Positions 1-64,000 of a stretch of 64,000 nucleotides of DNA are shown here, in pieces. Below the pieces are notes generated by a model. It had not been told where the DNA came from. It saw only the letters and a list, made by a program, of their open reading frames with translations, and did no database searches. Made by a program: the position numbers and the translations under genes. The stretch is from Pseudobdellovibrionaceae bacterium (GTDB lineage: Bacteria > Bdellovibrionota > Bdellovibrionia > Bdellovibrionales > UBA1609), in the NCBI GenBank assembly GCA_020635055.1, contig JACKAN010000001.1, positions 153,266 to 217,265 on the forward strand, given 5' to 3'. The first letter of the stretch is position 1, and every line of letters starts with the position of its first letter.

Positions 1-1
1 A

Positions 2-577
2 AATGTAAATATTCAATTGCCACAAGGAAAAGACATAAATACGGTGGGTATAGCTAGAATATACACAGGGCCAGAACTTATAAATTTAAAAGAAAATGCT
101 ATTGCCACCCTCTTAGGAAAATTTCTTCATTCAAAAGTATTTAATTTAAATAGGTCAGAACGAGGGCTAGGTTATGTGCATGGGGCTTCTACAAACATTA
201 TAGGCGACCATAAGCAGTTTAGTTTTTATGGACAAATTGATGATCCAGAAAGACTGTCTGAAGTCCAGGAGGGTTGGGAACAAGTTATGCAAGCTTTAAG
301 AAACCGGGCACTCGATGATGTGGAATTAGAAAATTATAAAATGGGAGTTGTTTCTGACTTAACATTTTCTCCTTACAGTTTATTAGAAGAAGTCCATCGT
401 GCTGCATTTAATTATCAGATGATATCTGATTTTAACTATGTTGATAATGTCATTGAAGAGGTCAAAAAACTCACTCCGGATGATATTTTTAACTTTGCTA
501 ACAAATATTTTAAGCCAGAAACTCCCTACTACGAAGTTCAAATAAAAAATTGTAGTGACGCTTTAACAGAGCAATAA
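2..577 (+). CDS. M16 (insulinase/pitrilysin) family peptidase, C-terminal part; 5' end lies outside the window
   Basis: The frame is open from the window start, with no stop upstream of the TTG at 17. The tail (RSERGLGYVHGAS...FSFYGQIDDPERL...LTPDDIFNFANKYF) resembles the non-catalytic Peptidase_M16_C domain. Confidence 0.5.
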   Translation, partial: NVNIQLPQGKDINTVGIARIYTGPELINLKENAIATLLGKFLHSKVFNLNRSERGLGYVHGASTNIIGDHKQFSFYGQIDDPERLSEVQEGWEQVMQALRNRALDDVELENYKMGVVSDLTFSPYSLLEEVHRAAFNYQMISDFNYVDNVIEEVKKLTPDDIFNFANKYFKPETPYYEVQIKNCSDALTEQ

Positions 578-790
578 TTAATCATGGATAAACCCCCAGT
601 TATACTGAGGGGGCTTGACACTTCAGAAGAACTTGTAAATTAAATTGCAACTGCTGAGAGAAGCATAAATTAAGGGGAGTTATTTTTTAAAATTGGTGTA
701 ACTTTCAGTTTGGCTGGAAGTCATAAAGTGAACACCCTTATCATTTTCAAAGTTACTGAAATAGGTAATTTAGGCTTTAAAACCACCTAG

Positions 791-1016
791 TTTGTATTTC
801 AGATGAAATTAAAGTGCCCATGAGCCTCATTTTATCAATTTGAGTAACTTCTAAAATTGAATGCACATAGTGAGCCGTCAAAAATTATTTCATAGTTTGA
901 AATACACTACATACGAAAACATGGAAGCTGGCTAAACCAGGCTAAACCACGCAGAAACTGCAATTAATATGTACTCAAGGCAATACTTAGGAAAGACTCA
1001 TGTTTCAAAGAATTAA
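791..1016 (+). pseudogene. IS630-family transposase, degraded 3' remnant
   Basis: Translation gives ...ASFYQFE*..FEIHYIRKHGSWLN. After removing one copy of a 10-bp duplication it continues HAETAINMYSRQYLGK...*. This matches the conserved C-terminus of IS630-type DDE transposases (LEIHYTPKHGSWLNMAEIELSVLSRQCL). Several in-frame stops and one frameshift are present. Confidence 0.5.
930..949 (+). repeat. Perfect 10-bp tandem duplication (ggctaaacca x2) causing a frameshift in the IS630 remnant
   Basis: Read directly: ggctaaacca at 930-939 and again at 940-949. Deleting one copy restores the SWLNHAE reading frame. Confidence 0.85.
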
Positions 1017-1070
1017 TAACAATCTCTACTCGCAGGTGTTGTTGTTTCGATAAGTTGCAAGACCTGTATA

Positions 1071-1979
1071 TTATTTTGCTACTTCTGAAAAATATTCTTC
1101 TTGGTCATTATTTTGTAAATAATTGTAAATAATTAAGCCAACTCCACTTCCTAAACCTAAGATACTTATTCCCGGTATTAATTTATAACGAATACCTTTT
1201 CCTAGTTGAGAGCTTTTTGACCATTCAACAATGTTAGTAGCAGTTGTTCTAATAAAACCTGGATTTTGGCTTATTGGATTACCGGATAAATTATTAAGTT
1301 TCCAATCTTTTTTCATTATTTTATTCATATAAGGGGAAAGGGCAAGGCTGCTCATGCCACCGAGTATTATTGATGCGGACATTGCAGTAAAGCCTTCGCC
1401 TAACAAGCCATCATAAGATATAGGGTTTAAACCTGTTAGTGCTAAATGACATCCACTTGCAAACATTCCTCCTCGCACTAAGCCTTGGGTAGTTAACTTT
1501 GATGTTTTATTTAATTTTCTCCAAAACCAATGTCCCTCTTTTGTAGGAATAGGACCTCCAAAAAACCATGAATCTGAACTTCTAATAACTAGTCCTAGTA
1601 TTGCGCCACCCAGAAGTGTTGTACCAAAAGTATTAAAAGTATTTGTTCCCTCATGGTCAACAAGTTCCGACTTGAATTCTGAAATATTATCATTTGATAC
1701 TCCAACCCAACTCATCATATCCCATATATAACCTTGTTCTATGGTGTTTTCATTTTCCTTGGTTTTCTTATGTAAAGAAATATTTTTATTTACTATTGTT
1801 TTTTGAAGTTGATTAACTTGTTTTACTTTTTTAGTCGCTTGCTCTGGTTTGTCTTCATTACTTGTCGTTGTCGTATCGTAATCCCGGGTTCCACAAGCAA
1901 AAACCAAACAACACATCAATGTATATAGCACAAAAAACAACCATTTTTTACAAATATTTAAAATAGAATTCATAATCAC
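1071..1979 (-). CDS. Putative lipoprotein/membrane protein, last gene of the T4SS-like cluster; function unknown
   Basis: 302-aa ORF with a signal sequence and possible lipobox (LVFAC|GT) and Gly-rich hydrophobic segments. Its start overlaps the upstream stop by 4 nt (ATGA). Confidence 0.55.
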   Translation of the reverse strand: MIMNSILNICKKWLFFVLYTLMCCLVFACGTRDYDTTTTSNEDKPEQATKKVKQVNQLQKTIVNKNISLHKKTKENENTIEQGYIWDMMSWVGVSNDNISEFKSELVDHEGTNTFNTFGTTLLGGAILGLVIRSSDSWFFGGPIPTKEGHWFWRKLNKTSKLTTQGLVRGGMFASGCHLALTGLNPISYDGLLGEGFTAMSASIILGGMSSLALSPYMNKIMKKDWKLNNLSGNPISQNPGFIRTTATNIVEWSKSSQLGKGIRYKLIPGISILGLGSGVGLIIYNYLQNNDQEEYFSEVAK

Positions 1980-2587
1980 TTTTCCTCTGGTTCAATAAAA
2001 AACTGTGGATTTTGTGAACGGGTAACAAAACTACCAGGTTTTATTATTTCCCATATATATCTTTCAGAAATCACTTGCATTTCAGCACGCTCTGGCAATA
2101 AGTATCGTTTTCTAAAATATGGGTATACCCATTTTGTATTGTCATCTAATGATATGGCTAATTTACCTATTTGATTTTTTTGAATTTGCAATATTGACCC
2201 ATTTTTCTCGGGATATAGTTTTAACTGATTAGCTAATTCTAGTGAAGTCTCTTCTGGGTCACAAAGTCGATAACGAGAAAAACGTCCTGATAACTCAACT
2301 TTAGCTTCCTCAATTTCTTGATAGTGCCAGGATAAGAAGCCTCCAGTTAACAATGCAAAAACTATAGAACTTATTATGGTGTTTTTAGATTCATATTGTT
2401 TGTTTTCACCATGGTGTACAAATTGATATCCTACAGCAGCACCTACAGCTGATCCAGCTAGCATGCCAACACCTATTTTTTTTCCATTTGTGGAGCATCC
2501 AATTTGTATAATAAGTAAGAGGGCAATACTTACGAAAGATAATTTATTTATAAAATAAAATATTAATCTAAAATTAAATATGTTCAT
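1976..2587 (-). CDS. Putative lipoprotein with glycine-zipper segment (possible VirB7-type accessory component)
   Basis: 203-aa ORF with a hydrophobic N-terminus ending IQIGC|ST, a glycine zipper (GVGMLAGSAVGAAVGY) and 4-nt overlaps with both neighbours. Confidence 0.5.
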   Translation of the reverse strand: MNIFNFRLIFYFINKLSFVSIALLLIIQIGCSTNGKKIGVGMLAGSAVGAAVGYQFVHHGENKQYESKNTIISSIVFALLTGGFLSWHYQEIEEAKVELSGRFSRYRLCDPEETSLELANQLKLYPEKNGSILQIQKNQIGKLAISLDDNTKWVYPYFRKRYLLPERAEMQVISERYIWEIIKPGSFVTRSQNPQFFIEPEEK

Positions 2588-3561
2588 TGTGTGTCCCTTT
2601 GTACTAGTTCATATTTTTGAGTTAAAGCAACAAAGATGGGCTCTCCAGCCGGAACTACCACATATTCCACTGCCCGTTCGCGAATATCTTTTAATATGTC
2701 ATCTGCAATTTGGAAAGAGGCCGTACTGAGCCCAGATAATACTTGGTTGCTTAAACTGACTTCTACTTGGGAACCAAAAACATTGGGTTCTCGAACACGC
2801 GCACTATCTGCAAATCCACTCAGAAATCCAAATGCAAGTGCTGTACCGTAGTTTTGTAAGTCATCTGAAAAATAGAGACCATCAATTTCAGGCATAGCAT
2901 TGCGCGAAAGGGCTAATCCACTTATTGTTGTTTCAATTCCATCTGGAAGAACCAATTTATCAAACTCAACAATAACTCCTTTTAGAATAGGATTTAAACG
3001 AGATCTACCAATTAATCTTGATCCTTTGGGTATTCGTCTTTTCAAATCCATTCTAAACTCATGAGTGGTTTCTGCCATCACAAATGTTTTCTCAAGAGAA
3101 GTTTTGATAGGTGTAATTAGACGCGCTTGGAATACGGCCCCAGTAGGAATGTAAGCACTTTTTGTTTTTATATTTATGTCTAAGAATCCAGTACCTGGAT
3201 CAAAGCTGATAATACGTGGAGTATGTGTTGTTTTCTTTGCTAAATGTGCTTTCTTACTGATCGATTTATAAACTTTATTAGGCGGTGATTTAACATTATT
3301 TAAAGAGTTTAATTTTCTTACACGATTCAACTCTTCTTCCATTTTTTTAGTTTCTAGTTGTAATTTTAAAATATCAGCTAGTGCCGTCACATCATTTTTG
3401 TGCGCAATTTTATTTTTCTTTAAAGAAACAAACAGCAAAGTTCCAGCTGTTATCGCTAAAATTATTGTTAGTACTCCTAATATAATACGTGTGAGCTTTT
3501 TCTTTTGTAAACTCCAAGTTGGTGTGTCTTTAGTTTCTTTCAATAATTCTTCTAAACTCAT
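2584..3561 (-). CDS. VirB10/TrbI-family T4SS protein
   Basis: N-terminal TM helix, coiled region, then a C-terminal region (TGAVFQARLITPIKTS...IPKGSRLIGRSR...VEFDKLVLPDGIETTISGLALS...IDGLY...YGTALAFGFLSGF) matching the TrbI/VirB10 beta-barrel consensus. I prefer the ATG at 3561, which overlaps the upstream TGA as ATGA, over the TTG at 3570. Confidence 0.75.
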   Translation of the reverse strand: MSLEELLKETKDTPTWSLQKKKLTRIILGVLTIILAITAGTLLFVSLKKNKIAHKNDVTALADILKLQLETKKMEEELNRVRKLNSLNNVKSPPNKVYKSISKKAHLAKKTTHTPRIISFDPGTGFLDINIKTKSAYIPTGAVFQARLITPIKTSLEKTFVMAETTHEFRMDLKRRIPKGSRLIGRSRLNPILKGVIVEFDKLVLPDGIETTISGLALSRNAMPEIDGLYFSDDLQNYGTALAFGFLSGFADSARVREPNVFGSQVEVSLSNQVLSGLSTASFQIADDILKDIRERAVEYVVVPAGEPIFVALTQKYELVQRDTQ

Positions 3562-4004
3562 AAGCCACAATCCTTATTAAATATTTGTGTCACCTTCAAA
3601 ATATTGTCAGCCTGTTTTTTAACTACAAATCGCAATTCGAATAATAGTTGATTATTATTCTCAAAAAATACAAAAAGATTAGTTCTGAAACTGTTATCTA
3701 GTGCAGAGGCTAGGGGTTTTGGTGCAAGCAATATACTTTTTGAATCTTTAAACATATCTAATTCAGTGCTATCAATATAAGGAATGATTGCAAGACTTCG
3801 AGGGGAGAGTGGATTGGTACTAATTTTAAAATGTTTTTTGTCTGCAAAAAGAGTTACTTTAGGCGCTTGTTCTAAGACAATTTGTGTAGTCATACCAATT
3901 CCTAAATTCACCCTAATGACATCACAAGAACTACTAGACACTCGCCTTACACCCGTGTCGGCATTTGCAATGTGGAATAAGAAAATTATTAAATAGTAAA
4001 TCAA
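3558..4004 (-). CDS. Short VirB9/TrbG (CagX)-like N-terminal-domain protein
   Basis: 148 aa with a signal peptide. The pattern VIRVNLGIGMTTQIVLEQAPKVTLFADKKHFKIS...SLAIIP...TNLFVFFENNNQLLFELRF resembles the VirB9 N-terminal domain. The protein is only about half the usual VirB9 length. Confidence 0.4.
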   Translation of the reverse strand: MIYYLIIFLFHIANADTGVRRVSSSSCDVIRVNLGIGMTTQIVLEQAPKVTLFADKKHFKISTNPLSPRSLAIIPYIDSTELDMFKDSKSILLAPKPLASALDNSFRTNLFVFFENNNQLLFELRFVVKKQADNILKVTQIFNKDCGL

Positions 4005-4023
4005 TTTATTTTTCCATTAAATT

Positions 4024-5106
4024 CTAGTCTTTGAGTTTTTCTAGTTTTGCTTTTTTTAAATTGTCTATGAAATTGTAATTTTTCCCATTTGCATGGGGTG
4101 CTTGGTATTGTATATTCTTGTCAATTGTTTGATCTTGATACTGGCTTTTGTATTCTAGTAATTTATGTTCAAGTTCAGCTTTTTCACTCATTAGATCTAA
4201 AGTTTCATGTTGATGTTTATATCTTTTTCTAAATTCTTCAGCTGTTAAAATTCTATGCCTCCAAATGTTCATTTTTTCAGGAGATACTGTCTTACCTAAA
4301 GCTGATAGACCCAGAGTACTTACTTTACCAACAGCTCCTAAAGCCAACATTTGTCCCATCCATCTAAATCCTGGTGGATAAATTGAACTGCCCAAATGAT
4401 TTCCAAACTTTCTGGTGATAGCAGGAACAAAAAGTATCATAATTCCTAAAATCAAAGAAAGAAAATAAAAATTTGCTTTTGGTTGAGCGGGAAAGGGTTC
4501 ACCACTAACTATGTCTGGCATTATAAAAGCAACAAGAATAGCCAATGTAGTTTGCCATAAAAATAATAGAGTCAGCTCTTTTATTATTTCCAGAAAGGCA
4601 TCAATTTCATCAAATAGTATTCCTTTTGCTAGAATAAATGGTCCTATAACCGCAAAGAAGAAAAAATACACAAGATAAAAAGAATAAATGATCCAATAAG
4701 AAATATCTGGTAGCAATCTTGCTAGCCCCTCAGCAGACCAAGCTACAATATTACTTATTGAACCTAAGCTTGGAAAGCCAAAGCCTTTCCATTGTATTTG
4801 AAAAATATCATATATAATAAAAGTATTAAAAGTATCTATCAAATCCTTTAAACCTAAAATCAGAAAAGGCCAAATTACTACAAGAGTAATAATTATTGGT
4901 AAATTCCATAATTTTTTTACAAGATTAGCATTCTCAAAACGTTTGAGGGTCATAATTCCAATGGAAATGACTAACATTAAAATCATTAATAAATAGGTGG
5001 GTTGTATGAGCTTTGGCACGAAGACTTCAAACCAATTCGAACGCAAACCAAACACGTTAGAAGTGATTGGAAATACATCAACAAATTGGACATTTATATA
5101 ATTCAT
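4024..5106 (-). CDS. VirB6/TrbL-like polytopic inner-membrane T4SS protein
   Basis: 360 aa with about 6-7 predicted TM helices and a charged coiled C-terminal tail. It occupies the position after the VirB5/TrbJ-like gene, as in trb operons. Confidence 0.5.
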   Translation of the reverse strand: MNYINVQFVDVFPITSNVFGLRSNWFEVFVPKLIQPTYLLMILMLVISIGIMTLKRFENANLVKKLWNLPIIITLVVIWPFLILGLKDLIDTFNTFIIYDIFQIQWKGFGFPSLGSISNIVAWSAEGLARLLPDISYWIIYSFYLVYFFFFAVIGPFILAKGILFDEIDAFLEIIKELTLLFLWQTTLAILVAFIMPDIVSGEPFPAQPKANFYFLSLILGIMILFVPAITRKFGNHLGSSIYPPGFRWMGQMLALGAVGKVSTLGLSALGKTVSPEKMNIWRHRILTAEEFRKRYKHQHETLDLMSEKAELEHKLLEYKSQYQDQTIDKNIQYQAPHANGKNYNFIDNLKKAKLEKLKD

Positions 5107-5792
5107 TTTTGATTATGCCTTTTTTGCTTTTGATTTAAAATTTCGGCACCCATCACTAGAGTATTTAAATTACTTTGTTGATTTTCATTTTTACGTAGGA
5201 TTCGTAATTCTTCACGCATGGCATGAATAGTAGCTAGCAATTCTGTCATCTGAATGGAAACCCTAGTGTTTGTCTGCCAATTCCCTATCAGTACTTGAGC
5301 TTCTAACTTTGGAATGAGACCAGGTGGCGCCACAATTAATTCTTTTTGTAATGCTTTTCTTTGTTTAAAATCTGACTCGTTGGCTTGAACGCTTTTTTTT
5401 TGAAATTTTATAGCATCTACAAAAATATCATTTTTAGATTTATCACTGGCGGTCTCATTTTTATTTCTTGGTAGATTTTTTCTTAATTCTTGTGCATCAG
5501 AGTAATTATTTTTAAAATCATCTTTCAATTGTAATTCTAATAGAGCCTTTTCATAAGTATCAGTCCCCTGATATTTTTCAATCGTTTTATCAATTCCTTC
5601 ACTCAAGTTTTTTAGAATATGACTGGCACTATTTAGTGATGCCGTGTCTTGTTTTGAATATTTAAGAATTTCTCTTAATGCTTTAATTTGTTGTTCAGAG
5701 TTATTAATTAATTGTCTTAACTGTAAAGTATCTGTTGAAATAGGCATTTGTGCAAATGCCTGCAAGGAGATTGTTATTATCAGTATAATCAT
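5103..5792 (-). CDS. VirB5/TrbJ-like secreted coiled-coil protein
   Basis: 229 aa with a signal peptide (LQAFA|QM) and a helical, Q/K/E-rich sequence. It lies between the VirB4 and VirB6 homologues, as TrbJ does. The call rests on size, position and composition only. Confidence 0.4.
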   Translation of the reverse strand: MIILIITISLQAFAQMPISTDTLQLRQLINNSEQQIKALREILKYSKQDTASLNSASHILKNLSEGIDKTIEKYQGTDTYEKALLELQLKDDFKNNYSDAQELRKNLPRNKNETASDKSKNDIFVDAIKFQKKSVQANESDFKQRKALQKELIVAPPGLIPKLEAQVLIGNWQTNTRVSIQMTELLATIHAMREELRILRKNENQQSNLNTLVMGAEILNQKQKRHNQK

Positions 5793-8131
5793 TGTAAGGC
5801 TCCATTTCTAAAAGACACAAAATCTAAAACATTTTTAGAAAAATCGCCTTTAGATTTGCTCATCCAATCCTTGAATACTTGATTGTCTTCTGGCGCAGAA
5901 GTTGCTAGCCAATATTCCATACTACTAGGTACATGACGAATCACGGTGCGCTCGCTGTCACGAATCAAGAATACATCCGAAAAGACACCCTTTTCTCTAC
6001 GAAGAGACTCAATGGCCCACTGGTCCATTTGGCTGAGCGAAAGTATGTGTGAATAATTTTTGGGATTTCCCCTTTGCTGTAAAATAGCTTTAGATTGTGT
6101 GTTTTGTAAAATACTAGAACCTGCCAAACTAGATGTTATTTTTTCTAAATCTTGAACAACTATTACGACGCCAGCAAAATATTTTCTTAATGTTGACACA
6201 AGCTCATCAACAAAGAGAGGTTGTGTTTTAAGTAAAGAAAAGGCGACTTCATCTAAAACTATCCAAGAAAATTGATTATTTTTGACCTGTCTAATTCTTG
6301 CCCATAAACTGGCACAAATAATGAGTTGAACAACACGGGACAGATCTTCAAATTCAGTTAATCCTTTTAAGTCAAATGTGAGTATAGTTTCTTTATTTTT
6401 AATTACTTTATTGTTGTCTAAAAACTGTGCGTAAAAACTATTACTTCCCCATGGTTTTAGATGTAAAATTAATGTTTGTGTTGCCTTACTAGGAACTTTA
6501 GATACAATATCAATCAAGCTTGTAATTGGATGCTCAGGAAGTTGATCTTGGTTTAACAACTTATCAAGACAGTTAGACAAAAGATGTCTAACTTCAATCG
6601 GAGGCAAGTTTCCATCCATTCTAGTCATTTCTAAGAAAATTTGGAAAATATGTTGCCTTCGCATTCTTTCTTCTTTTGGGTCTTCACTTTTAGAAAGAAA
6701 AAAAGGACTCAATTCGAAGCCTTGTCCAGGTTCTAGACTCATCACCTGTCCACCAAGAAACTGTGTTAATTTATTGTATGAACCTCCAATATCAACTATA
6801 AAAATCTGTGGATCAATGGAGATGCTTTGTGCAAGTAGTGAGTTAACAAAAAAACTTTTACCAGAGCCACTTGTTCCACTTACCAGCCAATTGTAATTGG
6901 CCAAGCGAGAGTCAACAGGGTCGATTCCATACAAATTGGTATTTCTGCTTTGGAAAGTGACCACCTGCCTCCTATCGCCTCTAGATGGACGAAAAAAGGG
7001 TAAAAAATGAATTGCATTCGACGCCAATACAGTGTGAGTGCTGATATTTTTTCCTGTAAAGCTGGGTATGCACTCCAAATAAGAATCATATGTACCAAGT
7101 GTACATTCAACAAACTCACAAAAATCCATTTGAGAGGCAGATCTTAAAACGTCAGCTAATGCTTTTCTATGAAAGGAAGCTAATTTTTTTGGAAATCGTA
7201 AACCAACAGTCATTTTCATTTCAAAAATAGATTCTGATTTATCAGCAAGACTACGCAACACTTGATCTATTTGGTCCATTTGACTTTCAACTACTGGTGA
7301 AGGGGAATTCTTACTGGTTTTTTGAGCATTTAAAAGATTTCTTTTTCGTTCTAATTGGGAAATTATAGGGTTTGCTTCCCTAGAAAATAAACGAACGCAC
7401 ACATCCATAGGATAAGGCAGCTGTGTTATTGATTGGATCATTCCTAATTCGGTAAAAGACTCTGGTAATTTATTAAGTTCTAGAGAACGGAATATATCAT
7501 CATTAACAAATAATTGACCTGCTTCAATTTTTATTGACGGCCATTCAGGAGTTTGTAGCTCCGATGAATTAAGATCTTGAGTACTAATATTTATTTCCCG
7601 CTCAATTTTAACCTTATCTAAACAATTGACTTGGAATCCGAAGGCACTCAATTGCGCAATAAACAATTGCCTTTTTTCTTCTAAATCTTCACTTTCAAGA
7701 AGGTCTTTTGTCCAATAACAAATTATTATTTTTTGTGATAACAATTGGGGTTCTTCTTTGCTCATTTGTGAGACTTGATCGGCCAATTGATCTAATAGAA
7801 TTTTTCTGCCATAAGAATTATTTGATAGAAAAGCTTGGCTTAGCTGATCCTCTACCCATTTTGAAAATTCAACCCTTTTCCTGTAGATGATTTGCATTTC
7901 TTCACCGGTGGGCAGACGTAACACAGATCTCCAATCATTATGGAGAGTTTCTGCCTGTTCAGGTGACAAGAAAGATCCATCTAAGCCTTCTACTTCAAAT
8001 ATAAAACCAAATCTATTTTTGGTTTTAAGAATGCCGGACTCACTCACTTCTGTTACATCCCAGAAATCACTTAATATAAAGGATTTTTTACTCTTTTTAC
8101 TTTTCATTATGAAGTTGAAAAAGTTTTTCAT
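5789..8131 (-). CDS. virB4: VirB4/TrbE-family T4SS ATPase
   Basis: 780 aa. Walker A is LVSGTSGSGKSFFVN and Walker B is WIVLDEVAFSL. Size and domain order are typical of VirB4/TraC/TrbE. Confidence 0.85.
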   Translation of the reverse strand: MKNFFNFIMKSKKSKKSFILSDFWDVTEVSESGILKTKNRFGFIFEVEGLDGSFLSPEQAETLHNDWRSVLRLPTGEEMQIIYRKRVEFSKWVEDQLSQAFLSNNSYGRKILLDQLADQVSQMSKEEPQLLSQKIIICYWTKDLLESEDLEEKRQLFIAQLSAFGFQVNCLDKVKIEREINISTQDLNSSELQTPEWPSIKIEAGQLFVNDDIFRSLELNKLPESFTELGMIQSITQLPYPMDVCVRLFSREANPIISQLERKRNLLNAQKTSKNSPSPVVESQMDQIDQVLRSLADKSESIFEMKMTVGLRFPKKLASFHRKALADVLRSASQMDFCEFVECTLGTYDSYLECIPSFTGKNISTHTVLASNAIHFLPFFRPSRGDRRQVVTFQSRNTNLYGIDPVDSRLANYNWLVSGTSGSGKSFFVNSLLAQSISIDPQIFIVDIGGSYNKLTQFLGGQVMSLEPGQGFELSPFFLSKSEDPKEERMRRQHIFQIFLEMTRMDGNLPPIEVRHLLSNCLDKLLNQDQLPEHPITSLIDIVSKVPSKATQTLILHLKPWGSNSFYAQFLDNNKVIKNKETILTFDLKGLTEFEDLSRVVQLIICASLWARIRQVKNNQFSWIVLDEVAFSLLKTQPLFVDELVSTLRKYFAGVVIVVQDLEKITSSLAGSSILQNTQSKAILQQRGNPKNYSHILSLSQMDQWAIESLRREKGVFSDVFLIRDSERTVIRHVPSSMEYWLATSAPEDNQVFKDWMSKSKGDFSKNVLDFVSFRNGALQ

Positions 8132-8412
8132 GAGATCTTTCCGAGAATAAGAAGTTTAGCATTAAGCTGACTAGGCAAGAATAAAAATCTAATAAAACGT
8201 TGAATAAAGTAGTTACCTAATGATCTCCTGATCCAAAAAAGAACAAGCGCAAAAATTATGGTAATTAAAAGAACTAAAAATCGATTGATCTCTAAAAAAT
8301 AACCTATCTCTCCGCCACCGACAAAAATAAAACAAAATAGTGTTAATTCAAAAAGATTAAAGCTAAGAATTTGAAAAGGTTTGTCTAGATTCCTATATAC
8401 AATACTACGCAT
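8128..8412 (-). CDS. VirB3/TrbD-like small membrane protein
   Basis: 94 aa with two TM helices, located immediately upstream of virB4 with a 4-nt overlap. This is the canonical VirB3 position and size. Confidence 0.5.
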   Translation of the reverse strand: MRSIVYRNLDKPFQILSFNLFELTLFCFIFVGGGEIGYFLEINRFLVLLITIIFALVLFWIRRSLGNYFIQRFIRFLFLPSQLNAKLLILGKIS

Positions 8413-8458
8413 TTATTCCTTTTGAGTTTCTTTTTCAATTAGTTTTGCTTTAATAATA

Positions 8459-8749
8459 TTAATTAAAAAAATTAATAATCATGTATGCTGAGTTAACAAC
8501 AACAAGACCGACGATGCCATATATCAATCTAGAAACTCCAGAGCCTTCGCCCTTAGCAATTAAAAATCCTGACCATGCAACAAAGCCAACAATTAGAATG
8601 TTAATGATTCTTACTAAATTAGAAATAGTAACATTAATGCGTCCTTCGAGACCACTTTGTGCAAATGCTTCAAATGAAAAGCAAAAGAAAATAAAACCTA
8701 GTACAAAAATTGAAAAACATAAGGAAAAATATTTAAATTTATTATTCAT
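8459..8749 (-). CDS. VirB2/TrbC-like pilin precursor
   Basis: 96 aa. A long signal peptide (cleavage about AFA|QS) is followed by two hydrophobic helices separated by a small charged loop (KGEGSG). It is the first gene of the cluster. Confidence 0.5.
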   Translation of the reverse strand: MNNKFKYFSLCFSIFVLGFIFFCFSFEAFAQSGLEGRINVTISNLVRIINILIVGFVAWSGFLIAKGEGSGVSRLIYGIVGLVVVNSAYMIINFFN

Positions 8750-8755
8750 ACTTGC

Positions 8756-8783
8756 GTTATACCCCTGATCAAAAAACTGTCAA
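8756..8783 (-). promoter_or_regulatory. Putative sigma70-type promoter of the T4SS cluster (TTGACA-16 nt-TATAAC)
   Basis: The minus strand reads cTTGACAgttttttgatcaggggTATAACgcaagtATG. The -10 element ends 6 nt before the pilin ATG, and no Shine-Dalgarno sequence is present. Confidence 0.3.
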
Positions 8784-9014
8784 GATTAGCTCTTGGCTAG
8801 AAGTGGTTCAAAAGATATGATTTTTCTTTAAGAGTGTTTTCATATGTCATATGTACGAATCAAGAATAGCTTTATTAAGATTTCTACAATTTAAATAAAA
8901 AATAAAACTACAATATTTTTAAGTATATTTGTTTTTCAATTATAAATTATTCTTAAAATAAAAACTGCAATTTTTAACTTTAATAGTTTCTATATCTGAA
9001 AGATGGGACTACAA

Positions 9015-9704
9015 TTAGAGCTTATGATTCAACTTTATTTTAGTATCATTACTCTCACTAGCACTAAAATATGATTCAAGAATAGGGCTAATTAAAAGAG
9101 TCATCCAAAGCTTAATTTCATGCTCTAACATTTCAGCCTCTGTATTTGCATTTCGACCAAAAATTTCTGCAATCTCCAAGCTGGGCATAAACATCGATAA
9201 TACAAAAAGATCGGGCACGGCTATAATCTTTATATCTAATTTATTTAGCTGGTTTCTAATAACCTGACCCTTAATAATATGTTGATCACTCAAATCTATA
9301 TTTAAAGTGCCAGCTCGTTGGCCTTTCCAGTTTAGCTTGATGTAAAAATCAAAAATCTGCGATTTTTTGGTTTCTTCAGCTTTGACCGAAGTTGCCAGCT
9401 GCTCTAATCGGACCTCTAAAAAGCGACCTTGTTTTTCATTAATGGAGTTGAGCTTCAAGGCTCCAGAGGTGTCGTTTTCTGGCAAAACATTGCGTAAAAA
9501 GTCATGTATGTAGTACTTAACATATGTCTGCCCAGAGTCATCGGCCAGTTCACAAAGCATCTGTCCCTTTGGAATTGGAGATTCCATATATTGTAATATA
9601 CCTACACAGTCCTCAGCTTTAAGCAGGTGAGGGGAGGGGGTAATAATCAAATAAAAAAAGGTAAAATATAAAATATGTGTTTGAAACTTTACACTCAATC
9701 TCAT
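9015..9704 (-). CDS. Hypothetical exported protein
   Basis: ORF 9015-9824 trimmed to the internal Met at 9704 (MRLSVKFQTHILYFTFFYLIITPS...). This removes a 59-nt overlap with the upstream gene and gives a signal-like N-terminus. I recognise no family. Confidence 0.4.
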   Translation of the reverse strand: MRLSVKFQTHILYFTFFYLIITPSPHLLKAEDCVGILQYMESPIPKGQMLCELADDSGQTYVKYYIHDFLRNVLPENDTSGALKLNSINEKQGRFLEVRLEQLATSVKAEETKKSQIFDFYIKLNWKGQRAGTLNIDLSDQHIIKGQVIRNQLNKLDIKIIAVPDLFVLSMFMPSLEIAEIFGRNANTEAEMLEHEIKLWMTLLISPILESYFSASESNDTKIKLNHKL

Positions 9705-9765
9705 AATCGTATATATAGCAAAATAGATGCCTAAAGGCAAAGCCAGCTTTTTTAAATTATTTAGG

Positions 9766-10845
9766 TTACTGGTAGTGATAGTTGTATTCTGAGGGTTCAA
9801 TATCTTTATTTTCAACAATTTCAAAGTTAATTCTGCTAAGTTCTCTGCCGTCCTCAGTTTCTAATTTCACGCGCCAATCCGCTGGAAAAAAATTGGCTTT
9901 TACAGCATAAGCACGAAAGCCATGAAGCCGCCCACCATTAATTTTCATTGCCACTCGATCTTTACTTTCCCACTGGCCTTGTTCATAGGCCTGCCAATGG
10001 AAAATAATTTTTTCAGAAATAGCACTAGGAGCAAATATTCTTACAAAACAATAAACTTTGTCCCCTTCTTTGGCATTAAAAGTTTGGTCACCATTTTGCC
10101 AAAATCTCCACCAGCCTCTGGTATATCCTAATTGATAGCGGTCATCAGTTTTGTCTATGCTATGATAAATCCCCATATATTTTGTGGCTAAGGGAACAGG
10201 AGGCAGGATTCTTCCAACATACAAGACAATTAAAATTAATGCCATTGAGACGCCCGGTAAAACCAACTGCTTTAGTGTTTTTTCCTTACTCACTCCACGT
10301 TTAACAATATCAAAATAATTAAGAGCTAATATTAATCCAGAAACAATCAATGCAGCATAAAATGCGAGACTACTTACTGAGCCGGAGAGAAGTGGTAATA
10401 AAAACATAAAAAAAGAAAAAAGGCATATTGAATACAGTAAGTACTTAAAAAATAAGCCCTTATTTTGTAAAGCGGGTGTTTCATTTAACACTAATACGGC
10501 AAACATAAAGAACAAGAAAAAGAAAGACACTGAAAAAGAAGAACTAACAAAATAAAAAAGAGTGTAAACGCTAAGTAAACCACCCAATAGAAAATGAATG
10601 ATTTCGTTTTGATACTTCCATATTTTTTTCATTTTTTCAGGAGCCACCCATAGCCCCTCATGTTGTAAAAAAGAAAATCTTAAAATAAATCCGGCAAAAC
10701 TAATATAAAGACACTGCTGAATTAGTGACAAAAGATTATCTACTTCATCCAGGGTGATGATATCAAATAAAAATCCACAAACAAAAAAAACCGCAGGCGA
10801 ATATTTCTTAAACTTTTCGTTCTTTAAAATATCTAATTTAACCAT
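9766..10845 (-). CDS. Polytopic membrane protein with C-terminal DUF2914-like domain
   Basis: 359 aa with about 7 TM helices, then a soluble C-terminus (YCFVRIFAPS...HWQAYEQGQWESKDRVAMKINGGRLHGFRAYAVK...ADWRVKLETEDGRELSRINFEI) resembling DUF2914. Confidence 0.45.
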   Translation of the reverse strand: MVKLDILKNEKFKKYSPAVFFVCGFLFDIITLDEVDNLLSLIQQCLYISFAGFILRFSFLQHEGLWVAPEKMKKIWKYQNEIIHFLLGGLLSVYTLFYFVSSSFSVSFFFLFFMFAVLVLNETPALQNKGLFFKYLLYSICLFSFFMFLLPLLSGSVSSLAFYAALIVSGLILALNYFDIVKRGVSKEKTLKQLVLPGVSMALILIVLYVGRILPPVPLATKYMGIYHSIDKTDDRYQLGYTRGWWRFWQNGDQTFNAKEGDKVYCFVRIFAPSAISEKIIFHWQAYEQGQWESKDRVAMKINGGRLHGFRAYAVKANFFPADWRVKLETEDGRELSRINFEIVENKDIEPSEYNYHYQ

Positions 10846-10969
10846 AACATAAGTTTAATTTATTAATTTTATTAGACAAGAAGTTTAATATATCAACAAG
10901 ATTTAAATCTTATTACGTGGTTAGTATCACAAATCTGGTCAGTATAAGAATTCAAACAAGGAAATAAAA

Positions 10970-11434
10970 ATGGGATTAAGTAAAATTATGCAAGACAAAA
11001 TAATTAAAATCACTCACAACTCATCTGTGACGAAGTTGGCAGAGATGATGAAAGAAAGTCATGTAGGTTGTGTTTTAGTTGTTGAAAAAATAGATTCTAG
11101 TCTTCCAATTGGTTTAGTAACGGACAGAGATATTGTAATCAAAGTAGTAGCTAATAATATAGACCCAGAAACTATCACCGTTGAAAACATAATGACACGA
11201 CAGGTAAAATATTTAAATTATAAGGCAGAAATTCATGAGGCGATTCAGCTAATGAAAGACGAAGGCATTCGACGTCTACCTTTAGTTGACGACTCAGGTT
11301 CTTTAGTCGGTATTGTCACTGTGGACGACTTGATTCATGAATTTAGCGAAGATTTAGAAGACCTCAGTGAAATTATCGAAAAGGAAATTAAAAATGAGTC
11401 CAAAGAGAAAATTCATTCAAGGCGTTTACAATAG
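10970..11434 (+). CDS. CBS-domain pair protein
   Basis: 154 aa with two CBS-like repeats (VGCVLVV...GLVTDRDIV; GIRRLPLVDDSGSLVGIVTVDDLI). Confidence 0.8.
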   Translation: MGLSKIMQDKIIKITHNSSVTKLAEMMKESHVGCVLVVEKIDSSLPIGLVTDRDIVIKVVANNIDPETITVENIMTRQVKYLNYKAEIHEAIQLMKDEGIRRLPLVDDSGSLVGIVTVDDLIHEFSEDLEDLSEIIEKEIKNESKEKIHSRRLQ

Positions 11435-11457
11435 TCTTTAACTCAAGGAGAAAATTC

Positions 11458-11928
11458 ATGTCAAATTATGCTCAGTTGAGGTTCTCACCAAATCAATTAG
11501 TTAATTTTCGTCTAATCTTAGATGCCAAGAAACAATTTTTAATTCAATTAGAAGAAAAGCAAAAGGAATACTCCATTTCTTTAGCAAAGTCTGAAATTAT
11601 AAAAAAACAAAATTTGAAGCCTAAAAATATATCTGACAACGCCACCATAGATCAATTCCAGGAATTGGCGATTCAGCTTTCTGAAAATGAGACATTAAAA
11701 CTTAATGAAGTTGAACAAGCGCTTCAACGCCTAGATGATGGAACTTATGGTCAATGCTTAGAGTGCGAAGAAGACATTCACTGGCAAAGACTTATAGCTG
11801 TACCGGAGACAGCTTTTTGCAAGGAATGTAAAAGTGTATTAGAAAGGGAAAGTTTACGTTATAAAAAGCCACATCAAGATGAAAAGGCCCCGTCATTTGC
11901 ACCATTAATTCCTGGATATCCAGACTAA
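11458..11928 (+). CDS. DksA/TraR-family C4 zinc-finger protein
   Basis: Coiled N-terminal part, then CLECEEDIHWQRLIAVPETAFCKEC (CxxC-x17-CxxC), typical of DksA/TraR. AAGGAG lies upstream of the ATG. Confidence 0.75.
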   Translation: MSNYAQLRFSPNQLVNFRLILDAKKQFLIQLEEKQKEYSISLAKSEIIKKQNLKPKNISDNATIDQFQELAIQLSENETLKLNEVEQALQRLDDGTYGQCLECEEDIHWQRLIAVPETAFCKECKSVLERESLRYKKPHQDEKAPSFAPLIPGYPD

Positions 11929-11938
11929 ATAATTTCAG

Positions 11939-13099
11939 TCAGTTCATTTTTATTTTTAATATTTCTTGGAAAGCATATAAATCATTTTGGAGTTGAACTT
12001 TTTCTGGGTGTGAAAATAGAGCATATCCATGATCTTGGCCTACACCTAGTCTTTGAAACACTTCTTGATTCACTTTTAGTTTTAATTTCAATTTCTTTAA
12101 ACTACTAAGAGCTTCTACCTCCTTTATTCCGGAGATTTCAACAACTCTTCCAGGCGGAGGATGAATAACCATCGAAGCCGCATAATTTACAAAGTTAATT
12201 TTTGGAAAGGCATTTATGTTCAATTCAATTTTTACGAAAAGTTCCCAAAAATTTACATCATAAGCCAATTTCATGGCCTCCATAATATAACCACCAGGAG
12301 GTCGAATAGCGATTTCACCAAAAAGTATTTTTTTTGGAGTTTTGTAGAACTCTAAATGAGTCATTCCCCACTGTATATTTAATGCTTCTATGACCTTCTT
12401 ATTTAATTCTAACACTTGATTTTTAAATTCACTTTCATAGTGGCCAGGAACTAAGTTGCAATGACCTATTTGTAGATATTCTGTTATATTAGTGAATTGT
12501 ATTTTTCCATTGGAGATAAAAGATTCTACACTGCCCTCACTGCCATGTATGGCCTTTTCAAAAATAAAATCTTTGGATTTTACAGTGTCAATTTCCGATT
12601 CACATCTTATAAATTTTAATCCTCTTCCACCTGAACTCTTGCGAGGTTTAGCTACAAGAGGTTTGCCAAGACGATCTAGAATATGCGCCGGATTCAACTC
12701 TGTGGACGCACTCATATATTCTGTCATGTTGATATTTTTATCTTGTAAAAACTCTTTCATTTTTAGTTTGTCAGTGCAACGAATGATGAGTGAAAGTGGA
12801 TTCCTGCGAGCTTCTAACCATAACCTGGCTTTAGTTGCTGGTATTACAGCTTCTTCAGTTCCAGCAATCACATGAGTGATAGGGGCTTGTGATTCCAATG
12901 CTTTTTTAAGTTCTTCTTTTGTTTTTGGGAAAGGGGCTTCAATAATTTTAAGGGCTTTTAATGGAGATTTAATTCGCTTAATACTCCACACCAAAAATGG
13001 AATGTTCATTTCTGTAAGTACTTTTGAAATGCCTTGGCGATGCCCTAAAAGTAAAACCAACACACAGTTACTATACCTTCTTGTAGTTTTGATCTGCAA
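11939..13099 (-). CDS. ATP-grasp fold ligase (L-amino-acid-ligase-like)
   Basis: 386 aa with a pre-ATP-grasp N-terminus (VLVLLLGHRQG...). The central region reads LGKPLVAKPRKSSGGRGLKFI...FIFEKAIHGSEGSVESF...MTHLEFYKT...FGEIAIRPPGGYI, typical of ATP-grasp enzymes. It overlaps the upstream DUF1704 gene by 29 nt. Confidence 0.7.
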   Translation of the reverse strand: MQIKTTRRYSNCVLVLLLGHRQGISKVLTEMNIPFLVWSIKRIKSPLKALKIIEAPFPKTKEELKKALESQAPITHVIAGTEEAVIPATKARLWLEARRNPLSLIIRCTDKLKMKEFLQDKNINMTEYMSASTELNPAHILDRLGKPLVAKPRKSSGGRGLKFIRCESEIDTVKSKDFIFEKAIHGSEGSVESFISNGKIQFTNITEYLQIGHCNLVPGHYESEFKNQVLELNKKVIEALNIQWGMTHLEFYKTPKKILFGEIAIRPPGGYIMEAMKLAYDVNFWELFVKIELNINAFPKINFVNYAASMVIHPPPGRVVEISGIKEVEALSSLKKLKLKLKVNQEVFQRLGVGQDHGYALFSHPEKVQLQNDLYAFQEILKIKMN

Positions 13100-14306
13100 G
13101 GTGAATGGGTATAATATTGGCCAGCAGCGAAAAACTTAAAGAACCTGCCAAGCCCTCTTTTTTTGCGTACCAAGCAGGCAGATATTTAGGGGGAGCTATT
13201 AGATTATTTTTATAAGAGTCTTCTAATTTAAAGATATCTTCTAAACTCAAGCGACCACAAAATAAGAGATGGCTTAACTCCATGCGATTATGGGTCATTG
13301 CCCATTGAAATAAATTGTGAATATTGATTAATCCATCCAGATAAACACAGTCTTTTGTGAATATAATTTTTTTATCTGGGAATCCACCCCTGAATATTCG
13401 ATGAGAAGCAGCATAGCTTTCTTTTGGCGATTGATTTTTGCTAATAAAATACTTAAAAACTTCAACAAAATTGGCCCCTTTTATGGCCATATCAATGGCT
13501 AATACACGGAGTGCTAACCTTTTTAAACGATAAATATCTATGGACCCAGTAATAACTTCGGCAAAAGTGGCTAAACCTTCTTGCGTTTTTAGGGTGCGCG
13601 GCGAGCCACGACCCATACTTTTTAAAATAGGTTGTGCTTCGCCATTCAAGGCTGTCAATGAGTGAGTCATCACTTCATGATAAAAAAGCTGTTTAAAATC
13701 ATAATGAGAAAAATTGGTACCCTGCCGTAGCTTTATTGTTCTTGCCGTGGCCGTAGCTTTTGCAGACAAACCCTCGGTGATTACAATTTCTGGTCCATTT
13801 TCCTTAAACACACCTTGGACTCTTCTTTCCATATATTTTTTAATATCAATGGCTTGAATATTGTTTTCGGGGTCTTGAATGTAGGGGTGGTCAAATTCAT
13901 CAGCCAAGGCAACTAACTTCAATGCAGCGTCAACGCTATTAATGTTAGTGTTTGGTAGAAAATCGTAGGGGGTTCCATAAATCTGTTTAGAAATATCAGT
14001 AAAATTATTTGTTCCAATTGAGCGGTTTAAATCTATGGCCAAAAGGTAACTTTCAATGGTTTTTTTTGTAAACTCCTCTAAGGGATGATTTGCCGAAAAG
14101 GAAGACAGTAATTTTTTGAGTTGAACTTCTTGGTCTTGGTAATAAACAGGAGTGTACTCGACTTTTGGCAATACCCATTGGCCTTTCGCATAGGCTTGTA
14201 AAAACTCTAGCTCAACTCTCATGGGCCAGGAGACATTTCCAAGAATACTGATCTTTGCTGAAATATCATAAATCTTTTGGTTGATCTCTTCTAGACTTTT
14301 GAACAT
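13071..14306 (-). CDS. DUF1704 (QEGLA-motif; MATCAP-like) putative metallocarboxypeptidase
   Basis: 411 aa containing the HExxxH motif (YHEVMTHS) followed by the diagnostic TQEGLATFAE motif of the DUF1704 / tyrosine-phenylalanine carboxypeptidase family. Confidence 0.75.
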   Translation of the reverse strand: MFKSLEEINQKIYDISAKISILGNVSWPMRVELEFLQAYAKGQWVLPKVEYTPVYYQDQEVQLKKLLSSFSANHPLEEFTKKTIESYLLAIDLNRSIGTNNFTDISKQIYGTPYDFLPNTNINSVDAALKLVALADEFDHPYIQDPENNIQAIDIKKYMERRVQGVFKENGPEIVITEGLSAKATATARTIKLRQGTNFSHYDFKQLFYHEVMTHSLTALNGEAQPILKSMGRGSPRTLKTQEGLATFAEVITGSIDIYRLKRLALRVLAIDMAIKGANFVEVFKYFISKNQSPKESYAASHRIFRGGFPDKKIIFTKDCVYLDGLINIHNLFQWAMTHNRMELSHLLFCGRLSLEDIFKLEDSYKNNLIAPPKYLPAWYAKKEGLAGSLSFSLLANIIPIHLADQNYKKV

Positions 14307-14495
14307 AAAAATTAGTATAACTCCTTCAGTTTCTTCGTCAAATTGAATTAGGGACTTGAGTTTATTCCATAGAATTCGAATTGAAAGTAAAATTGACCAA
14401 ATAAGTAATTCTATAAAAATAGTTTGAATTAAAGACTCTAAATTTTAAAGCTTTCTAAACCGATAGGAAATATATTTTAGTCAAATGAGGTTCGA

Positions 14496-15602
14496 GTGAA
14501 ACAATGGATGCGAAAATTATTAGACCAATTTGATCTCGATATGGGATCGGGAGCTCATTTGGGTAGTGAAGAAACTCCTATCAGCGAAGAAAAAGCGACC
14601 TTGCTTTACATTATAGATACTCTTAACAAGCATCTTTTTGAAATTGATAGCCACTCAATTAGAAAAACAAGAGAAAATCTGGATAATTTTGCAAAAGAGA
14701 TTCTCCAGCCCTCAGCTGAAAAATTAAGTGATGTTCTTTTTAGATTTCGTCAGTTTTATTCAAAATATCGGATCGATGAAAGTGCGTACTTTGAAAAGAC
14801 CATTGAAGATTTCAAAACAATTGTTTGGGACTTTGTAGATCAATTAAGTGAAGATTTGGCTTTTGATATGAAAAATGATCAAACTCTAAATGAAAAACTA
14901 ATGCAATTAAAAGAAGCTGTAGAGGCAAATTCTATCAGTGATCTTAAAAATCAGTCGCGACAATTTATTGATTCCTACATTGATTTTCAATCGCGAAAAG
15001 AAAACAGAAATAAAAAGAAAGTGGCTTTTATTGAGAAAAATTTAACTACTGTTAAGAAAAAACTCGTAGAGGCCAACCATAACTTACATCGTGATCATCT
15101 GACCCAAGCCTTCAATAGAAAAAGTTTTGATGAGCAGATAAATCAAATCTGGAAAATGGCTAATGCAAATAAAAAGCCAGCTTCACTTATGATTTTAGAT
15201 ATAGATCATTTTAAAAAAATTAACGATACTTATGGGCATGATATGGGAGATTTTGTTTTAGTAGAATGTGTAAAATTATTGCAAGGCTTATATTCCAGAG
15301 AAAGTGATTTTGTAGCTCGTATAGGTGGTGAAGAATTTGCTATTCTGTTGCCAGATTACCGATTGGAACATGCTGCCGACAAAGCTTTTAAAACCCTAGA
15401 ACAAGTTAGAAAGGAAGTTTTTGTAAAACATGGAATGGAATTGCGATTTACTATCTCTATAGGTGTGGCTCAACTAGGTCAGGAAGAAGATGTGAAGCAA
15501 TGGATAAAGCGAGCAGATCTGGCTTTGTACGAATCTAAAAACACAGGGCGCAACAAGCTGACGCTAGCTAAGTATATGAATTCACAGATAAATGTTGCGT
15601 AA
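14496..15602 (+). CDS. Diguanylate cyclase (GGDEF domain) with coiled N-terminal sensor region
   Basis: The active site is RIGGEEFAIL, with an RxxD I-site (RESD) five residues upstream, DHFKKINDTYGH and ADLALYESKNTGRN. GTG start with GAGG upstream. Confidence 0.85.
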   Translation: MKQWMRKLLDQFDLDMGSGAHLGSEETPISEEKATLLYIIDTLNKHLFEIDSHSIRKTRENLDNFAKEILQPSAEKLSDVLFRFRQFYSKYRIDESAYFEKTIEDFKTIVWDFVDQLSEDLAFDMKNDQTLNEKLMQLKEAVEANSISDLKNQSRQFIDSYIDFQSRKENRNKKKVAFIEKNLTTVKKKLVEANHNLHRDHLTQAFNRKSFDEQINQIWKMANANKKPASLMILDIDHFKKINDTYGHDMGDFVLVECVKLLQGLYSRESDFVARIGGEEFAILLPDYRLEHAADKAFKTLEQVRKEVFVKHGMELRFTISIGVAQLGQEEDVKQWIKRADLALYESKNTGRNKLTLAKYMNSQINVA

Positions 15603-15898
15603 AGAGAATCGACAACTGTCAGTATATTGAACTTAACAAGTTACTTTTAAACATCTGTATTTTCTAACAAGCAATAATTTTAAAGCTCAACAGTTGATGC
15701 CGGAAAGTTTTTTTAAAAAAAAATATTCAATTGTTAGTTTATAAATTTGAAATCAAAACAATTTTATTTTTAAAAATTTATTCAATTAAATCTAAAAACT
15801 TACATTTGTGATGGTGACACACAATCGTGAAATTTACTTACAATGAACTTGAAATTAAAGGACATACGGCTGGTTTTAATTTTGCATTTTAATTTTAC

Positions 15899-16948
15899 AT
15901 GAAAAACATAATAATATTTTTAGAAATTATATTATGGGGAAGTCTCACCTGGGCACAAGTGGATGTTCGACAAGGGAGTTACCAAGAACCTTTTTTAGAC
16001 TTTATCATAAAAAATGCAGAAATGGATATTCGCCTACAACGTAGCTATGCCAGTCGCAGTCTTAATAAAGGATGGTTTGGTTGGGGATGGTGTTCAAATT
16101 TAGAAAACAAGTTAGTAGTTAACTCTGAAGATTCAATTGTTTATAAGGACTGTGAACTAGAAATGTCTTTTAACAAAAATCAATACAATCAATGGCTGTC
16201 TAAAGATTATCCTGAGGCGAAACTTATTAGGATGGCAACTAAGTATATTTTCTTTGGTGTAAGCGGCGAGAAATTAGAATTTGATCTCCAAGGAAAGATT
16301 TTAAAATTTACAGATAGGTCTGCACGATCTCTATCCTATAAATATGGCAATTCATTGTTTAATAAGGGTTCCTATATATTAATAAGTAGCGGAGAGGGTT
16401 TTCAATTAAAATTTCTAAAAAATAATCAGGATTTGGTAACTGAAGTTAGCTTACATGCACCAAAAGCTTTAGTAATATATAGAGAGCAGGAAATTTTAAG
16501 AACCAAATCATGGACTTTTTATTATAAATATCAAGATGATAATTTAGTAAAAGTATTGGAAGAGAAAACCAATATTTATAACTATGATTACTCCAACTTA
16601 AGAAATTTAACGAAAGTCCTATTAGAAAATGGACAGCAAAAATTTATTGAATACGATGAGGAAATGGACTGTGTAACTAAGGTTAAGGATTACGAGGGCT
16701 GTGTGGAAGAGCTTGCCTATTGGTTAAATCCACTTTTTCCTAAAGATAATTACAGTACGCATTACAAAAAATCATGTCATGGGAAGTTATTGCTAAGTGG
16801 GGTTTATGAATTCACTTATGCTTTACATCCTCTAGTGGGAAGATACCTCAAAGCTATGGAAGTAAAAACTAAAAATAAAGTCAAAGTTATAAAGTTCAAT
16901 CCTATTTCTGGACGTCCCATTGAACGAAAGGTTTCAAATCATTTCTAG
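15899..16948 (+). CDS. Secreted short RHS/YD-repeat-like protein (DUF6531-like N-terminus)
   Basis: Signal peptide. VDVRQGSYQEPFLDFII...IRLQRSYASRS...GWFGWGWCSNLE resembles the N-terminal motif of RHS/YD proteins, and YD-like repeats follow (YKYQDDNLVKV..., YNYDYSNLRNLTKV..., IEYDEEMDCVTKV). No toxin tip is recognisable. Confidence 0.45.
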   Translation: MKNIIIFLEIILWGSLTWAQVDVRQGSYQEPFLDFIIKNAEMDIRLQRSYASRSLNKGWFGWGWCSNLENKLVVNSEDSIVYKDCELEMSFNKNQYNQWLSKDYPEAKLIRMATKYIFFGVSGEKLEFDLQGKILKFTDRSARSLSYKYGNSLFNKGSYILISSGEGFQLKFLKNNQDLVTEVSLHAPKALVIYREQEILRTKSWTFYYKYQDDNLVKVLEEKTNIYNYDYSNLRNLTKVLLENGQQKFIEYDEEMDCVTKVKDYEGCVEELAYWLNPLFPKDNYSTHYKKSCHGKLLLSGVYEFTYALHPLVGRYLKAMEVKTKNKVKVIKFNPISGRPIERKVSNHF

Positions 16949-16996
16949 TTAAATTATTTTCAGAGAATACAAACTTTAAATTTAAGGGGGGTAGAA

Positions 16997-18115
16997 ATGA
17001 GATATATTTTTATTTTCATATTTTTTTATAGTTTTCAAGCTTATGCCATTAATCATTTGGAGAGCTGTAAATTACTAAAACAGAACTCAAATAAATTTTA
17101 TAAATGGGGTTCAAAAGAAAAGGTGACTTCGCAAGAAGTTATAGTTGCCGTAATTGATACGGGTATAGATATCCACCATGAGAGCCTTAAACAGAGTCTT
17201 TGGCAAAATCCTGGAGAAGTCGGTACAGATACAAATGGTAGAGATAAAAGATCCAACGGCATTGATGATGATCACAATGGTTTTATTGACGATGTTAATG
17301 GATGGAATTTTGTTAATAATAATTCGCAATTGCAAGACCAAAATGGTCATGGAACACATATTGCTGGAATCATTGCTGGAAAAAATAGCTTTTGTGGAGA
17401 AGCTTTTGGGGTAGCCCCCATGGCGAAAATAATGGTCCTAAAATATTACCATCCATTACAGAATGGACAGATTACTTTGGAAAAGAGTATCGCAGCTATG
17501 AGATATGCAATGCAGATGGGTGCAAAGATCATTAACTATTCCGGGGGAGGTATTTCTCCGGATGAAAAAGAAGAGAAGGTATTAGAACAAGCCAAAGCCA
17601 AGGGCATTTTGGTGGTAGCCGCTGCTGGAAATGAAAAATCTCTAGCAGATTCCGAACCCTATTATCCTGCTAGCTATAATTTAAACAATATATTATCTGT
17701 TGCTGCTGTAGACGAAAAATTTCAGCTTGCAGATTTTAGCAATTTTGGCCTGATCAATGTAGACATAGCCGGTCCCGGAGTAAAAATATGGTCAAGTTTG
17801 CCCGGAAACAGTTATGGTTTATTATCTGGGACTTCACAATCAACAGCCTTTTTATCAGGTCTTTCGGCTTTAATTTTGAGTCAGAATCCTGGCATTGTGG
17901 ACCCACAAGAAGTGATTCTTCGAATCTATATGAGCCGGCAAAAAGTATCCAGTTTAATTGGTAAAACAAAATTTTCTGGTGTGGCAAATGTCGGTAGAAG
18001 CTTGCAAGTGCAAGCAGAGGGGCATTCTTTGAACGGGGGCTACACTCATTCATTCGGTTTAATGAAAAATTGGTTTGTCCCTTCAGGTAAAAACTCAATC
18101 CTTTTTTTTAAATAA
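16997..18115 (+). CDS. Secreted subtilisin-like serine protease (peptidase S8)
   Basis: Signal peptide plus the catalytic triad motifs VAVIDTGID (Asp), HGTHIAGII (His) and SGTSQSTAF (Ser). GGGGG precedes the ATG. Confidence 0.9.
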   Translation: MRYIFIFIFFYSFQAYAINHLESCKLLKQNSNKFYKWGSKEKVTSQEVIVAVIDTGIDIHHESLKQSLWQNPGEVGTDTNGRDKRSNGIDDDHNGFIDDVNGWNFVNNNSQLQDQNGHGTHIAGIIAGKNSFCGEAFGVAPMAKIMVLKYYHPLQNGQITLEKSIAAMRYAMQMGAKIINYSGGGISPDEKEEKVLEQAKAKGILVVAAAGNEKSLADSEPYYPASYNLNNILSVAAVDEKFQLADFSNFGLINVDIAGPGVKIWSSLPGNSYGLLSGTSQSTAFLSGLSALILSQNPGIVDPQEVILRIYMSRQKVSSLIGKTKFSGVANVGRSLQVQAEGHSLNGGYTHSFGLMKNWFVPSGKNSILFFK

Positions 18116-18778
18116 GGCCTCTGCCAGCTCTCGTTGTCTCGACATTCCCGTTTCTTTGGGTTGTGAATGCATATTAAATAAATTGTATTTTGCCGCATCT
18201 TTGTCAAGGGGCTTTTGTGCCAGAAATTGAACGACTTTTTTACCGTTTAATTTGTCTTCGTTATAATAAAGAATTTTTAAATCACCAAAATTTTTTATCA
18301 GTTCGTTGCTATAATAGTAAAAGTTTTTATATGCATCTTCAGATCCAAGCGCTTCTGGCATTTCAGAGTCCATATAGCTTTTTACTAAAAGAGTACCCCC
18401 TTGTTTTAAAGCTCTAGAAATTTCAGAATAATAGCGTGTAATTGGGGGTTTAAAATCTATCATAATAATATTGTCATATTCCATTAGGCCAAGTACTAAC
18501 AAATCAAGATCTGTACGTTCTACCTGAAGTTCTTGCCCCTTCTCTAGGGCCAGTTGCTTGGCATTTTCAATGGCGTTAGAAGAGATATCAATTCCTTTTA
18601 CGCTATGGCCCTTAGAAGCTAAAAAAACAGCATTTTGTCCCTCTCCCATGCCTAAATCCAGAGTTTTCCCTTTTTGTAATCGGTGAACAACTTGAGTTAA
18701 AAAGGGATCTGCCTCCTTGCCTTTGGCAAAGGGCTTACTTTTATAAATCGCGTTCCAATATTCTTCTGCAATTCCCAT
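18095..18778 (-). CDS. Class I SAM-dependent methyltransferase
   Basis: Motif I is TLDLGMGEGQNAVFLA. The start is set at the internal Met (MGIAEEYW...), not the longest ORF. Confidence 0.75.
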   Translation of the reverse strand: MGIAEEYWNAIYKSKPFAKGKEADPFLTQVVHRLQKGKTLDLGMGEGQNAVFLASKGHSVKGIDISSNAIENAKQLALEKGQELQVERTDLDLLVLGLMEYDNIIMIDFKPPITRYYSEISRALKQGGTLLVKSYMDSEMPEALGSEDAYKNFYYYSNELIKNFGDLKILYYNEDKLNGKKVVQFLAQKPLDKDAAKYNLFNMHSQPKETGMSRQRELAEALFKKKD

Positions 18779-18861
18779 GAAAAAGGCTCCTGTTATAAAA
18801 AACTTTACCCATATTAACACCACCACTTGCTTTTGAATAGGGCGAGAATTATGAATTTCCT

Positions 18862-19608
18862 ATGAATTTGATTTCTCTAAATGAAGCCGACTTTTTATCA
18901 TTCAACTGTGTTCGTCTTGAAGATAGACGTTTTGCACATATTAAAAATGTTCTTAAGGTAGAGAAAGGAAAGAAACTAAGGGTGGGCCTCATTGGTGGAA
19001 AAATGGGGTGGGGTCAGGTTCTTAATATAACTTCTCGACAGGTGGAATTGGAAGTGGAACTCAATGAGGTGCCACCTATGCCAGCCTCTGTTGAACTTAT
19101 AATTGCTCTTCCTCGGCCAAAAAGTTTGCCACGTATAGTTCAAAGTTTGACGACATTGGGTATAAAAAGGGTGATTTTTCTGAATACTTGGAAGGTTGAA
19201 AAATGCTATTGGAGTTCGGATTATTTAAATACAAAATCTTTAGATCAAGCCGTTCTTTTGGGTTTGGAACAAGCCGTTGACACGGTACTACCAAAAATAG
19301 AATTTCATCGCTTGTTTAAACCCTTTATTGAGGACCATTTGGATAACTGGTGTTCTTCAAAAGAAAGGATTCTTTGTCATTTGCCAGCGAGAAAAGCTAA
19401 GGACTCTTCGTTTTTTGTTGATCCCAAGACAAACCCAGATTCCTCTTATGCCTTAGCCATCGGTCCAGAGGGTGGTTTTATAGATTATGAAGTGCAAAAA
19501 TTTTTGGATCAGGGTTTTAAACTCTATTCACTAGGACAGAGAGTACTTAAATTGGAAACGGCCATACCGGCTTTGGTTTCCCGATTTACTCAAACTTATA
19601 GGTGCTAA
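18862..19608 (+). CDS. rsmE: 16S rRNA (uracil1498-N3)-methyltransferase RsmE
   Basis: 248 aa with a PUA-like N-terminus and a SPOUT C-terminus carrying the ALAIGPEGGF motif typical of RsmE. Confidence 0.8.
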   Translation: MNLISLNEADFLSFNCVRLEDRRFAHIKNVLKVEKGKKLRVGLIGGKMGWGQVLNITSRQVELEVELNEVPPMPASVELIIALPRPKSLPRIVQSLTTLGIKRVIFLNTWKVEKCYWSSDYLNTKSLDQAVLLGLEQAVDTVLPKIEFHRLFKPFIEDHLDNWCSSKERILCHLPARKAKDSSFFVDPKTNPDSSYALAIGPEGGFIDYEVQKFLDQGFKLYSLGQRVLKLETAIPALVSRFTQTYRC

Positions 19609-19648
19609 TTCTATTGATGAAAAATCAAAATAGAGTTACATTTATGTA

Positions 19649-21319
19649 ATGTCAGAAAAAACTATAGAAGTTTCAAATTTTATTCGCAATATTATCGATT
19701 CCGATCTAAAAGTGGGAAAGAACAATGGCAAAGTGGTTACACGATTTCCGCCAGAACCCAATGGATATTTGCATATAGGTCATGCTAAGTCTATTTGCCT
19801 TAATTTTGGTATTGCTAGAGACTACAAAAGCATTTGCCATTTGCGATTTGATGATACCAACCCTTTGGCAGAAGATGTTGAGTATGTAGATTCCATTCAA
19901 AGTGATATTCAATGGTTGGGCTTTGATTGGGCAGATAAATTGTTTTTTGCTTCGGACTACTTTGACAAGCTTTATAACTTTGCAATTCAGCTTATTAAAA
20001 GTGGTAAGGCCTATGTGGATGAATCGAGTATAGATGAAATACGTCAACGCCGTGGAAGTTTAAGTGTACCCGGAGTGTCCAGCCCTTCAAGAGATAATTC
20101 CATTGAAAAGAACTTAGAACTTTTTGAAAAAATGCGCTCTGGTGAATTTGCCGAAGGTCATTGCGTTTTGCGTGCTAAAATCGATATGGCCTCCTCCAAT
20201 ATGAATTTACGAGATCCTATACTTTATCGTATTAGAAAGGTCGTTCACCATCGCACGGGAAATAAATGGCAAATATATCCTATGTATGATTACACCCATC
20301 CACTTTCTGATATGATTGAGGGCATTACACACTCCATTTGCACTTTAGAATTTGAAGATCATCGTCCACTTTATGATTGGGTACTTGATGAGTTGAAAAC
20401 GCCTTGTCACCCACAACAAATCGAGTTTGCTCGATTAAATTTAGATTATACAGTAATGAGTAAGAGAAAGCTTTTGGAATTAGTTGAAAAAAATCTTGTC
20501 AATGGCTGGGACGATCCGCGCATGCCTACAATCAGTGGAATGCGTCGTCGTGGTTACACACCTCAAGCCATAAGAAACTTTAGCGATCGTATAGGTGTAA
20601 CAAAAAAGAATTCTATTATTTCATTGAGTACTTTAGAGCATGCCGTAAGAGAAGACCTCGATGAAGTCACACCAAGAGCGATGGTTGTGATTCAGCCACT
20701 AAAAGTAGTTATTGAAAATTATCCGGTAGGTGAGGCTGAAGAGCTTCAAGGTTCTGTGCATCCTAAAAAACCAGAGCTTGGTCAACGTCAGATTCCATTT
20801 ACTAGGGAAATATATATTGAACGAGATGATTTTATGGAAAACCCACCCAAGGATTACTTTCGTTTAAGTCCAAATGGGGAAGTTCGTTTACGCTATGGCT
20901 ATGTGATCCACTGTCATGAAGTTATTAAAAATAACCATGGCGAGGTGGTAGAGTTGCGGGCGACATACGACAAGGAGACTAAAGGTGGAAAAACCCCAGA
21001 GGGCAAAAAAAAGGTGAAGGGGATTATACACTGGGTTTCAACCACAAAAAATGTTGAATGTGAAGTAAGGTTGTACGATAGACTTTTTAAAGTTCCAGAC
21101 CCCTTAGCTGATAAGACCATCGATTTTACTGAGAACATAAATGCTGATTCTTTAGTAGTTTTAAAAAAGGCATATGCTGAACCCAGCCTAAAAAATGTTA
21201 AAGCTGAAGAACGTTTTCAATTTGAAAGATTGGGATTTTTTTGTGCAGACAAAATTGATTGTAAGGATGGCAATCTTGTTTTTAATAGAACGGTAACCTT
21301 AAGGGACACATGGAAATAA
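19649..21319 (+). CDS. glnS: Glutaminyl-tRNA synthetase
   Basis: 556 aa with HIGH ([12 protein letters not shown]) and KMSKS (VMSKRK) motifs and the GlnRS-type C-terminal anticodon-binding region. Confidence 0.95.
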
Positions 21320-21738
21320 GAAGACTATTTTGGTCCTTTTTAATTTTAATTTGCATCTATATTTCGGGCAGTTTATCTTTTGCCTCTGAGAATATATTGA
21401 GTTTGAAATTAAAGTCCACACCTCCAGCTGACGAGAGCTATAGTCAAAGGTTTATTAAAAGCTACCAGCAGTGTGAGGAAGTATTTATAGCTAATAAAAA
21501 AGCTAATAAAAAATTAGTTCAAAATTATTTCAGCACTCCGCAAAATATTGATATTATTATTAATGTAAAAAAATCGGGTGTCATAGCGAATGTAAATATC
21601 CCCTTAAACACAAATAGTGATTTTCAATATAAAAAGTGGATGGCATGTCTTACTAAAAAAACATTTCAGTTTCAATTTCCAACACTTCCTAAAAATATAC
21701 GATATCATTTGGTTTTAGAGGCTAAAATCAATCATTAG
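21310..21738 (+). CDS. Hypothetical secreted protein
   Basis: 142 aa with a signal peptide (SLSFA|SE). The start overlaps the glnS stop by 10 nt. I recognise no family. Confidence 0.45.
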
Positions 21739-22240
21739 AACTTTCAAAAGTTCGTAGTAATTTGTTTTTTTTAAAATTAGGACCATGAAACAAATGTCCA
21801 TGAAAGGATAAATAATATCCAGGCGCAACTACCTGACTAGCATAAAGAGCTTCCGTAAAATTTTGAAGCGCATCACTATCATCAAAACCTGCGGGTTTCA
21901 TAGCACCAGTAAAAACAACGGGTATGGAAGGCTTTGCCAATTGATTATAGCAGTAGAGTAAAGTTTTATCTAAGGTATCGGTACCATGCAATACTACGAT
22001 ACCATCACATTGACCTAAGGATTCTTTAATACTTTGAAAAATAATTTCTCGATCCTCGTCGGTCATATGTAAAGAGTCTTTTGCCATCAATGTTTTTACT
22101 TTAACTTCGGTGTATGGAATTCGCAATTTCTCTATGAGTTTTCTTTGTAGCAGACTTTCACGATTTTCCAATGATCCTTCATCTTCTGAATAAGACTTTT
22201 CTATAGTGCCGCCAGTAGTAAGTATCCAAATATTTTTCAT
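21728..22240 (-). CDS. Asparaginase-family N-terminal-domain protein
   Basis: 170 aa. ILTTGGTIEK (the TGGTI threonine motif) and VVLHGTDTL are characteristic of the L-asparaginase/GatD N-terminal domain. Confidence 0.7.
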   Translation of the reverse strand: MKNIWILTTGGTIEKSYSEDEGSLENRESLLQRKLIEKLRIPYTEVKVKTLMAKDSLHMTDEDREIIFQSIKESLGQCDGIVVLHGTDTLDKTLLYCYNQLAKPSIPVVFTGAMKPAGFDDSDALQNFTEALYASQVVAPGYYLSFHGHLFHGPNFKKNKLLRTFESSND

Positions 22241-22441
22241 TTCCCTTGTTTATAACTCTTGCATTAAAAAGTCCATATAAGGGCTAATGTTTTATATTGA
22301 GACGTAAAAACATGTCTAGTTTCTGATACTTGTATTTATATAGGCATATCAAGTTGGGAAAAACTGCCTCAACTAAAAATAATAGCTCTTTGGGGTGGCA
22401 GGTCATTTGCTCTGTATATTTGGTATAACAAAGGGGAGATT

Positions 22442-22750
22442 ATGAAAAGGGGACTGTTAATTTTTAGTTTTAGTTTTTTACTTGTTAGCGTTTCTGCCAG
22501 TACTGTAAGTGCTAAAAACCTACCACAAAAATTACCAGTAAAAAGAGGCCCCGCATCTTTTACACAAGGGTTCAAAATTCTTAGTAAAAAATGCCAATTT
22601 CACGCAGAACCCAAAAGAACTAGTAAAGAGGTTTTTCAAGTAGAAGCGGGTAGAAAAATATGGTTTACAGCTGTTGATTCTCAATGGTTGATTGCAAAAA
22701 CAAAAAATGAAGCACTTAAGGTTTATCTACCTTCTTCATGTGTAAATTAA
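22442..22750 (+). CDS. Small secreted protein, possibly SH3b-like
   Basis: 102 aa with a signal peptide (VSA|KN). The C-terminal approximately 60 aa have a beta-rich SH3-like pattern. GGGGAG precedes the ATG. Confidence 0.45.
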   Translation: MKRGLLIFSFSFLLVSVSASTVSAKNLPQKLPVKRGPASFTQGFKILSKKCQFHAEPKRTSKEVFQVEAGRKIWFTAVDSQWLIAKTKNEALKVYLPSSCVN

Positions 22751-22812
22751 TAGAATTAGGATGACCCAGCGCGAATAGACAGGAGCTTAGGATAGTTAAA
22801 TATTAACCCTCA

Positions 22813-24081
22813 ATGTCGATAAAAGCAAAAAAACCCAGAGGCTTAACGGCTAAAATACTAATGGCAATGGCCTTAGGCTTATCTGTGGGAGTTGTTTTTA
22901 ATCAATTAAATACTTTGAGCTGGGTTCAAGATTATATTCTGAATGGGCTTCTCTATGTGGGTGGTCAGATTTTTATTTCCAGTTTAAAACTTATGGTTGT
23001 ACCCTTAGTTTTTGTTTCTTTAGTTTGCGGTACGGCTTCTTTAGATGACATTTCAAAACTGGGTCGCGTGGGGGGTAAAACCTTAGCTATTTATTTGGCG
23101 ACGACAGCCATTGCTATAAGTTTAGCTCTTATTGTTGCCGCTATAATTCAACCTGGATCTGGATTTAATTTAACTGCAGAGGCTACTTTTCAAGCTAAAG
23201 AGGCTCCGCCATTGGTGGAAACCTTCCTTGATATTTTTCCATCTAACCCATTTCAAGCTCTGGCCGAAGCTAAGATGTTACAAATTATAGTCTTTGCTGG
23301 TTTTTTTGGTATAGCTCTCGCGTTTAGTGGTGCTCATGGAAAACGTGTTCTTAATATTTTTAATGATCTCAATGAAGTCATCATGAAAATGGTTATGTTA
23401 ATTATGCATATTGCTCCCTATGGTGTTTTTTGTTTAATAGCCAAAGTCTTTGCCGAACAGGGGATATTAGCAATTTTACCTTTGGGTAAATACTTTTTTG
23501 TTGTCTTGTTGGTTCTCGTAGTTCATGTGGTTTTAACCTATGGTGGTTTAATTAAATATATGGCCCGTTTAAGTCCTATGGAATTTCTTAGAAACTTTAA
23601 AGATGTTCCTATATTTGCTTTTAGCACTGCAAGCAGTGGAGCCACACTTCCAGTAACTTTGGAAGCCGTAGAGCACAAATTAGGGGTAGATAATAGCATA
23701 GCCTCCTTTACGATCCCCCTAGGTGCAACCATCAATATGGATGGAACGGCAATTATGCAAGGAGTGGCAACCCTGTTTATTGCTCAAGCCTATGGTCAAG
23801 ATTTAAGTTTAATGAGTATGTTGACGGTAGTAGTTACAGCCACTCTTGCTTCAGTAGGAACAGCAGCTGTTCCAGGGGTGGGTTTAATAACTTTAGCAAT
23901 GGTATTGCGCCAGGTAAATTTACCCGTAGAAGGCATTGGATTGATCATTGGTGTTGATCGCTTGTTAGATATGGCAAGAACAGCGGTGAACGTTACTGGA
24001 GATGCGGCAGTAACTCTATATGTTGCTAAATCTGAAGGTTATTTCAATCAAAAAATCTTTGATGGCGACCAATCTACATAA
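22813..24081 (+). CDS. Dicarboxylate/amino acid:cation symporter (DAACS, GltP/GltT-like)
   Basis: 422 aa, polytopic, with family motifs FSTASSGATLPVT and GATINMDGTAIMQG. Confidence 0.9.
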   Translation: MSIKAKKPRGLTAKILMAMALGLSVGVVFNQLNTLSWVQDYILNGLLYVGGQIFISSLKLMVVPLVFVSLVCGTASLDDISKLGRVGGKTLAIYLATTAIAISLALIVAAIIQPGSGFNLTAEATFQAKEAPPLVETFLDIFPSNPFQALAEAKMLQIIVFAGFFGIALAFSGAHGKRVLNIFNDLNEVIMKMVMLIMHIAPYGVFCLIAKVFAEQGILAILPLGKYFFVVLLVLVVHVVLTYGGLIKYMARLSPMEFLRNFKDVPIFAFSTASSGATLPVTLEAVEHKLGVDNSIASFTIPLGATINMDGTAIMQGVATLFIAQAYGQDLSLMSMLTVVVTATLASVGTAAVPGVGLITLAMVLRQVNLPVEGIGLIIGVDRLLDMARTAVNVTGDAAVTLYVAKSEGYFNQKIFDGDQST

Positions 24082-24382
24082 AAAAGAGGCCGGCGCCCTT
24101 TTAGGTGGGATAGAGATGGGAAGAATAGATAGGATAAAGATAGGATACTGTGAACTTTGATCAGCGCCGGGCTAACCCCCCCTGCAAGTTCCCCCCTCGT
24201 ACAAGATAAATATCTCATTTTTATTGACCTAAGGCGAGCAAAGTCGTAGACAGCTGCGGCGTTAAGTTGTCAAAAAGATTGGGTTTTTTGACAGTTCCCA
24301 TTCTCTTTTGTCAAGAACTCTGAAATACTTATTAAATTTGAAAGCAGCTTTTTTTATCGATATGTATAAGGTAAAAATAAAT

Positions 24383-25144
24383 ATGAGAATTCATTTTCTA
24401 AATATTCTTAATAGCACATTAATCATTTTAGTTTTTATTTTGTACTCCTTAACTTCTTATTCAGCAGAAATTTCGGTCGTAAAAGGAAAAAAAGCAATGA
24501 TTGTAAAAGCTCAAGGCGTAGAGCAAGGACTCACTTACAATGTGTTGGATAAAAATGATCGAATTAAGGGGCTTGTAAAAATATTGAAAATTAAAAAAGA
24601 TAAAGCCCTGGGTCAAATTGTAAAAGGAAGTATAAAGAAGGGATTTCGTTTAGAATTGGATAATTCTTTTTCTGATTTCAAAGACGATTTTAAAGAAGAT
24701 AACCGAAATTCTTTTTTTATTGGTAAAACCATTCGTAGTTATTTGGGTTTAGCAATGAGTTCGGATTTGCCAACTTCACCAATGCTTTATGGTGCGGATT
24801 ATCTTTATCCCTTTGAAAAAGTCATTACATTAAGAGCCGGAGCCATGTATTGGGCATTGAGTAATAATAATATAAGTTACAGCTTAATAGAAATTAGCGG
24901 AGGACCATTTTATAGCCACAATTTAACTCCAAAGTGGGAGCTCGAAGTGGGAGTTAGAATAGGCTTTAGTAAGTATTCTTTTTCCAGTTCAGGAACTTCC
25001 ATTACTATTATAAGCAGTGGTGCAGGGATGTATAATATCAATAAAAAAATGCAAGTTGGCGGTGAGTTTCGGTATCCTTATTTTTTATCCGATGTCGATT
25101 TTAAAGGATTTTATTTAATGGGAGTGTTTTCCTACAAACTGTGA
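24383..25144 (+). CDS. Hypothetical exported protein, possible small outer-membrane beta-barrel
   Basis: Start trimmed to MRIHFLN... (signal peptide ending YSA|EI). The C-terminal half has alternating hydrophobic beta-strand patterns and an aromatic-rich end (GVFSYKL). Confidence 0.45.
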   Translation: MRIHFLNILNSTLIILVFILYSLTSYSAEISVVKGKKAMIVKAQGVEQGLTYNVLDKNDRIKGLVKILKIKKDKALGQIVKGSIKKGFRLELDNSFSDFKDDFKEDNRNSFFIGKTIRSYLGLAMSSDLPTSPMLYGADYLYPFEKVITLRAGAMYWALSNNNISYSLIEISGGPFYSHNLTPKWELEVGVRIGFSKYSFSSSGTSITIISSGAGMYNINKKMQVGGEFRYPYFLSDVDFKGFYLMGVFSYKL

Positions 25145-26448
25145 TTTTTAACAAGGCGTAAACCCACAACATTGGATCGACTTTCTGGGCACGCATTAAT
25201 ATGATTTGTGCTACGAAAACTTTCTAAGTTACAGTTAAACCCACCCCCACGGATTGCTCGATGTTGTCCATTAATTGTGCCAATGGGATTTTCTTTGTCA
25301 TGATTTTTACTGGAATTCCAATTCCAATGCCATTGCCAATCTGAACCCCACTCCCAAACATTTCCATACAGTTCAAAAAAGGCATTTTTGTCAATATATA
25401 ATGGGTTCAATTGGGCTACGGGATGAGTCTTGTTTTCAGCATTGTCTGAATACCAAGCATACTGCCTAAAATTCATTTCAGAGTCATTTTGTTTGTTCTT
25501 TTGTTTAGTAGGACTAGCTAGACTTAGCATGTACTCCTGTTCTGCATCTGTAGGAAGCCTATAGCCTTCAGTAAGGTAAATATCTTCATTCACAGCATTT
25601 ATTTTTATTTCACCACTCTCTATATCCAAAGTCCCATCTTCAGCACGGGTACCTTCCCTCCATTTAATTTCACTGACATCATAAACGGGTTTAAGACCAA
25701 GTTCTTCGGATAATTTGTTGGCAAAAATAATTGCCGACCACCAAGTTATATTTTCAATTGGGTTATCCGGCTGTAATCGGATCTGTTTTCCATTATGAAT
25801 GATTACAATCGAATATTCACCATTCTTGTAAGCAGCTGGATTTTCTCCCATAATATCCACCCAATGTTTTTGCGTTACAACTGTCGACATGGCATCAAAT
25901 GATTGTTTAAACCTAACAATCATTTGATGTTCACCACGACCCATTAGAAACTGACCTTTAGGTATAGGGTAGAATTCTATTTTTTGATAAATGGATTGGG
26001 TTTCTATCCGGATTTCTTCACGTTGAATTTGAGTTTGTTTCATTTCTTTAACTTTACTTCGGGCATAGTTAAACAGTGTATCTATATTAAGGTCATTGTA
26101 TTGTAAATGCTCTTGGATCCCCTCCCAATGTATTAAAGCATCTATGTCTATCCAAGTCCTTTCTTTGTTAATGGGATTTGTAACCTTGCCTTCGCTTAAA
26201 CCATGGATAAAATTGTTTAGCTCAGATTCACCAATGATTTGTTTTTCTAATAGTGCTCCAAGATAGGCTATCAATTTTGACGTTCTATTTTTTTTTGTTT
26301 CTTTTATTGGTGTCGAGTAGTCTCTTGAAAAAGTCGAAAGTGCATTGGTGCAATTGCGATCCGCAAAAGAATGGCTCATGGATATGTTAATAATTAAGAA
26401 AACAAATGTTTTTATAAAAAAATTTAAATTGTTCAATCCACCCACCAC
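25132..26448 (-). CDS. Exported FGE-sulfatase (SUMF1/PvdO)-fold protein, paralog 2, lacking FGE catalytic cysteines
   Basis: 438 aa. YRLPTDAEQEYM, HPV...LNP, YGNVWEWGSDW and RGGGF are hallmarks of the FGE-sulfatase fold. It begins with a signal-like segment, and the GTG start is uncertain. Confidence 0.75.
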   Translation of the reverse strand: MVGGLNNLNFFIKTFVFLIINISMSHSFADRNCTNALSTFSRDYSTPIKETKKNRTSKLIAYLGALLEKQIIGESELNNFIHGLSEGKVTNPINKERTWIDIDALIHWEGIQEHLQYNDLNIDTLFNYARSKVKEMKQTQIQREEIRIETQSIYQKIEFYPIPKGQFLMGRGEHQMIVRFKQSFDAMSTVVTQKHWVDIMGENPAAYKNGEYSIVIIHNGKQIRLQPDNPIENITWWSAIIFANKLSEELGLKPVYDVSEIKWREGTRAEDGTLDIESGEIKINAVNEDIYLTEGYRLPTDAEQEYMLSLASPTKQKNKQNDSEMNFRQYAWYSDNAENKTHPVAQLNPLYIDKNAFFELYGNVWEWGSDWQWHWNWNSSKNHDKENPIGTINGQHRAIRGGGFNCNLESFRSTNHINACPESRSNVVGLRLVKNHSL

Positions 26449-26542
26449 AATTCTTACAGCAACTGGTATTTATTGCTGTAAATGCTCCTACCCAAAGTCA
26501 CAGTGAGGTTTTTTGTGTAATCCCATGGAAGCCCCAATGTGA

Positions 26543-26563
26543 CGAAAATGGCTTTGTAAGCCA
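26543..26563 (-). terminator. Rho-independent terminator-like hairpin between the two FGE-fold paralogs
   Basis: The minus strand reads ATGGCTT-aca-AAGCCAT followed by TTTT(C). It lies about 75 nt downstream of the stop of the 26639-27928 gene. Confidence 0.5.
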
Positions 26564-26638
26564 TAACAATGTTTTTTAAATTTTACAATTTTACTTTTTT
26601 TCTTTGCAATATTTGCTAACTAAAAATGCAATATGGAT

Positions 26639-27928
26639 TTAATTGAGTGTTCGCACTGGGCGGAAGCCAATAAAGAGACAGCGCAAGCCAGATTCTTGAC
26701 CGTAAATAGTTCCAAACAGTTCGGGAAACTCTTTAAAGTAAGCTCCGCCATCAATTTTGTGATAGGTGCTTTTCATTTTAGAGAAAAGCTTCTTTTCAGC
26801 CTTACTATGAATTTCATCCCCATCCCAAACCCATTCCCTTACATTACCTAAGGTATCATAAAACCCATTACCATTTATTATCATAGGGTTTAATTGGGCA
26901 ACGGGATGAGTTCTTTTTCCTGAGTTCTCTCGATACCAAGCATGGTTTTCAAGTTCGTCTTCATCGTTTCCAAAATAGTATTTGCATTCGGAGGAGCCGG
27001 CAGCTTGTAACATGTATTCTTGTTCTGCCAATGTTGGCAGTCTATATCCTTCGCTTAAGTAGTAATCTCCATTGGGTGCATTTATTTTTATTTCCCCACT
27101 TTCAAGGTCTAAGCTGCCGTCTTCAGCTGCTGTACCTGATTTCCATTCAATTCCACTTAAATCAAATGTTGGCTTTAACCCCTGTTTTTCAGACAAACGA
27201 TTTAAAAAGACAATTGCCGACCACACAGTGATATTCTCTGCCGGATTTTCTGGCTGCATAGTGATCGGACGTCCATGGATATCCACTGCAATTGAGTGTT
27301 CTCCTTTTTTAAACATAGATGGATTTTCACCCATAATCTCCACCCAATTTTTTTGCATTACAGGTGTGGACATAGCTTCAAAGGATTGAATTGGGAGAAC
27401 TACAGCTTTTTTCTTTTTCTTAACAATTTTTAAGTTTCCACTGGGAATTGGGAAAAACTCCATTTTTTGTGCTATGTCTTTTGTTTCTTCACTAGCTTCT
27501 TCGCGCTGTTCTGTGATCCTTTGCTTTTCGGCAAGGCTTTTTTTAGCAAACTCTAAGAGTGAAGTTTTATCCAGTTCAGTATGGTTTAAATAATTTTGAA
27601 TTTCTTCCCAGTGTATTAAGGCATCTATGCTGATCCAAGTTTTTTCTTTTTGAATAGGATTATTTAATTCACCTCTTTCCAAATCATCTATAAATATAAG
27701 TAATTCTGTACTTCCAATAATTTGATGTTCCAAAAGGGTGCCTAAATAAGCCTTCAAAGCCTCCGTTCTATTATTTCTATTTTTATGAGTTGAACTTAAG
27801 GCTTTGCTGCAATTAGTTTCAAGCATTTTGGAATTGGCGAAAATAAATGTTGGATTTAAACAGTTGATAAAGATGAACGCAAATAAAAATGCAATAGATT
27901 TTAAGAACAAAAAAAATCTGTTTGTCAT
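26639..27928 (-). CDS. Exported FGE-sulfatase (SUMF1/PvdO)-fold protein, paralog 1, lacking FGE catalytic cysteines
   Basis: 429 aa with YRLPTLAEQEYM, HPVAQLNP and LGNVREWVWDG, plus a signal peptide (FIFA|NS). The start overlaps the stop of the 1197-aa gene by 4 nt. Confidence 0.75.
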   Translation of the reverse strand: MTNRFFLFLKSIAFLFAFIFINCLNPTFIFANSKMLETNCSKALSSTHKNRNNRTEALKAYLGTLLEHQIIGSTELLIFIDDLERGELNNPIQKEKTWISIDALIHWEEIQNYLNHTELDKTSLLEFAKKSLAEKQRITEQREEASEETKDIAQKMEFFPIPSGNLKIVKKKKKAVVLPIQSFEAMSTPVMQKNWVEIMGENPSMFKKGEHSIAVDIHGRPITMQPENPAENITVWSAIVFLNRLSEKQGLKPTFDLSGIEWKSGTAAEDGSLDLESGEIKINAPNGDYYLSEGYRLPTLAEQEYMLQAAGSSECKYYFGNDEDELENHAWYRENSGKRTHPVAQLNPMIINGNGFYDTLGNVREWVWDGDEIHSKAEKKLFSKMKSTYHKIDGGAYFKEFPELFGTIYGQESGLRCLFIGFRPVRTLN

Positions 27929-30900
27929 TGTCTGTTTTCAACCCCTGCAGCTTCGCGGATCAAATGCCGCAATTGTTCTTGCTCAAAGTTACTCAGGTCC
28001 TGCAATTGGACACCAGTTAACTGTTCAAAGTTTGTGATAAGATCGTCAACAATTCTTTGTGAAATTTTTTTATCTTGAAAAAGAGGATGAATACGTTGTT
28101 GACGCACTTTAAGTATCCATCTTTCTAAAGGGCGATCGATCTGTTGAACATCTCGCCAAACTAGTTTTTCTAGATTATCTAAATGCTCTCGAGTCGATGT
28201 GTACTGATTACCAACATAAATATATTCAGAAAACTCATCAGCAAGTCCTATGGCTTCATGAAGAAGATCATAGACCTTTTGTGGAATCTTATCTGCAGAT
28301 TTATCTGTATAAAAAGTATTTTTTCCTTTTAAATTTAAATGATCGGCCTCATACAAAAAGTCCTTTATATGCTCAGCCGTAAACTCTCGATAAAATCCTT
28401 TTTCTGAACCCATGCTTTTGCTGTCATTAGCAAATTTCATTAGTTCGTCATTTGTTTGATTAATGGCAATGAACATGGTTTGCAGTGGTGTTTTTCTATT
28501 GATGGCGTTTCTGGCAATAATCAATTCGGAAGAATTGATCTCAGATTGTCCGTCTGTCATTAATATAATATTTGCTGCAGCCAGGGGTTCACCAGATCGT
28601 TTTTCGGCATCTGCAATTAAACTCATCCCTTGGAGTAGGGCTTTTTGTATGTCTGTACCGCCACCAGTATTTTTTAATTTGTTTTTGTAATTATCTATTA
28701 TATTTAAAGCATCGGATGTATTTGTGACAGTAATAGGGGCTCCTGGTTTAGAATCAAATGGAACAATAATTACAAGATGTCTATGGCGCCCATTTTTAGT
28801 TACATCACTTAAGGCTCGACCGGTAAAAGCAGAAATTAAAGCTGATTGAAATCGACCGGCATCGCCATTCATGCTTTTAGAAGTGTCGTAAAGTACAATC
28901 GTAATTCTTTCAGATTCTTCTTTTCCATAACCTGCTGCTATTTGAATTCGCTGTCTTCGACCTTGAACAAAGGCGGTTCCTTCTTTAATATTTTCTTCGA
29001 TGGATTTGCCAGGCTGACCCAGTAAAGCTCTCGAAATATCAGAAAATCTTTGAAGGGGTAGGAGGTCATTTCCTTTGGGTCTTAAAGGGTCTTTTTGCCA
29101 GGTTTTAATGTCAAGATATTCCGGGCGGGGAGTGGAATTAAGAATAAACTCTGAAAGAGGGCTAAGTATAGATAGTAATCGTAAATCATTAAGCTTAGCA
29201 TTTTTTAAAAGTTGAGCAATATGCAGTGTAGGACTATTAGGACCCACTTGATCTAAATCATATATCTGTTTTAGGAGCTGTCTAGGAACAGTCGGCAGTG
29301 ATGATACAAACTCTTTTACAAGACCAATATCTTGTGCGTCGGGATGAACCAATTCACCGATTAATTTCTGTGCGAGTTTTAAATTGTAAATTAGTTTTTG
29401 TGGAACAGGTATTTTATCATTATTGTCCAAAACATTCGAATAGCTGAGAAGGGCGGATATAATTCTATGTAACATCTGATAGCTTTTGTTAACATCCTGT
29501 TCTCGAAGCTCTCTTACAAGTCCAACAAGCCAATTTTTAAGTTCTGGATGCATTTCATTGTGGGCACTCATGGCTTGCTGAAATATTTGTTTAAAACTAG
29601 GAGAGTTAAATTTCTTTACTTGTGATGAAAGTTGATTGAGTTTGTTTTGAATATCTATTCCTGGTTGGGTAGGGTCTAAAACCGATTTAAATAATACACG
29701 CATTGCTCTTTCTAATAAGGGGTTGCGGTTTAATTTAGGTTCCAATTCTAATGATCCCAGTTCCAATTGATTAGCGAGTTCTTCCAGTGTCATTTGTTCT
29801 TCGGGATCACTCTCCTTTGCTTTTTTTCCTTTTTTCTCTTTTTTATTTACATCAGCTACTCTTTTTTGAGTATTCTTATCTAAACGGTCTTGGTGGTCCG
29901 GTTTTACTTGGTCACCGCTTTGACTTTGAGATTCCAACTCTGAACTATCTGGTTTATTCTGTTCACTTTCTGGTTCCTGGGTGCTCATTAGGTTTATGTC
30001 AGAATACTCAGTGTCTTCACTATCTTTGTCGTCTGATTTATCTTTTTTTCTAGGTGTAGGTTCAAATAAATACCATTTATTATCGGAATATACTTCCACC
30101 CAAACATGGGCGTCATTGGGAATAATTAAATAACTCTTGCCATCCGTGCCGCCCTTATAATTTTGAGCCTTAAACCCTTCACCAATTCTTGAAGGAATCT
30201 GGTATACATCACGGAGTATTCCAATCATCACATAAGCTGCCATATCACATTGAAATGCACCTGCTTTTAAGGCATCGATGGGATCGGTTTCTGGACGAGG
30301 GCCAACACTGTATAAATACTCCTTAGCTAAATGATCAGCTATGGCTTGTGCTACTTGAAGGGGGTTGGTTAGAGCCTCTTGCTTGGAAAACTTTCTTAAA
30401 ACTTCGGTTTGAATTCCTTCTGGCCATTCCTCAATATTAAAACCTACAGGACGTGTATAGATATCCTCCAAATGTGGCATCATAACTATATTGTTGTCTT
30501 CGATTAGTGGGATATGAACTTCAGGCAAATTTTCTTTCAACTTTAAAGAATAGGAACCCGTTTCGGTTTTAGAGATCAAGACTCTGGGGTCAGAAGCTTG
30601 AAGGGGCTTAAATCCCGGTGGAATAAATAAATCAACCTGGGACTCACCAAATGTTCGAATTGTCATTTTATTTTGAGTGGAATTATATTTTTGTGGATGT
30701 GTTTGGGTTATGGGTAATTTGGCCTCTTTAAATGGAAATTTCGTTCCTCTTACTATATTTGAAAAGTAAATTTGTGCAAAATAGGGGGTATTAAAATTAA
30801 CTTCAGCAAGCCTAGTTTTCTTTTGCTTGCCACCAGCAGTTGAAGTTTGTGTATCATTGGTGAAGGGTTTATATTCTTTTGCAAGTTTTGGATATTTAGG

Positions 30901-31518
30901 CTTTACGTCCTGTTCATGCAGTTCTTGTTTTCTCTGCTGTGAATCCGCCTGGACAAATTGTTTTTGCTCGTTACTTTGTTGTCCAACTTCGTCTAATGCT
31001 AAGTCAGACTCTTTATATCTCCCCAAATAATCTGTGGAATATTTAAGTGTTAAATACTGGCTCTGTAGTTCTACTCTATCTACATCTTTTTTTTGTAGTG
31101 AAAAATTGGCTTCATCGATAATCCATTGTATTAATTTTTCGTTATAAGAATGAGCACCTAAATAAAATTTTTTAAGTTGATGATTTATAATTGCTAGCGG
31201 ACTACTCGTCCATTTTCCATTTATTTGACGAATCGATAGTCGTTGAAAAATACGACTTCCTTGCTCAGGATTCCAAGCCAACATAAATGGGTCGCGATAG
31301 GGCCCCAATTTTTTCGAGTATAGTTCAATCAACATAGAGACCTGAGATAATTGATTAATAATTTTATCTTGAATAAGAGGGTTCTCAGATAGCTGAACTT
31401 CAGAAGGAGGATTCGCCACTTGTGACAGTTGCTTTTCACAAGGAGTTTCAGCAAATATTTTTTGTGAAAAAATATTTGCAAACAAAAATAATAAGACAAT
31501 GCAAAGCCTTTTATTCAT
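27925..31518 (-). CDS. Exported 1197-aa protein fusing a transglutaminase-like core to a vWA (MIDAS) domain
   Basis: Signal peptide (KIFA|ETP). The TGase core is GAFQCDMAAYVMIGILRDV...DAHVWVEVYSDNKWYLFEPTP. An acidic low-complexity linker follows. The vWA domain has DTSKS...GGGTDIQKAL...ILMTDGQSE. Confidence 0.8.
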   Translation of the reverse strand: MNKRLCIVLLFLFANIFSQKIFAETPCEKQLSQVANPPSEVQLSENPLIQDKIINQLSQVSMLIELYSKKLGPYRDPFMLAWNPEQGSRIFQRLSIRQINGKWTSSPLAIINHQLKKFYLGAHSYNEKLIQWIIDEANFSLQKKDVDRVELQSQYLTLKYSTDYLGRYKESDLALDEVGQQSNEQKQFVQADSQQRKQELHEQDVKPKYPKLAKEYKPFTNDTQTSTAGGKQKKTRLAEVNFNTPYFAQIYFSNIVRGTKFPFKEAKLPITQTHPQKYNSTQNKMTIRTFGESQVDLFIPPGFKPLQASDPRVLISKTETGSYSLKLKENLPEVHIPLIEDNNIVMMPHLEDIYTRPVGFNIEEWPEGIQTEVLRKFSKQEALTNPLQVAQAIADHLAKEYLYSVGPRPETDPIDALKAGAFQCDMAAYVMIGILRDVYQIPSRIGEGFKAQNYKGGTDGKSYLIIPNDAHVWVEVYSDNKWYLFEPTPRKKDKSDDKDSEDTEYSDINLMSTQEPESEQNKPDSSELESQSQSGDQVKPDHQDRLDKNTQKRVADVNKKEKKGKKAKESDPEEQMTLEELANQLELGSLELEPKLNRNPLLERAMRVLFKSVLDPTQPGIDIQNKLNQLSSQVKKFNSPSFKQIFQQAMSAHNEMHPELKNWLVGLVRELREQDVNKSYQMLHRIISALLSYSNVLDNNDKIPVPQKLIYNLKLAQKLIGELVHPDAQDIGLVKEFVSSLPTVPRQLLKQIYDLDQVGPNSPTLHIAQLLKNAKLNDLRLLSILSPLSEFILNSTPRPEYLDIKTWQKDPLRPKGNDLLPLQRFSDISRALLGQPGKSIEENIKEGTAFVQGRRQRIQIAAGYGKEESERITIVLYDTSKSMNGDAGRFQSALISAFTGRALSDVTKNGRHRHLVIIVPFDSKPGAPITVTNTSDALNIIDNYKNKLKNTGGGTDIQKALLQGMSLIADAEKRSGEPLAAANIILMTDGQSEINSSELIIARNAINRKTPLQTMFIAINQTNDELMKFANDSKSMGSEKGFYREFTAEHIKDFLYEADHLNLKGKNTFYTDKSADKIPQKVYDLLHEAIGLADEFSEYIYVGNQYTSTREHLDNLEKLVWRDVQQIDRPLERWILKVRQQRIHPLFQDKKISQRIVDDLITNFEQLTGVQLQDLSNFEQEQLRHLIREAAGVENRQ

Positions 31519-31523
31519 AGCTC

Positions 31524-33149
31524 TTATTCTTTGGATTTAAGCAACATAAGCTCGAATGAAGATCTATCTGGGTTATTTGTGTTTTTTTGTGCCGGATTTC
31601 TAGCTCGCAGCAATATAGATCCTTTTAGTGAAGCCATATGTTTTAGAAAAATTCTTTTGAATCTATTTTGTTCGGCGATTAAATTTTTAATCAATTGCTT
31701 TTCTGTTTGATCTTTTGCTGTTTCAGGATCAATTGACCAATTAAAATCAATATCCAGTTCATTATTGGCTTCTTGATTAATTGTAAGCCGAGTATTTCCA
31801 GGACCTGTAGTGGACAAGACAAAAACAGTTCTCCATAAAGATAAGGGATCTATCTTAATTTTATTAGAAGTTATACTTTCTAGATTTTCATCATCAGCTA
31901 AAGGAGATAGTAAAAAATCAAGGAATACAGACTTTTTAACTATTTCTGGAATGCCTTTTCTAAAACGTTCATTGTAATCGGCGGATGAAATATCAACATA
32001 TTGATCTTGATTCCCACTACCAGAATTGGTTTCAAGATTATTATAGTGTTTATGAGTTTCCTGCCGCATTTCTTCTACAAACAGTCGAAATGTCGTCATA
32101 AAATGGGAATTGGGTTCAAATAGTATATTTGCAAGCTCTCTAAGTTCAGTCCAATCCAAAGACTCTGGCTCTAGAAACACCTCATCTCTAAAAACTTCAG
32201 GATAAGTTCTCGATAATGAGAGTAAGTATCGTTTTCTTTGTTCACGTTGATCTAGTATAGCCTGGTTTTTTAAAGATAACCAGTTGTACATAATAGCTTT
32301 AAACTGATAACGGCTAAAATGTGCTGGTGCCGTTGAACCTAATCCGTTTTCCCTAAATAATTTATACATTTCTGCAATGTTAGCATTGCTAGTTGCAAAC
32401 AATGTTTCAAGTTGTCCATCAAAGGTTTTATTTCCTGTAAAAATTTTCCCTTCATTCATTAAACTAAAGAGAGCTGGGAATATGGAAGGATGTGCTTTGT
32501 CGATTTCATCAATTTGACCAACTTTAAAATCGGCCAAACTTCCCTCTGTATTAATTATATACTTACCCTTTTTTGCAGCCTCGAAATCCTGACCACCAAT
32601 AAATGCTTGTTCTGTAATGGCTTGATGCAATTGAATTCTAAATGCGGGATCAGCCTCACCTCTTAAGAACCAATTTACAAAAGCGGATTTTGTACTGCCA
32701 GTCGGGCCATGAATAAAAAAATGTCCTTTTGCTAATCGTGCAAGGAGGCCTACATGATGAGCTGAGTCTAAATTTAAAAATTGGCTACTAAAAAGCCTAT
32801 CTCTTCTGCGGAGGATATCTCGTCCTTTCTTGAGCGCTTGCAGTCCTTCATTAGTTAATCCCTTATATTCAAAAGTGATGGGGTCAATAAATACAAGGGG
32901 GGGTCTCTCTGGGGTCTTATCACCTTCAGAACTATCAGAGTTTTGATTGTTATCTCGTATTAAATGCAGTTCACATTCACTTTTTCCCACTTGTATTGGA
33001 GATTCTTCTTTTTTGTTATCTTCTGTAAGGCCTTGAAAAGAAAAAAAGGAAATAAAAACAATAGTGAGAAAGATTGAAGAGCTATTAAAAAGAAGTCTAT
33101 GATTAAACTTATATAGACCTTTAAGTTTAGACTTTAAAACACACAACAT
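31524..33149 (-). CDS. MoxR-like AAA+ ATPase with N-terminal signal/anchor segment
   Basis: 541 aa. Walker A is FIHGPTGSTKSAF, Walker B is VGQIDEIDKA and sensor-1 is LFATSNAN. The N-terminus is basic and then hydrophobic (KSKLKGLYKFNHR-LLFNSSSIFLTIVFISFFSF). The stop lies 5 nt before the next start. Confidence 0.75.
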   Translation of the reverse strand: MLCVLKSKLKGLYKFNHRLLFNSSSIFLTIVFISFFSFQGLTEDNKKEESPIQVGKSECELHLIRDNNQNSDSSEGDKTPERPPLVFIDPITFEYKGLTNEGLQALKKGRDILRRRDRLFSSQFLNLDSAHHVGLLARLAKGHFFIHGPTGSTKSAFVNWFLRGEADPAFRIQLHQAITEQAFIGGQDFEAAKKGKYIINTEGSLADFKVGQIDEIDKAHPSIFPALFSLMNEGKIFTGNKTFDGQLETLFATSNANIAEMYKLFRENGLGSTAPAHFSRYQFKAIMYNWLSLKNQAILDQREQRKRYLLSLSRTYPEVFRDEVFLEPESLDWTELRELANILFEPNSHFMTTFRLFVEEMRQETHKHYNNLETNSGSGNQDQYVDISSADYNERFRKGIPEIVKKSVFLDFLLSPLADDENLESITSNKIKIDPLSLWRTVFVLSTTGPGNTRLTINQEANNELDIDFNWSIDPETAKDQTEKQLIKNLIAEQNRFKRIFLKHMASLKGSILLRARNPAQKNTNNPDRSSFELMLLKSKE

Positions 33150-33649
33150 CTATCCTTCTGTATGAAAGCAAGTTGATTTTGGATAAAGCTATCCATTGCC
33201 CCAATATGGGGTAAATTTTTCCAGCAACTTGCATCGCCGGTCTTCGTATTTAGTAGTGTCCCCCGTTGATAGAATAATTTTTTGAACGTGTTTTACTGTG
33301 AACTTTTCCATTGTCTATAAATGGATCTAACTAATAGCGCATTCATTCTTCTGTATGGGCCTCAAAATATCTTTTGTGTCGGCAGGCATTTTTTATCTTG
33401 CCGCACTCACATAGATCAATCGTGCCATAACAATGTTGGATATAAAACGCGGGAGTGCCAGTCTCCTCTTGGACGTATTTTATCGTTAAACCGTCAAGCA
33501 GATATTGGGCCTCTTCCCACACCTCAAGTTCACCCGAAGTTATTCCTAAACAATAAAAAGTATTTCGTTTCTCGATTTCCACGTGAAAAAGGAAATAAAC
33601 TTCTTACATCACATCCTTGTGTTATTCAGATCTCTTAAGGCACTATCAG

Positions 33650-34696
33650 CTAAATCTTCTGATTATAAAATTCCAAACGTAATCTTTTCCTTTCTTTGAG
33701 ATATTCATCGTAGTTGTCATTGTAGGTGTCATTATTTTTTAATAAACACAGAGATATCGAGGCAATCCTTCTAGCTAAACTTAGCTTAGCTGCTTTGTGA
33801 TTAATGCCTTTAGCTCTCAAAGCATCGTAATAATCACGAAGAGTACTGTCTGTGCGCAGGGCACTCTCTGCAGCACCTATAAAGACATCTCTCAACTCCC
33901 TTCTCCCAAAAAATCTTTTGTTACCATATATTTTCCCACCGGATTTCTGTATATGACGAACTAACATACAATAACCCCAAAACCGATGCTTGTTTTTAAA
34001 TCTTGCTGGCTGACATACGATGGCCGCAATAATATTTGCTCGTATCAAATTAATTCCAGGTATAGTTATTAAATTGCGAATAGGGCGATATTGTTTTTTA
34101 TTTTTTGTGAACAAATCTCTATATTTTAATTTTTCACTTTCTAAAAACTCAATCTGATTAAATAACTTCTCCGCTACAAATTTCGCTGAGGGGTTTTTCA
34201 ACCTATTTACTAAATCTTTATTTTTATAAAAACTATTTTCACTCGTACTTAACGCCTCAGCTCTAAATAATGACTTCAATCTATTTTTAAATCTGACAAT
34301 CTCTTGAACAATATCTAAGTATCCACTCACCGATACTCTGATTTCGCTCCAATGTGAGGCGTCGTGAAAAACGGGTTGCAAATGATTAGTTCGTAACTCA
34401 TGGGCCAAATGAAGAGCATCCCTAAAATCTGTCTTAGCACCTGACTTTTTGGCAACATAGGTAGGGTTACAAACTAGAAGCTCATCCACGGTGTCTTTGA
34501 GTTGTAAATAAAGCCATTGGGAAATTGTGGACTCCTCAAAGGTAAGTGACCTCACACCATGAACTTTGTTAATTACATAAACCAGATTTTTCTCTGAAGT
34601 AATAACGGTTTCCCTTAAAACGCAGTCTCCTTGCTCATTAACTACGGCAAAAGTCGAGGTTGTGCTATGGGCATCTAATCCTATATAATATTTCAT
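33650..34696 (-). CDS. IS110-family transposase (DEDD recombinase)
   Basis: 348 aa. The N-terminus is MKYYIGLDAHSTT (DEDD_Tnp_IS110-like). The C-terminal Transposase_20-like region reads LITIPGINLIRANIIAA...ARFKNKHRFWGYCML...KSGGK...GRRELRDVF. AAGGAG lies 7 nt upstream of the ATG. Confidence 0.9.
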   Translation of the reverse strand: MKYYIGLDAHSTTSTFAVVNEQGDCVLRETVITSEKNLVYVINKVHGVRSLTFEESTISQWLYLQLKDTVDELLVCNPTYVAKKSGAKTDFRDALHLAHELRTNHLQPVFHDASHWSEIRVSVSGYLDIVQEIVRFKNRLKSLFRAEALSTSENSFYKNKDLVNRLKNPSAKFVAEKLFNQIEFLESEKLKYRDLFTKNKKQYRPIRNLITIPGINLIRANIIAAIVCQPARFKNKHRFWGYCMLVRHIQKSGGKIYGNKRFFGRRELRDVFIGAAESALRTDSTLRDYYDALRAKGINHKAAKLSLARRIASISLCLLKNNDTYNDNYDEYLKERKRLRLEFYNQKI

Positions 34697-34890
34697 GAAG
34701 CATCTCCTTGGTTTGAAGTTTGTTGATACCTAAATTCTACTTCCAACCAATTAATAACGTGACACTTCTAAATATTTATAGAATGAAGTCCAGTTGGGAG
34801 CCCTTTAGGCGATGCTTCGCTTTCATACATTGTCTCCTCTAATAAGTGGGGAACCCTAACACGTCATGTTATAAAATTCAAATTATTGAA
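34697..34890 (-). ncRNA. Candidate IS110 bridge-RNA-encoding non-coding left end (hypothesis)
   Basis: About 195 nt of non-coding sequence lie directly 5' of the recombinase gene, where IS110-group elements encode their guide (bridge) RNA. A 10-bp stem (GGTTGGAAGT...ACTTCAAACC, one mismatch) and smaller hairpins can be drawn. No covariance model was run. Confidence 0.25.
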
Positions 34891-34916
34891 AGTTCGAGGT
34901 CCTCTTTCTGGACGCA
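34891..34916 (+). repeat. 26-nt repeat unit A (agttcgaggtcctctttctggacgca) adjacent to the IS110 copy
   Basis: Read directly. It recurs 86 nt downstream as unit B. Confidence 0.8.
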
Positions 34917-34976
34917 GAAGACAATTACCATCTGTGTAAGTGCCTTTTTGGAAAATATTTCATTAATACTGATTTG

Positions 34977-35016
34977 AGTTCGAGGTCCTCATCTCGAGGT
35001 CCTCTTTCCGGACGCA
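34977..35016 (+). repeat. Repeat unit B: unit A with an internal 14-nt re-duplication (agttcgaggtcctc-atc-tcgaggtcctctttccggacgca)
   Basis: Read directly. It shares agttcgaggtcctc and tcgaggtcctctttcYggacgca with unit A. Confidence 0.8.
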
Positions 35017-35146
35017 ATAAAGCATTTTTTGTTTGAAAAATGTATCAACCAACAAGCTTACTCTAGAAGAGAATGACTTCATGTAATAAGAAAGAAAACG
35101 TGGAGCCCAAAGAGTGCAACCAACACAACAGTACAAGGGATAATAA

Positions 35147-36610
35147 GTGTTCGAATTTGGCCAATTTCAAGTTGTAAGTTATTTTTTAAATCGAGCAATT
35201 ATTTTTTCATTTTCCATTTTTTATTTGGCGACGACTTATGCTGCAAATAAAAATACTATGGAATATGTGAAGTTTTGCAATCCTACTGGGGAATGTCGAA
35301 ATTTTTCCCGTCTTGTAATGGGTACGGATCATCTAAGTCAATCAGCTTGGGTAAATGATAATCAATTGGAACCCAAAAAAGAAGACGTTTTTGCTGTACT
35401 TGATGAAGCCGCTCGATTTGGAATAAATCTTTTCGATACCTCCCCAATATATGTGGGGGGAGTCGAAAACACATTAGGTGAATGGCGAGAAACGCGAAGA
35501 TCTTTAATTTTAAAAGACAGTTTTTACATAAACCGAAAACTAAATCCAGACAGAGATATTTATGCACTTTCCAAAGGAGGATTTCCCTTTGATCTCTTTT
35601 GGCTAAAAGAACTGCCAGCGGGATGTCATTCGATTGAGTTGATAAATGAGCTCAAGAAGCAAGGTATATTATCTCCAAACGCAACAGATTGGGTGAGTCA
35701 AAGTCTCCCACTTCAAAACGTACCCCCAGGATCTTATGCGAGTCATCTGTACTGTAATAAGGAAATTATGATTGATAGAATTAGCCATGAACTCAAGTAC
35801 ACCCGTAAAAACTTAAATTGTGATATTGATGTGTATTTAATGCATCGAGATGATGGTGATGCAATAGGTTTTACAAAGGTAAAAAGAGAACAAACTCCTG
35901 TAGAAAATATTTTAGATGCGATAAGTGCCCCTGAAGTATCCAACCAAATTTTTATGTTGGGTTGGTCTAACTGGGAAACTCACAGGGTCAATAAATCATT
36001 AGAATTAGCTAATCAATCAGATAACTACATTCGACCAATGATAAATAGTCCCTATTTTTCACTTTTTGAAATGAGCGAGAGAACGATTCATGCTCTTGGT
36101 GTTCAGGTGACACATGTTGAAATGTCTGACCCCAATTTTCAAAAAGGGATAAAGATAATGCCCTATTCTCCACTTGGTGGATTTAGTATTTTAGATAAAC
36201 CAGTAGATCAATGGCAGAATGCTAAAAAAGCAGCCCACAAAAAATATTTAGCCAATGATGCTTACTGGAAAAATGTTTATCATTCTATTTTTACTGAAGA
36301 GAATGAAAAACGCTGGAATCGCGCTATCCAATTTACTAAGGATTTTAATAAAGTGCATAAAACTAAGTACACTATAGATCAGGTACTCAATGCCTATGTT
36401 CTTGCTCACCCAAGAACTGACATGTTAGCTATAGGACCAATAACAGTGGAGCAATTACGAAGAACGATTGGGGCTTTAAAATTATCTAAAAAGTTTACAT
36501 CACAGGATTTAGAGCATCTTTACAGTGGTCAAGTAGCACCCAGTTTCAGCAGTGTAAAAGCCCTTTGCCTATCAGCTCCTAAAAATGTTGATAAATCATA
36601 TATAGAGTAA
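35147..36610 (+). CDS. Aldo/keto reductase family oxidoreductase
   Basis: LVMGTDHL...VLDEAARFGINLFDTSPIYVGGVENTLGEW... fits the AKR fold. The longest ORF (GTG at 35147) adds a hydrophobic signal-like 37-aa extension. An alternative ATG at 35258 (MEYVKFCNPTG...) would give a canonical AKR N-terminus. Confidence 0.7.
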   Translation: MFEFGQFQVVSYFLNRAIIFSFSIFYLATTYAANKNTMEYVKFCNPTGECRNFSRLVMGTDHLSQSAWVNDNQLEPKKEDVFAVLDEAARFGINLFDTSPIYVGGVENTLGEWRETRRSLILKDSFYINRKLNPDRDIYALSKGGFPFDLFWLKELPAGCHSIELINELKKQGILSPNATDWVSQSLPLQNVPPGSYASHLYCNKEIMIDRISHELKYTRKNLNCDIDVYLMHRDDGDAIGFTKVKREQTPVENILDAISAPEVSNQIFMLGWSNWETHRVNKSLELANQSDNYIRPMINSPYFSLFEMSERTIHALGVQVTHVEMSDPNFQKGIKIMPYSPLGGFSILDKPVDQWQNAKKAAHKKYLANDAYWKNVYHSIFTEENEKRWNRAIQFTKDFNKVHKTKYTIDQVLNAYVLAHPRTDMLAIGPITVEQLRRTIGALKLSKKFTSQDLEHLYSGQVAPSFSSVKALCLSAPKNVDKSYIE

Positions 36611-36694
36611 TGTTCTTGCTCACTACTTATGTACTGGTAAAAAATTAATGATATCTAGATGTATCAATTTAAGATCTACAAGACGAAGCTTTTC

Positions 36695-37888
36695 TTAAAA
36701 CCTTTTAGCAAGGCCAATATTAAAACCCAAATATTGTTTTGAGAGCGATCTACTGTTGTTTGCATTGCCGTTTATTTTTGCCTGACTTGCATTCACTTTT
36801 GAAAATTCAATACCAGTAACAAGATCCCAGTTGGGCAGAAAGTTTAATTCAGTATATCCATTTAACAATAGTCTTAACATAGTTGGTTTTTCATAACTTG
36901 CAGTGGCTGACAAATTTGTTTCAGTAATATTACAATAAACTATACAAAAATTAAGATCTAATTCAAATTGACTTCCCCATGATGGAGACAATACTTGCAA
37001 ACCTAAATTTAATCCTAAAGATGTCATATTTAAGCTGTCATCACCTTTAACTTCGTTTAAGTGAAGGGACGAGCCTATTAAGGGAATTAACTGGTGACTC
37101 CCAAGTGTCCAAATATAATTTTCAGGTTGTTTAGCATTAATTAAAATTTGAGTGTTAGATACCCCATGAAAAGCGGTAGTTAGACTCGGCTTAGATTTGG
37201 ACAGATCATCTTTACCAACAGAATATGATAAAAAGACTCTCCCGTTCTTATGAAAATCAAAGTTAGAAAAACCGCCAAGACGCAAACTGCCGCCATCAAA
37301 TTTTTGATTATCAATCGAAAATTGGCTTTGTCCGTAACTAAAAATCATCCCCGCAAAACTTGTTTTTGGTTTTTCCCAGATACTTAATTTATCTGGATTT
37401 TTTAATAATAAGTGATCTCCAACAAGGATTTCATCTCTATAAGGGCAAAGGGAAGTGTTTACAAGAATTAACTCCTCTTCAATTGCTGAAATAGGCAGGA
37501 GGCAAATGTCATTTTGTGTTCTAATATAGGCTATGAAAACATTGTTAGTGTTGAGATTGTGATTTGAAAGTTTCAAGTAAATTAATTTCTTAGATTCAAT
37601 GACTTTTTTTACTTGAAAGTTTGTATTGATAAACTCAGTTGGAACTTTAAATTTTGTGTAATCTATTTTTTCTTTATTAAATGGATTTAAGCTTTTATTC
37701 AGTCTATTAAGAAAAGAATCTGAGTCTGAACTCGTTTCAATATTTAAATCAGGTTTTGATTTTGTGTCTTCAATGGTTGGATTGGAAGTGATTTGATCAC
37801 TGGCTGTTGGGTTTTCTTTAGCTTGTAAAAGAACACTATTTTGGAGAAAAAACAAACTGAACATCAATGATAAAAAAACAAGTTGCAT
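36695..37888 (-). CDS. Hypothetical outer-membrane beta-barrel-like protein
   Basis: Start trimmed to MQLVFLSLMFSLFFLQNSVLLQA|KE (signal peptide). The C-terminal half is beta-strand-like and ends in ...GLAKRF, a terminal Phe typical of outer-membrane proteins. Confidence 0.5.
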   Translation of the reverse strand: MQLVFLSLMFSLFFLQNSVLLQAKENPTASDQITSNPTIEDTKSKPDLNIETSSDSDSFLNRLNKSLNPFNKEKIDYTKFKVPTEFINTNFQVKKVIESKKLIYLKLSNHNLNTNNVFIAYIRTQNDICLLPISAIEEELILVNTSLCPYRDEILVGDHLLLKNPDKLSIWEKPKTSFAGMIFSYGQSQFSIDNQKFDGGSLRLGGFSNFDFHKNGRVFLSYSVGKDDLSKSKPSLTTAFHGVSNTQILINAKQPENYIWTLGSHQLIPLIGSSLHLNEVKGDDSLNMTSLGLNLGLQVLSPSWGSQFELDLNFCIVYCNITETNLSATASYEKPTMLRLLLNGYTELNFLPNWDLVTGIEFSKVNASQAKINGNANNSRSLSKQYLGFNIGLAKRF

Positions 37889-38041
37889 TTTCACAGCTGT
37901 ACCCCTGGTCACTGAGTTCGATTGTATCAGTTTATTTAGTAAAAACAAAACCAACTAAAGGTCCATAAACTTTAATCTAGTTGTTCGTTACTATCTAAAT
38001 TATCATTAAGTAAATGTAAGAATTTAACGATTTACCTTCTG

Positions 38042-40552
38042 ATGAATATTAAAGATTTATTTATTCAGTTTATGGCATTTGTTTTGGTATTTTCTACAAA
38101 CATATCCTGTGCTCCTGACCCAGGTACAAGTTCACTACAGTCTTCATCGCCAGATCCAGAAATACCGCCTTCAACGCCACCAACAACTCCACCCTCGACT
38201 CCAACATCAGTATTTAGTATCAGCCCTAATGCTGATGGTTGGATGAAGATAACAGGACCATCACCAATTAATAATTCTTATTTTGGTATGGGAATTGCCG
38301 TTGGAGACTTCGATGGTGATTCTATAAAGGACATGGCTGCCGGTGCTTATTTGGCAGATATTGGAAATTCGAATACAGATACAGGAGCTGTTTTTATTTA
38401 TCTTGGTAGTTTAAGAGACTCAAGTTTTGAAGACAGAACTTACAATCAAACAATCAGTGCGCCAAATTTAAATAATAGCCAGTTTGGATTTTCTGTACTT
38501 GCATTTGATGTGAATAGGGATGGCTTTGATGATCTCATAGTTGGAGCTACTGGGGAGGAGCCAAGTGATCGAGGAGCTGTTTATATATATTATGGATCAA
38601 CAAATGGTCTGAACTCCACTCCTGCTCAAACAATTGTTGAACCTACGGCAACTGCAAGCTCAGGTTTTGGAAGTGCATTAGCCTATGGCGATTTAAATAA
38701 TGATGGCTTCAATGAATTAATTGTTGGTGCTTACTTGGACGATACAACCGCAGCAGATGCTGGTTCATTTTGGATTTTTCAAGGTTTTGCGAGCAACATA
38801 TATTCAACTGCTTTTGCAACAGAAGTTAGACTGGCTACTGGTTCCGCTGCTGATTACTTTGGAACAGCCCTTGCTGTTGGCAATTACAATGGCGATGCCA
38901 ATTTAGATATTTTTGTGGGCGTGCCGAGATCAGATGTAAATGGTTTAGATTCTGGAAGTGTCTACGTCTATAATGGTACGGGGAGTTCGGCCACATGGGT
39001 AACTTCTGTAACTGTACCTGATGCCTCTATTCACAACCCTTACTCTGTGGCTTCGGATTATTTTGGCTGGTCTCTAGCAATAGGAGAAGTAACTGGTGAC
39101 TCCACTCAAGATTTAATTGTGGGGATTCCCTTTTCAGACTACTTTGGTACAAACCAAGGCATGGCCATTATTTACAATGATATTGGTTCCAATCAGACGG
39201 CAAATAATATTATACCTGGTGTACAATCTGTGTATACGACTACTTATTCAGGTTATGGTATGGCGCTTGCAGATTTAAATGGGGACACAAAAGATGATTT
39301 TTTATTTGGCTCACCATTATTTACAGGTGATGGAGGGTATCGACAAGGACGAATTGATGTTTACTACTCAAATAGTTCAGGTCTTATTAATTTTTCATTT
39401 CCAGATTTAATTTTTTATGCTTGGGAAGATGAAACCCATGGCAATTACTCTAGTGGCAGTGATTATTTTGGCAATGGAGTTTGTGGCGGAGATATAAATG
39501 GTGATGGAAAAGAAGATTTAATTGTAGGTGCTCCTCTCGATGATTCAAGGTATGCTGATCAAGGTGCAATTTATATTTATCTCAATCGAGAATCAAATTT
39601 TTTAAATAAACCAGACATAATTTTAAATACAACAGGTTATGAACTTTTTCAAAAACAATATGGTTCTAGTTGTTTAGTTATGGATTTCGATCGTGATGGT
39701 AATAATGATTTATTAGTTGGTGCACAAGCCGATGATATTGGGGGTACAGATGGTGGTGCTGTATTTATACATTTTGGTACGGGTTCTGGATTATCGAAAA
39801 TGCCAAGACAGGTAATAGTTGATCCAGGAGATACTTCAAACGGATTTGGTAGTGCAATAGAAGCTGGTGATATCAATAACGATGGATTTCCTGATTTAGT
39901 TATTGGGGCTTACCTAGATGATACTGGCGGTACAGACAAGGGAATCGTTTATGTTTATGAGTCAAACAACACAACTGGACAAATTGACATAAACTCATAC
40001 ACGACTTTTCAAACAGTTGTGAATAATACGGAATGGTTTGGTGCCGCACTGACAATTATTGATTTTGATGGTGATGGCGATAATGATTTACTTGTTGGTG
40101 CCCCTTTCAATGACACAGCAGCAACAGATTCGGGACGAGTGGTTGTATATGATAATCCCGGCACAGTTAATACTCTACTTGATAACACAGCGGACTCATT
40201 TATTTATCATCCAACCACGGCAGCTAATTCGCAATTTGGACAGGGCTTAACTACAGGGAAATTAAATTCGTCGATCTATAAAGATTTAATAATTGGCGCT
40301 TATAATGATGATAGTCTTTATACTAATGCTGGTGCTATTTATATTTATAATGGGAGTATAACGGGTCCAAGTGCAACTTTTAATCAAGTGTATCAAGGGC
40401 TCGAAGGCGTAGATAGTACGAGTGATGGCTTTGGTTTTAGTATAAGTCTTATAGATTTTAATAATGATGGTAAGAAAGATATTGTAATAGGAACACCTTA
40501 TGACGATTCACCAGGTCTAAATGTTGGTTCCGTTTTTATTAAAATTCAGTGA
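38042..40552 (+). CDS. FG-GAP repeat (integrin-alpha-like beta-propeller) exported protein, possibly a lipoprotein
   Basis: 836 aa. The N-terminus ends ...STNISC|AP and is followed by a Pro/Ser/Thr linker. More than 10 repeats of the FG-x-(A/S)-x-x-GD-x-N-x-DG-x-x-DL-x-VGA type follow. Confidence 0.85.
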   Translation: MNIKDLFIQFMAFVLVFSTNISCAPDPGTSSLQSSSPDPEIPPSTPPTTPPSTPTSVFSISPNADGWMKITGPSPINNSYFGMGIAVGDFDGDSIKDMAAGAYLADIGNSNTDTGAVFIYLGSLRDSSFEDRTYNQTISAPNLNNSQFGFSVLAFDVNRDGFDDLIVGATGEEPSDRGAVYIYYGSTNGLNSTPAQTIVEPTATASSGFGSALAYGDLNNDGFNELIVGAYLDDTTAADAGSFWIFQGFASNIYSTAFATEVRLATGSAADYFGTALAVGNYNGDANLDIFVGVPRSDVNGLDSGSVYVYNGTGSSATWVTSVTVPDASIHNPYSVASDYFGWSLAIGEVTGDSTQDLIVGIPFSDYFGTNQGMAIIYNDIGSNQTANNIIPGVQSVYTTTYSGYGMALADLNGDTKDDFLFGSPLFTGDGGYRQGRIDVYYSNSSGLINFSFPDLIFYAWEDETHGNYSSGSDYFGNGVCGGDINGDGKEDLIVGAPLDDSRYADQGAIYIYLNRESNFLNKPDIILNTTGYELFQKQYGSSCLVMDFDRDGNNDLLVGAQADDIGGTDGGAVFIHFGTGSGLSKMPRQVIVDPGDTSNGFGSAIEAGDINNDGFPDLVIGAYLDDTGGTDKGIVYVYESNNTTGQIDINSYTTFQTVVNNTEWFGAALTIIDFDGDGDNDLLVGAPFNDTAATDSGRVVVYDNPGTVNTLLDNTADSFIYHPTTAANSQFGQGLTTGKLNSSIYKDLIIGAYNDDSLYTNAGAIYIYNGSITGPSATFNQVYQGLEGVDSTSDGFGFSISLIDFNNDGKKDIVIGTPYDDSPGLNVGSVFIKIQ

Positions 40553-40718
40553 TTTTAGTTCCAAATTATCGGAAAAAAATACTGCCCCAAAGCCTTCTGT
40601 GGACGAAGATATGGGGCGACATAAATAAAGTAGCAAATGCTGCGCAACAACCTAAACAACTAGTGAGTTATCAAAAATCGGGGTAATGCGGAAAGTTCCT
40701 TCGCTTTCGCGACAGAAA

Positions 40719-41234
40719 CTAGTTACTCTTATTACAGTAGGCAACTAGATCAGTAAATTTTTCTCCTAATTCATCATCACCAGTGAGAGGATGAGTTACA
40801 TAAACCTCTTCTTTTAAGCTCAATCTAACTTCTCCAATTTTTTTCTCTGGTTTTTCCATATCTGATAAATCTAAGTCCGAGGAGGCTGTAATTCCATTGT
40901 GCTTTGATGTAATACTCATTTCTCCACCCTGAGAATTCATGTAATATCTAAATGAATAGTCCTCATTTTCCCAAGCCAGCGAGTAAGTAGCAGAATCTAA
41001 AGAGCTTGAAGGGATTGGGGTCTCTTCATCTACAAAAACCTTACCATCAGGTTCTTCATCGGTTGTTGAGTATCCTTCTTTGGTCTGAAGTAAATAGCTG
41101 ACTTCAAAGGTACAGGTAGAATCCTTATTTTTTTTCATTAATTCCTTTGTTAATTGATTGTCCCTTCCGCCAGCAGTAGCTAAGCTCGAAAAAAGAAAAG
41201 CCAAAATTAATACATGTATTTTTTTTGTTAACAT
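40719..41234 (-). CDS. Hypothetical secreted protein
   Basis: 171 aa with a signal peptide (SLATA|GG). I recognise no family. Confidence 0.45.
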   Translation of the reverse strand: MLTKKIHVLILAFLFSSLATAGGRDNQLTKELMKKNKDSTCTFEVSYLLQTKEGYSTTDEEPDGKVFVDEETPIPSSSLDSATYSLAWENEDYSFRYYMNSQGGEMSITSKHNGITASSDLDLSDMEKPEKKIGEVRLSLKEEVYVTHPLTGDDELGEKFTDLVAYCNKSN

Positions 41235-41423
41235 ATAATCCCCCCTTTTGTTGTTGGCATTTCTATCACTGATCTAGTTAATTCAAAGCTTATCCACAAA
41301 AAATTGGACTAATGAAACTTGTTCATGGCTATAGACTTAAAAAATATTGAAGAATTAACAGGGTTTATGATCAAACTAAAAACAATGGCATCCTAAAATA
41401 AGAAAGAGGATCTGGAGCCCGAA

Positions 41424-42737
41424 CTATTTTCCTAATAAGCTTTGGCAGTGGTTTTTAAGGCGGGAAGTTGCATATCTTAAATCAATACCTAAGCTATCTC
41501 TAAAATAGTCTAAAACACTTGGGCTAATTCTTTTTGTAATCCAAGAGTAGAATTTAAAAGAAGGGTCTAGACCCAATTTATAAACTCCTGCTCCTAAAAC
41601 AGTAAGCATAAGCAACATAGCATGACCGTCATACACTTCAAGTGGACCCATGCTCAAAAGTGTATTCGCACCTGCTCCCGATGCAATCGCAAGAACAATG
41701 GCATCTATTCCAAGAATTGGCATTTCTGAAATTTTCCTGTAAACACGGGCTTCAGAATTTTTTGTGACTCCCTTTTGCTTATTTGCCCAGTCGCCAATAA
41801 CTTTTGTGATAACGACATAATAAAATAATGTTTGTAATAACATGGTCACACTTTGTGTGGAGGCAAATTCAATAGCCTCTTTTGGAAAGGCAGCCATGGT
41901 TTGTTGAACCGAGTGAGTTTTTAAAAATTCAACAAGGGGAGTGTATTGTCCAAAAATATTGAAATTGAGTACAAAGGGTAGGGTAATAGACAGTTGTTTT
42001 AAAAAAGCTTCTACAGTATTCGAGCCTGGTCTTAATAACCAATTCATGATGAATTTTGTGTAAACGGCATAGGCGCACAATAAAACTGTATGAAAAGTAA
42101 CTGTAAGTAGAGCATCCGTAGTAGGTAATGTGTTGAACAAATAGTATACTGTACCTGTTTCAATAAGAGCAGTTGAGGCAAGAGCAGCAATGACTTCATT
42201 ACTGTGTGGAGATTCAAAATCCCTTTTAAGACTCGGAAACCAGTGAATAACTCGATCTATAAAGACTTTTGCTGATCTTATAGTTAAGTCATTTATTTTT
42301 TCCTTGGGCATTGAAATTATTTTTATTTGAATTTGCTCTTGAAGACCTAATCTATATAAAATTTCCTGGTTGTTTTGTCGGAGTAATTCTTCAGAGTGAA
42401 TATCCACTCCAGCAATATAAATTATGCCTCTAAAATTTTCCTTTTCAGTACGGGATAATATATTTTGTAGGGCTAATTCAAAACTACCAATGTCCCCATT
42501 CGCTATTGGGATACCCACAGATTCATTAATTATCATTTTTCCTGTTTGAGTATCAAAATCTTGTGGACAAAAAAAAGTGGTACATTTTTCTGCAGAATAA
42601 CTCATCCGAATTGGAAGACGTTTTTCGGGGTCCAAAATTGATAAAGAAGCATTGTTGGCATAAAGCGTATGTGGTGGTAGAAGAATCTGAATCACTAAGA
42701 TAAAGCATAAAAAAAGATGAAAACTTTTCTTTATCAA
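41424..42737 (-). CDS. Hypothetical membrane protein (exported N-terminal domain plus polytopic C-terminal half)
   Basis: 437 aa with a signal peptide (TLYA|NN), a soluble region of about 170 aa and then about 6 TM helices. I recognise no family. Confidence 0.45.
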   Translation of the reverse strand: MIKKSFHLFLCFILVIQILLPPHTLYANNASLSILDPEKRLPIRMSYSAEKCTTFFCPQDFDTQTGKMIINESVGIPIANGDIGSFELALQNILSRTEKENFRGIIYIAGVDIHSEELLRQNNQEILYRLGLQEQIQIKIISMPKEKINDLTIRSAKVFIDRVIHWFPSLKRDFESPHSNEVIAALASTALIETGTVYYLFNTLPTTDALLTVTFHTVLLCAYAVYTKFIMNWLLRPGSNTVEAFLKQLSITLPFVLNFNIFGQYTPLVEFLKTHSVQQTMAAFPKEAIEFASTQSVTMLLQTLFYYVVITKVIGDWANKQKGVTKNSEARVYRKISEMPILGIDAIVLAIASGAGANTLLSMGPLEVYDGHAMLLMLTVLGAGVYKLGLDPSFKFYSWITKRISPSVLDYFRDSLGIDLRYATSRLKNHCQSLLGK

Positions 42738-42824
42738 GCTTCCCCCATTCCCCTAAAAGATGTTAATCACTACTAGGGCGCAATTAGAGGGGTCAAGGGC
42801 TTATAAGAGAAATGTATACTTTAC

Positions 42825-43490
42825 TCAGAAACCAAAAATTTCTGGTGTTGGCAAGAGTTTCATTTTCCTTTTGTGATTAGCCAGGAAGCCCTTAAATCTT
42901 TGAAGCTGCTGTTTGGCATAGCCTAATTTTTTTGTACCTAACTTGGCTTCTCCAACAGCATAAATATTGCAAGTATTTTTGTCAGCAACGATAAAATCTA
43001 ATTCACCGATGATTTTTGAACTTTGATCGTCATGATAGGCCACTGAGCCAGTAATGAACATGTTTTCAGGATTGTCTGAAGGAAAATCATCATAAAGCAT
43101 AAGTGCGCCTAGAAGTTCTAAGATTTCACCTTCGCTGCTTAAATCAAAATCCATAAGAGGTGCATGAGAAATTATAGTTTGATAGTAATCTTGGTTTGGA
43201 GAGTCCGAGTGAGCGGGATTATAATTCCAGGCTTTAGAACCCAAGGCTTTTTTCCATAGTCGAGTTACAGTATTGCGGTCAATGGGGTGTTCATAGTCGA
43301 AGCCGTGTTTTTTAGCTCCACGAATACCCACTGTAAAGTAAAAAATATCATCCGAAAAATCAGATAAACTTACTTGTTGGCATTTTTTAGGGATGAGTTG
43401 GTCCTTACGCAAGCTTTCAAATAAGTTTTGAGCATTTAAGGTTTGCGTGAATAAAAATGAAAATAAAATAATTTTAAGACTATGAACCAT
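42825..43490 (-). CDS. Exported protein with a PD-(D/E)xK nuclease-like motif
   Basis: Start set at the ATG at 43490, preceded by GGGAGGGG. Signal peptide (TLNA|QN). The C-terminal GELDFIVADKNTCNIYAVGEAKLGTKK fits the D...(D/E)xK restriction-endonuclease-fold signature. Confidence 0.45.
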   Translation of the reverse strand: MVHSLKIILFSFLFTQTLNAQNLFESLRKDQLIPKKCQQVSLSDFSDDIFYFTVGIRGAKKHGFDYEHPIDRNTVTRLWKKALGSKAWNYNPAHSDSPNQDYYQTIISHAPLMDFDLSSEGEILELLGALMLYDDFPSDNPENMFITGSVAYHDDQSSKIIGELDFIVADKNTCNIYAVGEAKLGTKKLGYAKQQLQRFKGFLANHKRKMKLLPTPEIFGF

Positions 43491-43601
43491 AACCCCTCCC
43501 TGTAGAACCAAATCCATTTTTCCATTTATGGACTTCATTAGAAAGTTATTATATTGGATAGGAATTCACAAGTTAATAAGTAGTCGCAGTACTAGTAAAT
43601 T

Positions 43602-43949
43602 CTATGCGTTGATTTCTTGTTGAAGCTTTGGCTTTTTAAGGATGGTATTTTTTAAAATTAGATATGTTTTCCACACTTCAGGGTTACTTATATAGTAAAT
43701 CTGAAAAAGCCCAGATTTTTGGCAATCTACAAGTTGAGCCCTTTTTAAAACATTTAAATGTTGGGACAAATTGGGTTTTGGAATGTTTAAAATGCTTAAA
43801 ATTTCAGTACAATTCTGTTTCCGCTCAGAAAGTAGATCCAAAATTTGTAAGCGTACAGGATGTGAAAGAGCCGAGCTGACTTCAGCTAATTGTTCATAGG
43901 TGGCAAGGTCTAAGAGTGGGTTTTTATTTTTATTCATATTCGCTTTCAT
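43602..43949 (-). CDS. ArsR/SmtB-family transcriptional regulator
   Basis: The winged helix-turn-helix reads ALSHPVRLQILDLLSERKQNCTEILSILNIPKPNLSQHLNVLKRAQLV. The start is set at the ATG at 43949, because the 13 extra N-terminal codons of the longest ORF are read from inside the IS5 element. Confidence 0.8.
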   Translation of the reverse strand: MKANMNKNKNPLLDLATYEQLAEVSSALSHPVRLQILDLLSERKQNCTEILSILNIPKPNLSQHLNVLKRAQLVDCQKSGLFQIYYISNPEVWKTYLILKNTILKKPKLQQEINA

Positions 43950-43988
43950 TTTAAGAGGCTGTCGCCAAAGTCCGTCATACCTAGCCAA

Positions 43989-44017
43989 TTAAGAGAGAAT
44001 ATTTTATTCTCTCTTAA
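43989..44017 (+). promoter_or_regulatory. Perfect 12-bp stem / 5-nt loop hairpin ending on the A of the IS5 transposase start codon
   Basis: ttaagagagaat (43989-44000), atttt, then attctctcttaa (44006-44017). The ATG is at 44017. Confidence 0.5.
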
Positions 44018-45030
44018 TGTTAAAAAAAGAAGATCCCCAACTGAAGATGTATGATGATTTACTAGAAAGGCTCGTCCCTGATTCTCATATCTACCGTAGA
44101 TTATCTTTATTAATTGATTTCCCCACATTGTTGACTCCTCTTGAGAGTTGTTACTCTAAATTGGGTGCAGGCTCAGAGCCTTTAACAAGGGGGTTTAAAA
44201 CTTTATTAATTCAGTTTTGGGAGGATTTGTCAGATCGACAACTAGAAAAGTACCTTCAAGAAAACAATACGGCCAAATGGTTTTGTGGATACGGGCTTGA
44301 GGAGCGCACTCCAGATCATAGTTATTTTGGGCGCTTGAGAAAAAGAATAGGTACTGAGGAGTTAAGGAAACTTTTTAATACAATCACTGACTCAATAAAA
44401 AATGCGGGTTATGTGGGAGGTGCCTTCACATTTGTGGATGCTTCATCAATGGTGGCTAAAGTAAACATATGGAAAGCCCGAGATAAGGCGATATCAGATA
44501 AAAAGAACGAAGAAAAAGATGATGATGATAATCCTAAAATGAACAATAAAAATATTGAGAGCTATTCACCAGACCCAGATGCTAGGTATGGGTGTAAGGG
44601 AAAAAATAAGTTTTGGCTGGGCTATAAAAGGCATCATCAAGTAGATATGAGCCAAGGAATAATAACAGAAGTAAAAGTCACTGGGGCTGATGTAACAGAC
44701 GCAAAAGCCTTTGTGGAAGAGGATCTTTGCCCAGATAGTGGAATGGTGTTTTTAGATAAGGGATATGATAGTGATGCTGTAGATACGGAGATAAGAAAGA
44801 AGGGTTGTGCAGATGGAACCATTAGAAAGAAGAATCGTAAATTTAAGGACAGGGATTTGGATCGTTGGAGAAGTTCAGTGCGGATGCCTTTTGAAAGTAC
44901 CTTTTCAAAAATAAGTAAATATTGTCGTTATCGAGGCAAAGAGAAAGTAGAGTTCCAGGCGTTGATGGAAGCTACAGTCCAAAATTTAAAGAGGGTCATC
45001 AGGATAGGTGCGCCCAATTTAAGCTTTTGA
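44017..45030 (+). CDS. IS5-family DDE transposase
   Basis: 337 aa. The N-terminal DUF772-like region reads FKTLLIQFWEDLSDRQLEKYLQENNTAKWFCGY. The C-terminal DDE region reads FVDASSM..., GYKRHHQVD..., FLDKGYDS.... Confidence 0.85.
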   Translation: MLKKEDPQLKMYDDLLERLVPDSHIYRRLSLLIDFPTLLTPLESCYSKLGAGSEPLTRGFKTLLIQFWEDLSDRQLEKYLQENNTAKWFCGYGLEERTPDHSYFGRLRKRIGTEELRKLFNTITDSIKNAGYVGGAFTFVDASSMVAKVNIWKARDKAISDKKNEEKDDDDNPKMNNKNIESYSPDPDARYGCKGKNKFWLGYKRHHQVDMSQGIITEVKVTGADVTDAKAFVEEDLCPDSGMVFLDKGYDSDAVDTEIRKKGCADGTIRKKNRKFKDRDLDRWRSSVRMPFESTFSKISKYCRYRGKEKVEFQALMEATVQNLKRVIRIGAPNLSF

Positions 45031-45611
45031 TGGGATTAAGGGGGAAGATAGCCCCTAAATATGAAAAATTATCCCTAAATTTTTTTTAACTCTAAAATAT
45101 TGCATATGAAATATAGCTCAGGGGATATCAAATCTTACTAAACGACTTTCATATCTGTCAGATTTGAACTGGATTTTGTAAAATGAATTTTTGCAACAGC
45201 CTCTTTAAGATTCACAAAATTAATCAGTTAATAAATTATTAAATTATAATAAAATGTTTTACAAGTATTATTAAAGATTGTGTTAAAAAGTTTATAATAG
45301 TCCAGTCTTTGATAGATTTGCGCGTTTCATAAAAATGAAATGAAACATAATTCAAAAGTTTTTTGTTGTTGTTGAGATATTATCATTACGAAGATTTTCA
45401 TGTGGAGATGAAGATGTTCGTGTCTCATTTTGAGATACAAATCAAATGAAATCTTTTTCAAAAAAAAGCCTATACTAGGCTTAAAAGGCCCATTGGGAAA
45501 AGCTTTGCTGTTAAACTTTTTAAATATTAATACCGATAAGTATATTGAAGTGAAATCTATGATATTATCAATGTGAGATGGGATTTCTCTTTAAAGTATG
45601 GAGAGCGGTTT

Positions 45612-46022
45612 ATGAATGAAAGGCGTAGACAGCAGCTCCATGAGTTACCCCTTGAGCTAAGGGCATACATCAATCAGCAGGTTTCCACATTGACCCCCTT
45701 TTGCTTACCGGACTCAAGAGCTGCGGTTACAGTTATCAAAGAAGTTGATAAAAACGGACAGGAAGAGTTCGTTGTTACAGTTTCTTTGTGCAGTGAAGGT
45801 ACGGAAGTTAAATCTACGAGTTCTTCTGACAATATGTATGAAGCCACACGCAGAGCCTGTGAAACTTTACTTGAACATCTCAATCGTATTCATTCAGAAA
45901 TTGTTGACGAAATGGAAACCAAAGAACAGGTTCAACAAAGTGCAAATTCTAATGAAGAAGTAACCGATGATGATAGCAATGATGGTGAGGATTCAGGTGG
46001 CGGGAAAGCCGTTTGCCATTAA
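45612..46022 (+). CDS. Possible ribosome hibernation factor (RaiA/HPF, S30AE)-like protein with acidic tail
   Basis: Start set at the ATG at 45612, with GGAGAG upstream. The pattern LPLELRAYINQQVSTL...AAVTVIKEV...FVVTVSL...EVKSTSSSDNMYEATRRACETLLEHLNR resembles the beta-alpha-beta-beta-beta-alpha HPF fold signature. The match is weak. Confidence 0.35.
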   Translation: MNERRRQQLHELPLELRAYINQQVSTLTPFCLPDSRAAVTVIKEVDKNGQEEFVVTVSLCSEGTEVKSTSSSDNMYEATRRACETLLEHLNRIHSEIVDEMETKEQVQQSANSNEEVTDDDSNDGEDSGGGKAVCH

Positions 46023-46978
46023 GTATTATCTAATCCCATAAGTTGAAATAACTCGTTCATAGCTTCATAGGGTGATTTTTTTTGTTGCTCGACTTCTTTA
46101 CTCAATTTTTCCCAAGATTCTTTAAATTTGCTATTCACAAAGGAAAGAAAAGCCTTGTGTACCAAACTTTCAAACCATAATTTGTTTTGTTGAAGACGCT
46201 TTTTTTGAAAATTAGCGTTTTGTTTATTTAACTCTTGATATTTTGTAAGTGAATTATAAATAGCATCAAAGCCTTGTTTTTCTATACTTGAACATAAATG
46301 AATGGGAGTGATCCAATTGGTAGTTTTGTGGAGGATAGCTAAAGCATTTTTGTAGTGTTGGGCGGCAATCTCTGCTGCTTGTTTTAATTCTCCATCCCAT
46401 TTGTTAACCAAAATTGCATCGGCCAATTCTAAAAGTCCTTTTTTAATTCCCTGAATTTCATCTCCGGCATTGGGTAACATAAGAGTTGCAAAGAAGTCGA
46501 CCATATTAGCCACTTCATATTCAGATTGGCCAACGCCAACAGTTTCTATAATTATAAAATCAAAACCAGCAGCCTCACACAAAAACATACACTCTCGAGT
46601 TTTATTGGCAACTCCACCTAGAGCACCTGATGAAGGTGACGGGCGAACAAAAGCCTTTTCTGATAGAGATAGTTTTTCCATTCTAGTTTTATCTGCAAGT
46701 AAACTTCCACCACTGATTGGAGAGCTGGGGTCAACGGCTAACACTGCAACTTTTTTATTTTTTTCTTCTATTATATAAGTTCCAAACCCTTCAATAAATG
46801 TCGATTTACCAACGCCAGGTGGTCCGCTAACTCCTAATCGAAAACTTTTACCAGTATAAGGCATTATAGAGCTTAATAATTTTTGTGCGTCTTTCTGATG
46901 TTCTGGTTTTTGACTTTCAACTAAAGTAATGGCTTTAGCTAGAGCTCGACGATCTCCAGACAGAAGAAGTTCTTTCAT
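46019..46978 (-). CDS. meaB: Methylmalonyl-CoA mutase-associated GTPase MeaB (ArgK)
   Basis: P-loop GVSGPPGVGKSTFIE, VDPSSPISGGSLLADKTRM and the NKWD G4 motif. It lies immediately downstream of the mutase gene. Confidence 0.9.
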   Translation of the reverse strand: MKELLLSGDRRALAKAITLVESQKPEHQKDAQKLLSSIMPYTGKSFRLGVSGPPGVGKSTFIEGFGTYIIEEKNKKVAVLAVDPSSPISGGSLLADKTRMEKLSLSEKAFVRPSPSSGALGGVANKTRECMFLCEAAGFDFIIIETVGVGQSEYEVANMVDFFATLMLPNAGDEIQGIKKGLLELADAILVNKWDGELKQAAEIAAQHYKNALAILHKTTNWITPIHLCSSIEKQGFDAIYNSLTKYQELNKQNANFQKKRLQQNKLWFESLVHKAFLSFVNSKFKESWEKLSKEVEQQKKSPYEAMNELFQLMGLDNT

Positions 46979-49117
46979 CTAAGACCTCGCCAATTTAATG
47001 GCTTTTAATACATCGGCAGCGGCTAATGGAATGGGAGTGCCGGGTCCAAAAATCCCTTTAACACCTGCTTTATATAAGAAATCATAATCTTGTTTTGGAA
47101 TCACTCCACCAGCAACAATAATAATATCATTGGCTTTTAATTTTTTTAATTCAGCAATCAAATCGGGGATGAGCGTTTTATGACCAGCGGCTTGAGTGGA
47201 TACACCAATAACATGGACGTCATTTTCAATGGCATGTTTTGCAACATCTTCTGGAGTCGAAAAAAGTGGAGCTAAATCAATATCAAAACCCACATCAGCA
47301 AAGGCCGTAGCAATAACTTTTGCACCACGATCATGTCCATCTTGCCCCATTTTAGCAACGAGCATTCGCGGTCGACGCCCTTCTTGTTTTTCAAACTCTA
47401 AAATATCTTTGTATATGTTTTGCCACTGTTCATTTTTTTCCATAGACCTACCATAGACTCCTGATATGACTTGTGTGTTAGCTTTGTATCGACCCCAGAT
47501 TTTTTCTAGTGCCATTGTCATTTCGCCAAGTGAACATCGTGCTCGAGCTGCTTGTATAGAAAGTTCTAGACTGTTGCCAACTCCAGTTTCAGCATATTTA
47601 GTAAGTGCCTCTAAAGCATTTTGAGCCGACTTTTCATTTCTATTACTTTTAAGTTTTTTTAAACTTAGGATTTGATTTTCTCTTACAGCTGGATTGTCTA
47701 TTTCAAGAATTTCAATTTCTTCTTCTTTGGTGAGTTGATATTTATTAACACCAAGGATGACTTCTTCTCCATTATCAATGAGAGCTTGCTTTTTGGCTGC
47801 GGCCTCTTCAATTTTCATTTTTGGATAGCCTTGTTCAATGGCTTTGGCCATTCCCCCCATTTGATCAATCTCTTCAATGATTTCCCATGATTTATCAATT
47901 ACATTTTGAGTTAGGCTCTCCATAAAATAGGATCCACCCCAGGGGTCAATAACTTTCGTAATAGAACTTTCTTCTTGAATAATAATTTGTGTATTTCGTG
48001 CTATGCGAGAAGAAAATTCTGTAGGTAAGGCCACAGCTTCATCAAAGGAATTGGTATGTAAGGACTGGGTTCCGCCAAATACAGCTGACATGGCTTCAAG
48101 GGTTGTGCGTATCACATTATTATAAGGATCTTGTTCAGTTAATGACCAACCTGATGTTTGGCAATGAGTTCGTAGCATTTTAGATTTGATATTTTGTGGG
48201 GAGTATTTTTCAACAATTTTAGACCATAAAACTCTGGCAGCACGAAGTTTTGCAATTTCTAAATAGAAGTTCATTCCAATGCCAAAAAAGAAAGAGAGTC
48301 TTGGAGCAAAATCATCAATTTTTAAACCAGATTTCAAAGCTGTTTCTATGTATTCTTTGCCATCAGAAAGAGTGTATGCCAATTCTAAGATGGGGTCGGC
48401 GCCAGCTTCTTGCATATGATAACCAGAAATAGAAATGGAATTGAATTTAGGCATATGTTCAGAGGTGTAAGCGAAAATATCTGCAACAATTTTCATAGAA
48501 GGGGCGGGTGGATATATATAAGTATTTCTCACCATAAATTCTTTTAAAATATCATTTTGAATTGTGCCAGAAAGTTGACTTCGGGATACCCCTTGTTCTT
48601 CTGCCGCAACAATAAAGCAGGCCAAAACTGGTAATACAGCCCCATTCATAGTCATCGATACAGAAATTTTATCTAGAGGAATTTCTGAGAATAAAATTTT
48701 CATGTCTTCCACACTGTCAATGGCCACACCCGCTTTGCCCACATCTCCCTTTACTCTAGGATGGTCACTGTCGTAACCTCTATGAGTAGCTAAATCGAAA
48801 GCGACAGAAATTCCCTGACCACCGGCGGCCAAAGCCCTTCTATAAAAGGCATTTGACTCTTCGGCTGTAGAAAAGCCCGCATATTGTCGTATGGTCCAAG
48901 GTCGACCAGCATACATGGTGGCTTTAGGGCCACGCAAAAAAGGATCTAATCCTGGCAAGCTATGAATATGGGGCAAATCTTTTAAGTCTTCAGAGGTATA
49001 TAGGGCTTTTAAAAGACTGCCATCAGGGGTCGACCAATTTAAGGTGTCTAATTTTTTCCCATGCAATTCTTTTTCTGATAATTTTTGCCAATCTTGCATA
49101 GGACTTGATTCTTTCAC
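46979..49117 (-). CDS. scpA: Methylmalonyl-CoA mutase (fused catalytic and B12-binding domains)
   Basis: 712 aa with the RIARNTQ signature and a C-terminal cobalamin-binding DxHxxG motif ([11 protein letters not shown]). Confidence 0.95.
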
Positions 49118-49192
49118 TTTGCTTCCTTACTGGTTACCTATTTACCATTCTAAATAATCACTTCATGTTATGTATTTATTAATACCACAAAA

Positions 49193-49232
49193 ATGCCTGA
49201 GGCATATACCCAAAAGCCCTGTATCTACAGGG
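49193..49232 (-). promoter_or_regulatory. Two tandem terminator-like hairpins in the region upstream of the mutase operon
   Basis: The minus strand has CCCTGT-agat-ACAGGG followed by cTTTT, and then ATGCC-tca-GGCAT followed by TTTT. They lie 75-115 nt upstream of the start at 49117. No minus-strand gene lies immediately upstream. Confidence 0.3.
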
Positions 49233-49320
49233 GTCTCAGACGCTCTGCATCTGGAAAATATATGAAATTATATTTGCCTCATGCATTGCGTCCTTAATTT
49301 CGAGCTGCTAATTTAGCTCT

Positions 49321-49914
49321 ATGAATTTTGATTTTTCCTCTTTTCAGTTCTCACCGGTAATTGATTTGCCGAACGACTATGAAGTTTATGATTTTACACA
49401 GGATTACGACCCTGATCGCCCACTTTCTTCAGATTATGGTATTGGACGTTACAATGAAAAGCGTCCTTCCATGTACACTCATGAACAATATCAAAATATA
49501 AGAAATATTCATATGGGTGTTGATATCGCTGCTCCTGTAGGTACTCCAATAAAAAGTTTTTTTAATGGAAAGATTCTGAATTTTGCAAATAATGCTAGGC
49601 CAGGAGACTATGGTTTCACAATTGTTCTCGAATATATTTTGCAAGATAAAATCCTTTATGCACTTTTTGGGCATTTGAGTGAAAATTCTTTAAAAAATAA
49701 AAAGATAGGGCAATCTGTTTCAAAAGATGAAGTGATTGCTTGGATTGGTAATAAATCAGAAAATGGTGGGTGGAATCCTCACTTGCACTTTCAATTATCC
49801 TGGCAAAAACCAGAGGTGGCTGACATGCCAGGAGTGGTATCTACTGAAGATCACGAAGAGGCTTTAAGAATTTATCCTGATCCTAGGTTAGTGTTGGGAG
49901 ATCTCTATGATTAA
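49321..49914 (+). CDS. M23-family (LytM-like) metallopeptidase
   Basis: Contains HMGVDIAAPVGTPI (HxxxD) and NPHLHFQL (HxH). No signal peptide is seen. Confidence 0.8.
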   Translation: MNFDFSSFQFSPVIDLPNDYEVYDFTQDYDPDRPLSSDYGIGRYNEKRPSMYTHEQYQNIRNIHMGVDIAAPVGTPIKSFFNGKILNFANNARPGDYGFTIVLEYILQDKILYALFGHLSENSLKNKKIGQSVSKDEVIAWIGNKSENGGWNPHLHFQLSWQKPEVADMPGVVSTEDHEEALRIYPDPRLVLGDLYD

Positions 49915-50998
49915 TAAAGAAATAAAATTGAAAATATATTCTGATAGTTGTTACTTTTCCACTATCCTTTTGATTATGGGATTACTTGTATCCTGCGTAA
50001 GTACTTCCAAAGTACAAACAAAAGATCGCATAACAGTTATGACATTTAATGTTGAAAATCTGTTTGATACGAAAGACGATGTTAATAAAAATGATGATAC
50101 TTTTTTACCACTGGCTTTAAAAAAAACAATTCAACATAAAAAGATCTGCGCTAAAGCACGTTTCCCCGCTTGGGTAGAGCAGTGTTTATATTGGGATTGG
50201 AATGAGGATGTTGTAAATATTAAACTCTCGCGGTTGGCCCAAGTATTCCATCAGGTCAACTTGGGAAAAGGTCCTGATTTTGTTTTACTTCAAGAAATTG
50301 AAAATAAAGAAATATTGGAAAGATTGAATCAGGAGTATAAACTTGGCTTCAAAGAAATTGTTCTTATTGAGGGGGCAGATGTTCGTGGCATTGATGTGGC
50401 TATTATGTCTAAGTTCCCTCTAAAGGAAAAAGCAAAACTTCACTATGTAAAATTTAAAAATATAAGCAAGGATCGCATTGACGACACTCGCGGAATTTTA
50501 GAAGCCACATTTGAATTAGAAAATCATATACCGATCACCTTATTCAGTGCTCATTTTCCAGCTCCATTTCATCCAGTGGAAATGCGTGAGCAATCTTTGC
50601 AGACACTCAATCAATTGCTTTTTAATTTACCTCAAGATCGAATTGTAGTAGCTGGAGGAGATTTTAATATTCCCTCCGAGGAAGATCATTCCACTCAGAT
50701 CTTAGAAAAATTTGCGGCCCCCCATTGGTGGGTTGCCCATAAAGAAGGTAGTTCACAGTGGCAGGGTTCGACCTATTACCCTAAAAATAAATCATGGTCA
50801 TTTTTGGATATATTACTTGTCAGAAAATTAACAACAAACAATAAAAAATGGCGATTAGATAAACAATCTTTTAGGGTCCTTAATGGAGATCCAGAACAAA
50901 AAGACTCTCAGGGTTTTCCCAAGGAATTTGATCCCGTAAAAATGACGGGTGTGTCTGATCACTGGCCCACAGCTATAGATATTTTATTAGAAAACTAA
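49907..50998 (+). CDS. Endonuclease/exonuclease/phosphatase (EEP) family lipoprotein
   Basis: Lipobox LLVSC|VS, with MTFNVENLFD, LLQEIEN, GDFN and a terminal SDHWP motif. Confidence 0.8.
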   Translation: MINKEIKLKIYSDSCYFSTILLIMGLLVSCVSTSKVQTKDRITVMTFNVENLFDTKDDVNKNDDTFLPLALKKTIQHKKICAKARFPAWVEQCLYWDWNEDVVNIKLSRLAQVFHQVNLGKGPDFVLLQEIENKEILERLNQEYKLGFKEIVLIEGADVRGIDVAIMSKFPLKEKAKLHYVKFKNISKDRIDDTRGILEATFELENHIPITLFSAHFPAPFHPVEMREQSLQTLNQLLFNLPQDRIVVAGGDFNIPSEEDHSTQILEKFAAPHWWVAHKEGSSQWQGSTYYPKNKSWSFLDILLVRKLTTNNKKWRLDKQSFRVLNGDPEQKDSQGFPKEFDPVKMTGVSDHWPTAIDILLEN

Positions 50999-51862
50999 TT
51001 TTTGTGGGTGCTCTTTTTTATCAACAGGAATAATTTTTCCACCTTCACTTTCAATTATTTTTGAACAGGCAAAGTGAGGGTCGTGAGTATAAAAGATTTC
51101 CCATTGTTCCGCGATGGCTCGTTCATAAATCTGTGATTTTTCATCTATTACTTTTTCAGCAAATCGATCGTAACCCATAGTGATGGGTAGGTGAACCCAA
51201 GCTGTACCCGGTATTAAATCTCCTGCAAAAAATAACTTGGTTTTCTCACCTAAAACTAGGGAGTGCATTTGTCCGGGCGTGTGTCCATGTGTGAAAACAA
51301 ATTTAATATGTTCAGGAAAAATTGGTGAAGCCTCATTGTTATTTATTAAATGCAATCGACCTGTAGCTTTTAGTTTGTCTGTCAGGTGAGGGATGAAGGA
51401 GGCTCGATCACGAAAATGGGGATTTAAAGCTCGATCAAAAGCTTCTGCACCAACTACATAACTAGCATTTGGAAAAACGAGATCCTCGCGACCATTTAAT
51501 ATTTCTTCATAAGTTGGGAGCAATCCTCCAGCGTGATCAAAGTGAAGATGAGAAAGCACTACCCAATCAATATCTTCGGGATTTAGCTGACATTTTTTTA
51601 AACTGGCCAGCAGCTGATGGACTTTGGGTGTTTGTACGCCAAATCTATCGGCCATTTTAGGCTCAAAAAAAGCGCCAATTCCAGATTCAAATAATACTTT
51701 TACACTATCAAATTCCACTAAAAGGGCACGACAGGCGAGATCTATTCTGCCCAGCTCATCAGCAGGAGCCCATTTTTCCCAGATCACTCGAGGAGCGTTG
51801 CCAAACATAGACCCACCATCGAGTTTTTGTGAATTACCTAAAATTTCAGAAAAACAAATCAT
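50987..51862 (-). CDS. MBL-fold metallo-hydrolase
   Basis: Contains the LSHLHFDHAGG (HxHxDH) motif. 291 aa. Confidence 0.85.
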   Translation of the reverse strand: MICFSEILGNSQKLDGGSMFGNAPRVIWEKWAPADELGRIDLACRALLVEFDSVKVLFESGIGAFFEPKMADRFGVQTPKVHQLLASLKKCQLNPEDIDWVVLSHLHFDHAGGLLPTYEEILNGREDLVFPNASYVVGAEAFDRALNPHFRDRASFIPHLTDKLKATGRLHLINNNEASPIFPEHIKFVFTHGHTPGQMHSLVLGEKTKLFFAGDLIPGTAWVHLPITMGYDRFAEKVIDEKSQIYERAIAEQWEIFYTHDPHFACSKIIESEGGKIIPVDKKEHPQKLVF

Positions 51863-52053
51863 AGAAACTCCTTGTTAAGGTACTTGCTCAATAATTTTTT
51901 CTTTTGTTCTCAAAATAGCTCAAAAAATATTCACTTTTTTGTGAATGAAAGCATCGGGTATTTGAGTCCATCTCATTCTGAGAATGTTATTTAAGTTCTT
52001 TATCTTAAACATGCTATTTGTTGTATTATAAATTTATGCGACGGAGGATTACA

Positions 52054-52518
52054 ATGTTTAAGTCTGAAAAATACCTATGTTACCGACTGGGTGATGAGCT
52101 TTTTGCTAGTCCATTATCAAAAGTTGTAGAAATTTATCAGTTAGAAGATCTGGAACCTATAAAAAAAGGGAATACAGTCTTTTTAGGCAATATAAACTTA
52201 GGCGCATTAGAGATTCCTCTTGTTGATCTTACGCGAATTGTAGGTCGTAAACCAAAAAGTCACTTTAGTAAGGATGAAACCAGTATTATTGTTTTTGACC
52301 TCTCAGATGGCCCTTGGGGAGCCTTGGTTGAGAGTATAGAAGGGATCATAAACTTTAGCCCTAAAGAGATCCAAAGAGTCGCTGGGTCTGATTCCCCCAT
52401 ATATGGCAAGGCCTCTGGAGTAAAGCAAACATATTTATTGCTGAATCCTGAATATATGGTTAATAAGATGGAGCGCATGCGATGGGGCAGCGATAAGCGC
52501 TACGATCAAGCGAGCTAG
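52054..52518 (+). CDS. CheW-like domain protein
   Basis: Start set at the ATG at 52054, which lies 7 nt after GGAGG. KYLCYRLGDELFASPLSKVVEI... and the overall length fit CheW. Confidence 0.65.
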   Translation: MFKSEKYLCYRLGDELFASPLSKVVEIYQLEDLEPIKKGNTVFLGNINLGALEIPLVDLTRIVGRKPKSHFSKDETSIIVFDLSDGPWGALVESIEGIINFSPKEIQRVAGSDSPIYGKASGVKQTYLLLNPEYMVNKMERMRWGSDKRYDQAS

Positions 52519-52546
52519 TACTAGTTTAACAAAACCATTACCTCAA

Positions 52547-52729
52547 TTATTTAATTTCTTTGTGTACAGTATGTCTTCTTAAGGAAGGATTGTACTTTTT
52601 CTTTTCGAGTCTTTCCGGATGAGTTTGTGTGTTCTTTTTAGTGGTGTAACGTGAAGGTGATTTGCCCTCTTTACGAGCCTCTGTACATTCCAAAGTAATA
52701 ATTCGGACTTTACCTTTTTTCTTAGCCAT
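52547..52729 (-). CDS. rpmG: 50S ribosomal protein L33
   Basis: 60 aa: [60 protein letters not shown], which matches the L33 consensus (Y.T.KN...RLE.KKY.P..R.HT.HKE.K). Confidence 0.9.
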
Positions 52730-52950
52730 AATTGAATAACCTCCACGAGAGTTTAAGTTGATAGTTCATTCCACCGCAGTGGTCAAGTGCAATTTCTTTA
52801 AGTAAGGCTAATTAGGTAATTTTCATAGGTTTTTTTAAAAAATAACTCTAGAAAAGTACTAACTTCCGAGTTTGTATCTATTAAAAATACTTTTTTATTT
52901 AGCACTTTCCACGCGAATATTATGTTAGAAGCTATATCTATTTAGAATTT

Positions 52951-53304
52951 TTAAGCTTTTTTGTCTTCATCTCTTTGGTGAAAAATGCTAGGCACTGGTA
53001 TTTTTAATTTGGGGTACAATTGTATTTGTTGCCACCAGTTCAATTTTTTAGTGATTTGCGACAAGGCATAGGAATTTCTTTGCGCTAAATCAAGTAATTC
53101 TGTGAATTTTGGTATTGTATTGTGAGGCTCTTCAGCTTCCGAGAGCGGAGTCGTTGCAGCAAAAATTTCAGTTTTGTCATCTTCATACTTCCATGGGCGC
53201 GTTAGGGGCTTTTCTTCGGCGATTTGGGGTGAAGCTTTTTTTGTTTTTTTAGTTTGGTTAAGATTTTTTTTTCGCTTTTCAACCTGTTTAAGACTCAATG
53301 CCAT
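52951..53304 (-). CDS. Hypothetical basic protein downstream of the parA-like gene (possible partner/adaptor)
   Basis: 117 aa with a Lys-rich N-terminus. The start overlaps the parA-like stop by 17 nt. I recognise no family. Confidence 0.45.
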   Translation of the reverse strand: MALSLKQVEKRKKNLNQTKKTKKASPQIAEEKPLTRPWKYEDDKTEIFAATTPLSEAEEPHNTIPKFTELLDLAQRNSYALSQITKKLNWWQQIQLYPKLKIPVPSIFHQRDEDKKA

Positions 53305-54370
53305 GATTCATTTCCTTTTTGTAAGTCGCGAGAGGCCGTGTTTGATTGCTTTGTTTTAAGCTTCTAGCCTGTATTAAGGTAAAAACTTCTCTAATTAATT
53401 GATTATAAGAAAGTGCTAATGCTTGCCCTGGAGCATATTCGGGAACGGACAAGCTAAGTGCCGAAGATTCTTCACCCATAGTGCTTTCGGGTATACTAAA
53501 AGCAGAACAGTTTTTTAAATTATCCTGATACCAATTTAAAATTTCCATAGACAATTTTCTTTGTTTTTGCCAGCGAGTAGGGACATATAAGTGAGTGAAA
53601 TTTAAATTCATATCATTTTTAAACTCTTTAATAAAACCATCAAACATTTTAAAGTTTCTAAAATTATTAATCTTACATTCCAATGGAGAAACCAACATGT
53701 CACAGGCCACAAGAGCATTGGTAATAAGTAAATTCCAATTTGGTGAAGCATCTAAAATAATTAAATCGTATTTCTCTTTAAGAGGTTCCGTCACAGTATT
53801 TTTTAACCAATACTCGCGACGATTTATCATGGTTAAGGATTTTTCAAGATTCACTAATTCAGGAGTTTCAGGAATAAAGTCCAAGGAGGGAAGATCCGTT
53901 GTATGGGTGAGTTGGAAAAGCTCTCTTTGATTGTTATATAAATCGGGCAAACCATTAATTGCTGAAATCTTATCTAGAGCAGAATCAAAATCATCATTTT
54001 CTTCTAAATCTCGGTTCATCCCTAGTGCCGAGGTTATATCGCCCTGCATATCTAAACCCACTACGCAGGTTTTAATATTATGTAGAGAACATATCCGCGC
54101 TAGATTTAAAGTTAGAGAGGTTTTTAAAACCCCACCTTTAGTAACAAAACAACAAATTACAATGGGCTTTTTAGGCTTTTTTATAAAGCCAAACTGTTCG
54201 CCAATCAGGGGGATTTCATTGGGTCCCCAGGATTTTTTTCTTCCGGAGGGCCCTTTGGTGAAGTTAGGTATTCTTTTGTTTTCTATGGCTGTCAGAAGAA
54301 CATCAGCCGAATAGGGGCTTTCTGTTTCTGTAGAAAACATTTTTAATGTTTTTTGTATAGTATAATTCAT
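53288..54370 (-). CDS. ParA/Soj-family deviant Walker-A ATPase with an N-terminal extension of about 85 aa
   Basis: IVICCFVTKGGVLKTSLTLNLA is the KGGxxK[ST] deviant Walker A motif, and DLIILDASPN is Walker B. The ATG at 54370 is preceded by AGGAGG and overlaps the upstream TGA (ATGA). Confidence 0.8.
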   Translation of the reverse strand: MNYTIQKTLKMFSTETESPYSADVLLTAIENKRIPNFTKGPSGRKKSWGPNEIPLIGEQFGFIKKPKKPIVICCFVTKGGVLKTSLTLNLARICSLHNIKTCVVGLDMQGDITSALGMNRDLEENDDFDSALDKISAINGLPDLYNNQRELFQLTHTTDLPSLDFIPETPELVNLEKSLTMINRREYWLKNTVTEPLKEKYDLIILDASPNWNLLITNALVACDMLVSPLECKINNFRNFKMFDGFIKEFKNDMNLNFTHLYVPTRWQKQRKLSMEILNWYQDNLKNCSAFSIPESTMGEESSALSLSVPEYAPGQALALSYNQLIREVFTLIQARSLKQSNQTRPLATYKKEMNHGIES

Positions 54371-54945
54371 TTTTCCTCCTTCGGAATGAGGCATCCTAGA
54401 GGGTCTGTAGAGTTGGTGGTAAGATTATCACCTTCAATTAATTTTTTTAGGGCATTTTCGAGATATTTTTTTTGGATGAGTCCATTGGGTTCTGGCTGAT
54501 CATCTATCAAACCATAATAAACTCGGGATTTGTCCGCATTAAACACAAATGCCGAGGGCGTTCTTTGGTTTCGAAAAAGTTTTGCAATTTTTTGATTGGG
54601 ATCAGAAATATAAGGAATATTATCACCCAATGTGGCGGCTAAACTTTTCATTTCTTTTAAATTATTCTGTTTGAAGTTCTTAACATTATGAGGGTTAATT
54701 ACAAATACAGCGAAATCATTTTTAAGTGCCCAATGTCCCCATTGAATCAAACGCAGGCGCCAGTCCAAGTCGTAGGGGCAATGTTCGCTGGTAAAAAAAA
54801 CCAGAGCACCATTGCGACCCGTGGCCCATTTTACCTTTTTATTCATTATATCTTGTAGTTCGCCTTCAATAACAGGCCACTTATTCACGGGCTCTGCAAA
54901 AAGGGGAGGACTGATAAAAATAATGAAGAAAAGAAGCTTTCTCAC
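54367..54945 (-). CDS. Exported thioredoxin-fold (redoxin/AhpC-TSA-like) protein
   Basis: Signal peptide (LFA|EP). ALVFFTSEHCPYDLDW has a single Cys where the CxxC motif would be. Confidence 0.55.
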   Translation of the reverse strand: MRKLLFFIIFISPPLFAEPVNKWPVIEGELQDIMNKKVKWATGRNGALVFFTSEHCPYDLDWRLRLIQWGHWALKNDFAVFVINPHNVKNFKQNNLKEMKSLAATLGDNIPYISDPNQKIAKLFRNQRTPSAFVFNADKSRVYYGLIDDQPEPNGLIQKKYLENALKKLIEGDNLTTNSTDPLGCLIPKEEK

Positions 54946-54962
54946 ACTTCTATTTAATGACT

Positions 54963-55724
54963 TTAATACTGATTGCGCAAGTCTCGGAGTTGTTTAAACA
55001 CATCCATTTCGCTGCAATCTGTTAATTGGAAATAATCCTGAATATCCTTACTGTGACAACGCAAAAAAGGGTTGCACTCCAGCTCTGTTTGCAAAAGTGT
55101 GGGAATTGTGGGCTTGTCCATTTTTCTTAAGTTCTCAACTTTACTAACATATTCCTTAAGTTGAAGGTTCTTCGAGTCGACGTCACAAGCAAAAGCGGCA
55201 TTGCGTTGAGTGTACTCATGGGTACAGTAAATTTGAGTTTTAGGGGGTAGTTTTTGAATGCGCTTTAAACTTTGGTACATTTGAATATAAGTGCCCTCGA
55301 ATAATCGCCCACAACCTAATGAAAAAAGTGTGTCGCCAGAAAATAAGCAAGACTCTTGTGGAAAATAAAAAGCAATATGTCCCAAGGTGTGTCCGGGCAA
55401 AAATAAGATTTCACAAAAAGTGTCGCCAAAATAAATCTTTTGCCCATCGACTAAACCTATGTCAACTCCCGGAATTCTTACCATATCATATTTAGATGAA
55501 TAAATTTTTAAATCATAAGCATTTTTAAAAGATAAATTTCCATCTGTGTGATCCCAATGATGATGAGTATTAAAAATAAAATTTGGTTTTAATGAAAGTT
55601 GAATTATAGCTCTATTGACCGATAAAAAATCACCCGGATCTACTAAAGCAACATCTTTTTCGGATTGCAAAATAAATACATAATTATCATTAAAAATGGG
55701 GATACTATGAACATTTAATGACAT
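54963..55724 (-). CDS. gloB: Hydroxyacylglutathione hydrolase (glyoxalase II)
   Basis: Contains THHHWDHTDGN (the MBL motif), GHTLGHI and C-terminal NPFLR. Confidence 0.9.
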   Translation of the reverse strand: MSLNVHSIPIFNDNYVFILQSEKDVALVDPGDFLSVNRAIIQLSLKPNFIFNTHHHWDHTDGNLSFKNAYDLKIYSSKYDMVRIPGVDIGLVDGQKIYFGDTFCEILFLPGHTLGHIAFYFPQESCLFSGDTLFSLGCGRLFEGTYIQMYQSLKRIQKLPPKTQIYCTHEYTQRNAAFACDVDSKNLQLKEYVSKVENLRKMDKPTIPTLLQTELECNPFLRCHSKDIQDYFQLTDCSEMDVFKQLRDLRNQY

Positions 55725-56479
55725 GAGAGTATATGTAAATACTTTTTAACTGTATTTTCAAGTCCATCATAAATCGCTTCACATATGAGGGCGTGACCAA
55801 TGGAAACTTCCTTAATTTGTGGAATGGACTTAATAAGATAATCTAAGTTATTTTGATTAAGGTCGTGACCCGCATTTAATTTAATATTTAATGCTGAAAT
55901 ATATTCTGCAGCCTGTTTATATACTTTTGTCACAGAATCTCTTTCTGGCGAATTAAAGGCTTTAGCATACATTTCAGTGTATAATTCTGTGCGATCGGGT
56001 TGAATGATTTTTAATGCCTGCAAAGATTCATCACTGATATCATAAGGGTTAATAAAAATAGAACTTCGCACGCCCCATTGACGTAATTTTTTACAGACAT
56101 CAGTGAGTAACAGTTGTTGGTTTGGGCAATTCCAGCCGGCATTAGATGTCAAAACCCCTGGAGGGTCAGGTACCAAAGTACATTGATCAGGGCGAATTTC
56201 ATTGACCATGTTCAAAAATCTTTCATCTGGATAGCCTTCCATATTGTATTCTACAGTGTATTCTAGGGTGTCATTGAGAGTTTTAATCCAATGGCCTAAT
56301 TCATAGGCGTCTTTCTTTGTAATATGGCGCTCGTCCGGTCTTGGGTGGACAGTAATACCACGAGAACCATAATTAACTATGTCTTGGGTTACTTGTAATA
56401 AGTGGGGTTGGTCAGTTCCACGAGCATTGCGTAAGGTTGCAATTTTATTTACATTAACGCTGAGTATGGCCATGCCCAT
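55715..56479 (-). CDS. pdxJ: Pyridoxine 5'-phosphate synthase
   Basis: Contains LSVNVNKIATLRNARG, HPRPDERHI and SIGHALI. The start is ambiguous among TTG 56482, ATG 56479 and ATG 56473. Confidence 0.9.
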   Translation of the reverse strand: MGMAILSVNVNKIATLRNARGTDQPHLLQVTQDIVNYGSRGITVHPRPDERHITKKDAYELGHWIKTLNDTLEYTVEYNMEGYPDERFLNMVNEIRPDQCTLVPDPPGVLTSNAGWNCPNQQLLLTDVCKKLRQWGVRSSIFINPYDISDESLQALKIIQPDRTELYTEMYAKAFNSPERDSVTKVYKQAAEYISALNIKLNAGHDLNQNNLDYLIKSIPQIKEVSIGHALICEAIYDGLENTVKKYLHILSCH

Positions 56480-56521
56480 CAACTAAGCGGATTTATGAAT
56501 TCAGTCAACAAAAAATAATTT

Positions 56522-57880
56522 TTAGAAAGAAAATTGTGCAGAAATCTCAAAAATGTCATCTTCTTTTTCAACTGCATTTTTACGCCACTGGTAGTTCAAT
56601 TTATAAGCGATATTTTCTGCAAAATGATAATTAATACCCAAGGTTGTTCGAGTGCGTTTCAGAGTGGGATCTTTAATTCCAATGAATGAAACTATGTCAT
56701 GTAAATCGTATTCTGAATAGCGGATATAAATGGGCAATTGATATGAGTTTTGATTTTCTGGATTAAGAAGATCGTAGGAAAGGCTTAGGTAATATCCACT
56801 GGCTTGATCAAAAAATGTTGGACCTATAAGGTTGTAGGCTTCTGTCATTTTAGCAATAGCCCACATGGCTCGGAGTTCGATATTTTTATAACGTATTTTT
56901 GAGTGAACTTCACCAAGTGAAAGATTTAACTTTTCATAATTACTGTCTTGGGCCGTATCGCCATATAAAAAAGATGTACCAAATAGACTTTCTCCAAAGA
57001 CAAAATCTAATCTTGCTACTCCCATAAGATCTTTGCTCTTAGCATTTTGCCCACCCTGGACGGCATCCTTAAGGAAATTTCGAGTGCTATTGTTTGTATC
57101 CAATTTAGAACCATCTAAGGAATTAAAAACTCCAAAGTGGTATATAAATTCTGTAGTTTTTCCCACTAACATTATACCATTTTCATTCCAAGCATAGGGA
57201 ATCAATTCAGTTTCGAGTTCAGGAGGTCTTACGCCCAATTCCGTTATGAGTTCGGATTTTATATTTGCCAAACCAATGGGAAGAAGTTGATTGCCTATTC
57301 TTATATGAAAATAATCGTTATCACTATCCAAGTTATGGTCAATATAAGCCATTTCTACTTGCGCAGAGCCTTGTTGAACATCTCCACCCGCATGGGATTC
57401 TGGACCGTCGTTGGCAAATCGGATTTTACTATTGAATAAAAAAGCAGAATTTAATTGATGTCCAAAGTGCAAAGATAAGCCTAATTGATTGATTTGTGAG
57501 TTTTTTGAACCAGAATATTTTTGATAATTTAACAAATCAGCTCTAACCCCCCAAACGGAATGATCCTCTTTATTTTTTCTATAGATTTTAGAAGAAAGGG
57601 GTCCCAAAGCCCATGACTGTAAAACTATATTGTTCTCTTCAAGATCTGGCCAATTTGTGCCTACATTTTCTTCATTATCTTCTAAGGCCTTTATTTCAGC
57701 ATTAGGACTTTGTGTTTTAGCGCCTTGTGTAAAATTTTCTGGTAACTCTAGATTTTCTATTTGGGACTCTGATAAGGTCTTTTTTTTAGGGGGCAGTGGG
57801 GTTTCATTTCCCCATGCCCAAAGAGTGAAAATAGTGGTAATGAAGTACAAGATAATAAATTTTTTCAAAGTTTTCCCCAT
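56522..57880 (-). CDS. Outer-membrane porin-like beta-barrel protein
   Basis: Signal peptide, alternating beta-strand pattern throughout, and a C-terminal ...EISAQFSF with terminal Phe. Confidence 0.55.
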   Translation of the reverse strand: MGKTLKKFIILYFITTIFTLWAWGNETPLPPKKKTLSESQIENLELPENFTQGAKTQSPNAEIKALEDNEENVGTNWPDLEENNIVLQSWALGPLSSKIYRKNKEDHSVWGVRADLLNYQKYSGSKNSQINQLGLSLHFGHQLNSAFLFNSKIRFANDGPESHAGGDVQQGSAQVEMAYIDHNLDSDNDYFHIRIGNQLLPIGLANIKSELITELGVRPPELETELIPYAWNENGIMLVGKTTEFIYHFGVFNSLDGSKLDTNNSTRNFLKDAVQGGQNAKSKDLMGVARLDFVFGESLFGTSFLYGDTAQDSNYEKLNLSLGEVHSKIRYKNIELRAMWAIAKMTEAYNLIGPTFFDQASGYYLSLSYDLLNPENQNSYQLPIYIRYSEYDLHDIVSFIGIKDPTLKRTRTTLGINYHFAENIAYKLNYQWRKNAVEKEDDIFEISAQFSF

Positions 57881-58035
57881 TGACAATTTTGCCCTAAATT
57901 TTACCCAATCATAGTTCAGGTTTTACAGGGATGACAGTCAATATTAAATTCGTTACAAATATTATAAACATTCCTTTACATTGCGTAGCATTATGGGGGA
58001 AAACTAATTAGGGGAAACAAATAGGAATATTATTT

Positions 58036-59553
58036 ATGCGAGTTAACAAAGGCAGGTTAGTCATGCAATTGATTGAGCAAACAATAAAGGCCAAACTGGG
58101 ACAATTGAGTAAAGATGGGGCTTTGATTGTAAATACAGGTAAGAGTACAGGAAGGTCTACCAAAGAGCGTTTTGTAATCCGACGACCAGATATTGAAAAA
58201 GATATTCATTGGGGAGACGTCAATCAACCTATGAATGCCAAGAAAGGGGATTTGTTTTTAAATGCTATTGAACGAAGTGTAATGGATAACCAGCATTACA
58301 TTATGAAAGGATATGTGGGTTGCTTTAAAGTAGAAGTTTATTCAACAAGTCCTTGGCACATTGCTTTTGCGGAAAATATGTTTCGGAGCGATGTAATTGA
58401 AGGTTTAAAAAAATTAGTACCAGATGATTTAACTATAAAAATCTATCACGATCCAGAGGGCACAGTAGCTGATTTAGGAATAGATCATGAATATAACAAA
58501 GCTATTATTGTCGACCCTAGCAATTTAAAAGTGGCAATTGTGGGCACAGCTTATGCGGGAGAAATTAAAAAATCTGCCTTTGCACTCTGTAATTTTTTGT
58601 TTCCTAAATATGGAATTATGCCAATGCACTCTTCTGCGAACTGTTCAAACAATGGTGCCCAATCTTGTGTGCTTTTTGGCTTATCTGGTACCGGTAAAAC
58701 AACATTATCAGCAGATCCCACACGTTACCTCATTGGTGATGACGAAATTGTCTGGTCGAAAAATGGAATCTCTAATTTAGAGGGGGGTTGTTACGCCAAA
58801 TTAATAAAATTGAGCGAAAAGAATGAACCAGACATTTGGCATGCTGCCAATCGACAGGGGTCCATTCTTGAAAATGTCAGTTTTAATATGGAGACGGGCG
58901 AAATTGATTTTGATTCTAATATCATTACAGAAAACACAAGAGGTTCTTATAGCATTGAAGCTTTGGACAAAGTTTTTAATCAACAGCAAGAAGCTCAACC
59001 ACCAACAAGCATAGTTTTCCTTACCGCCGATGCCTTTGGTGCCTTACCTGCAGTATCGCGCTTAAATGAGTGGCAAGCTCAATATCATTTTATTTCTGGC
59101 TATACAGCAAAAGTAGCTGGAACTGAAATAGGTGTAGTTGAACCTCAAGCCACTTTCAGTGCTTGTTTTGGTGCGCCATTTATGCCGAGAGCACCTAAGG
59201 TATATGCTGAGTTATTAGCTCAATTGTGTCGTCAATATAAAGCCCCTGTTTGGTTAGTAAATACCGGGTGGGTAGGTGGATGTGAAAATGGAGAGCGCTT
59301 TCCCATTCATGTAAGCCGAAGTATTTTAACTGCCATTCAAAATGGTGAGTTAAATGATGTGGAAATGAAAAAGCATCCTGTATTTGGATTTGATGTACCA
59401 GTGACTGTGCCTGGGGTAGAAGCCCAGTGGTTACAAATTCCAGATGGGCCACAGGTCAAAGAGTTGGGGCAAAAATTTATAAACAATGCTAAGGCCAATG
59501 GCATACCCGAAGATATTTGTGATCGTGGTGGCCCAGTGGTTTTTCATTCGTAA
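58036..59553 (+). CDS. pckA: Phosphoenolpyruvate carboxykinase (ATP)
   Basis: Kinase-1a motif FGLSGTGKTTLS, with IGDDE, and a length of about 500 aa. An alternative start exists at Met10 (58063). Confidence 0.92.
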   Translation: MRVNKGRLVMQLIEQTIKAKLGQLSKDGALIVNTGKSTGRSTKERFVIRRPDIEKDIHWGDVNQPMNAKKGDLFLNAIERSVMDNQHYIMKGYVGCFKVEVYSTSPWHIAFAENMFRSDVIEGLKKLVPDDLTIKIYHDPEGTVADLGIDHEYNKAIIVDPSNLKVAIVGTAYAGEIKKSAFALCNFLFPKYGIMPMHSSANCSNNGAQSCVLFGLSGTGKTTLSADPTRYLIGDDEIVWSKNGISNLEGGCYAKLIKLSEKNEPDIWHAANRQGSILENVSFNMETGEIDFDSNIITENTRGSYSIEALDKVFNQQQEAQPPTSIVFLTADAFGALPAVSRLNEWQAQYHFISGYTAKVAGTEIGVVEPQATFSACFGAPFMPRAPKVYAELLAQLCRQYKAPVWLVNTGWVGGCENGERFPIHVSRSILTAIQNGELNDVEMKKHPVFGFDVPVTVPGVEAQWLQIPDGPQVKELGQKFINNAKANGIPEDICDRGGPVVFHS

Positions 59554-59588
59554 TAGTTTAGAGAATAGATACTTTAAGTGCACAATAA

Positions 59589-60383
59589 TTAAGTGTTACC
59601 CGCTAAATGGGTTTCACACTTATTAGAGCTAGGCTTATTTCTTATTATGTTTAAAAAGCCATATAAAAACGAAACTGCTTTCTTACATTCAAGAAATTCT
59701 TTTTCAAACCCAGCTAATCCTCCTTTAATTACTTTAAAGGGATTAGGGTATGCACCAATCATCCAAGACACTTGTGCGGGAAACATGGTATTACTTAACA
59801 AATAAATTATAGCTTGTTCTGCAATTTTATCAATTTCAGAGAGAGCATCTAGACTGACCGTTTTATTAAATATAGGATCGTTTATATCTTCGATACTGTT
59901 TTCATATAAATCTTTACTTTTGAATTTAGAATATGCAGTTAAGCCATAGAGTCTGATCCCTTTAGATAAGTCAATAGAATGAATCATGAGCCATTTTACA
60001 AGCGCCCATTTTAACGGGCGGCCCTCCTTATCAGGTAGATCGATCGTAGATGTTACGGGAGGGGTTATGGAGTAATGTTGATTGTTTAAAAATGATACAG
60101 GATGCTTTTTTGAAACTAAGCTTAAAAGATCGATTAAGAATTGTTTAATGTCATTTTCAGACCAATTCTTATTTTCTTCTTTGCTATCGGATACTCTTAA
60201 ATTAACTTGATTATATTCAGGGTATTTCACAGAAAACATATCATTTGTTGCAGCCATCTGTTCGAACACGTTTTGACGGTGTTTTTGATAAGCAATCTCT
60301 TCCTCAACTGAAACGTGTATATTAGAATTAGCTATGTTTGAAAATGTATTTAAAAGTAGTATAAGTAACATCTTTGTTTTCAT
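59589..60383 (-). CDS. Hypothetical secreted protein
   Basis: 264 aa with a signal peptide (NIANS). I recognise no family. Confidence 0.45.
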   Translation of the reverse strand: MKTKMLLILLLNTFSNIANSNIHVSVEEEIAYQKHRQNVFEQMAATNDMFSVKYPEYNQVNLRVSDSKEENKNWSENDIKQFLIDLLSLVSKKHPVSFLNNQHYSITPPVTSTIDLPDKEGRPLKWALVKWLMIHSIDLSKGIRLYGLTAYSKFKSKDLYENSIEDINDPIFNKTVSLDALSEIDKIAEQAIIYLLSNTMFPAQVSWMIGAYPNPFKVIKGGLAGFEKEFLECKKAVSFLYGFLNIIRNKPSSNKCETHLAGNT

Positions 60384-60572
60384 TAAACACCTCTATGTAA
60401 AAAATATTAAAAACTTTTACGTTTAATGAATTACGATTAATGATGCTGAATTCACATTACCAGTGCAACATTTTTTTTAAAATACTTAAAAGATGTCTTA
60501 AATGTCCCAGTAAATGGTCATAACCCTTCGCCTTTAGGCGGAATTCCTGACGATCTTGCTTTGTAGTACTGT

Positions 60573-60590
60573 CCTCCGGTAAAAAGGAGG
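60573..60590 (+). promoter_or_regulatory. Hairpin sequestering the tnpA Shine-Dalgarno (CCTCC-ggtaaaaa-GGAGG)
   Basis: Read directly. GGAGG at 60586-60590 lies 5 nt before the TTG start at 60596. The same kind of RBS-occluding stem is known for Salmonella IS200. Confidence 0.5.
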
Positions 60591-60595
60591 TTGAG

Positions 60596-61024
60596 TTGGA
60601 AAACTATCGCAAGGGTTCTCATACTGTGCATGATATTAAATATCATTTTGTATAGATTACGAAGTACCGGTACAACGTATTGACAGGAGATATAGGAATA
60701 CGGGTTAGGTCAATAATTTGAGAAATTTGTATGGCGTATGATATCAAGATAGTGAAGGGGGTAGTAAGCCGGAATCATATTCATCTTCTAATTTCTACGC
60801 CACCGCATTTAGCACCAAGTAAAGTAGCTCAATTATTGAAGGTGCGATCATCATTCAAGATTCAACAAGAGTTTCCAGAATTAAAGAAACGATACTGGGG
60901 TCAACATATTTGGGCCAGGGGTTATTTCTGTGCTTCATCAGGGAATGTAACAGACGAAATGATTAAAGAATACATAGAAAAACATAAAATCAAACAAGAG
61001 GATGATGATTTTGTAGTTGAGTGA
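60596..61024 (+). pseudogene. tnpA: IS200/IS605-family Y1 transposase TnpA with two in-frame stop codons
   Basis: One frame reads LENYRKGSHTVHDIKYHFV*ITKYRYNVLTGDIGIRVRSII*EICMAYDIKIVKGVVSRNHIHLLIS...IWARGYFCASSG. The HUH motif (HIH) and the catalytic Tyr are present. TAG is at 60653-60655 and TGA at 60719-60721. Confidence 0.8.
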
Positions 61025-61126
61025 TTGGCTTTAGCCGAAGGAGCCTTCAGACTCAAGGTTAGACCGGCTTTAGACGTCAAGATATTCCACTGGCTATTAG
61101 CCGTTGGTTGTTAAAGTTAAAATAAT

Positions 61127-61150
61127 AGCGCCGGAGTTGCTTTGCAGCAA
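61127..61150 (+). repeat. 24-nt perfect direct repeat, copy 1 (agcgccggagttgctttgcagcaa)
   Basis: Read directly. It contains a TTGCT-ttgc-AGCAA hairpin and is GC-rich relative to its surroundings. Confidence 0.85.
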
Positions 61151-61539
61151 TTGTTAGGGCAATTCTATAAAATAATTTCTCATATTCAAAACCAATTTCC
61201 CTTAATTTATGCTTCTCTCATCAGTTTCAATTTAACAATTATTTTCTAGAATTGCTATTAGGGCAACTTTGTCCGCAATACGAATCATTTTTTTATTCTT
61301 GACAATAGGAATCTTAAAAAATGAATACAGAAATGCAATTCATTAAAAGTCATTTCAGATAGTCTTTTAAATTCAATATATCCTTTCTAAGGCTAGTTTT
61401 CTGAATGAACATCAACATTTATCGTGAATTTTTAAAAGACTCTCTAGACCCAATTAATAACGAAAATTCTCACTTTCAAAACCAATGTTATAACTTCCTT
61501 AACTAATTAACTAACTTATATTAACCAGTAGGAGATTCA

Positions 61540-62619
61540 ATGAGTTATAATATGAAAGAAAGCTTATCTATAAATTTAAAGCATCTTAAAGACCATGAGC
61601 TTTTAACTCAAACTTTAAATCTTGTCCAAAAAGAGCGACAATTACTTACACAAGTTCTCCATCACCTTAAGGAAGTAGAAAGGCGCAGGTTGTTTTCAGA
61701 TCTTGGCTATCAAAGTCTATTTGAATATGCAGTTAAGGAACTCAAATATAGTGAAGGTCAAGCTGGCAGGAGAATACAAGCGATGAGGCTTTTAAAAGAA
61801 CTTCCAGAAATTGAAAAGAAAATAGAATCAGGGGCCTTAAGTTTAACCAATATCTCTCAAGCTCAAGCCTATTTTAGGGAAGTCAAAAAATCAGCAAAAT
61901 TCGAACCAAATAAAACAGAATCAAGTAAAACGGAATCAAATAAAATATTTAAAGCTAGCGACAAAGTAAAAATACTAGAAAATCTTGAAAATAAATCTAC
62001 TCGCGAAGGTCAGAAAATACTTTTACAAATGCTTCCAGAGATTACCTTACCAAAAGAGAAAGAACGCATACTTTCTGAGAACCATACAGAAATCAGATTT
62101 ATTGTAAATCAAGAGTTAAAAAATAGACTAACTGAATTAAGATCCTTATTAGGTGCAAAGGGTGCCACAATGAACATGGCGGAACTTATCGATTATATGA
62201 CCAAGACCAGTATCGAAACGATAAAAATTAAAAAGTTTGGCAAGAAGCGTGTCCTAAATGAAAAAACAATGGATAAAGGGAGACTGAGCAAAAAAAATGC
62301 TAAATCCAAACTACAACACATTGAAACAGCGCCGGAGTTGCTTTGCAGCAAAGCTGGTATTAATAAGGAAACTCAACATGTTTCAAATGTGAAACCCATG
62401 GATAGCAGTCTTTCTAAAGGCAACAAATCAAGATCTAGTAATTATAGATATATTTCACAATTACTAAAGCAACAAGTTTGGCAGTGAGATAAGGGGGAAT
62501 GTCAGAAGTGCGGCAGTCAAAGTTATTTGAATATAAATCATATTCACCCACTTGCCATGGGTGGCAAATCCAAATTGGAGAATTTAAGATTACTTTGCTT
62601 TTTTTGTAATCAACGGTAG
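61540..62619 (+). pseudogene. HNH endonuclease (DUF222-like N-terminal region plus HNH), interrupted by an in-frame TGA
   Basis: The ORF ends ...LLKQQVWQ at the TGA at 62485-62487. The same frame continues DKGECQKCGSQSYLNINHIHPLAMGGKSKLENLRLLCFFCNQR*, which is an HNH motif. The N-terminus (VLHHLKEVERRRLFSDLGYQSLFEYAVKELKYSEGQAGRRIQAMRLL) is typical of this HNH family. Confidence 0.7.
62328..62351 (+). repeat. 24-nt perfect direct repeat, copy 2 (inside the HNH pseudogene)
   Basis: Identical to 61127-61150, and 1201 bp downstream of it. Confidence 0.85.
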
Positions 62620-63070
62620 GCTATAAAAACCTATGGAATAACACGAATAGAATCTTCTATTTGAATATTTATTAGACAGTAATAATTTACCAAAAAGTCC
62701 TTCTTTTTATTTAGTCGTGGAAATGTAAGGGAATGTTCCCATTTAGTTGAATATACAATTACTCAACTTACTATCTTTGTTTTTTCGATAAGTGGTATCA
62801 AATTACTGCCGCTTAACTGAATGAGTGAACTGGCTGAAGTGATTGGCGAGGGGGTGCGTAGTAAAGTTGCCACTGTCGCCGCCATGTGATTTAAACCTAA
62901 TTGTTTGTTTGAAAGCTCTTTTCCTGACTTCGTCGAATTTAAAATAGCTTCCAACAAAAACGTCCTTCTATTCAACTTTAGGTACATTTAAAGTTGGAGA
63001 TGATCTGTAGGGAACAAGGTAAAATACAGTTTGATTTGATTTTTTATATGTTTTTGTTTTACATGGTGAA

Positions 63071-64000
63071 ATGTTTGTTAAAAAGGTTAAAAGAGCAGAT
63101 GGCAAGACATCCGTTTTAATTGCTCAGTCCGTTCGTAATGGGAGTAAAGTCACTCATAAAACTGTACGAAGTTTAGGTACAGTTCAGAACGAAAGTGAGC
63201 TTGCTATTATTCTAAAATCAGCTACTGAAATCATAGCTCACCTTAAGGAAAAAGATCAGCCATTACTATCGGGTCTGGATCCGGTTGAGTTTTACACTAA
63301 ACCTACATTAGATAGGCAAAAAATTCCTGATATTAAAGTAAATTTATCATCACTTCAGGAGGAGGCGCGGTTAATTTGCGGATCTCAGGAAGTATTCGGA
63401 CAAGTTTATACACAAATGAAGTTCGATAATATTTTGCAAACTAATTATAAACCAGATAACTGGAACCAGGTGCTTAAACAAGCCGTCTTATCTCGCATAT
63501 TAAACCCCGTAAGTAAGCTTAAAACTTCCGAGCAATTAGTGGACTACCATGGAATCAATATATCGGTAAGTACGCTCTACCGCATGATGGATAAGGTTTT
63601 TGAAAATAAGGAGCATATTAAAGATATTGTTTTAAAAAACTCACTTGAGCTTTTAGATCATGAAATTGACGTTACGTTTTTTGATGTCACCACTTTACAC
63701 TTTGAAAGTTTTAATGAAGATGACCTTAGAAGGTTTGGTTTTAGTAAGAACTGCCGGTTTAAAGAAACTCAAGTTGTATTGGCCCTACAAACGGCAAGAG
63801 GTGGAATACCTGTTGGCTATGAGCTGTATCCAGGCAACACCTACGAAGGCAGTACTCTAATTGATGCTGTTAAGAACCATAAAGAGAAGTTTAATTTAAA
63901 GAAAGTAGTTCTCGTCGCTGATCGGGCTATGTTTAACAGAAATAATTTAAATAAGATGGATGAATTGGGTGTTGAGTATGTGGTGGCGGCAAAGCTTAAA
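63071..64000 (+). CDS. IS1634-family (IS4-like) transposase, N-terminal 310 codons; 3' end outside the window
   Basis: This ORF is absent from the supplied track because it has no stop inside the window. My own translation from the ATG at 63071 is MFVKKVKRADGKTSVLIAQSVRNGSKVTHKTVRSLG...DVTFFDVTTLHFES...VVLVADRAMFNRNNL.... The N-terminal MF.KKVK...G.TSV motif and the first two DDE regions fit IS1634 transposases. Confidence 0.7.
   Translation, partial: MFVKKVKRADGKTSVLIAQSVRNGSKVTHKTVRSLGTVQNESELAIILKSATEIIAHLKEKDQPLLSGLDPVEFYTKPTLDRQKIPDIKVNLSSLQEEARLICGSQEVFGQVYTQMKFDNILQTNYKPDNWNQVLKQAVLSRILNPVSKLKTSEQLVDYHGINISVSTLYRMMDKVFENKEHIKDIVLKNSLELLDHEIDVTFFDVTTLHFESFNEDDLRRFGFSKNCRFKETQVVLALQTARGGIPVGYELYPGNTYEGSTLIDAVKNHKEKFNLKKVVLVADRAMFNRNNLNKMDELGVEYVVAAKLK

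Follow-up and report, generated by a model that had tools for sequence, protein, structure and literature searches.

A VirB4-only type IV secretion gene cluster in uncultured Bdellovibrionota, probably a domesticated mating-pair-formation module

Known systems without a coupling protein and the new cluster

Only a handful of type IV secretion systems (T4SSs), namely Ptl, Brucella VirB, ComB and Trw, are known to operate in the absence of a coupling protein, and among these ComB alone runs on VirB4 only (PMC12857230). How such machines move anything is still a question in the field (PMC12857230). The ComB system of Helicobacter pylori is chromosomal, with VirB4 as its only ATPase and no VirD4, VirB11 or relaxase. 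The Trw system of Bartonella is derived from conjugation, lacks a coupling protein (T4CP), and has been proposed to form a pilus without translocation (PMC12857230). In Patescibacteria, T4SSs are also chromosomal, most of the clusters lack a relaxase, and a non-conjugative function has been proposed (PMC12102498).

The window analysed here is a whole stretch of 64,000 nucleotides from a Pseudobdellovibrionaceae bacterium (GCA_020635055.1, JACKAN010000001.1:153266-217265). Its genome, referred to as G000, is 72% complete. The source organism is an uncultured relative of the predatory Bdellovibrio. Nine genes run in one direction on the minus strand, from position 8749 to 1071, and all frames are open, in agreement with the initial annotation. 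The cluster encodes a VirB4 ATPase with intact Walker motifs, a VirB2-type pilin and an envelope core of VirB10 and a VirB9 N-terminal domain, and thus belongs to the T4SSs. We suggest, with a probability of roughly 70%, that it is a domesticated mating-pair-formation (MPF) module. In the following, type B denotes the cassette of the window and its counterparts in other genomes, and type A a sister clade located on integrase-bearing elements.

Like ComB (PMC12857230), the cluster combines a pilin, VirB10 and, as candidates, VirB3 and VirB6-like components with VirB4 as the sole ATPase. The remaining make-up is the opposite of ComB: ComB has VirB8 and full-length VirB9 and no VirB5, whereas the cluster has no VirB8, only the N-terminal domain of VirB9, a gene in the VirB5 position, and a pair of unrelated lipoproteins. 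Beyond membership of the T4SS superfamily, its sequences show no significant kinship to those of ComB. A ComB-like DNA-uptake machine, in which a VirB4-driven pseudopilus would bring external (prey) DNA into the periplasm for ComEC-type proteins to take over, is suggested by the shared ATPase make-up, VirB4 without VirD4 or VirB11 (PMC12857230), and by a weak ComB10 match (E=0.0013). However, the ComB10 equivalog model NF038092 gives 18 bits against a cut-off of 300, and the closest affinity of the VirB4 is with F-type TraC rather than with ComB4. We consider this reading unlikely, if still worth keeping in mind.

The cluster shares with Bartonella Trw its apparent descent from a conjugation machine and the lack of a coupling protein. 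Trw carries tandem variable copies of pilin and VirB5, whereas the window, like those orthologous loci that were examined, has the pilin and VirB5-position genes in single copy. Trw also retains a VirB11 homologue. With the Patescibacteria it has in common a chromosome-fixed T4SS in bacteria living on other bacteria. The Patescibacteria are monoderm, their systems are related to MPF_FATA, and VirD4 homologues are common in their genomes (PMC12102498), whereas the cluster is of the diderm type, with VirB9 and VirB10, and without a coupling protein.

The initial annotation described the cluster as Trb-like, and the first five genes do resemble Trb in their order. The affinity of the VirB4 is different. 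It scores best against the F-type TraC model TIGR02746, with 200 bits (cut-off 567) as opposed to 41 bits for the TrbE equivalog (cut-off 1020), and stays far below every curated cut-off. Although most like F-type TraC, it shares just 21-33% identity with proteins of this kind. Among plasmid-encoded VirB4s, TraC/TrhC come closest, and plasmid TraC is just 21-24% identical. Further likenesses to MPF_F are the lack of VirB11 and a 148-aa protein that resembles TraK. The F order is traK-traB-traV, and the cluster order VirB9-like, VirB10, lipoprotein matches it. The F-specific TraU, TraN, TraW, TraH, TraF and TraG had no match among the nine cluster genes, which, with all nine accounted for, leave no room for them. 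The cluster also differs from MPF_T (VirB/Trb) in having no VirB11, no VirB8 and no full VirB9, and it differs from a conjugative element in that a linked coupling protein, of the VirD4/TraG/TraD or TcpA/FtsK type, is absent from the cluster and its annotated flanks.

Gene content of the cluster

All six four-nucleotide gene overlaps listed in the initial annotation are present on the minus strand. Five of them read ATGA as described (2584-2587, 3558-3561, 5103-5106, 5789-5792 and 8128-8131), whereas the one at 1976-1979 reads GTGA. The remaining two junctions are gaps of 19 nt (4005-4023) and 46 nt (8413-8458).

The first gene (8459..8749) encodes a VirB2/TrbC-type pilin of 96 aa, with a signal peptide and two hydrophobic helices. 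It matches PF04956 (TrbC) with 28.2 bits (cut-off 27.9), a family also recognised in its orthologues. It is one of the better conserved proteins of the cassette: compared with the same-genus orthologue, identity is 72% in the segment that aligns best and 65% across the whole protein. It is followed by a small protein of 94 aa (8128..8412) with two transmembrane helices (TM), the gene of which overlaps virB4 by ATGA and keeps its place directly upstream of virB4 in the loci examined. Its matches to TraL (2 of 12 members, E=0.033) and PrgI are sub-threshold; position and topology suggest a VirB3/TraL-like protein.

The sole ATPase of the cluster is a VirB4-family protein of 780 aa (5789..8131), matching PF19044 with 104 bits and TIGR00929 with 120 bits. 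Walker A (GTSGSGKS) is found at residue 419 and Walker B (IVLDE) at residue 624. In an alignment of 68 family members, Walker A is kept in all 68 and Walker B in 65, and 114 columns are at least 97% identical.

The next gene, in the VirB5/TrbJ position (5103..5792), encodes an exported helical protein of 229 aa with a hydrophobic, signal-peptide-like N-terminus. It is conserved in type A and type B loci and matches no Pfam or PDB profile; by position only, it may take the role of VirB5. In the VirB6/TrbL position (4024..5106) is a polytopic membrane protein of 360 aa with about five TM and a charged C-terminal tail rich in Lys, Glu and Gln. It gave no significant Pfam or PDB match (TrbL_3, 1 of 12 members, E=0.16; DUF2976, 2 of 12, E=0.005), and in the ICE-type relatives it corresponds to two separate genes. 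Position and topology alone point to a VirB6-like protein.

The 148-aa protein (3558..4004), which has two invariant Cys, is predicted to fold as a VirB9 N-terminal domain (AlphaFold2 pLDDT 89.2). The nine best Foldseek matches of the model are all VirB9-class proteins of T4SSs: the TrwF N-terminal domain matches with E=4.4e-8, and X. citri VirB9, CagX, DotH and F/pED208 TraK (E about 1e-4 for TraK) are also among the matches. The protein matches TIGR02781 with E=0.008. A VirB9 C-terminal domain was not found. The following gene (2584..3561) encodes a bitopic VirB10/TrbI of 325 aa, with one TM at residues 24-52 and a match of 57.7 bits to PF03743 (TrbI) covering profile positions 1-184 of 188. 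We place its start at the ATG at 3561, as in orthologues beginning MSL; the TTG at 3570 given by an automatic ORF listing was rejected on the same ground. Of the Trb/VirB names given in the initial annotation, B2, B4, B10 and, for the N-terminal domain only, B9 are thus backed by profile or fold matches, whereas B3, B5 and B6 have no significant profile match.

The last two genes encode lipoproteins. The first (1976..2587) is a family-specific lipoprotein-like protein of 203 aa with a lipobox Cys, a helical hairpin and a small C-terminal beta domain. Cys31 is nearly invariant in the alignment, and the gene is common to type A and type B loci. Its AlphaFold2 model (pLDDT 74) matched no solved fold, and the sequence has matches in only 26 clusters among 1.84 billion representatives. 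The second (1071..1979) is a type-B-specific, variable lipoprotein of 302 aa with a conserved N-terminal anchor motif, CGT(R/Q)DY. Two alignments of this lipoprotein share only the signal and lipobox-CGTRDY segment (hhalign probability 93%), and it is unrelated to the gene at the same position in the ICE-type relatives.

Type B loci and their integrase-bearing sister clade

The cassette of eight to nine genes is found in 14 loci, all in uncultured Bdellovibrionota and distributed over several families of this phylum. A single-sequence pattern scan of species-representative genomes found nothing, whereas an alignment-based scan was successful. Every carrier is an uncultured MAG, and this T4SS family has so far been found only in uncultured Bdellovibrionota. 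The gene order is the same in all 14 loci, and the neighbours, where annotated, are differing, ordinary chromosomal genes. Most loci with a readable cassette end have a variable lipoprotein of their own; the 302-aa gene is missing from G228 and G314, the two loci in which a complete cassette could be checked. Among the cassettes dS is saturated (>1.5), a level that precludes a dN/dS figure, and dN is 0.2-0.6. The frames are open across the type B loci, with the exception of a VirB4 split at residue 691 in G314.

The initial annotation had left two readings side by side, a VirB4-only minimal secretion or pilus machine and a decaying conjugative element. In the second, the cluster would be a remnant whose lesions have yet to accumulate. 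The split VirB4, the last gene missing from two loci, and the lack of a coupling ATPase, integrase and relaxase would fit such decay. However, in 14 loci eight to nine genes have kept open frames despite saturation at synonymous sites, the catalytic motifs are kept, the translational coupling is preserved, and type B loci possess their own lipoprotein gene. Decay is therefore barely credible, and the VirB4-only machine is favoured, both by a cassette that is open and conserved despite the saturation of dS and by the missing coupling-protein genes in near-complete carriers.

The sister VirB4 clade, type A, has the same genes inside integrase-bearing elements. In all seven members sampled, a two-TM P-loop ATPase of about 500 aa, a putative coupling protein, is encoded between virB10 and the lipoprotein gene. 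It is absent from type B, and in the window the virB10 and lipoprotein genes overlap by ATGA at the very place where type A carries the ATPase gene. An integrase was found at the locus end in six of the seven, the seventh being on a short contig. Type A loci also have four or five further uncharacterised genes and, in most cases, an HTH_17 excisionase-like gene. Type B has neither the integrase nor these additional genes. Support for the clades is high (SH-aLRT 99-100), and monophyly of type B is not rejected (p-AU 0.53); the tree is compatible with either loss or gain of the ATPase/integrase block.

Partner genes and possible function

Neither VirD4, VirB11, VirB8, a relaxase nor an integrase is encoded in the cluster or in the ten neighbouring genes annotated to about position 18800, in line with the initial annotation over this range. 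The annotated flanking genes are ordinary chromosomal genes. Below the cluster we found the C-terminus of an M16 peptidase (2-577), followed by a stretch without any ORF (578-1070). A dispersed repeat of about 130 nt is located at 729-861 and has about ten further matches elsewhere in the genome. An Rfam search of the window gave no match, a search for att-like repeats flanking the cassette found none, and an empty-site comparison with the same-genus genome G002 was uninformative, there being no flank synteny.

The initial annotation proposed a genome-wide search for the missing parts. G000 encodes a single VirB4. Profile searches of this 72%-complete genome gave no match for PF02534, PF12696, PF04335, PF03432, PF08751 or PF03389, the last three being among the four relaxase families selected; the fourth, PF07514, gave sub-threshold matches only. 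With the profiles used, VirD4/TraG, VirB11, VirB8 and relaxase were not found; there is neither a VirB8 candidate nor a match to PF04335, and a homologue of the type A ATPase is likewise absent. All T2SSE-family ATPases of G000 scored high, as did their orthologues in the two other genomes searched, and none of them, judged together rather than each singly, looked like a VirB11. The smallest, a 310-aa ATPase on contig C33, was rejected as VirB11: it adjoins a secretin-like gene and, read by eye, looks Tad/Cpa-like.

The only coupling candidate in G000 is unlinked to the cluster. It is a 476-aa, two-TM FtsK/SpoIIIE ATPase, encoded together with a large serine recombinase and a 288-aa protein (G000:C33:117718-122065). 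Kinship of the 288-aa protein with a 358-aa protein of type A was not supported (hhalign probability 7%). This orphan ATPase could act in trans on the cluster, and more generally the cassette might be a shared conduit that still transfers DNA, with coupling ATPases and DNA-processing proteins supplied in trans by mobilisable elements or ICEs. The accompanying recombinase speaks for this, as do homologues of the C33 ATPase (38-45% identical), which in relatives are encoded at a distance of 4-5 kb from other VirB4 genes, and TraG/TraD-type coupling proteins found elsewhere in the genomes G001, G324 and G314. On the other hand, carriers G341 (97% complete), G376 (99%) and G228 (98%) keep the cassette without any of the three kinds of coupling ATPase searched, i.e. 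VirD4/TraG-type, type-A-type and FtsK-type, and such trans ATPases as there are come from T4SS families whose VirB4 shares just 25-31% identity with that of the cluster. A shared conduit is thus quite improbable. Still less probable, in our view very unlikely, is an ordinary split conjugative system with VirD4, VirB11 and relaxase in the unassembled 28% of the genome. The incompleteness of G000 would permit it, and coupling-protein genes are often far from virB4 (PMC12102498); yet near-complete carriers show the same lack, and the ICE-type ATPase gene is located within the operon, at the junction that the overlap closes in the window.

Since its closest relatives are found on mobile elements with a coupling-type ATPase, we consider that the domesticated MPF module probably stems from a conjugation machine and has been turned to a different task at the cell surface. 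As the only ATPase present, VirB4 would assemble an envelope-spanning core of VirB10, the VirB9 N-terminal domain and the lipoproteins, and also a VirB2 pilus or pseudopilus. Lacking a cytoplasmic substrate receptor, such a machine could not conjugate by itself. It would most likely serve a cell-surface role, working from the periplasm or from the outside. The machine might mediate contact or adhesion through its pilus, take up DNA in the manner of ComB, or act in two-step export or display of the lipoprotein that the operon itself encodes.

We tentatively speculate that predatory Bdellovibrionota turned an ICE conjugation apparatus into a VirB4-only machine for predator-prey interaction; it might help to contact prey, take up prey DNA, or display or export the variable lipoprotein. 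If true, the T4SSs would gain a new functional class, with the ICE-borne sister clade as a natural evolutionary control. In any case, the type B family appears to be an independent case of a coupling-protein-free T4SS, unusually small in having no VirB8, VirB11 or VirB9 C-terminal domain, and it occurs in bacteria that attack other bacteria for a living. The mobile sister lineage differs mainly in having the ATPase gene within the operon, the mobility and other genes that follow it, and a sigma-54 regulatory module upstream. The pairing of type A and type B makes two subjects testable, namely what a T4SS needs without a substrate receptor and how conjugation machines are domesticated.

The region upstream of the pilin gene offers a hint of a sigma-70-like promoter on the minus strand (8756..8783; TTGACA, 16 nt, TATAAC), which stops 6 nt short of the ATG of the pilin gene. 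In a search for a shared promoter, a similar motif was present in only 3 of 13 type B loci, and a sigma-54 motif in one of five type A loci.

Gene content and layout of the cluster

The cluster consists of nine ORFs at 1071-8749, all on the minus strand, encoding proteins of, in order, 96, 94, 780, 229, 360, 148, 328, 203 and 302 aa. On that strand, 4-nt overlaps read ATGA at 8128-8131, 5789-5792, 5103-5106, 3558-3561 and 2584-2587, and GTGA at 1976-1979; the genes at the other two junctions are separated by 19 nt and 46 nt. The six overlaps reported in the initial annotation are thus present, with one reading GTGA rather than ATGA. We placed the start of virB10 at the ATG at 3561, since orthologues begin MSL...; the ORF listing gives an upstream TTG instead. 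The G+C content is approximately 33%, as elsewhere in the window (G000:C1:153266-217265, from the 3.0 Mb assembly G000, 35 contigs, 72% complete).

The 780-aa protein is certainly a VirB4. It matches PF19044 in Pfam (104 bits) and has both Walker A and Walker B. Among NCBIfam models it scores highest with F-type TraC, TIGR02746 (200 bits, cut-off 567), followed by VirB4_CagE (120 bits) and TrbE (only 41). The 96-aa pilin, a signal peptide and two helices, lies narrowly above the Pfam TrbC threshold (28.2 vs 27.9 bits). VirB10/TrbI is matched over nearly the whole profile, at 57.7 bits, by the 328-aa protein, which we assign accordingly. By profile, the 148-aa protein matched VirB9 only marginally (E=0.008). 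With 16 orthologues as input, AlphaFold2 gave a model (pLDDT 89) whose top nine Foldseek matches were all T4SS VirB9-class chains, and we therefore identify the protein as a VirB9 N-terminal domain alone, without the C-terminal O-layer domain. The N-terminal domain of R388 TrwF was matched at E=4.4e-8; other matches were Xanthomonas VirB9, CagX, DotH and F/pED208 TraK.

A 94-aa protein with two TM segments, a 229-aa exported helical protein and a 360-aa protein with five TM segments occupy the VirB3, VirB5 and VirB6 positions, from which we infer these roles. None had a significant match in Pfam or PDB profile searches, the sole traces being faint TraL/PrgI and TrbL_3 signals. The 203-aa protein, p203, combines a lipobox whose Cys is near-invariant with a helical hairpin and a small beta domain. 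It has no match among solved folds, and among 1.84 billion representative proteins its similarity is limited to 26 clusters. The 302-aa lipoprotein carries an invariant CGT(R/Q)DY motif directly behind its lipobox; the rest of the protein is divergent.

The AT-rich region 5' of the pilin gene (8750-9014) holds four copies of ATTG(T/C)AG, and a fifth lies 3' of the last gene, at approximately 925-935. A dispersed repeat of approximately 130 nt at 729-861 looks MITE-like. It has about ten more matches across the genome, among them an inverted pair, 1.3 kb apart, at C3:31016-32563. The IS630 remnant of the initial annotation found no confirmation.

Distribution and conservation of the cassette

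Eight or nine of the genes are kept in order in 14 loci including the window. The carriers belong to the same genus (G001), the same family (G341, G324, G376, G314), other families of the order (G034, G228) and other families of the phylum (G462, G467, G392, G435), in addition to two metagenome contigs. The occurrence of the cassette VirB4 is patchy: 10 genomes out of 384 in the order have it, as do 12 out of 401 sampled phylum-wide and 14 of 185,579 species-representative genomes. All carriers are MAGs, and the species representatives bear names such as Bdellovibrionales, Pseudobdellovibrionaceae, Bacteriovoracaceae and Oligoflexia. Identity and taxonomy disagree (61% to a genome of the same genus, 70% to another genus), and this suggests occasional transfer.

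The initial annotation considered a decaying conjugative element. Between orthologous cassettes dS is saturated (>1.5 or not computable) at a dN of 0.2-0.6, the frames are open except for a split VirB4 in G314, and full-length members of the VirB4 family keep Walker A (68/68) and Walker B (65/68). These observations rule out neutral decay. In G314 (L046 10022-12363), VirB4 is broken at residue 691, leaving two ORFs that overlap, and in G462 (L050 10001-12997) it is fused in frame with the following 229-aa protein to give 998 aa.

Within this family, a database search recovered 71 VirB4 clusters (40-100% identity). Outside it, the closest proteins are TraC-like and just 25-33% identical, and the best plasmid matches are TraC/TrhC (21-24%). 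The VirB4 tree resolves into three clades with strong support (SH-aLRT 99-100), two of which, including that of the window, are the coupling-free chromosomal form (type B) at every locus sampled. Monophyly of these two was not rejected (p-AU 0.53), so one loss event, or one gain event, would suffice to account for the pattern. The neighbours vary between annotated type-B loci and are all ordinary genes, for example dnaG-rpoD/ferritin/DivIVA, pyrophosphatase, Na+/H+ antiporter, prolyl oligopeptidase, Ku/LigD and MutS.

Partner genes in the window and elsewhere

As the initial annotation stated, no coupling protein (VirD4), VirB11, VirB8, relaxase or integrase is encoded in the cluster or its ten annotated neighbours (M16 peptidase, DUF2914, CBS, DksA-like, ATP-grasp, MATCAP-like, GGDEF, DUF6531, subtilase and methyltransferase). 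A genome-wide profile search of the 72% complete G000 likewise gave no VirD4 or VirB11. It found one VirB4, no match to PF02534 or PF12696, matches to PF10412 at P-loop level only, and none to the relaxase/VirB8 profiles PF04335, PF03432, PF08751 and PF03389. PF07514 gave a sub-threshold match only, as in the cassette-less G002. Scores of the T2SSE-family ATPases are in line with those of orthologues in two further genomes that were searched, and the smallest (310 aa) adjoins a secretin-like gene, so none looked like VirB11. This smallest ATPase, at C33:96247-98464, overlaps a 435-aa protein with a C-terminus that is secretin-like by eye; we rejected it as VirB11 and regard the combination as a compact Tad/Cpa-like pair.

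A 476-aa membrane FtsK/SpoIIIE ATPase is encoded outside the window, at G000:C33:120635-122065. It adjoins a large serine recombinase (582 aa) and, with a 288-aa protein, these genes occupy G000:C33:117718-122065 next to gcvT-gcvH. In relatives, homologues of this ATPase are encoded 4-5 kb away from VirB4 genes that are only distantly related. It thus resembles a coupling ATPase belonging to another T4SS family, left behind in what looks like a small integrative/mobilisable element without a T4SS of its own. The cassette in G000 may serve as a conduit for elements bringing their own coupling ATPase, but such use cannot be general. The near-complete type-B carriers G341, G376 and G228 encode no coupling ATPase of VirD4/TraG, type-A or FtsK type, the sole protein matched being FtsK itself (approximately 800 aa). 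A conserved coupling-free cassette in such genomes agrees with the earlier reading of a VirB4-only minimal secretion or pilus machine.

The sister form and a possible role

We sampled seven loci of the sister form (type A) from one clade (L048/49, L053, L055, L056, L057/L060, L059 and L062). All seven have the same core genes, with a P-loop ATPase of approximately 500 aa encoded between virB10 and the gene for the p203 homologue, and four or five further conserved genes with no family named. The hydrophobic N-terminal region of the ATPase contains two TM segments, as judged from its sequence, and the protein matches DUF87/HerA and AAA_10; its profile matches FtsK, TcpA, TrwB and DotL in the PDB around the P-loop. 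We suggest that it is a putative coupling protein. A tyrosine integrase is present in each of the six loci of sufficient length, usually preceded by an HTH_17 excisionase-like gene, found in most loci; no recognisable relaxase was found in these loci. Type A represents a family of ICE-like elements in Bdellovibrionota that has no earlier description. Type-B loci carry instead the lipoprotein with the CGTRDY N-terminus, which is unrelated to the type-A gene in the same position; the lipoproteins of the two type-B clades share just the N-terminal segment (hhalign probability 93%).

The cluster probably represents the mating-pair-formation part of a family of conjugative elements specific to this lineage, and substitution patterns indicate that purifying selection maintains it in the absence of substrate receptor, DNA-processing and integration genes. 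It falls among the coupling-protein-less T4SSs; known VirD4-less systems are Ptl, Brucella VirB, ComB and Trw (PMC12857230). No publication on such a T4SS in Bdellovibrionota was found. By analogy with the VirD4-less systems, the machine would operate from the periplasm or on the cell surface. Candidate functions are contact via a VirB4-driven pilus or pseudopilus, DNA uptake, and two-step export or display, for which the variable type-B-specific lipoprotein may be partner or cargo.

A divergent sigma-54 activator and a histidine kinase are encoded upstream in the five type-A loci with called-gene annotation, together with a binding-protein module in four of these. In L056, a sigma-54-like site, TGGCAC-N5-ATGCT, is located 46 nt before the pilin gene.

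Follow-up and report, generated by a model that had tools for sequence, protein, structure and literature searches.

The closest described systems combine MoxR-type AAA+ ATPases with proteins that carry vWA domains (Zhang and Aravind 2012, Cell Cycle 11:3861, PMC3495828; Kaur, Burroughs, Iyer and Aravind 2020, eLife 9:e52696, PMC7159879). Among the MoxR-vWA ternary conflict systems, the beta-propeller class has the MoxR protein that defines bpMoxR, and the VMAP and iSTAND classes have FGS domains diversified by DGRs (PMC7159879). A division of labour has been predicted for MoxR-vWA-TGL systems, in which the vWA protein recruits the substrate, MoxR unfolds it and the TGL domain acts on it (PMC3495828). 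In TgpA the transglutaminase domain lies in the periplasm, and its activity as a transglutaminase has been shown in vitro (PMC3507681; Milani et al. 2012, PLoS One 7:e50323). The MoxR protein p618 and the vWA protein p892 of the Acidianus two-tailed virus are described as implicated in extracellular tail development (Scheele et al. 2011, as cited in Kaur et al. 2020).

Here, we describe an operon in a 64-kb stretch of DNA (the window) from a Pseudobdellovibrionaceae MAG, a bacterium of predatory type related to Bdellovibrio. Its gene content suggests an undescribed recognition machine that works outside the cytoplasm.

Organization of the operon

The operon consists of four co-oriented genes on the minus strand (25132-33149), the strand of all features given below. 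The first gene encodes a 541-aa MoxR-type AAA+ ATPase of the bpMoxR clade (31524..33149), and the second a 1197-aa exported TGase-vWA fusion protein (27925..31518). The 429-aa FGSA (26639..27928) comprises a signal peptide, a Cys40 motif, an adaptor domain and an FGS-fold domain, and the 438-aa FGSB (25132..26448; start codon GTG) has a signal peptide, a Cys33 motif, an adaptor domain and a TvpA-like FGS domain. The positions of these ORFs, the 5-nt gap between the MoxR and TGase-vWA genes and the 4-nt overlap between the TGase-vWA and FGSA genes are exactly those of an initial annotation, which had also placed a hairpin with a U-tract before FGSB. The hairpin exists in the 190-nt FGSA/FGSB spacer (26548..26564; ATGGCTT-ACA-AAGCCAT, a 7-bp stem and 3-nt loop, then TTT), but it is weak and is not among the calls of the terminator scan. 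The IS110 copy noted near the promoter-proximal end was confirmed by its transposase (33650-34696). Other neighbours of the operon in the window are genes for GlnRS, an asparaginase and a symporter.

The ATPase and the TGase-vWA protein

The MoxR protein matches bpMoxR (PF20030; 2e-10, 40.4 bits with a cut-off of 27) and AAA_5, and its best sequence match in the PDB is RavA (1e-14). The AAA+ core (residues ~120-263; 32361..32792) has intact Walker A (GPTGSTKS), Walker B (IDEIDK) and sensor-1 (TSN) motifs. Residues G148, G151 and K154 of Walker A, D214 and E215 of Walker B, N255 and R280 are invariant in a 20-sequence alignment (A2), and by these motifs the enzyme is catalytically intact. The family P-loop is GPPGGAKS.

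The TGase-vWA protein is composed of a signal peptide, a helical domain, a beta-sandwich, the TGase core, an acidic linker, a second helical domain, the vWA domain and a helical C-terminus (AF2 model, mean pLDDT 77.7). Pfam identifies Transglut_core (1.5e-11, residues 382-487) and VWA_2 (residues 873-991), with further matches of the vWA domain to VWA_3 and VWA_CoxE. The beta-sandwich and transglutaminase-like core (residues ~235-490; 30049..30816) carry a C424/H471/D486 triad that is invariant or nearly so in a 22-sequence alignment (A1). The best Foldseek match of this module is the periplasmic domain of Pseudomonas aeruginosa TgpA (6G49/6G4H; E 6e-8, TMt 0.57-0.60), which is also the sole PDB sequence match of the protein. 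The vWA domain (residues ~866-1060; 28339..28923) has a complete MIDAS (D878-x-S880-x-S882, T955 and D989), with all five residues invariant in the same alignment, and its Foldseek matches are vWA/I domains and the Rea1 MIDAS. All the domains named in the initial annotation (MoxR AAA+, TGase, vWA and FGE-sulfatase) were recovered by Pfam profile search. The alignment bears out its claim of a complete MIDAS and transglutaminase core, and Pfam agrees that TGase and vWA share one polypeptide and that DUF58 is absent, with zero matches across the four proteins. This family is rare, with 53 clusters among 5.8 billion proteins, nearly all of them annotated by Pfam with both TGase and vWA; its TGase-alone clusters are mostly truncated or very divergent.

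FGS paralogs, adaptor domain and variable regions

Both downstream proteins match the FGE-sulfatase profile (FGSA, 4e-16; FGSB, 8e-24). FGSB matches TvpA (2Y3C) in the PDB by sequence (2.4e-22), and its AF2 model (pLDDT 87) matches TvpA by Foldseek (E 3e-19, TMt 0.72). By sequence and fold, TvpA, a DGR variable protein, is the closest solved relative of the paralogs. This supports the earlier view that they are non-catalytic, because the closest solved relative is not a formylglycine-generating enzyme. Their description as cysteine-less holds for the conserved FGE catalytic Cys pair, which is absent from the family consensus, and fails in the literal sense, as the proteins are not free of Cys.

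Related loci have from 1 to about 18 downstream genes (two in the window), and the encoded proteins share an N-terminal four-helix adaptor domain of ~100 aa that precedes a variable binding module. In FGSA it spans residues ~37-164 (27437..27820; identified by jackhmmer, not in Pfam), and in FGSB residues ~49-165 (25954..26304), where the AF2 model has four helices and an exposed loop (86-96) with a near-invariant N91-P92. Searches with phmmer and jackhmmer found the domain to be common to 58 downstream ORFs in related loci, whatever the C-terminal domain. Among 1.84 billion representatives, 346 clusters contain it; in the best 150 of these 346 it is N-terminal, and FGS is the C-terminal partner in 132 of the 150. 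Partners in relatives are FGS, FGS with LRR, LRR, RCC1-type or PQQ-type beta-propellers, and an unknown domain. With hhalign, the adaptor showed no homotypic relation to the core proteins. We consider the adaptor to be a new, undescribed domain. The adaptor, the breadth of C-terminal modules and the DGR-type hypervariability go beyond what the initial annotation observed.

Within the FGS fold, the variability sits mainly in the ligand-binding surface at the C-terminus. In one relative, differences among 9 paralogs are confined to the last ~50 residues and fall almost exclusively on NNC or NNT codons, to which all 13 hypervariable codons belong, with the third base fixed; as judged from the sequences, this restriction is a DGR mutational signature. 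Each of the variable regions shown is followed by conserved 3' sequence, and all but one also by a hairpin. In FGSB the equivalent region (residues ~403-428, between RGGG and VGLRLV; 25165..25242) can be aligned with the variable region of TvpA and shares its 25-codon frame with the DGR-type regions of the relative; 12 of the 13 hypervariable positions in it are NNY codons. The C-terminal variable region of FGSA is degenerate. Searches of the 64-kb window and of 35 kb of the relative recovered neither a template repeat nor a reverse transcriptase, which leaves active DGR diversification putative.

Export signals

The signal-peptide-like start reported for every component of the operon holds across orthologues, ATPase included. 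A rule-based search accepted 18 of 21 MoxR, 19 of 20 TGase-vWA and 40 of 54 adaptor proteins, by a crude rule that also accepts 55 of 163 background ORFs; on inspection by eye, nearly all N-termini of the three components are Sec-type signal peptides. In orthologues at 22-48% identity, short h-regions of 10-15 residues come with positively charged n-regions and AXA-like sites and lie directly at a first Met that is unambiguous, apparently the geometry of signal peptides and not of a reverse anchor. The TGase-vWA signal peptide is MNKRLCIVLLFLFANIFSQKIFA, followed by ETP (31450..31518), and 22 of 22 aligned orthologues have an N-terminal hydrophobic segment. The signal peptides of MoxR orthologues are short and classical (e.g. 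MFKTIFSILLLTTPVLA, followed by QN). In the MoxR protein of the window, a hydrophobic segment of 20 residues (19-38, LLFNSSSIFLTIVFISFFSF; 33036..33095) without a clear AXA site could be a signal peptide or a signal anchor, and may serve as a membrane anchor. All three components carry, downstream of the signal peptide, a lone Cys motif that co-varies among them; it is represented by Cys59 (SE-C-ELHL), downstream of the hydrophobic segment of MoxR, and by Cys27 (TP-C-EKQLS), just after the signal peptide of TGase-vWA. The nearest solved relatives, the TgpA periplasmic domain and TvpA (a surface lipoprotein), are extracytoplasmic. Export signals on an ATPase are surprising. We know of no ATP pool in the periplasm or the extracellular space that would supply such an enzyme, although its ATPase motifs are strictly conserved; this counts against the exported reading proposed below.

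Conservation and genomic setting

All 18 distinct related loci for which upstream DNA is available (20 rows) have a MoxR gene immediately upstream of the TGase-vWA gene. The system occurs in 19 of 185,579 species representatives in GTDB, as well as in metagenome contigs, and the gene order is conserved in these; the adjacency, for which the initial annotation proposed a neighbourhood check, is thus not due to chance. The representatives are mostly labelled Bdellovibrionota, with five Myxococcota/Deltaproteobacteria and three 'uncultured bacterium'. Their distribution is patchy, none of the 19 is cultured, and the system is not a core predation function. The combination does not belong to a named family, again as proposed: a PADLOC defence-system search gave zero matches, NCBI names for the operon proteins are generic, and the papers on ternary systems cited here are silent on this arrangement. 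The suggestion that the IS110 copy marks accessory DNA was not upheld, as no IS adjoins the system in the flank tables of four annotated related loci and searches for similar copies on plasmids or phages found none. Only one of the four loci (L002) has a housekeeping setting (mreBCD, PBP2, rodA, secY, adk and tig).

Proposed function and alternatives

We propose, with moderate confidence, that this chromosomal operon encodes a three-part exported recognition system in which MoxR acts with TGase-vWA on adaptor-tagged variable binders. The ATPase would be the first component. The second would be a co-factor in which a TgpA-like transglutaminase/thiol-peptidase module is fused to a MIDAS-complete vWA domain, and the third a family of clients with a signal peptide, a short Cys motif, the adaptor and a variable ligand-binding module, which in the window is a TvpA-like C-type-lectin/FGS fold. 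Purely by analogy with Rea1/midasin, RavA-ViaA and the predicted MoxR-vWA-TGL degradation system, we infer that the vWA domain docks through its MIDAS on the constant adaptor, with the exposed, conserved loop of FGSB (around N91-P92 and E96) as a candidate site. Similar analogies suggest that the MoxR ring might remodel the complex using ATP, and that the TGase module could then clip the adaptor off, or transamidate the binder onto an envelope or target protein. Potentially, a diversified repertoire of binders would thus be armed or anchored outside the cytoplasm. Its ligands would be variable and external (prey envelope, competitors, phage or epibionts), and ATP might come from a prey-derived pool in the invaded prey compartment.

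Alternatively, the operon could function in TgpA-type envelope maintenance, with MoxR, vWA and transglutaminase maturing, cross-linking or degrading periplasmic or surface structural proteins and the variability a by-product of surface exposure. The structural proximity of the TGase module to TgpA, the housekeeping flanks of L002 and the window, and the lack of detected plasmid or phage copies would fit this explanation. We take PA2875 and PA2874 to be the MoxR and DUF58 genes. TgpA is essential in P. aeruginosa and co-transcribed with both (PMC3507681). We nevertheless consider envelope maintenance unlikely, given the patchy distribution and the client arrays, which reach about 18 copies, include pseudogenes and bear mutations of the DGR type. 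Moreover, all identifiable client modules are generic ligand-binding scaffolds (lectin fold, LRR and propellers), as expected for recognition repertoires.

A rather low probability is assigned to secreted effectors that act in the cytoplasm of prey or host or in an invaded prey compartment, where signal peptides would be only the first delivery step because ATP is present there. Strict conservation of the ATPase motifs, the lineage labels of predatory bacteria and the RCC1 and LRR modules among the clients, which are typical of effectors acting in other cells, are consistent with such a role. However, no secretion-system genes are linked to the system in the flanks examined (related loci and window), and the single conserved Cys downstream of the signal peptide is consistent with an oxidising compartment. 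To our knowledge, the DGR-type lectin-fold proteins studied so far (TvpA, LdtA and Mtd) are all surface-displayed.

It is very unlikely that the operon is an ordinary cytoplasmic MoxR-vWA ternary conflict system (Kaur et al. 2020) with hydrophobic N-termini that are mis-called starts or membrane tethers keeping the proteins inside the cell. The bpMoxR match and the FGS domains and DGRs, known partners of the cytoplasmic systems, point in this direction, as do the start calls of FGSA and FGSB, which differ between pipelines: their signal peptides depend on upstream start codons, and NCBI begins FGSA at M35 (395 aa) and Logan begins FGSB at M24 (415 aa). Orthologues favour the long forms, however, and keep signal-peptide geometry at the first Met; the MoxR and TGase-vWA proteins as called by NCBI also contain the hydrophobic segment, and VMAP, iSTAND, FtsH and a vWA-linked propeller are all absent (Pfam, AF2). 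Chance adjacency or an assembly artefact, favoured by nothing other than the nearby IS110 copy, has negligible probability and is refuted by conserved synteny, with the same order in >20 independent contigs from differing studies and lineages.

Comparison with known systems

By analogy, the proposed recognition system is best described as a variant, exported from the cytoplasm, of the MoxR-vWA ternary and MoxR-vWA-TGL systems. It shares with the ternary systems a MoxR-vWA core with a bpMoxR match, a P-loop (GPPGGAKS) that resembles their GXXXTAKS variant, and a hypervariable third element, including TvpA-related FGS domains (C-type-lectin fold) with a DGR signature. Both include beta-propellers among their variable parts, and several paralogous systems per genome are possible. 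Unlike those systems, which the papers cited here describe as cytoplasmic or membrane-associated with no mention of an exported MoxR, all components here have export signals. The vWA protein here combines a TgpA-like transglutaminase on its N-terminal side with a helical C-terminus and lacks a propeller, and the variable modules are separate, adaptor-joined proteins and not C-terminal fusions to vWA. VMAP, iSTAND and FtsH are missing here, no TIR, nuclease, caspase or other enzymatic effector domain was identified, and the records are mostly labelled Bdellovibrionota.

The MoxR-vWA(DUF58)-YebA/TgpA operon has the same triad of MoxR, vWA-type protein and transglutaminase-like domain, and TgpA (6G49) is the best structural match of the TGase module. 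TgpA crosses the inner membrane several times and is accompanied by a cytoplasmic MoxR and a DUF58 protein encoded separately, whereas we predict a single soluble, exported TGase-vWA here. In addition, MoxR is of the AAA_5/bpMoxR type and not AAA_3, and there are adaptor-tagged client genes, which the TgpA operon lacks.

The clients resemble DGR variable proteins (Treponema denticola TvpA, 2Y3C; Bordetella phage Mtd) in their C-type-lectin/FGS fold, their export, a C-terminal variable region ending in GFRLV and, in a relative of the window system, NNC/NNT hypervariable codons. They differ in their additional N-terminal adaptor domain and in their genetic linkage, which is to a MoxR/TGase-vWA core and not to a cassette with a reverse transcriptase. 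The p618/p892 pair, likened here by its description in Kaur et al. (2020) only, belongs to an archaeal virus and is described without a transglutaminase or variable binders, but offers a precedent for a MoxR-vWA pair in a process that takes place outside a cell.

Gene organization and genomic neighbourhood

The four genes of the system lie on the minus strand between 25132 and 33149, and inspection of open reading frames (ORFs) located them where the initial annotation had placed them. A MoxR gene (31524–33149, 541 aa) is followed after a 5-nt gap by a gene encoding a transglutaminase (TGase) joined to a vWA domain (27925–31518, 1197 aa). This gene overlaps by 4 nt with FGSA (26639–27928, 429 aa), and a 190-nt spacer separates FGSA from FGSB (25132–26448, 438 aa, GTG start). 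FGSA and FGSB have the FGE-sulfatase fold (FGS) and represent the third component of the system.

Pfam supports all of the domains claimed for the four proteins. MoxR matches AAA_5 and the bpMoxR model (PF20030; 40.4 bits, cut-off 27), both with higher scores than AAA_3, which at 15.2 bits falls below its own cut-off of 27. Precomputed annotation places PF20030 on the MoxR of two related loci from other genomes or metagenome contigs (L001 and L002) and reports no Pfam match for the MoxR of a third (L003). The fusion protein matches Transglut_core (residues 382–487) and VWA_2, VWA_3 and VWA_CoxE (residues ~866–1022), and FGSA and FGSB both match FGE-sulfatase. DUF58, claimed to be absent, has no Pfam match in any of the four proteins (0/4).

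The hairpin reported in the FGSA–FGSB spacer exists but is weak, and a promoter and terminator scan returned fewer sites than were found in shuffled sequence. The 13-mer ACATTGTTATGGC occurs twice on the minus strand, in this spacer, where it overlaps the hairpin (26560–26572), and between the IS110 element and MoxR (33424–33436). The shared 13-mer could be due to chance or could be a common regulatory or target element. The IS110-family transposase gene (33650–34696) is real; the window contains a single copy, which ends up ~500 bp upstream of MoxR. The two copies of a 23-bp direct repeat, 100 bp apart, occupy 34894–34916 and 34994–35016.

In the window, genes flanking the system include those for GlnRS, an asparaginase, a dicarboxylate symporter and an aldo-keto reductase. 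Other apparently secreted proteins are abundant around the system, including an 836-aa protein with FG-GAP (integrin-alpha-like) repeats (38042–40552). Four ORFs with hydrophobic N-termini lack a Pfam match (24308–25144, 36695–37954, 40719–41234 and 41424–42737), the first of which is on the strand opposite to FGSB and overlaps its 3' end by 13 nt. A co-oriented run of minus-strand genes (1071–8131) includes one for a 780-aa protein (5789–8131) that NCBI names DUF87 domain-containing; DUF87 is a HerA/FtsK-like domain.

Conservation and distribution

The fusion protein family is rare and lineage-restricted. Among 5.8 billion proteins it forms 53 clusters at 90% identity, nearly all of which are annotated with both TGase and vWA; clusters with only one of the two domains are mostly truncated or very divergent. 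A scan of species-representative genomes (n = 185,579) identified 19 loci, every one in a MAG. The majority bear the labels Bdellovibrionales, Bacteriovoracales/-ia, Oligoflexales or Pseudobdellovibrionaceae, and the window MAG itself carries the NCBI source labels Bdellovibrionaceae/Pseudobdellovibrionaceae. Others are labelled Myxococcaceae, Myxococcales or Deltaproteobacteria (n = 5) or only 'uncultured bacterium' (n = 3). A 6.7-kb contig with a full system (L005, JBFWVJ010000019.1) was binned with Candidatus Altimarinota (Patescibacteria), and is probably a mis-binned Bdellovibrionota fragment.

Adjacency of the MoxR and fusion genes proved to be conserved across genomes. Wherever a locus includes upstream DNA (20 rows, corresponding to 18 distinct loci), a MoxR gene lies immediately upstream of the fusion gene. 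In the most divergent clade, L021 has two tandem MoxR paralogs ahead of the fusion gene (6962–10004).

The nearby IS110 copy had suggested accessory DNA in the initial annotation, an inference that was not supported. A mobile-element origin was rejected, as tblastn with the fusion protein found no match in 72,556 plasmid or 50,697 phage records. Four related loci with annotated flanks have flanks unlike each other, and in none of these did we see an insertion sequence adjoining the system; L002, for example, sits amid housekeeping genes, with mreBCD, PBP2 and rodA on one side and secY, adk and tig on the other. Given the differing flanks and the lack of plasmid and phage matches, we consider the IS110 copy a local feature of the window genome rather than evidence for a mobile island.

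Active sites and fold of the fusion protein

We aligned 22 orthologues of the fusion protein (29–61% identity) and 20 of MoxR (22–48% identity). In the fusion protein, the TGase triad (C424, H471 and D486) is invariant or nearly so, and the MIDAS residues D878, S880, S882, T955 and D989 are invariant. Invariant residues of MoxR include G148, G151 and K154 of Walker A, D214 and E215 of Walker B, N255 of sensor-1, and R280, and Walker A S155 is kept in at least 90% of the orthologues. Given this active-site conservation, both MoxR and the fusion protein are under selection to remain catalytically competent.

The AF2 model of the fusion protein (mean pLDDT 77.7) predicts a signal peptide (residues 1–23), a helical domain (47–166), a disordered stretch (172–231), a beta-sandwich (235–340), the TGase core (348–490), a disordered acidic linker (497–598), a second helical domain (600–792), a beta element with the vWA domain (800–1060), and an entirely alpha-helical C-terminus (1080–1191). 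Neither the model nor Pfam indicates a beta-propeller. The top Foldseek matches are to the periplasmic domain of the Pseudomonas aeruginosa transglutaminase protein TgpA (6G4H and 6G49; E-values 6e-8 and 1e-7, TMt 0.57–0.60), followed by vWA/I domains and the MIDAS domain of Rea1. TgpA is also the sole sequence match in the PDB. The only hydrophobic segment of the fusion protein is N-terminal.

A constant adaptor domain precedes diverse binding modules

A ~100-aa region (residues ~37–164 of FGSA), which we detected with phmmer and jackhmmer among the ORFs of all loci and refer to as the adaptor domain, is common to the N-termini of the proteins encoded after the fusion gene. It occurs in 58 ORFs, with 1–13 per locus, independent of the C-terminal part of the protein, and has no Pfam model. 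Those C-terminal partners that could be identified are all binding scaffolds: the FGS fold alone, FGS with leucine-rich repeats (LRR; L023), LRR (L016), RCC1-like propellers (L002, L009 and L015) and PQQ/ACSF4-like propellers (L008). Propellers are confined to some relatives, and no TPR was found. In the loci that diverge most, L021 and, judged by motif, L003, there are paralogs without a Pfam domain that nevertheless have a signal peptide, a Cys motif and an adaptor-like helix; in L021 there are at least seven of these (13545–22741, 332–513 aa). In L009, two RCC1-type adaptor genes are directly followed by a gene (16084–17973) whose 629-aa product combines a hydrophobic N-terminus with an ABC1 atypical-kinase domain. 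This protein would add a further ATP-dependent enzyme to those that seem to carry an export signal.

A word-index search with the adaptor domain gave 0 matches, and counts come from a profile search run exhaustively over 1.84 billion representatives, which returned 346 clusters, 139 of them at E ≤ 1e-10. In the best 150 of the 346 clusters, the adaptor begins no later than residue ~120 (mostly at 20–60) in proteins that are mostly 370–460 aa long, and local jackhmmer classification identified an FGS domain in 132 of these 150 representatives. The AF2 model of FGSB (pLDDT 87) predicts four adaptor helices (residues 52–68, 74–85, 97–115 and 122–150), with a near-invariant N91-P92 in the exposed loop 86–96, ahead of the FGS domain (159–435). 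Homotypic pairing of the adaptor with the core, in the manner of effector-associated domains (EADs), was rejected, because hhalign comparison of profiles found no homology to any part of the MoxR or fusion protein alignments.

FGS domains and DGR-type variability

The description of the two FGS paralogs as non-catalytic was supported. No conserved Cys occurs in the region corresponding to the copper-binding catalytic Cys pair of formylglycine-generating enzymes (FGEs) in consensus sequences from 46 and 129 proteins. The best PDB match of FGSB is TvpA of Treponema denticola (2Y3C; sequence E-value 2.4e-22, Foldseek E-value 3e-19, TMt 0.72), a variable protein of a diversity-generating retroelement (DGR), and true FGEs reach E-values of only 1e-4 to 1e-5 in the PDB sequence search. 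Sequence and fold comparisons thus identify the FGS domains as putative TvpA-like variable proteins rather than enzymes.

A clear indication of diversification is found in a relative (ERZ28763718 ctg124207, record 1,076,693–1,111,719, comprising L001, L024, L026 and L027), which has two complete MoxR/TGase-vWA systems in tandem, trailed by 6 and 12 FGS units, several of them frameshifted or split. Nine full-length FGS copies are near-identical save for the last ~50 residues. Of the 96 aligned nucleotide columns in the variable region, 48 vary, mainly at the first and second codon positions; elsewhere in the gene the figure is 110 of 1131, mainly at the third. Thirteen hypervariable codons in L001, L026 and L027 have the form NNC or NNT, with the third base fixed. 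The same 3' sequence follows each variable region shown, and all but one are followed by a perfect hairpin (AATTCGC-CTA-GCGAATT). This pattern is a hallmark of adenine-directed DGR mutagenesis, and the locus appears to be a multi-target DGR-type array. No template repeat or reverse transcriptase was found in the analysed 35 kb of this contig, which reaches the end of the array.

In the window, only FGSB is compatible with the adenine-specific pattern: it retains the 25-codon frame of the variable regions in this relative, with NNY at 12 of the 13 hypervariable positions (AAY at five) and no sister copies for comparison; the variable region of FGSA is degenerate. A search of the 64-kb window for a template repeat gave no second copy of the 3' end of FGSA or FGSB, and a crude motif search found no reverse transcriptase-like ORF in the window or the related loci. 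In three further arrays, L025 (at least 16 genes), L013 and L022, divergence occurs mainly between conserved GG and GFRLV anchors.

Export signals and a shared Cys motif

The initial annotation had reported signal-peptide-like starts in every component, and this feature is near-universal among orthologues. Read by eye, nearly all orthologues of the three protein classes have a short n-region with positive charge, a hydrophobic core of 10–15 residues and an AXA-like site, as illustrated for MoxR by MFKTIFSILLLTTPVLA/QN (L017), MKYLSIMFFLLSNLLHA/ES (L015) and MRAMFKVLLTTFLLSISVSA/QD (L002). Rule-based scoring was positive for 18 of 21 MoxR, 19 of 20 fusion and 40 of 54 adaptor proteins, and also for 55 of 163 background ORFs (34%), so that this crude rule only backs the visual reading. 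The hydrophobic segment of the window MoxR (33036–33095, minus strand) is longer (20 residues) and has no clear cleavage site, and for this reason may be an anchor. The NCBI start codons of MoxR and the fusion protein include the hydrophobic segments; the public NCBI start of FGSA at M35 (MCB9024835.1, 395 aa) and the Logan start of FGSB at M24 (415 aa) remove signal peptides that are backed by orthologues.

Right after the signal peptide, all three classes have a lone Cys in the motif C-x-x-x-[LF]-[LS]. The window proteins carry SE-C-ELHL (MoxR), TP-C-EKQLS (fusion protein, Cys codon at 31438–31440), TN-C-SKALS (FGSA, 27809–27811) and RN-C-TNALS (FGSB, 26350–26352). Every sampled component has the motif in 13 loci (8 with all three classes), all components lack it in 6 loci of one clade, and 2 loci are mixed; this co-variation may reflect a single loss event. 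A lipoprotein signal was rejected, as the Cys lies 3–8 residues past the AXA-like site with no lipobox ahead of it. Even so, the pattern fits a sorting signal common to the three components, or disulfide bonds between them in an oxidising compartment.

In papers on MoxR-vWA ternary systems, the term 'signal peptide' is absent or applied to some DGR targets, never to MoxR. The sole extracellular precedent that we found is the p618/p892 pair of the virus ATV, cited in Kaur et al. 2020.

Proposed function

We consider it about an even call that the system is an extracytoplasmic machine that arms or anchors a repertoire of binders for external ligands. In such a machine, the vWA MIDAS would dock the adaptor domain. 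For the steps following docking, we infer that MoxR would remodel the complex and the TGase-like (TGL) module would clip or cross-link, leaving a repertoire of binders armed or anchored for external ligands. Its ATP may come from prey, in the invaded prey compartment, a possibility that derives from Bdellovibrio physiology. A bolder version seems doubtful to us: that secreted MoxR and TGase-vWA proteins load, clip or covalently attach DGR-diversified lectin, LRR and propeller binders that carry the adaptor, providing predators with an extracellular, antibody-like recognition that runs on ATP scavenged from prey.

The most surprising aspect is the apparent export, judged from signal peptides read in the sequence, of a catalytically intact AAA+ ATPase. 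The current understanding of MoxR-vWA pairs is as chaperone modules of the cytoplasm. Should the export signals be functional, this ATPase family would act in a compartment thought to be free of ATP, which raises the testable question of where energy comes from in the periplasm or inside invaded prey. The architectural principle may also be new: a constant N-terminal adaptor would fit interchangeable binding modules to a fixed MoxR/TGase-vWA core, a logic that parallels that of the effector-associated domains in bacterial immunity but would apply extracellularly. The arrays tie DGR-type hypermutation to Bdellovibrio-like organisms, a combination for which a full-text search for DGR together with Bdellovibrio found no paper. 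With up to ~18 variable genes, they could bear on prey recognition or predator defence, and the adaptor domain and diversifiable lectin scaffold may serve as parts for protein engineering.

Comparison with known systems

The combination of components, which the initial annotation did not recognise, is real and conserved, and we found it under no named system: PADLOC models gave no meaningful match, and NCBI names for three of the proteins are generic (AAA family ATPase, VWA domain-containing protein, and SUMF1/EgtB/PvdO family). Two themes described before come together in this system. One is the MoxR-vWA-TGL triad, predicted to involve recruitment by vWA, unfolding by MoxR and cleavage by TGL (PMC3495828). 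The other is that of MoxR-vWA ternary systems, with hypervariable and often DGR-diversified FGS domains (PMC7159879, PMC8195603, PMC10907252).

The system nonetheless lacks defining features of each described class. As in MoxR-DUF58-TgpA/YebA operons, there is a TgpA-like transglutaminase core with a Cys-His-Asp triad. Those operons, however, encode a MoxR of the classical AAA_3 type and keep the multi-pass membrane TGL protein apart from the DUF58/vWA protein. Here, MoxR scores higher against AAA_5 and bpMoxR than against AAA_3, a single polypeptide carries both TGase and vWA, and DUF58 has no match. In P. aeruginosa, PA2875 and PA2874 are presumably the MoxR and DUF58 genes. They are co-transcribed with tgpA, and the periplasmic domain of TgpA has transglutaminase activity in vitro (PMC3507681).

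The beta-propeller ternary system (Kaur et al. 2020) likewise has a MoxR of the bpMoxR clade, but its third component, which has a membrane segment, varies at the N-terminus and carries TPR and a beta-propeller at the C-terminus, whereas here the N-terminal adaptor is constant and the C-terminus variable. In the VMAP ternary system, effector or FGS domains are C-terminal on the vWA protein; here FGS is on separate polypeptides, the four proteins have no VMAP-type Pfam match, and the loci have no extra conserved gene. FGEs have a catalytic Cys pair for which the FGS consensus shows no conserved counterpart. TvpA-like DGR variable proteins share the C-type-lectin/FGS fold and the C-terminal variable region, although the cognate template repeat and reverse transcriptase of a DGR were found neither in the 64-kb window nor in the 35 kb of the relative. 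Three features appear to be new compared with both themes: the whole system is apparently exported, TGL and vWA are fused, and separate variable binders would be linked to the core through a constant adaptor.
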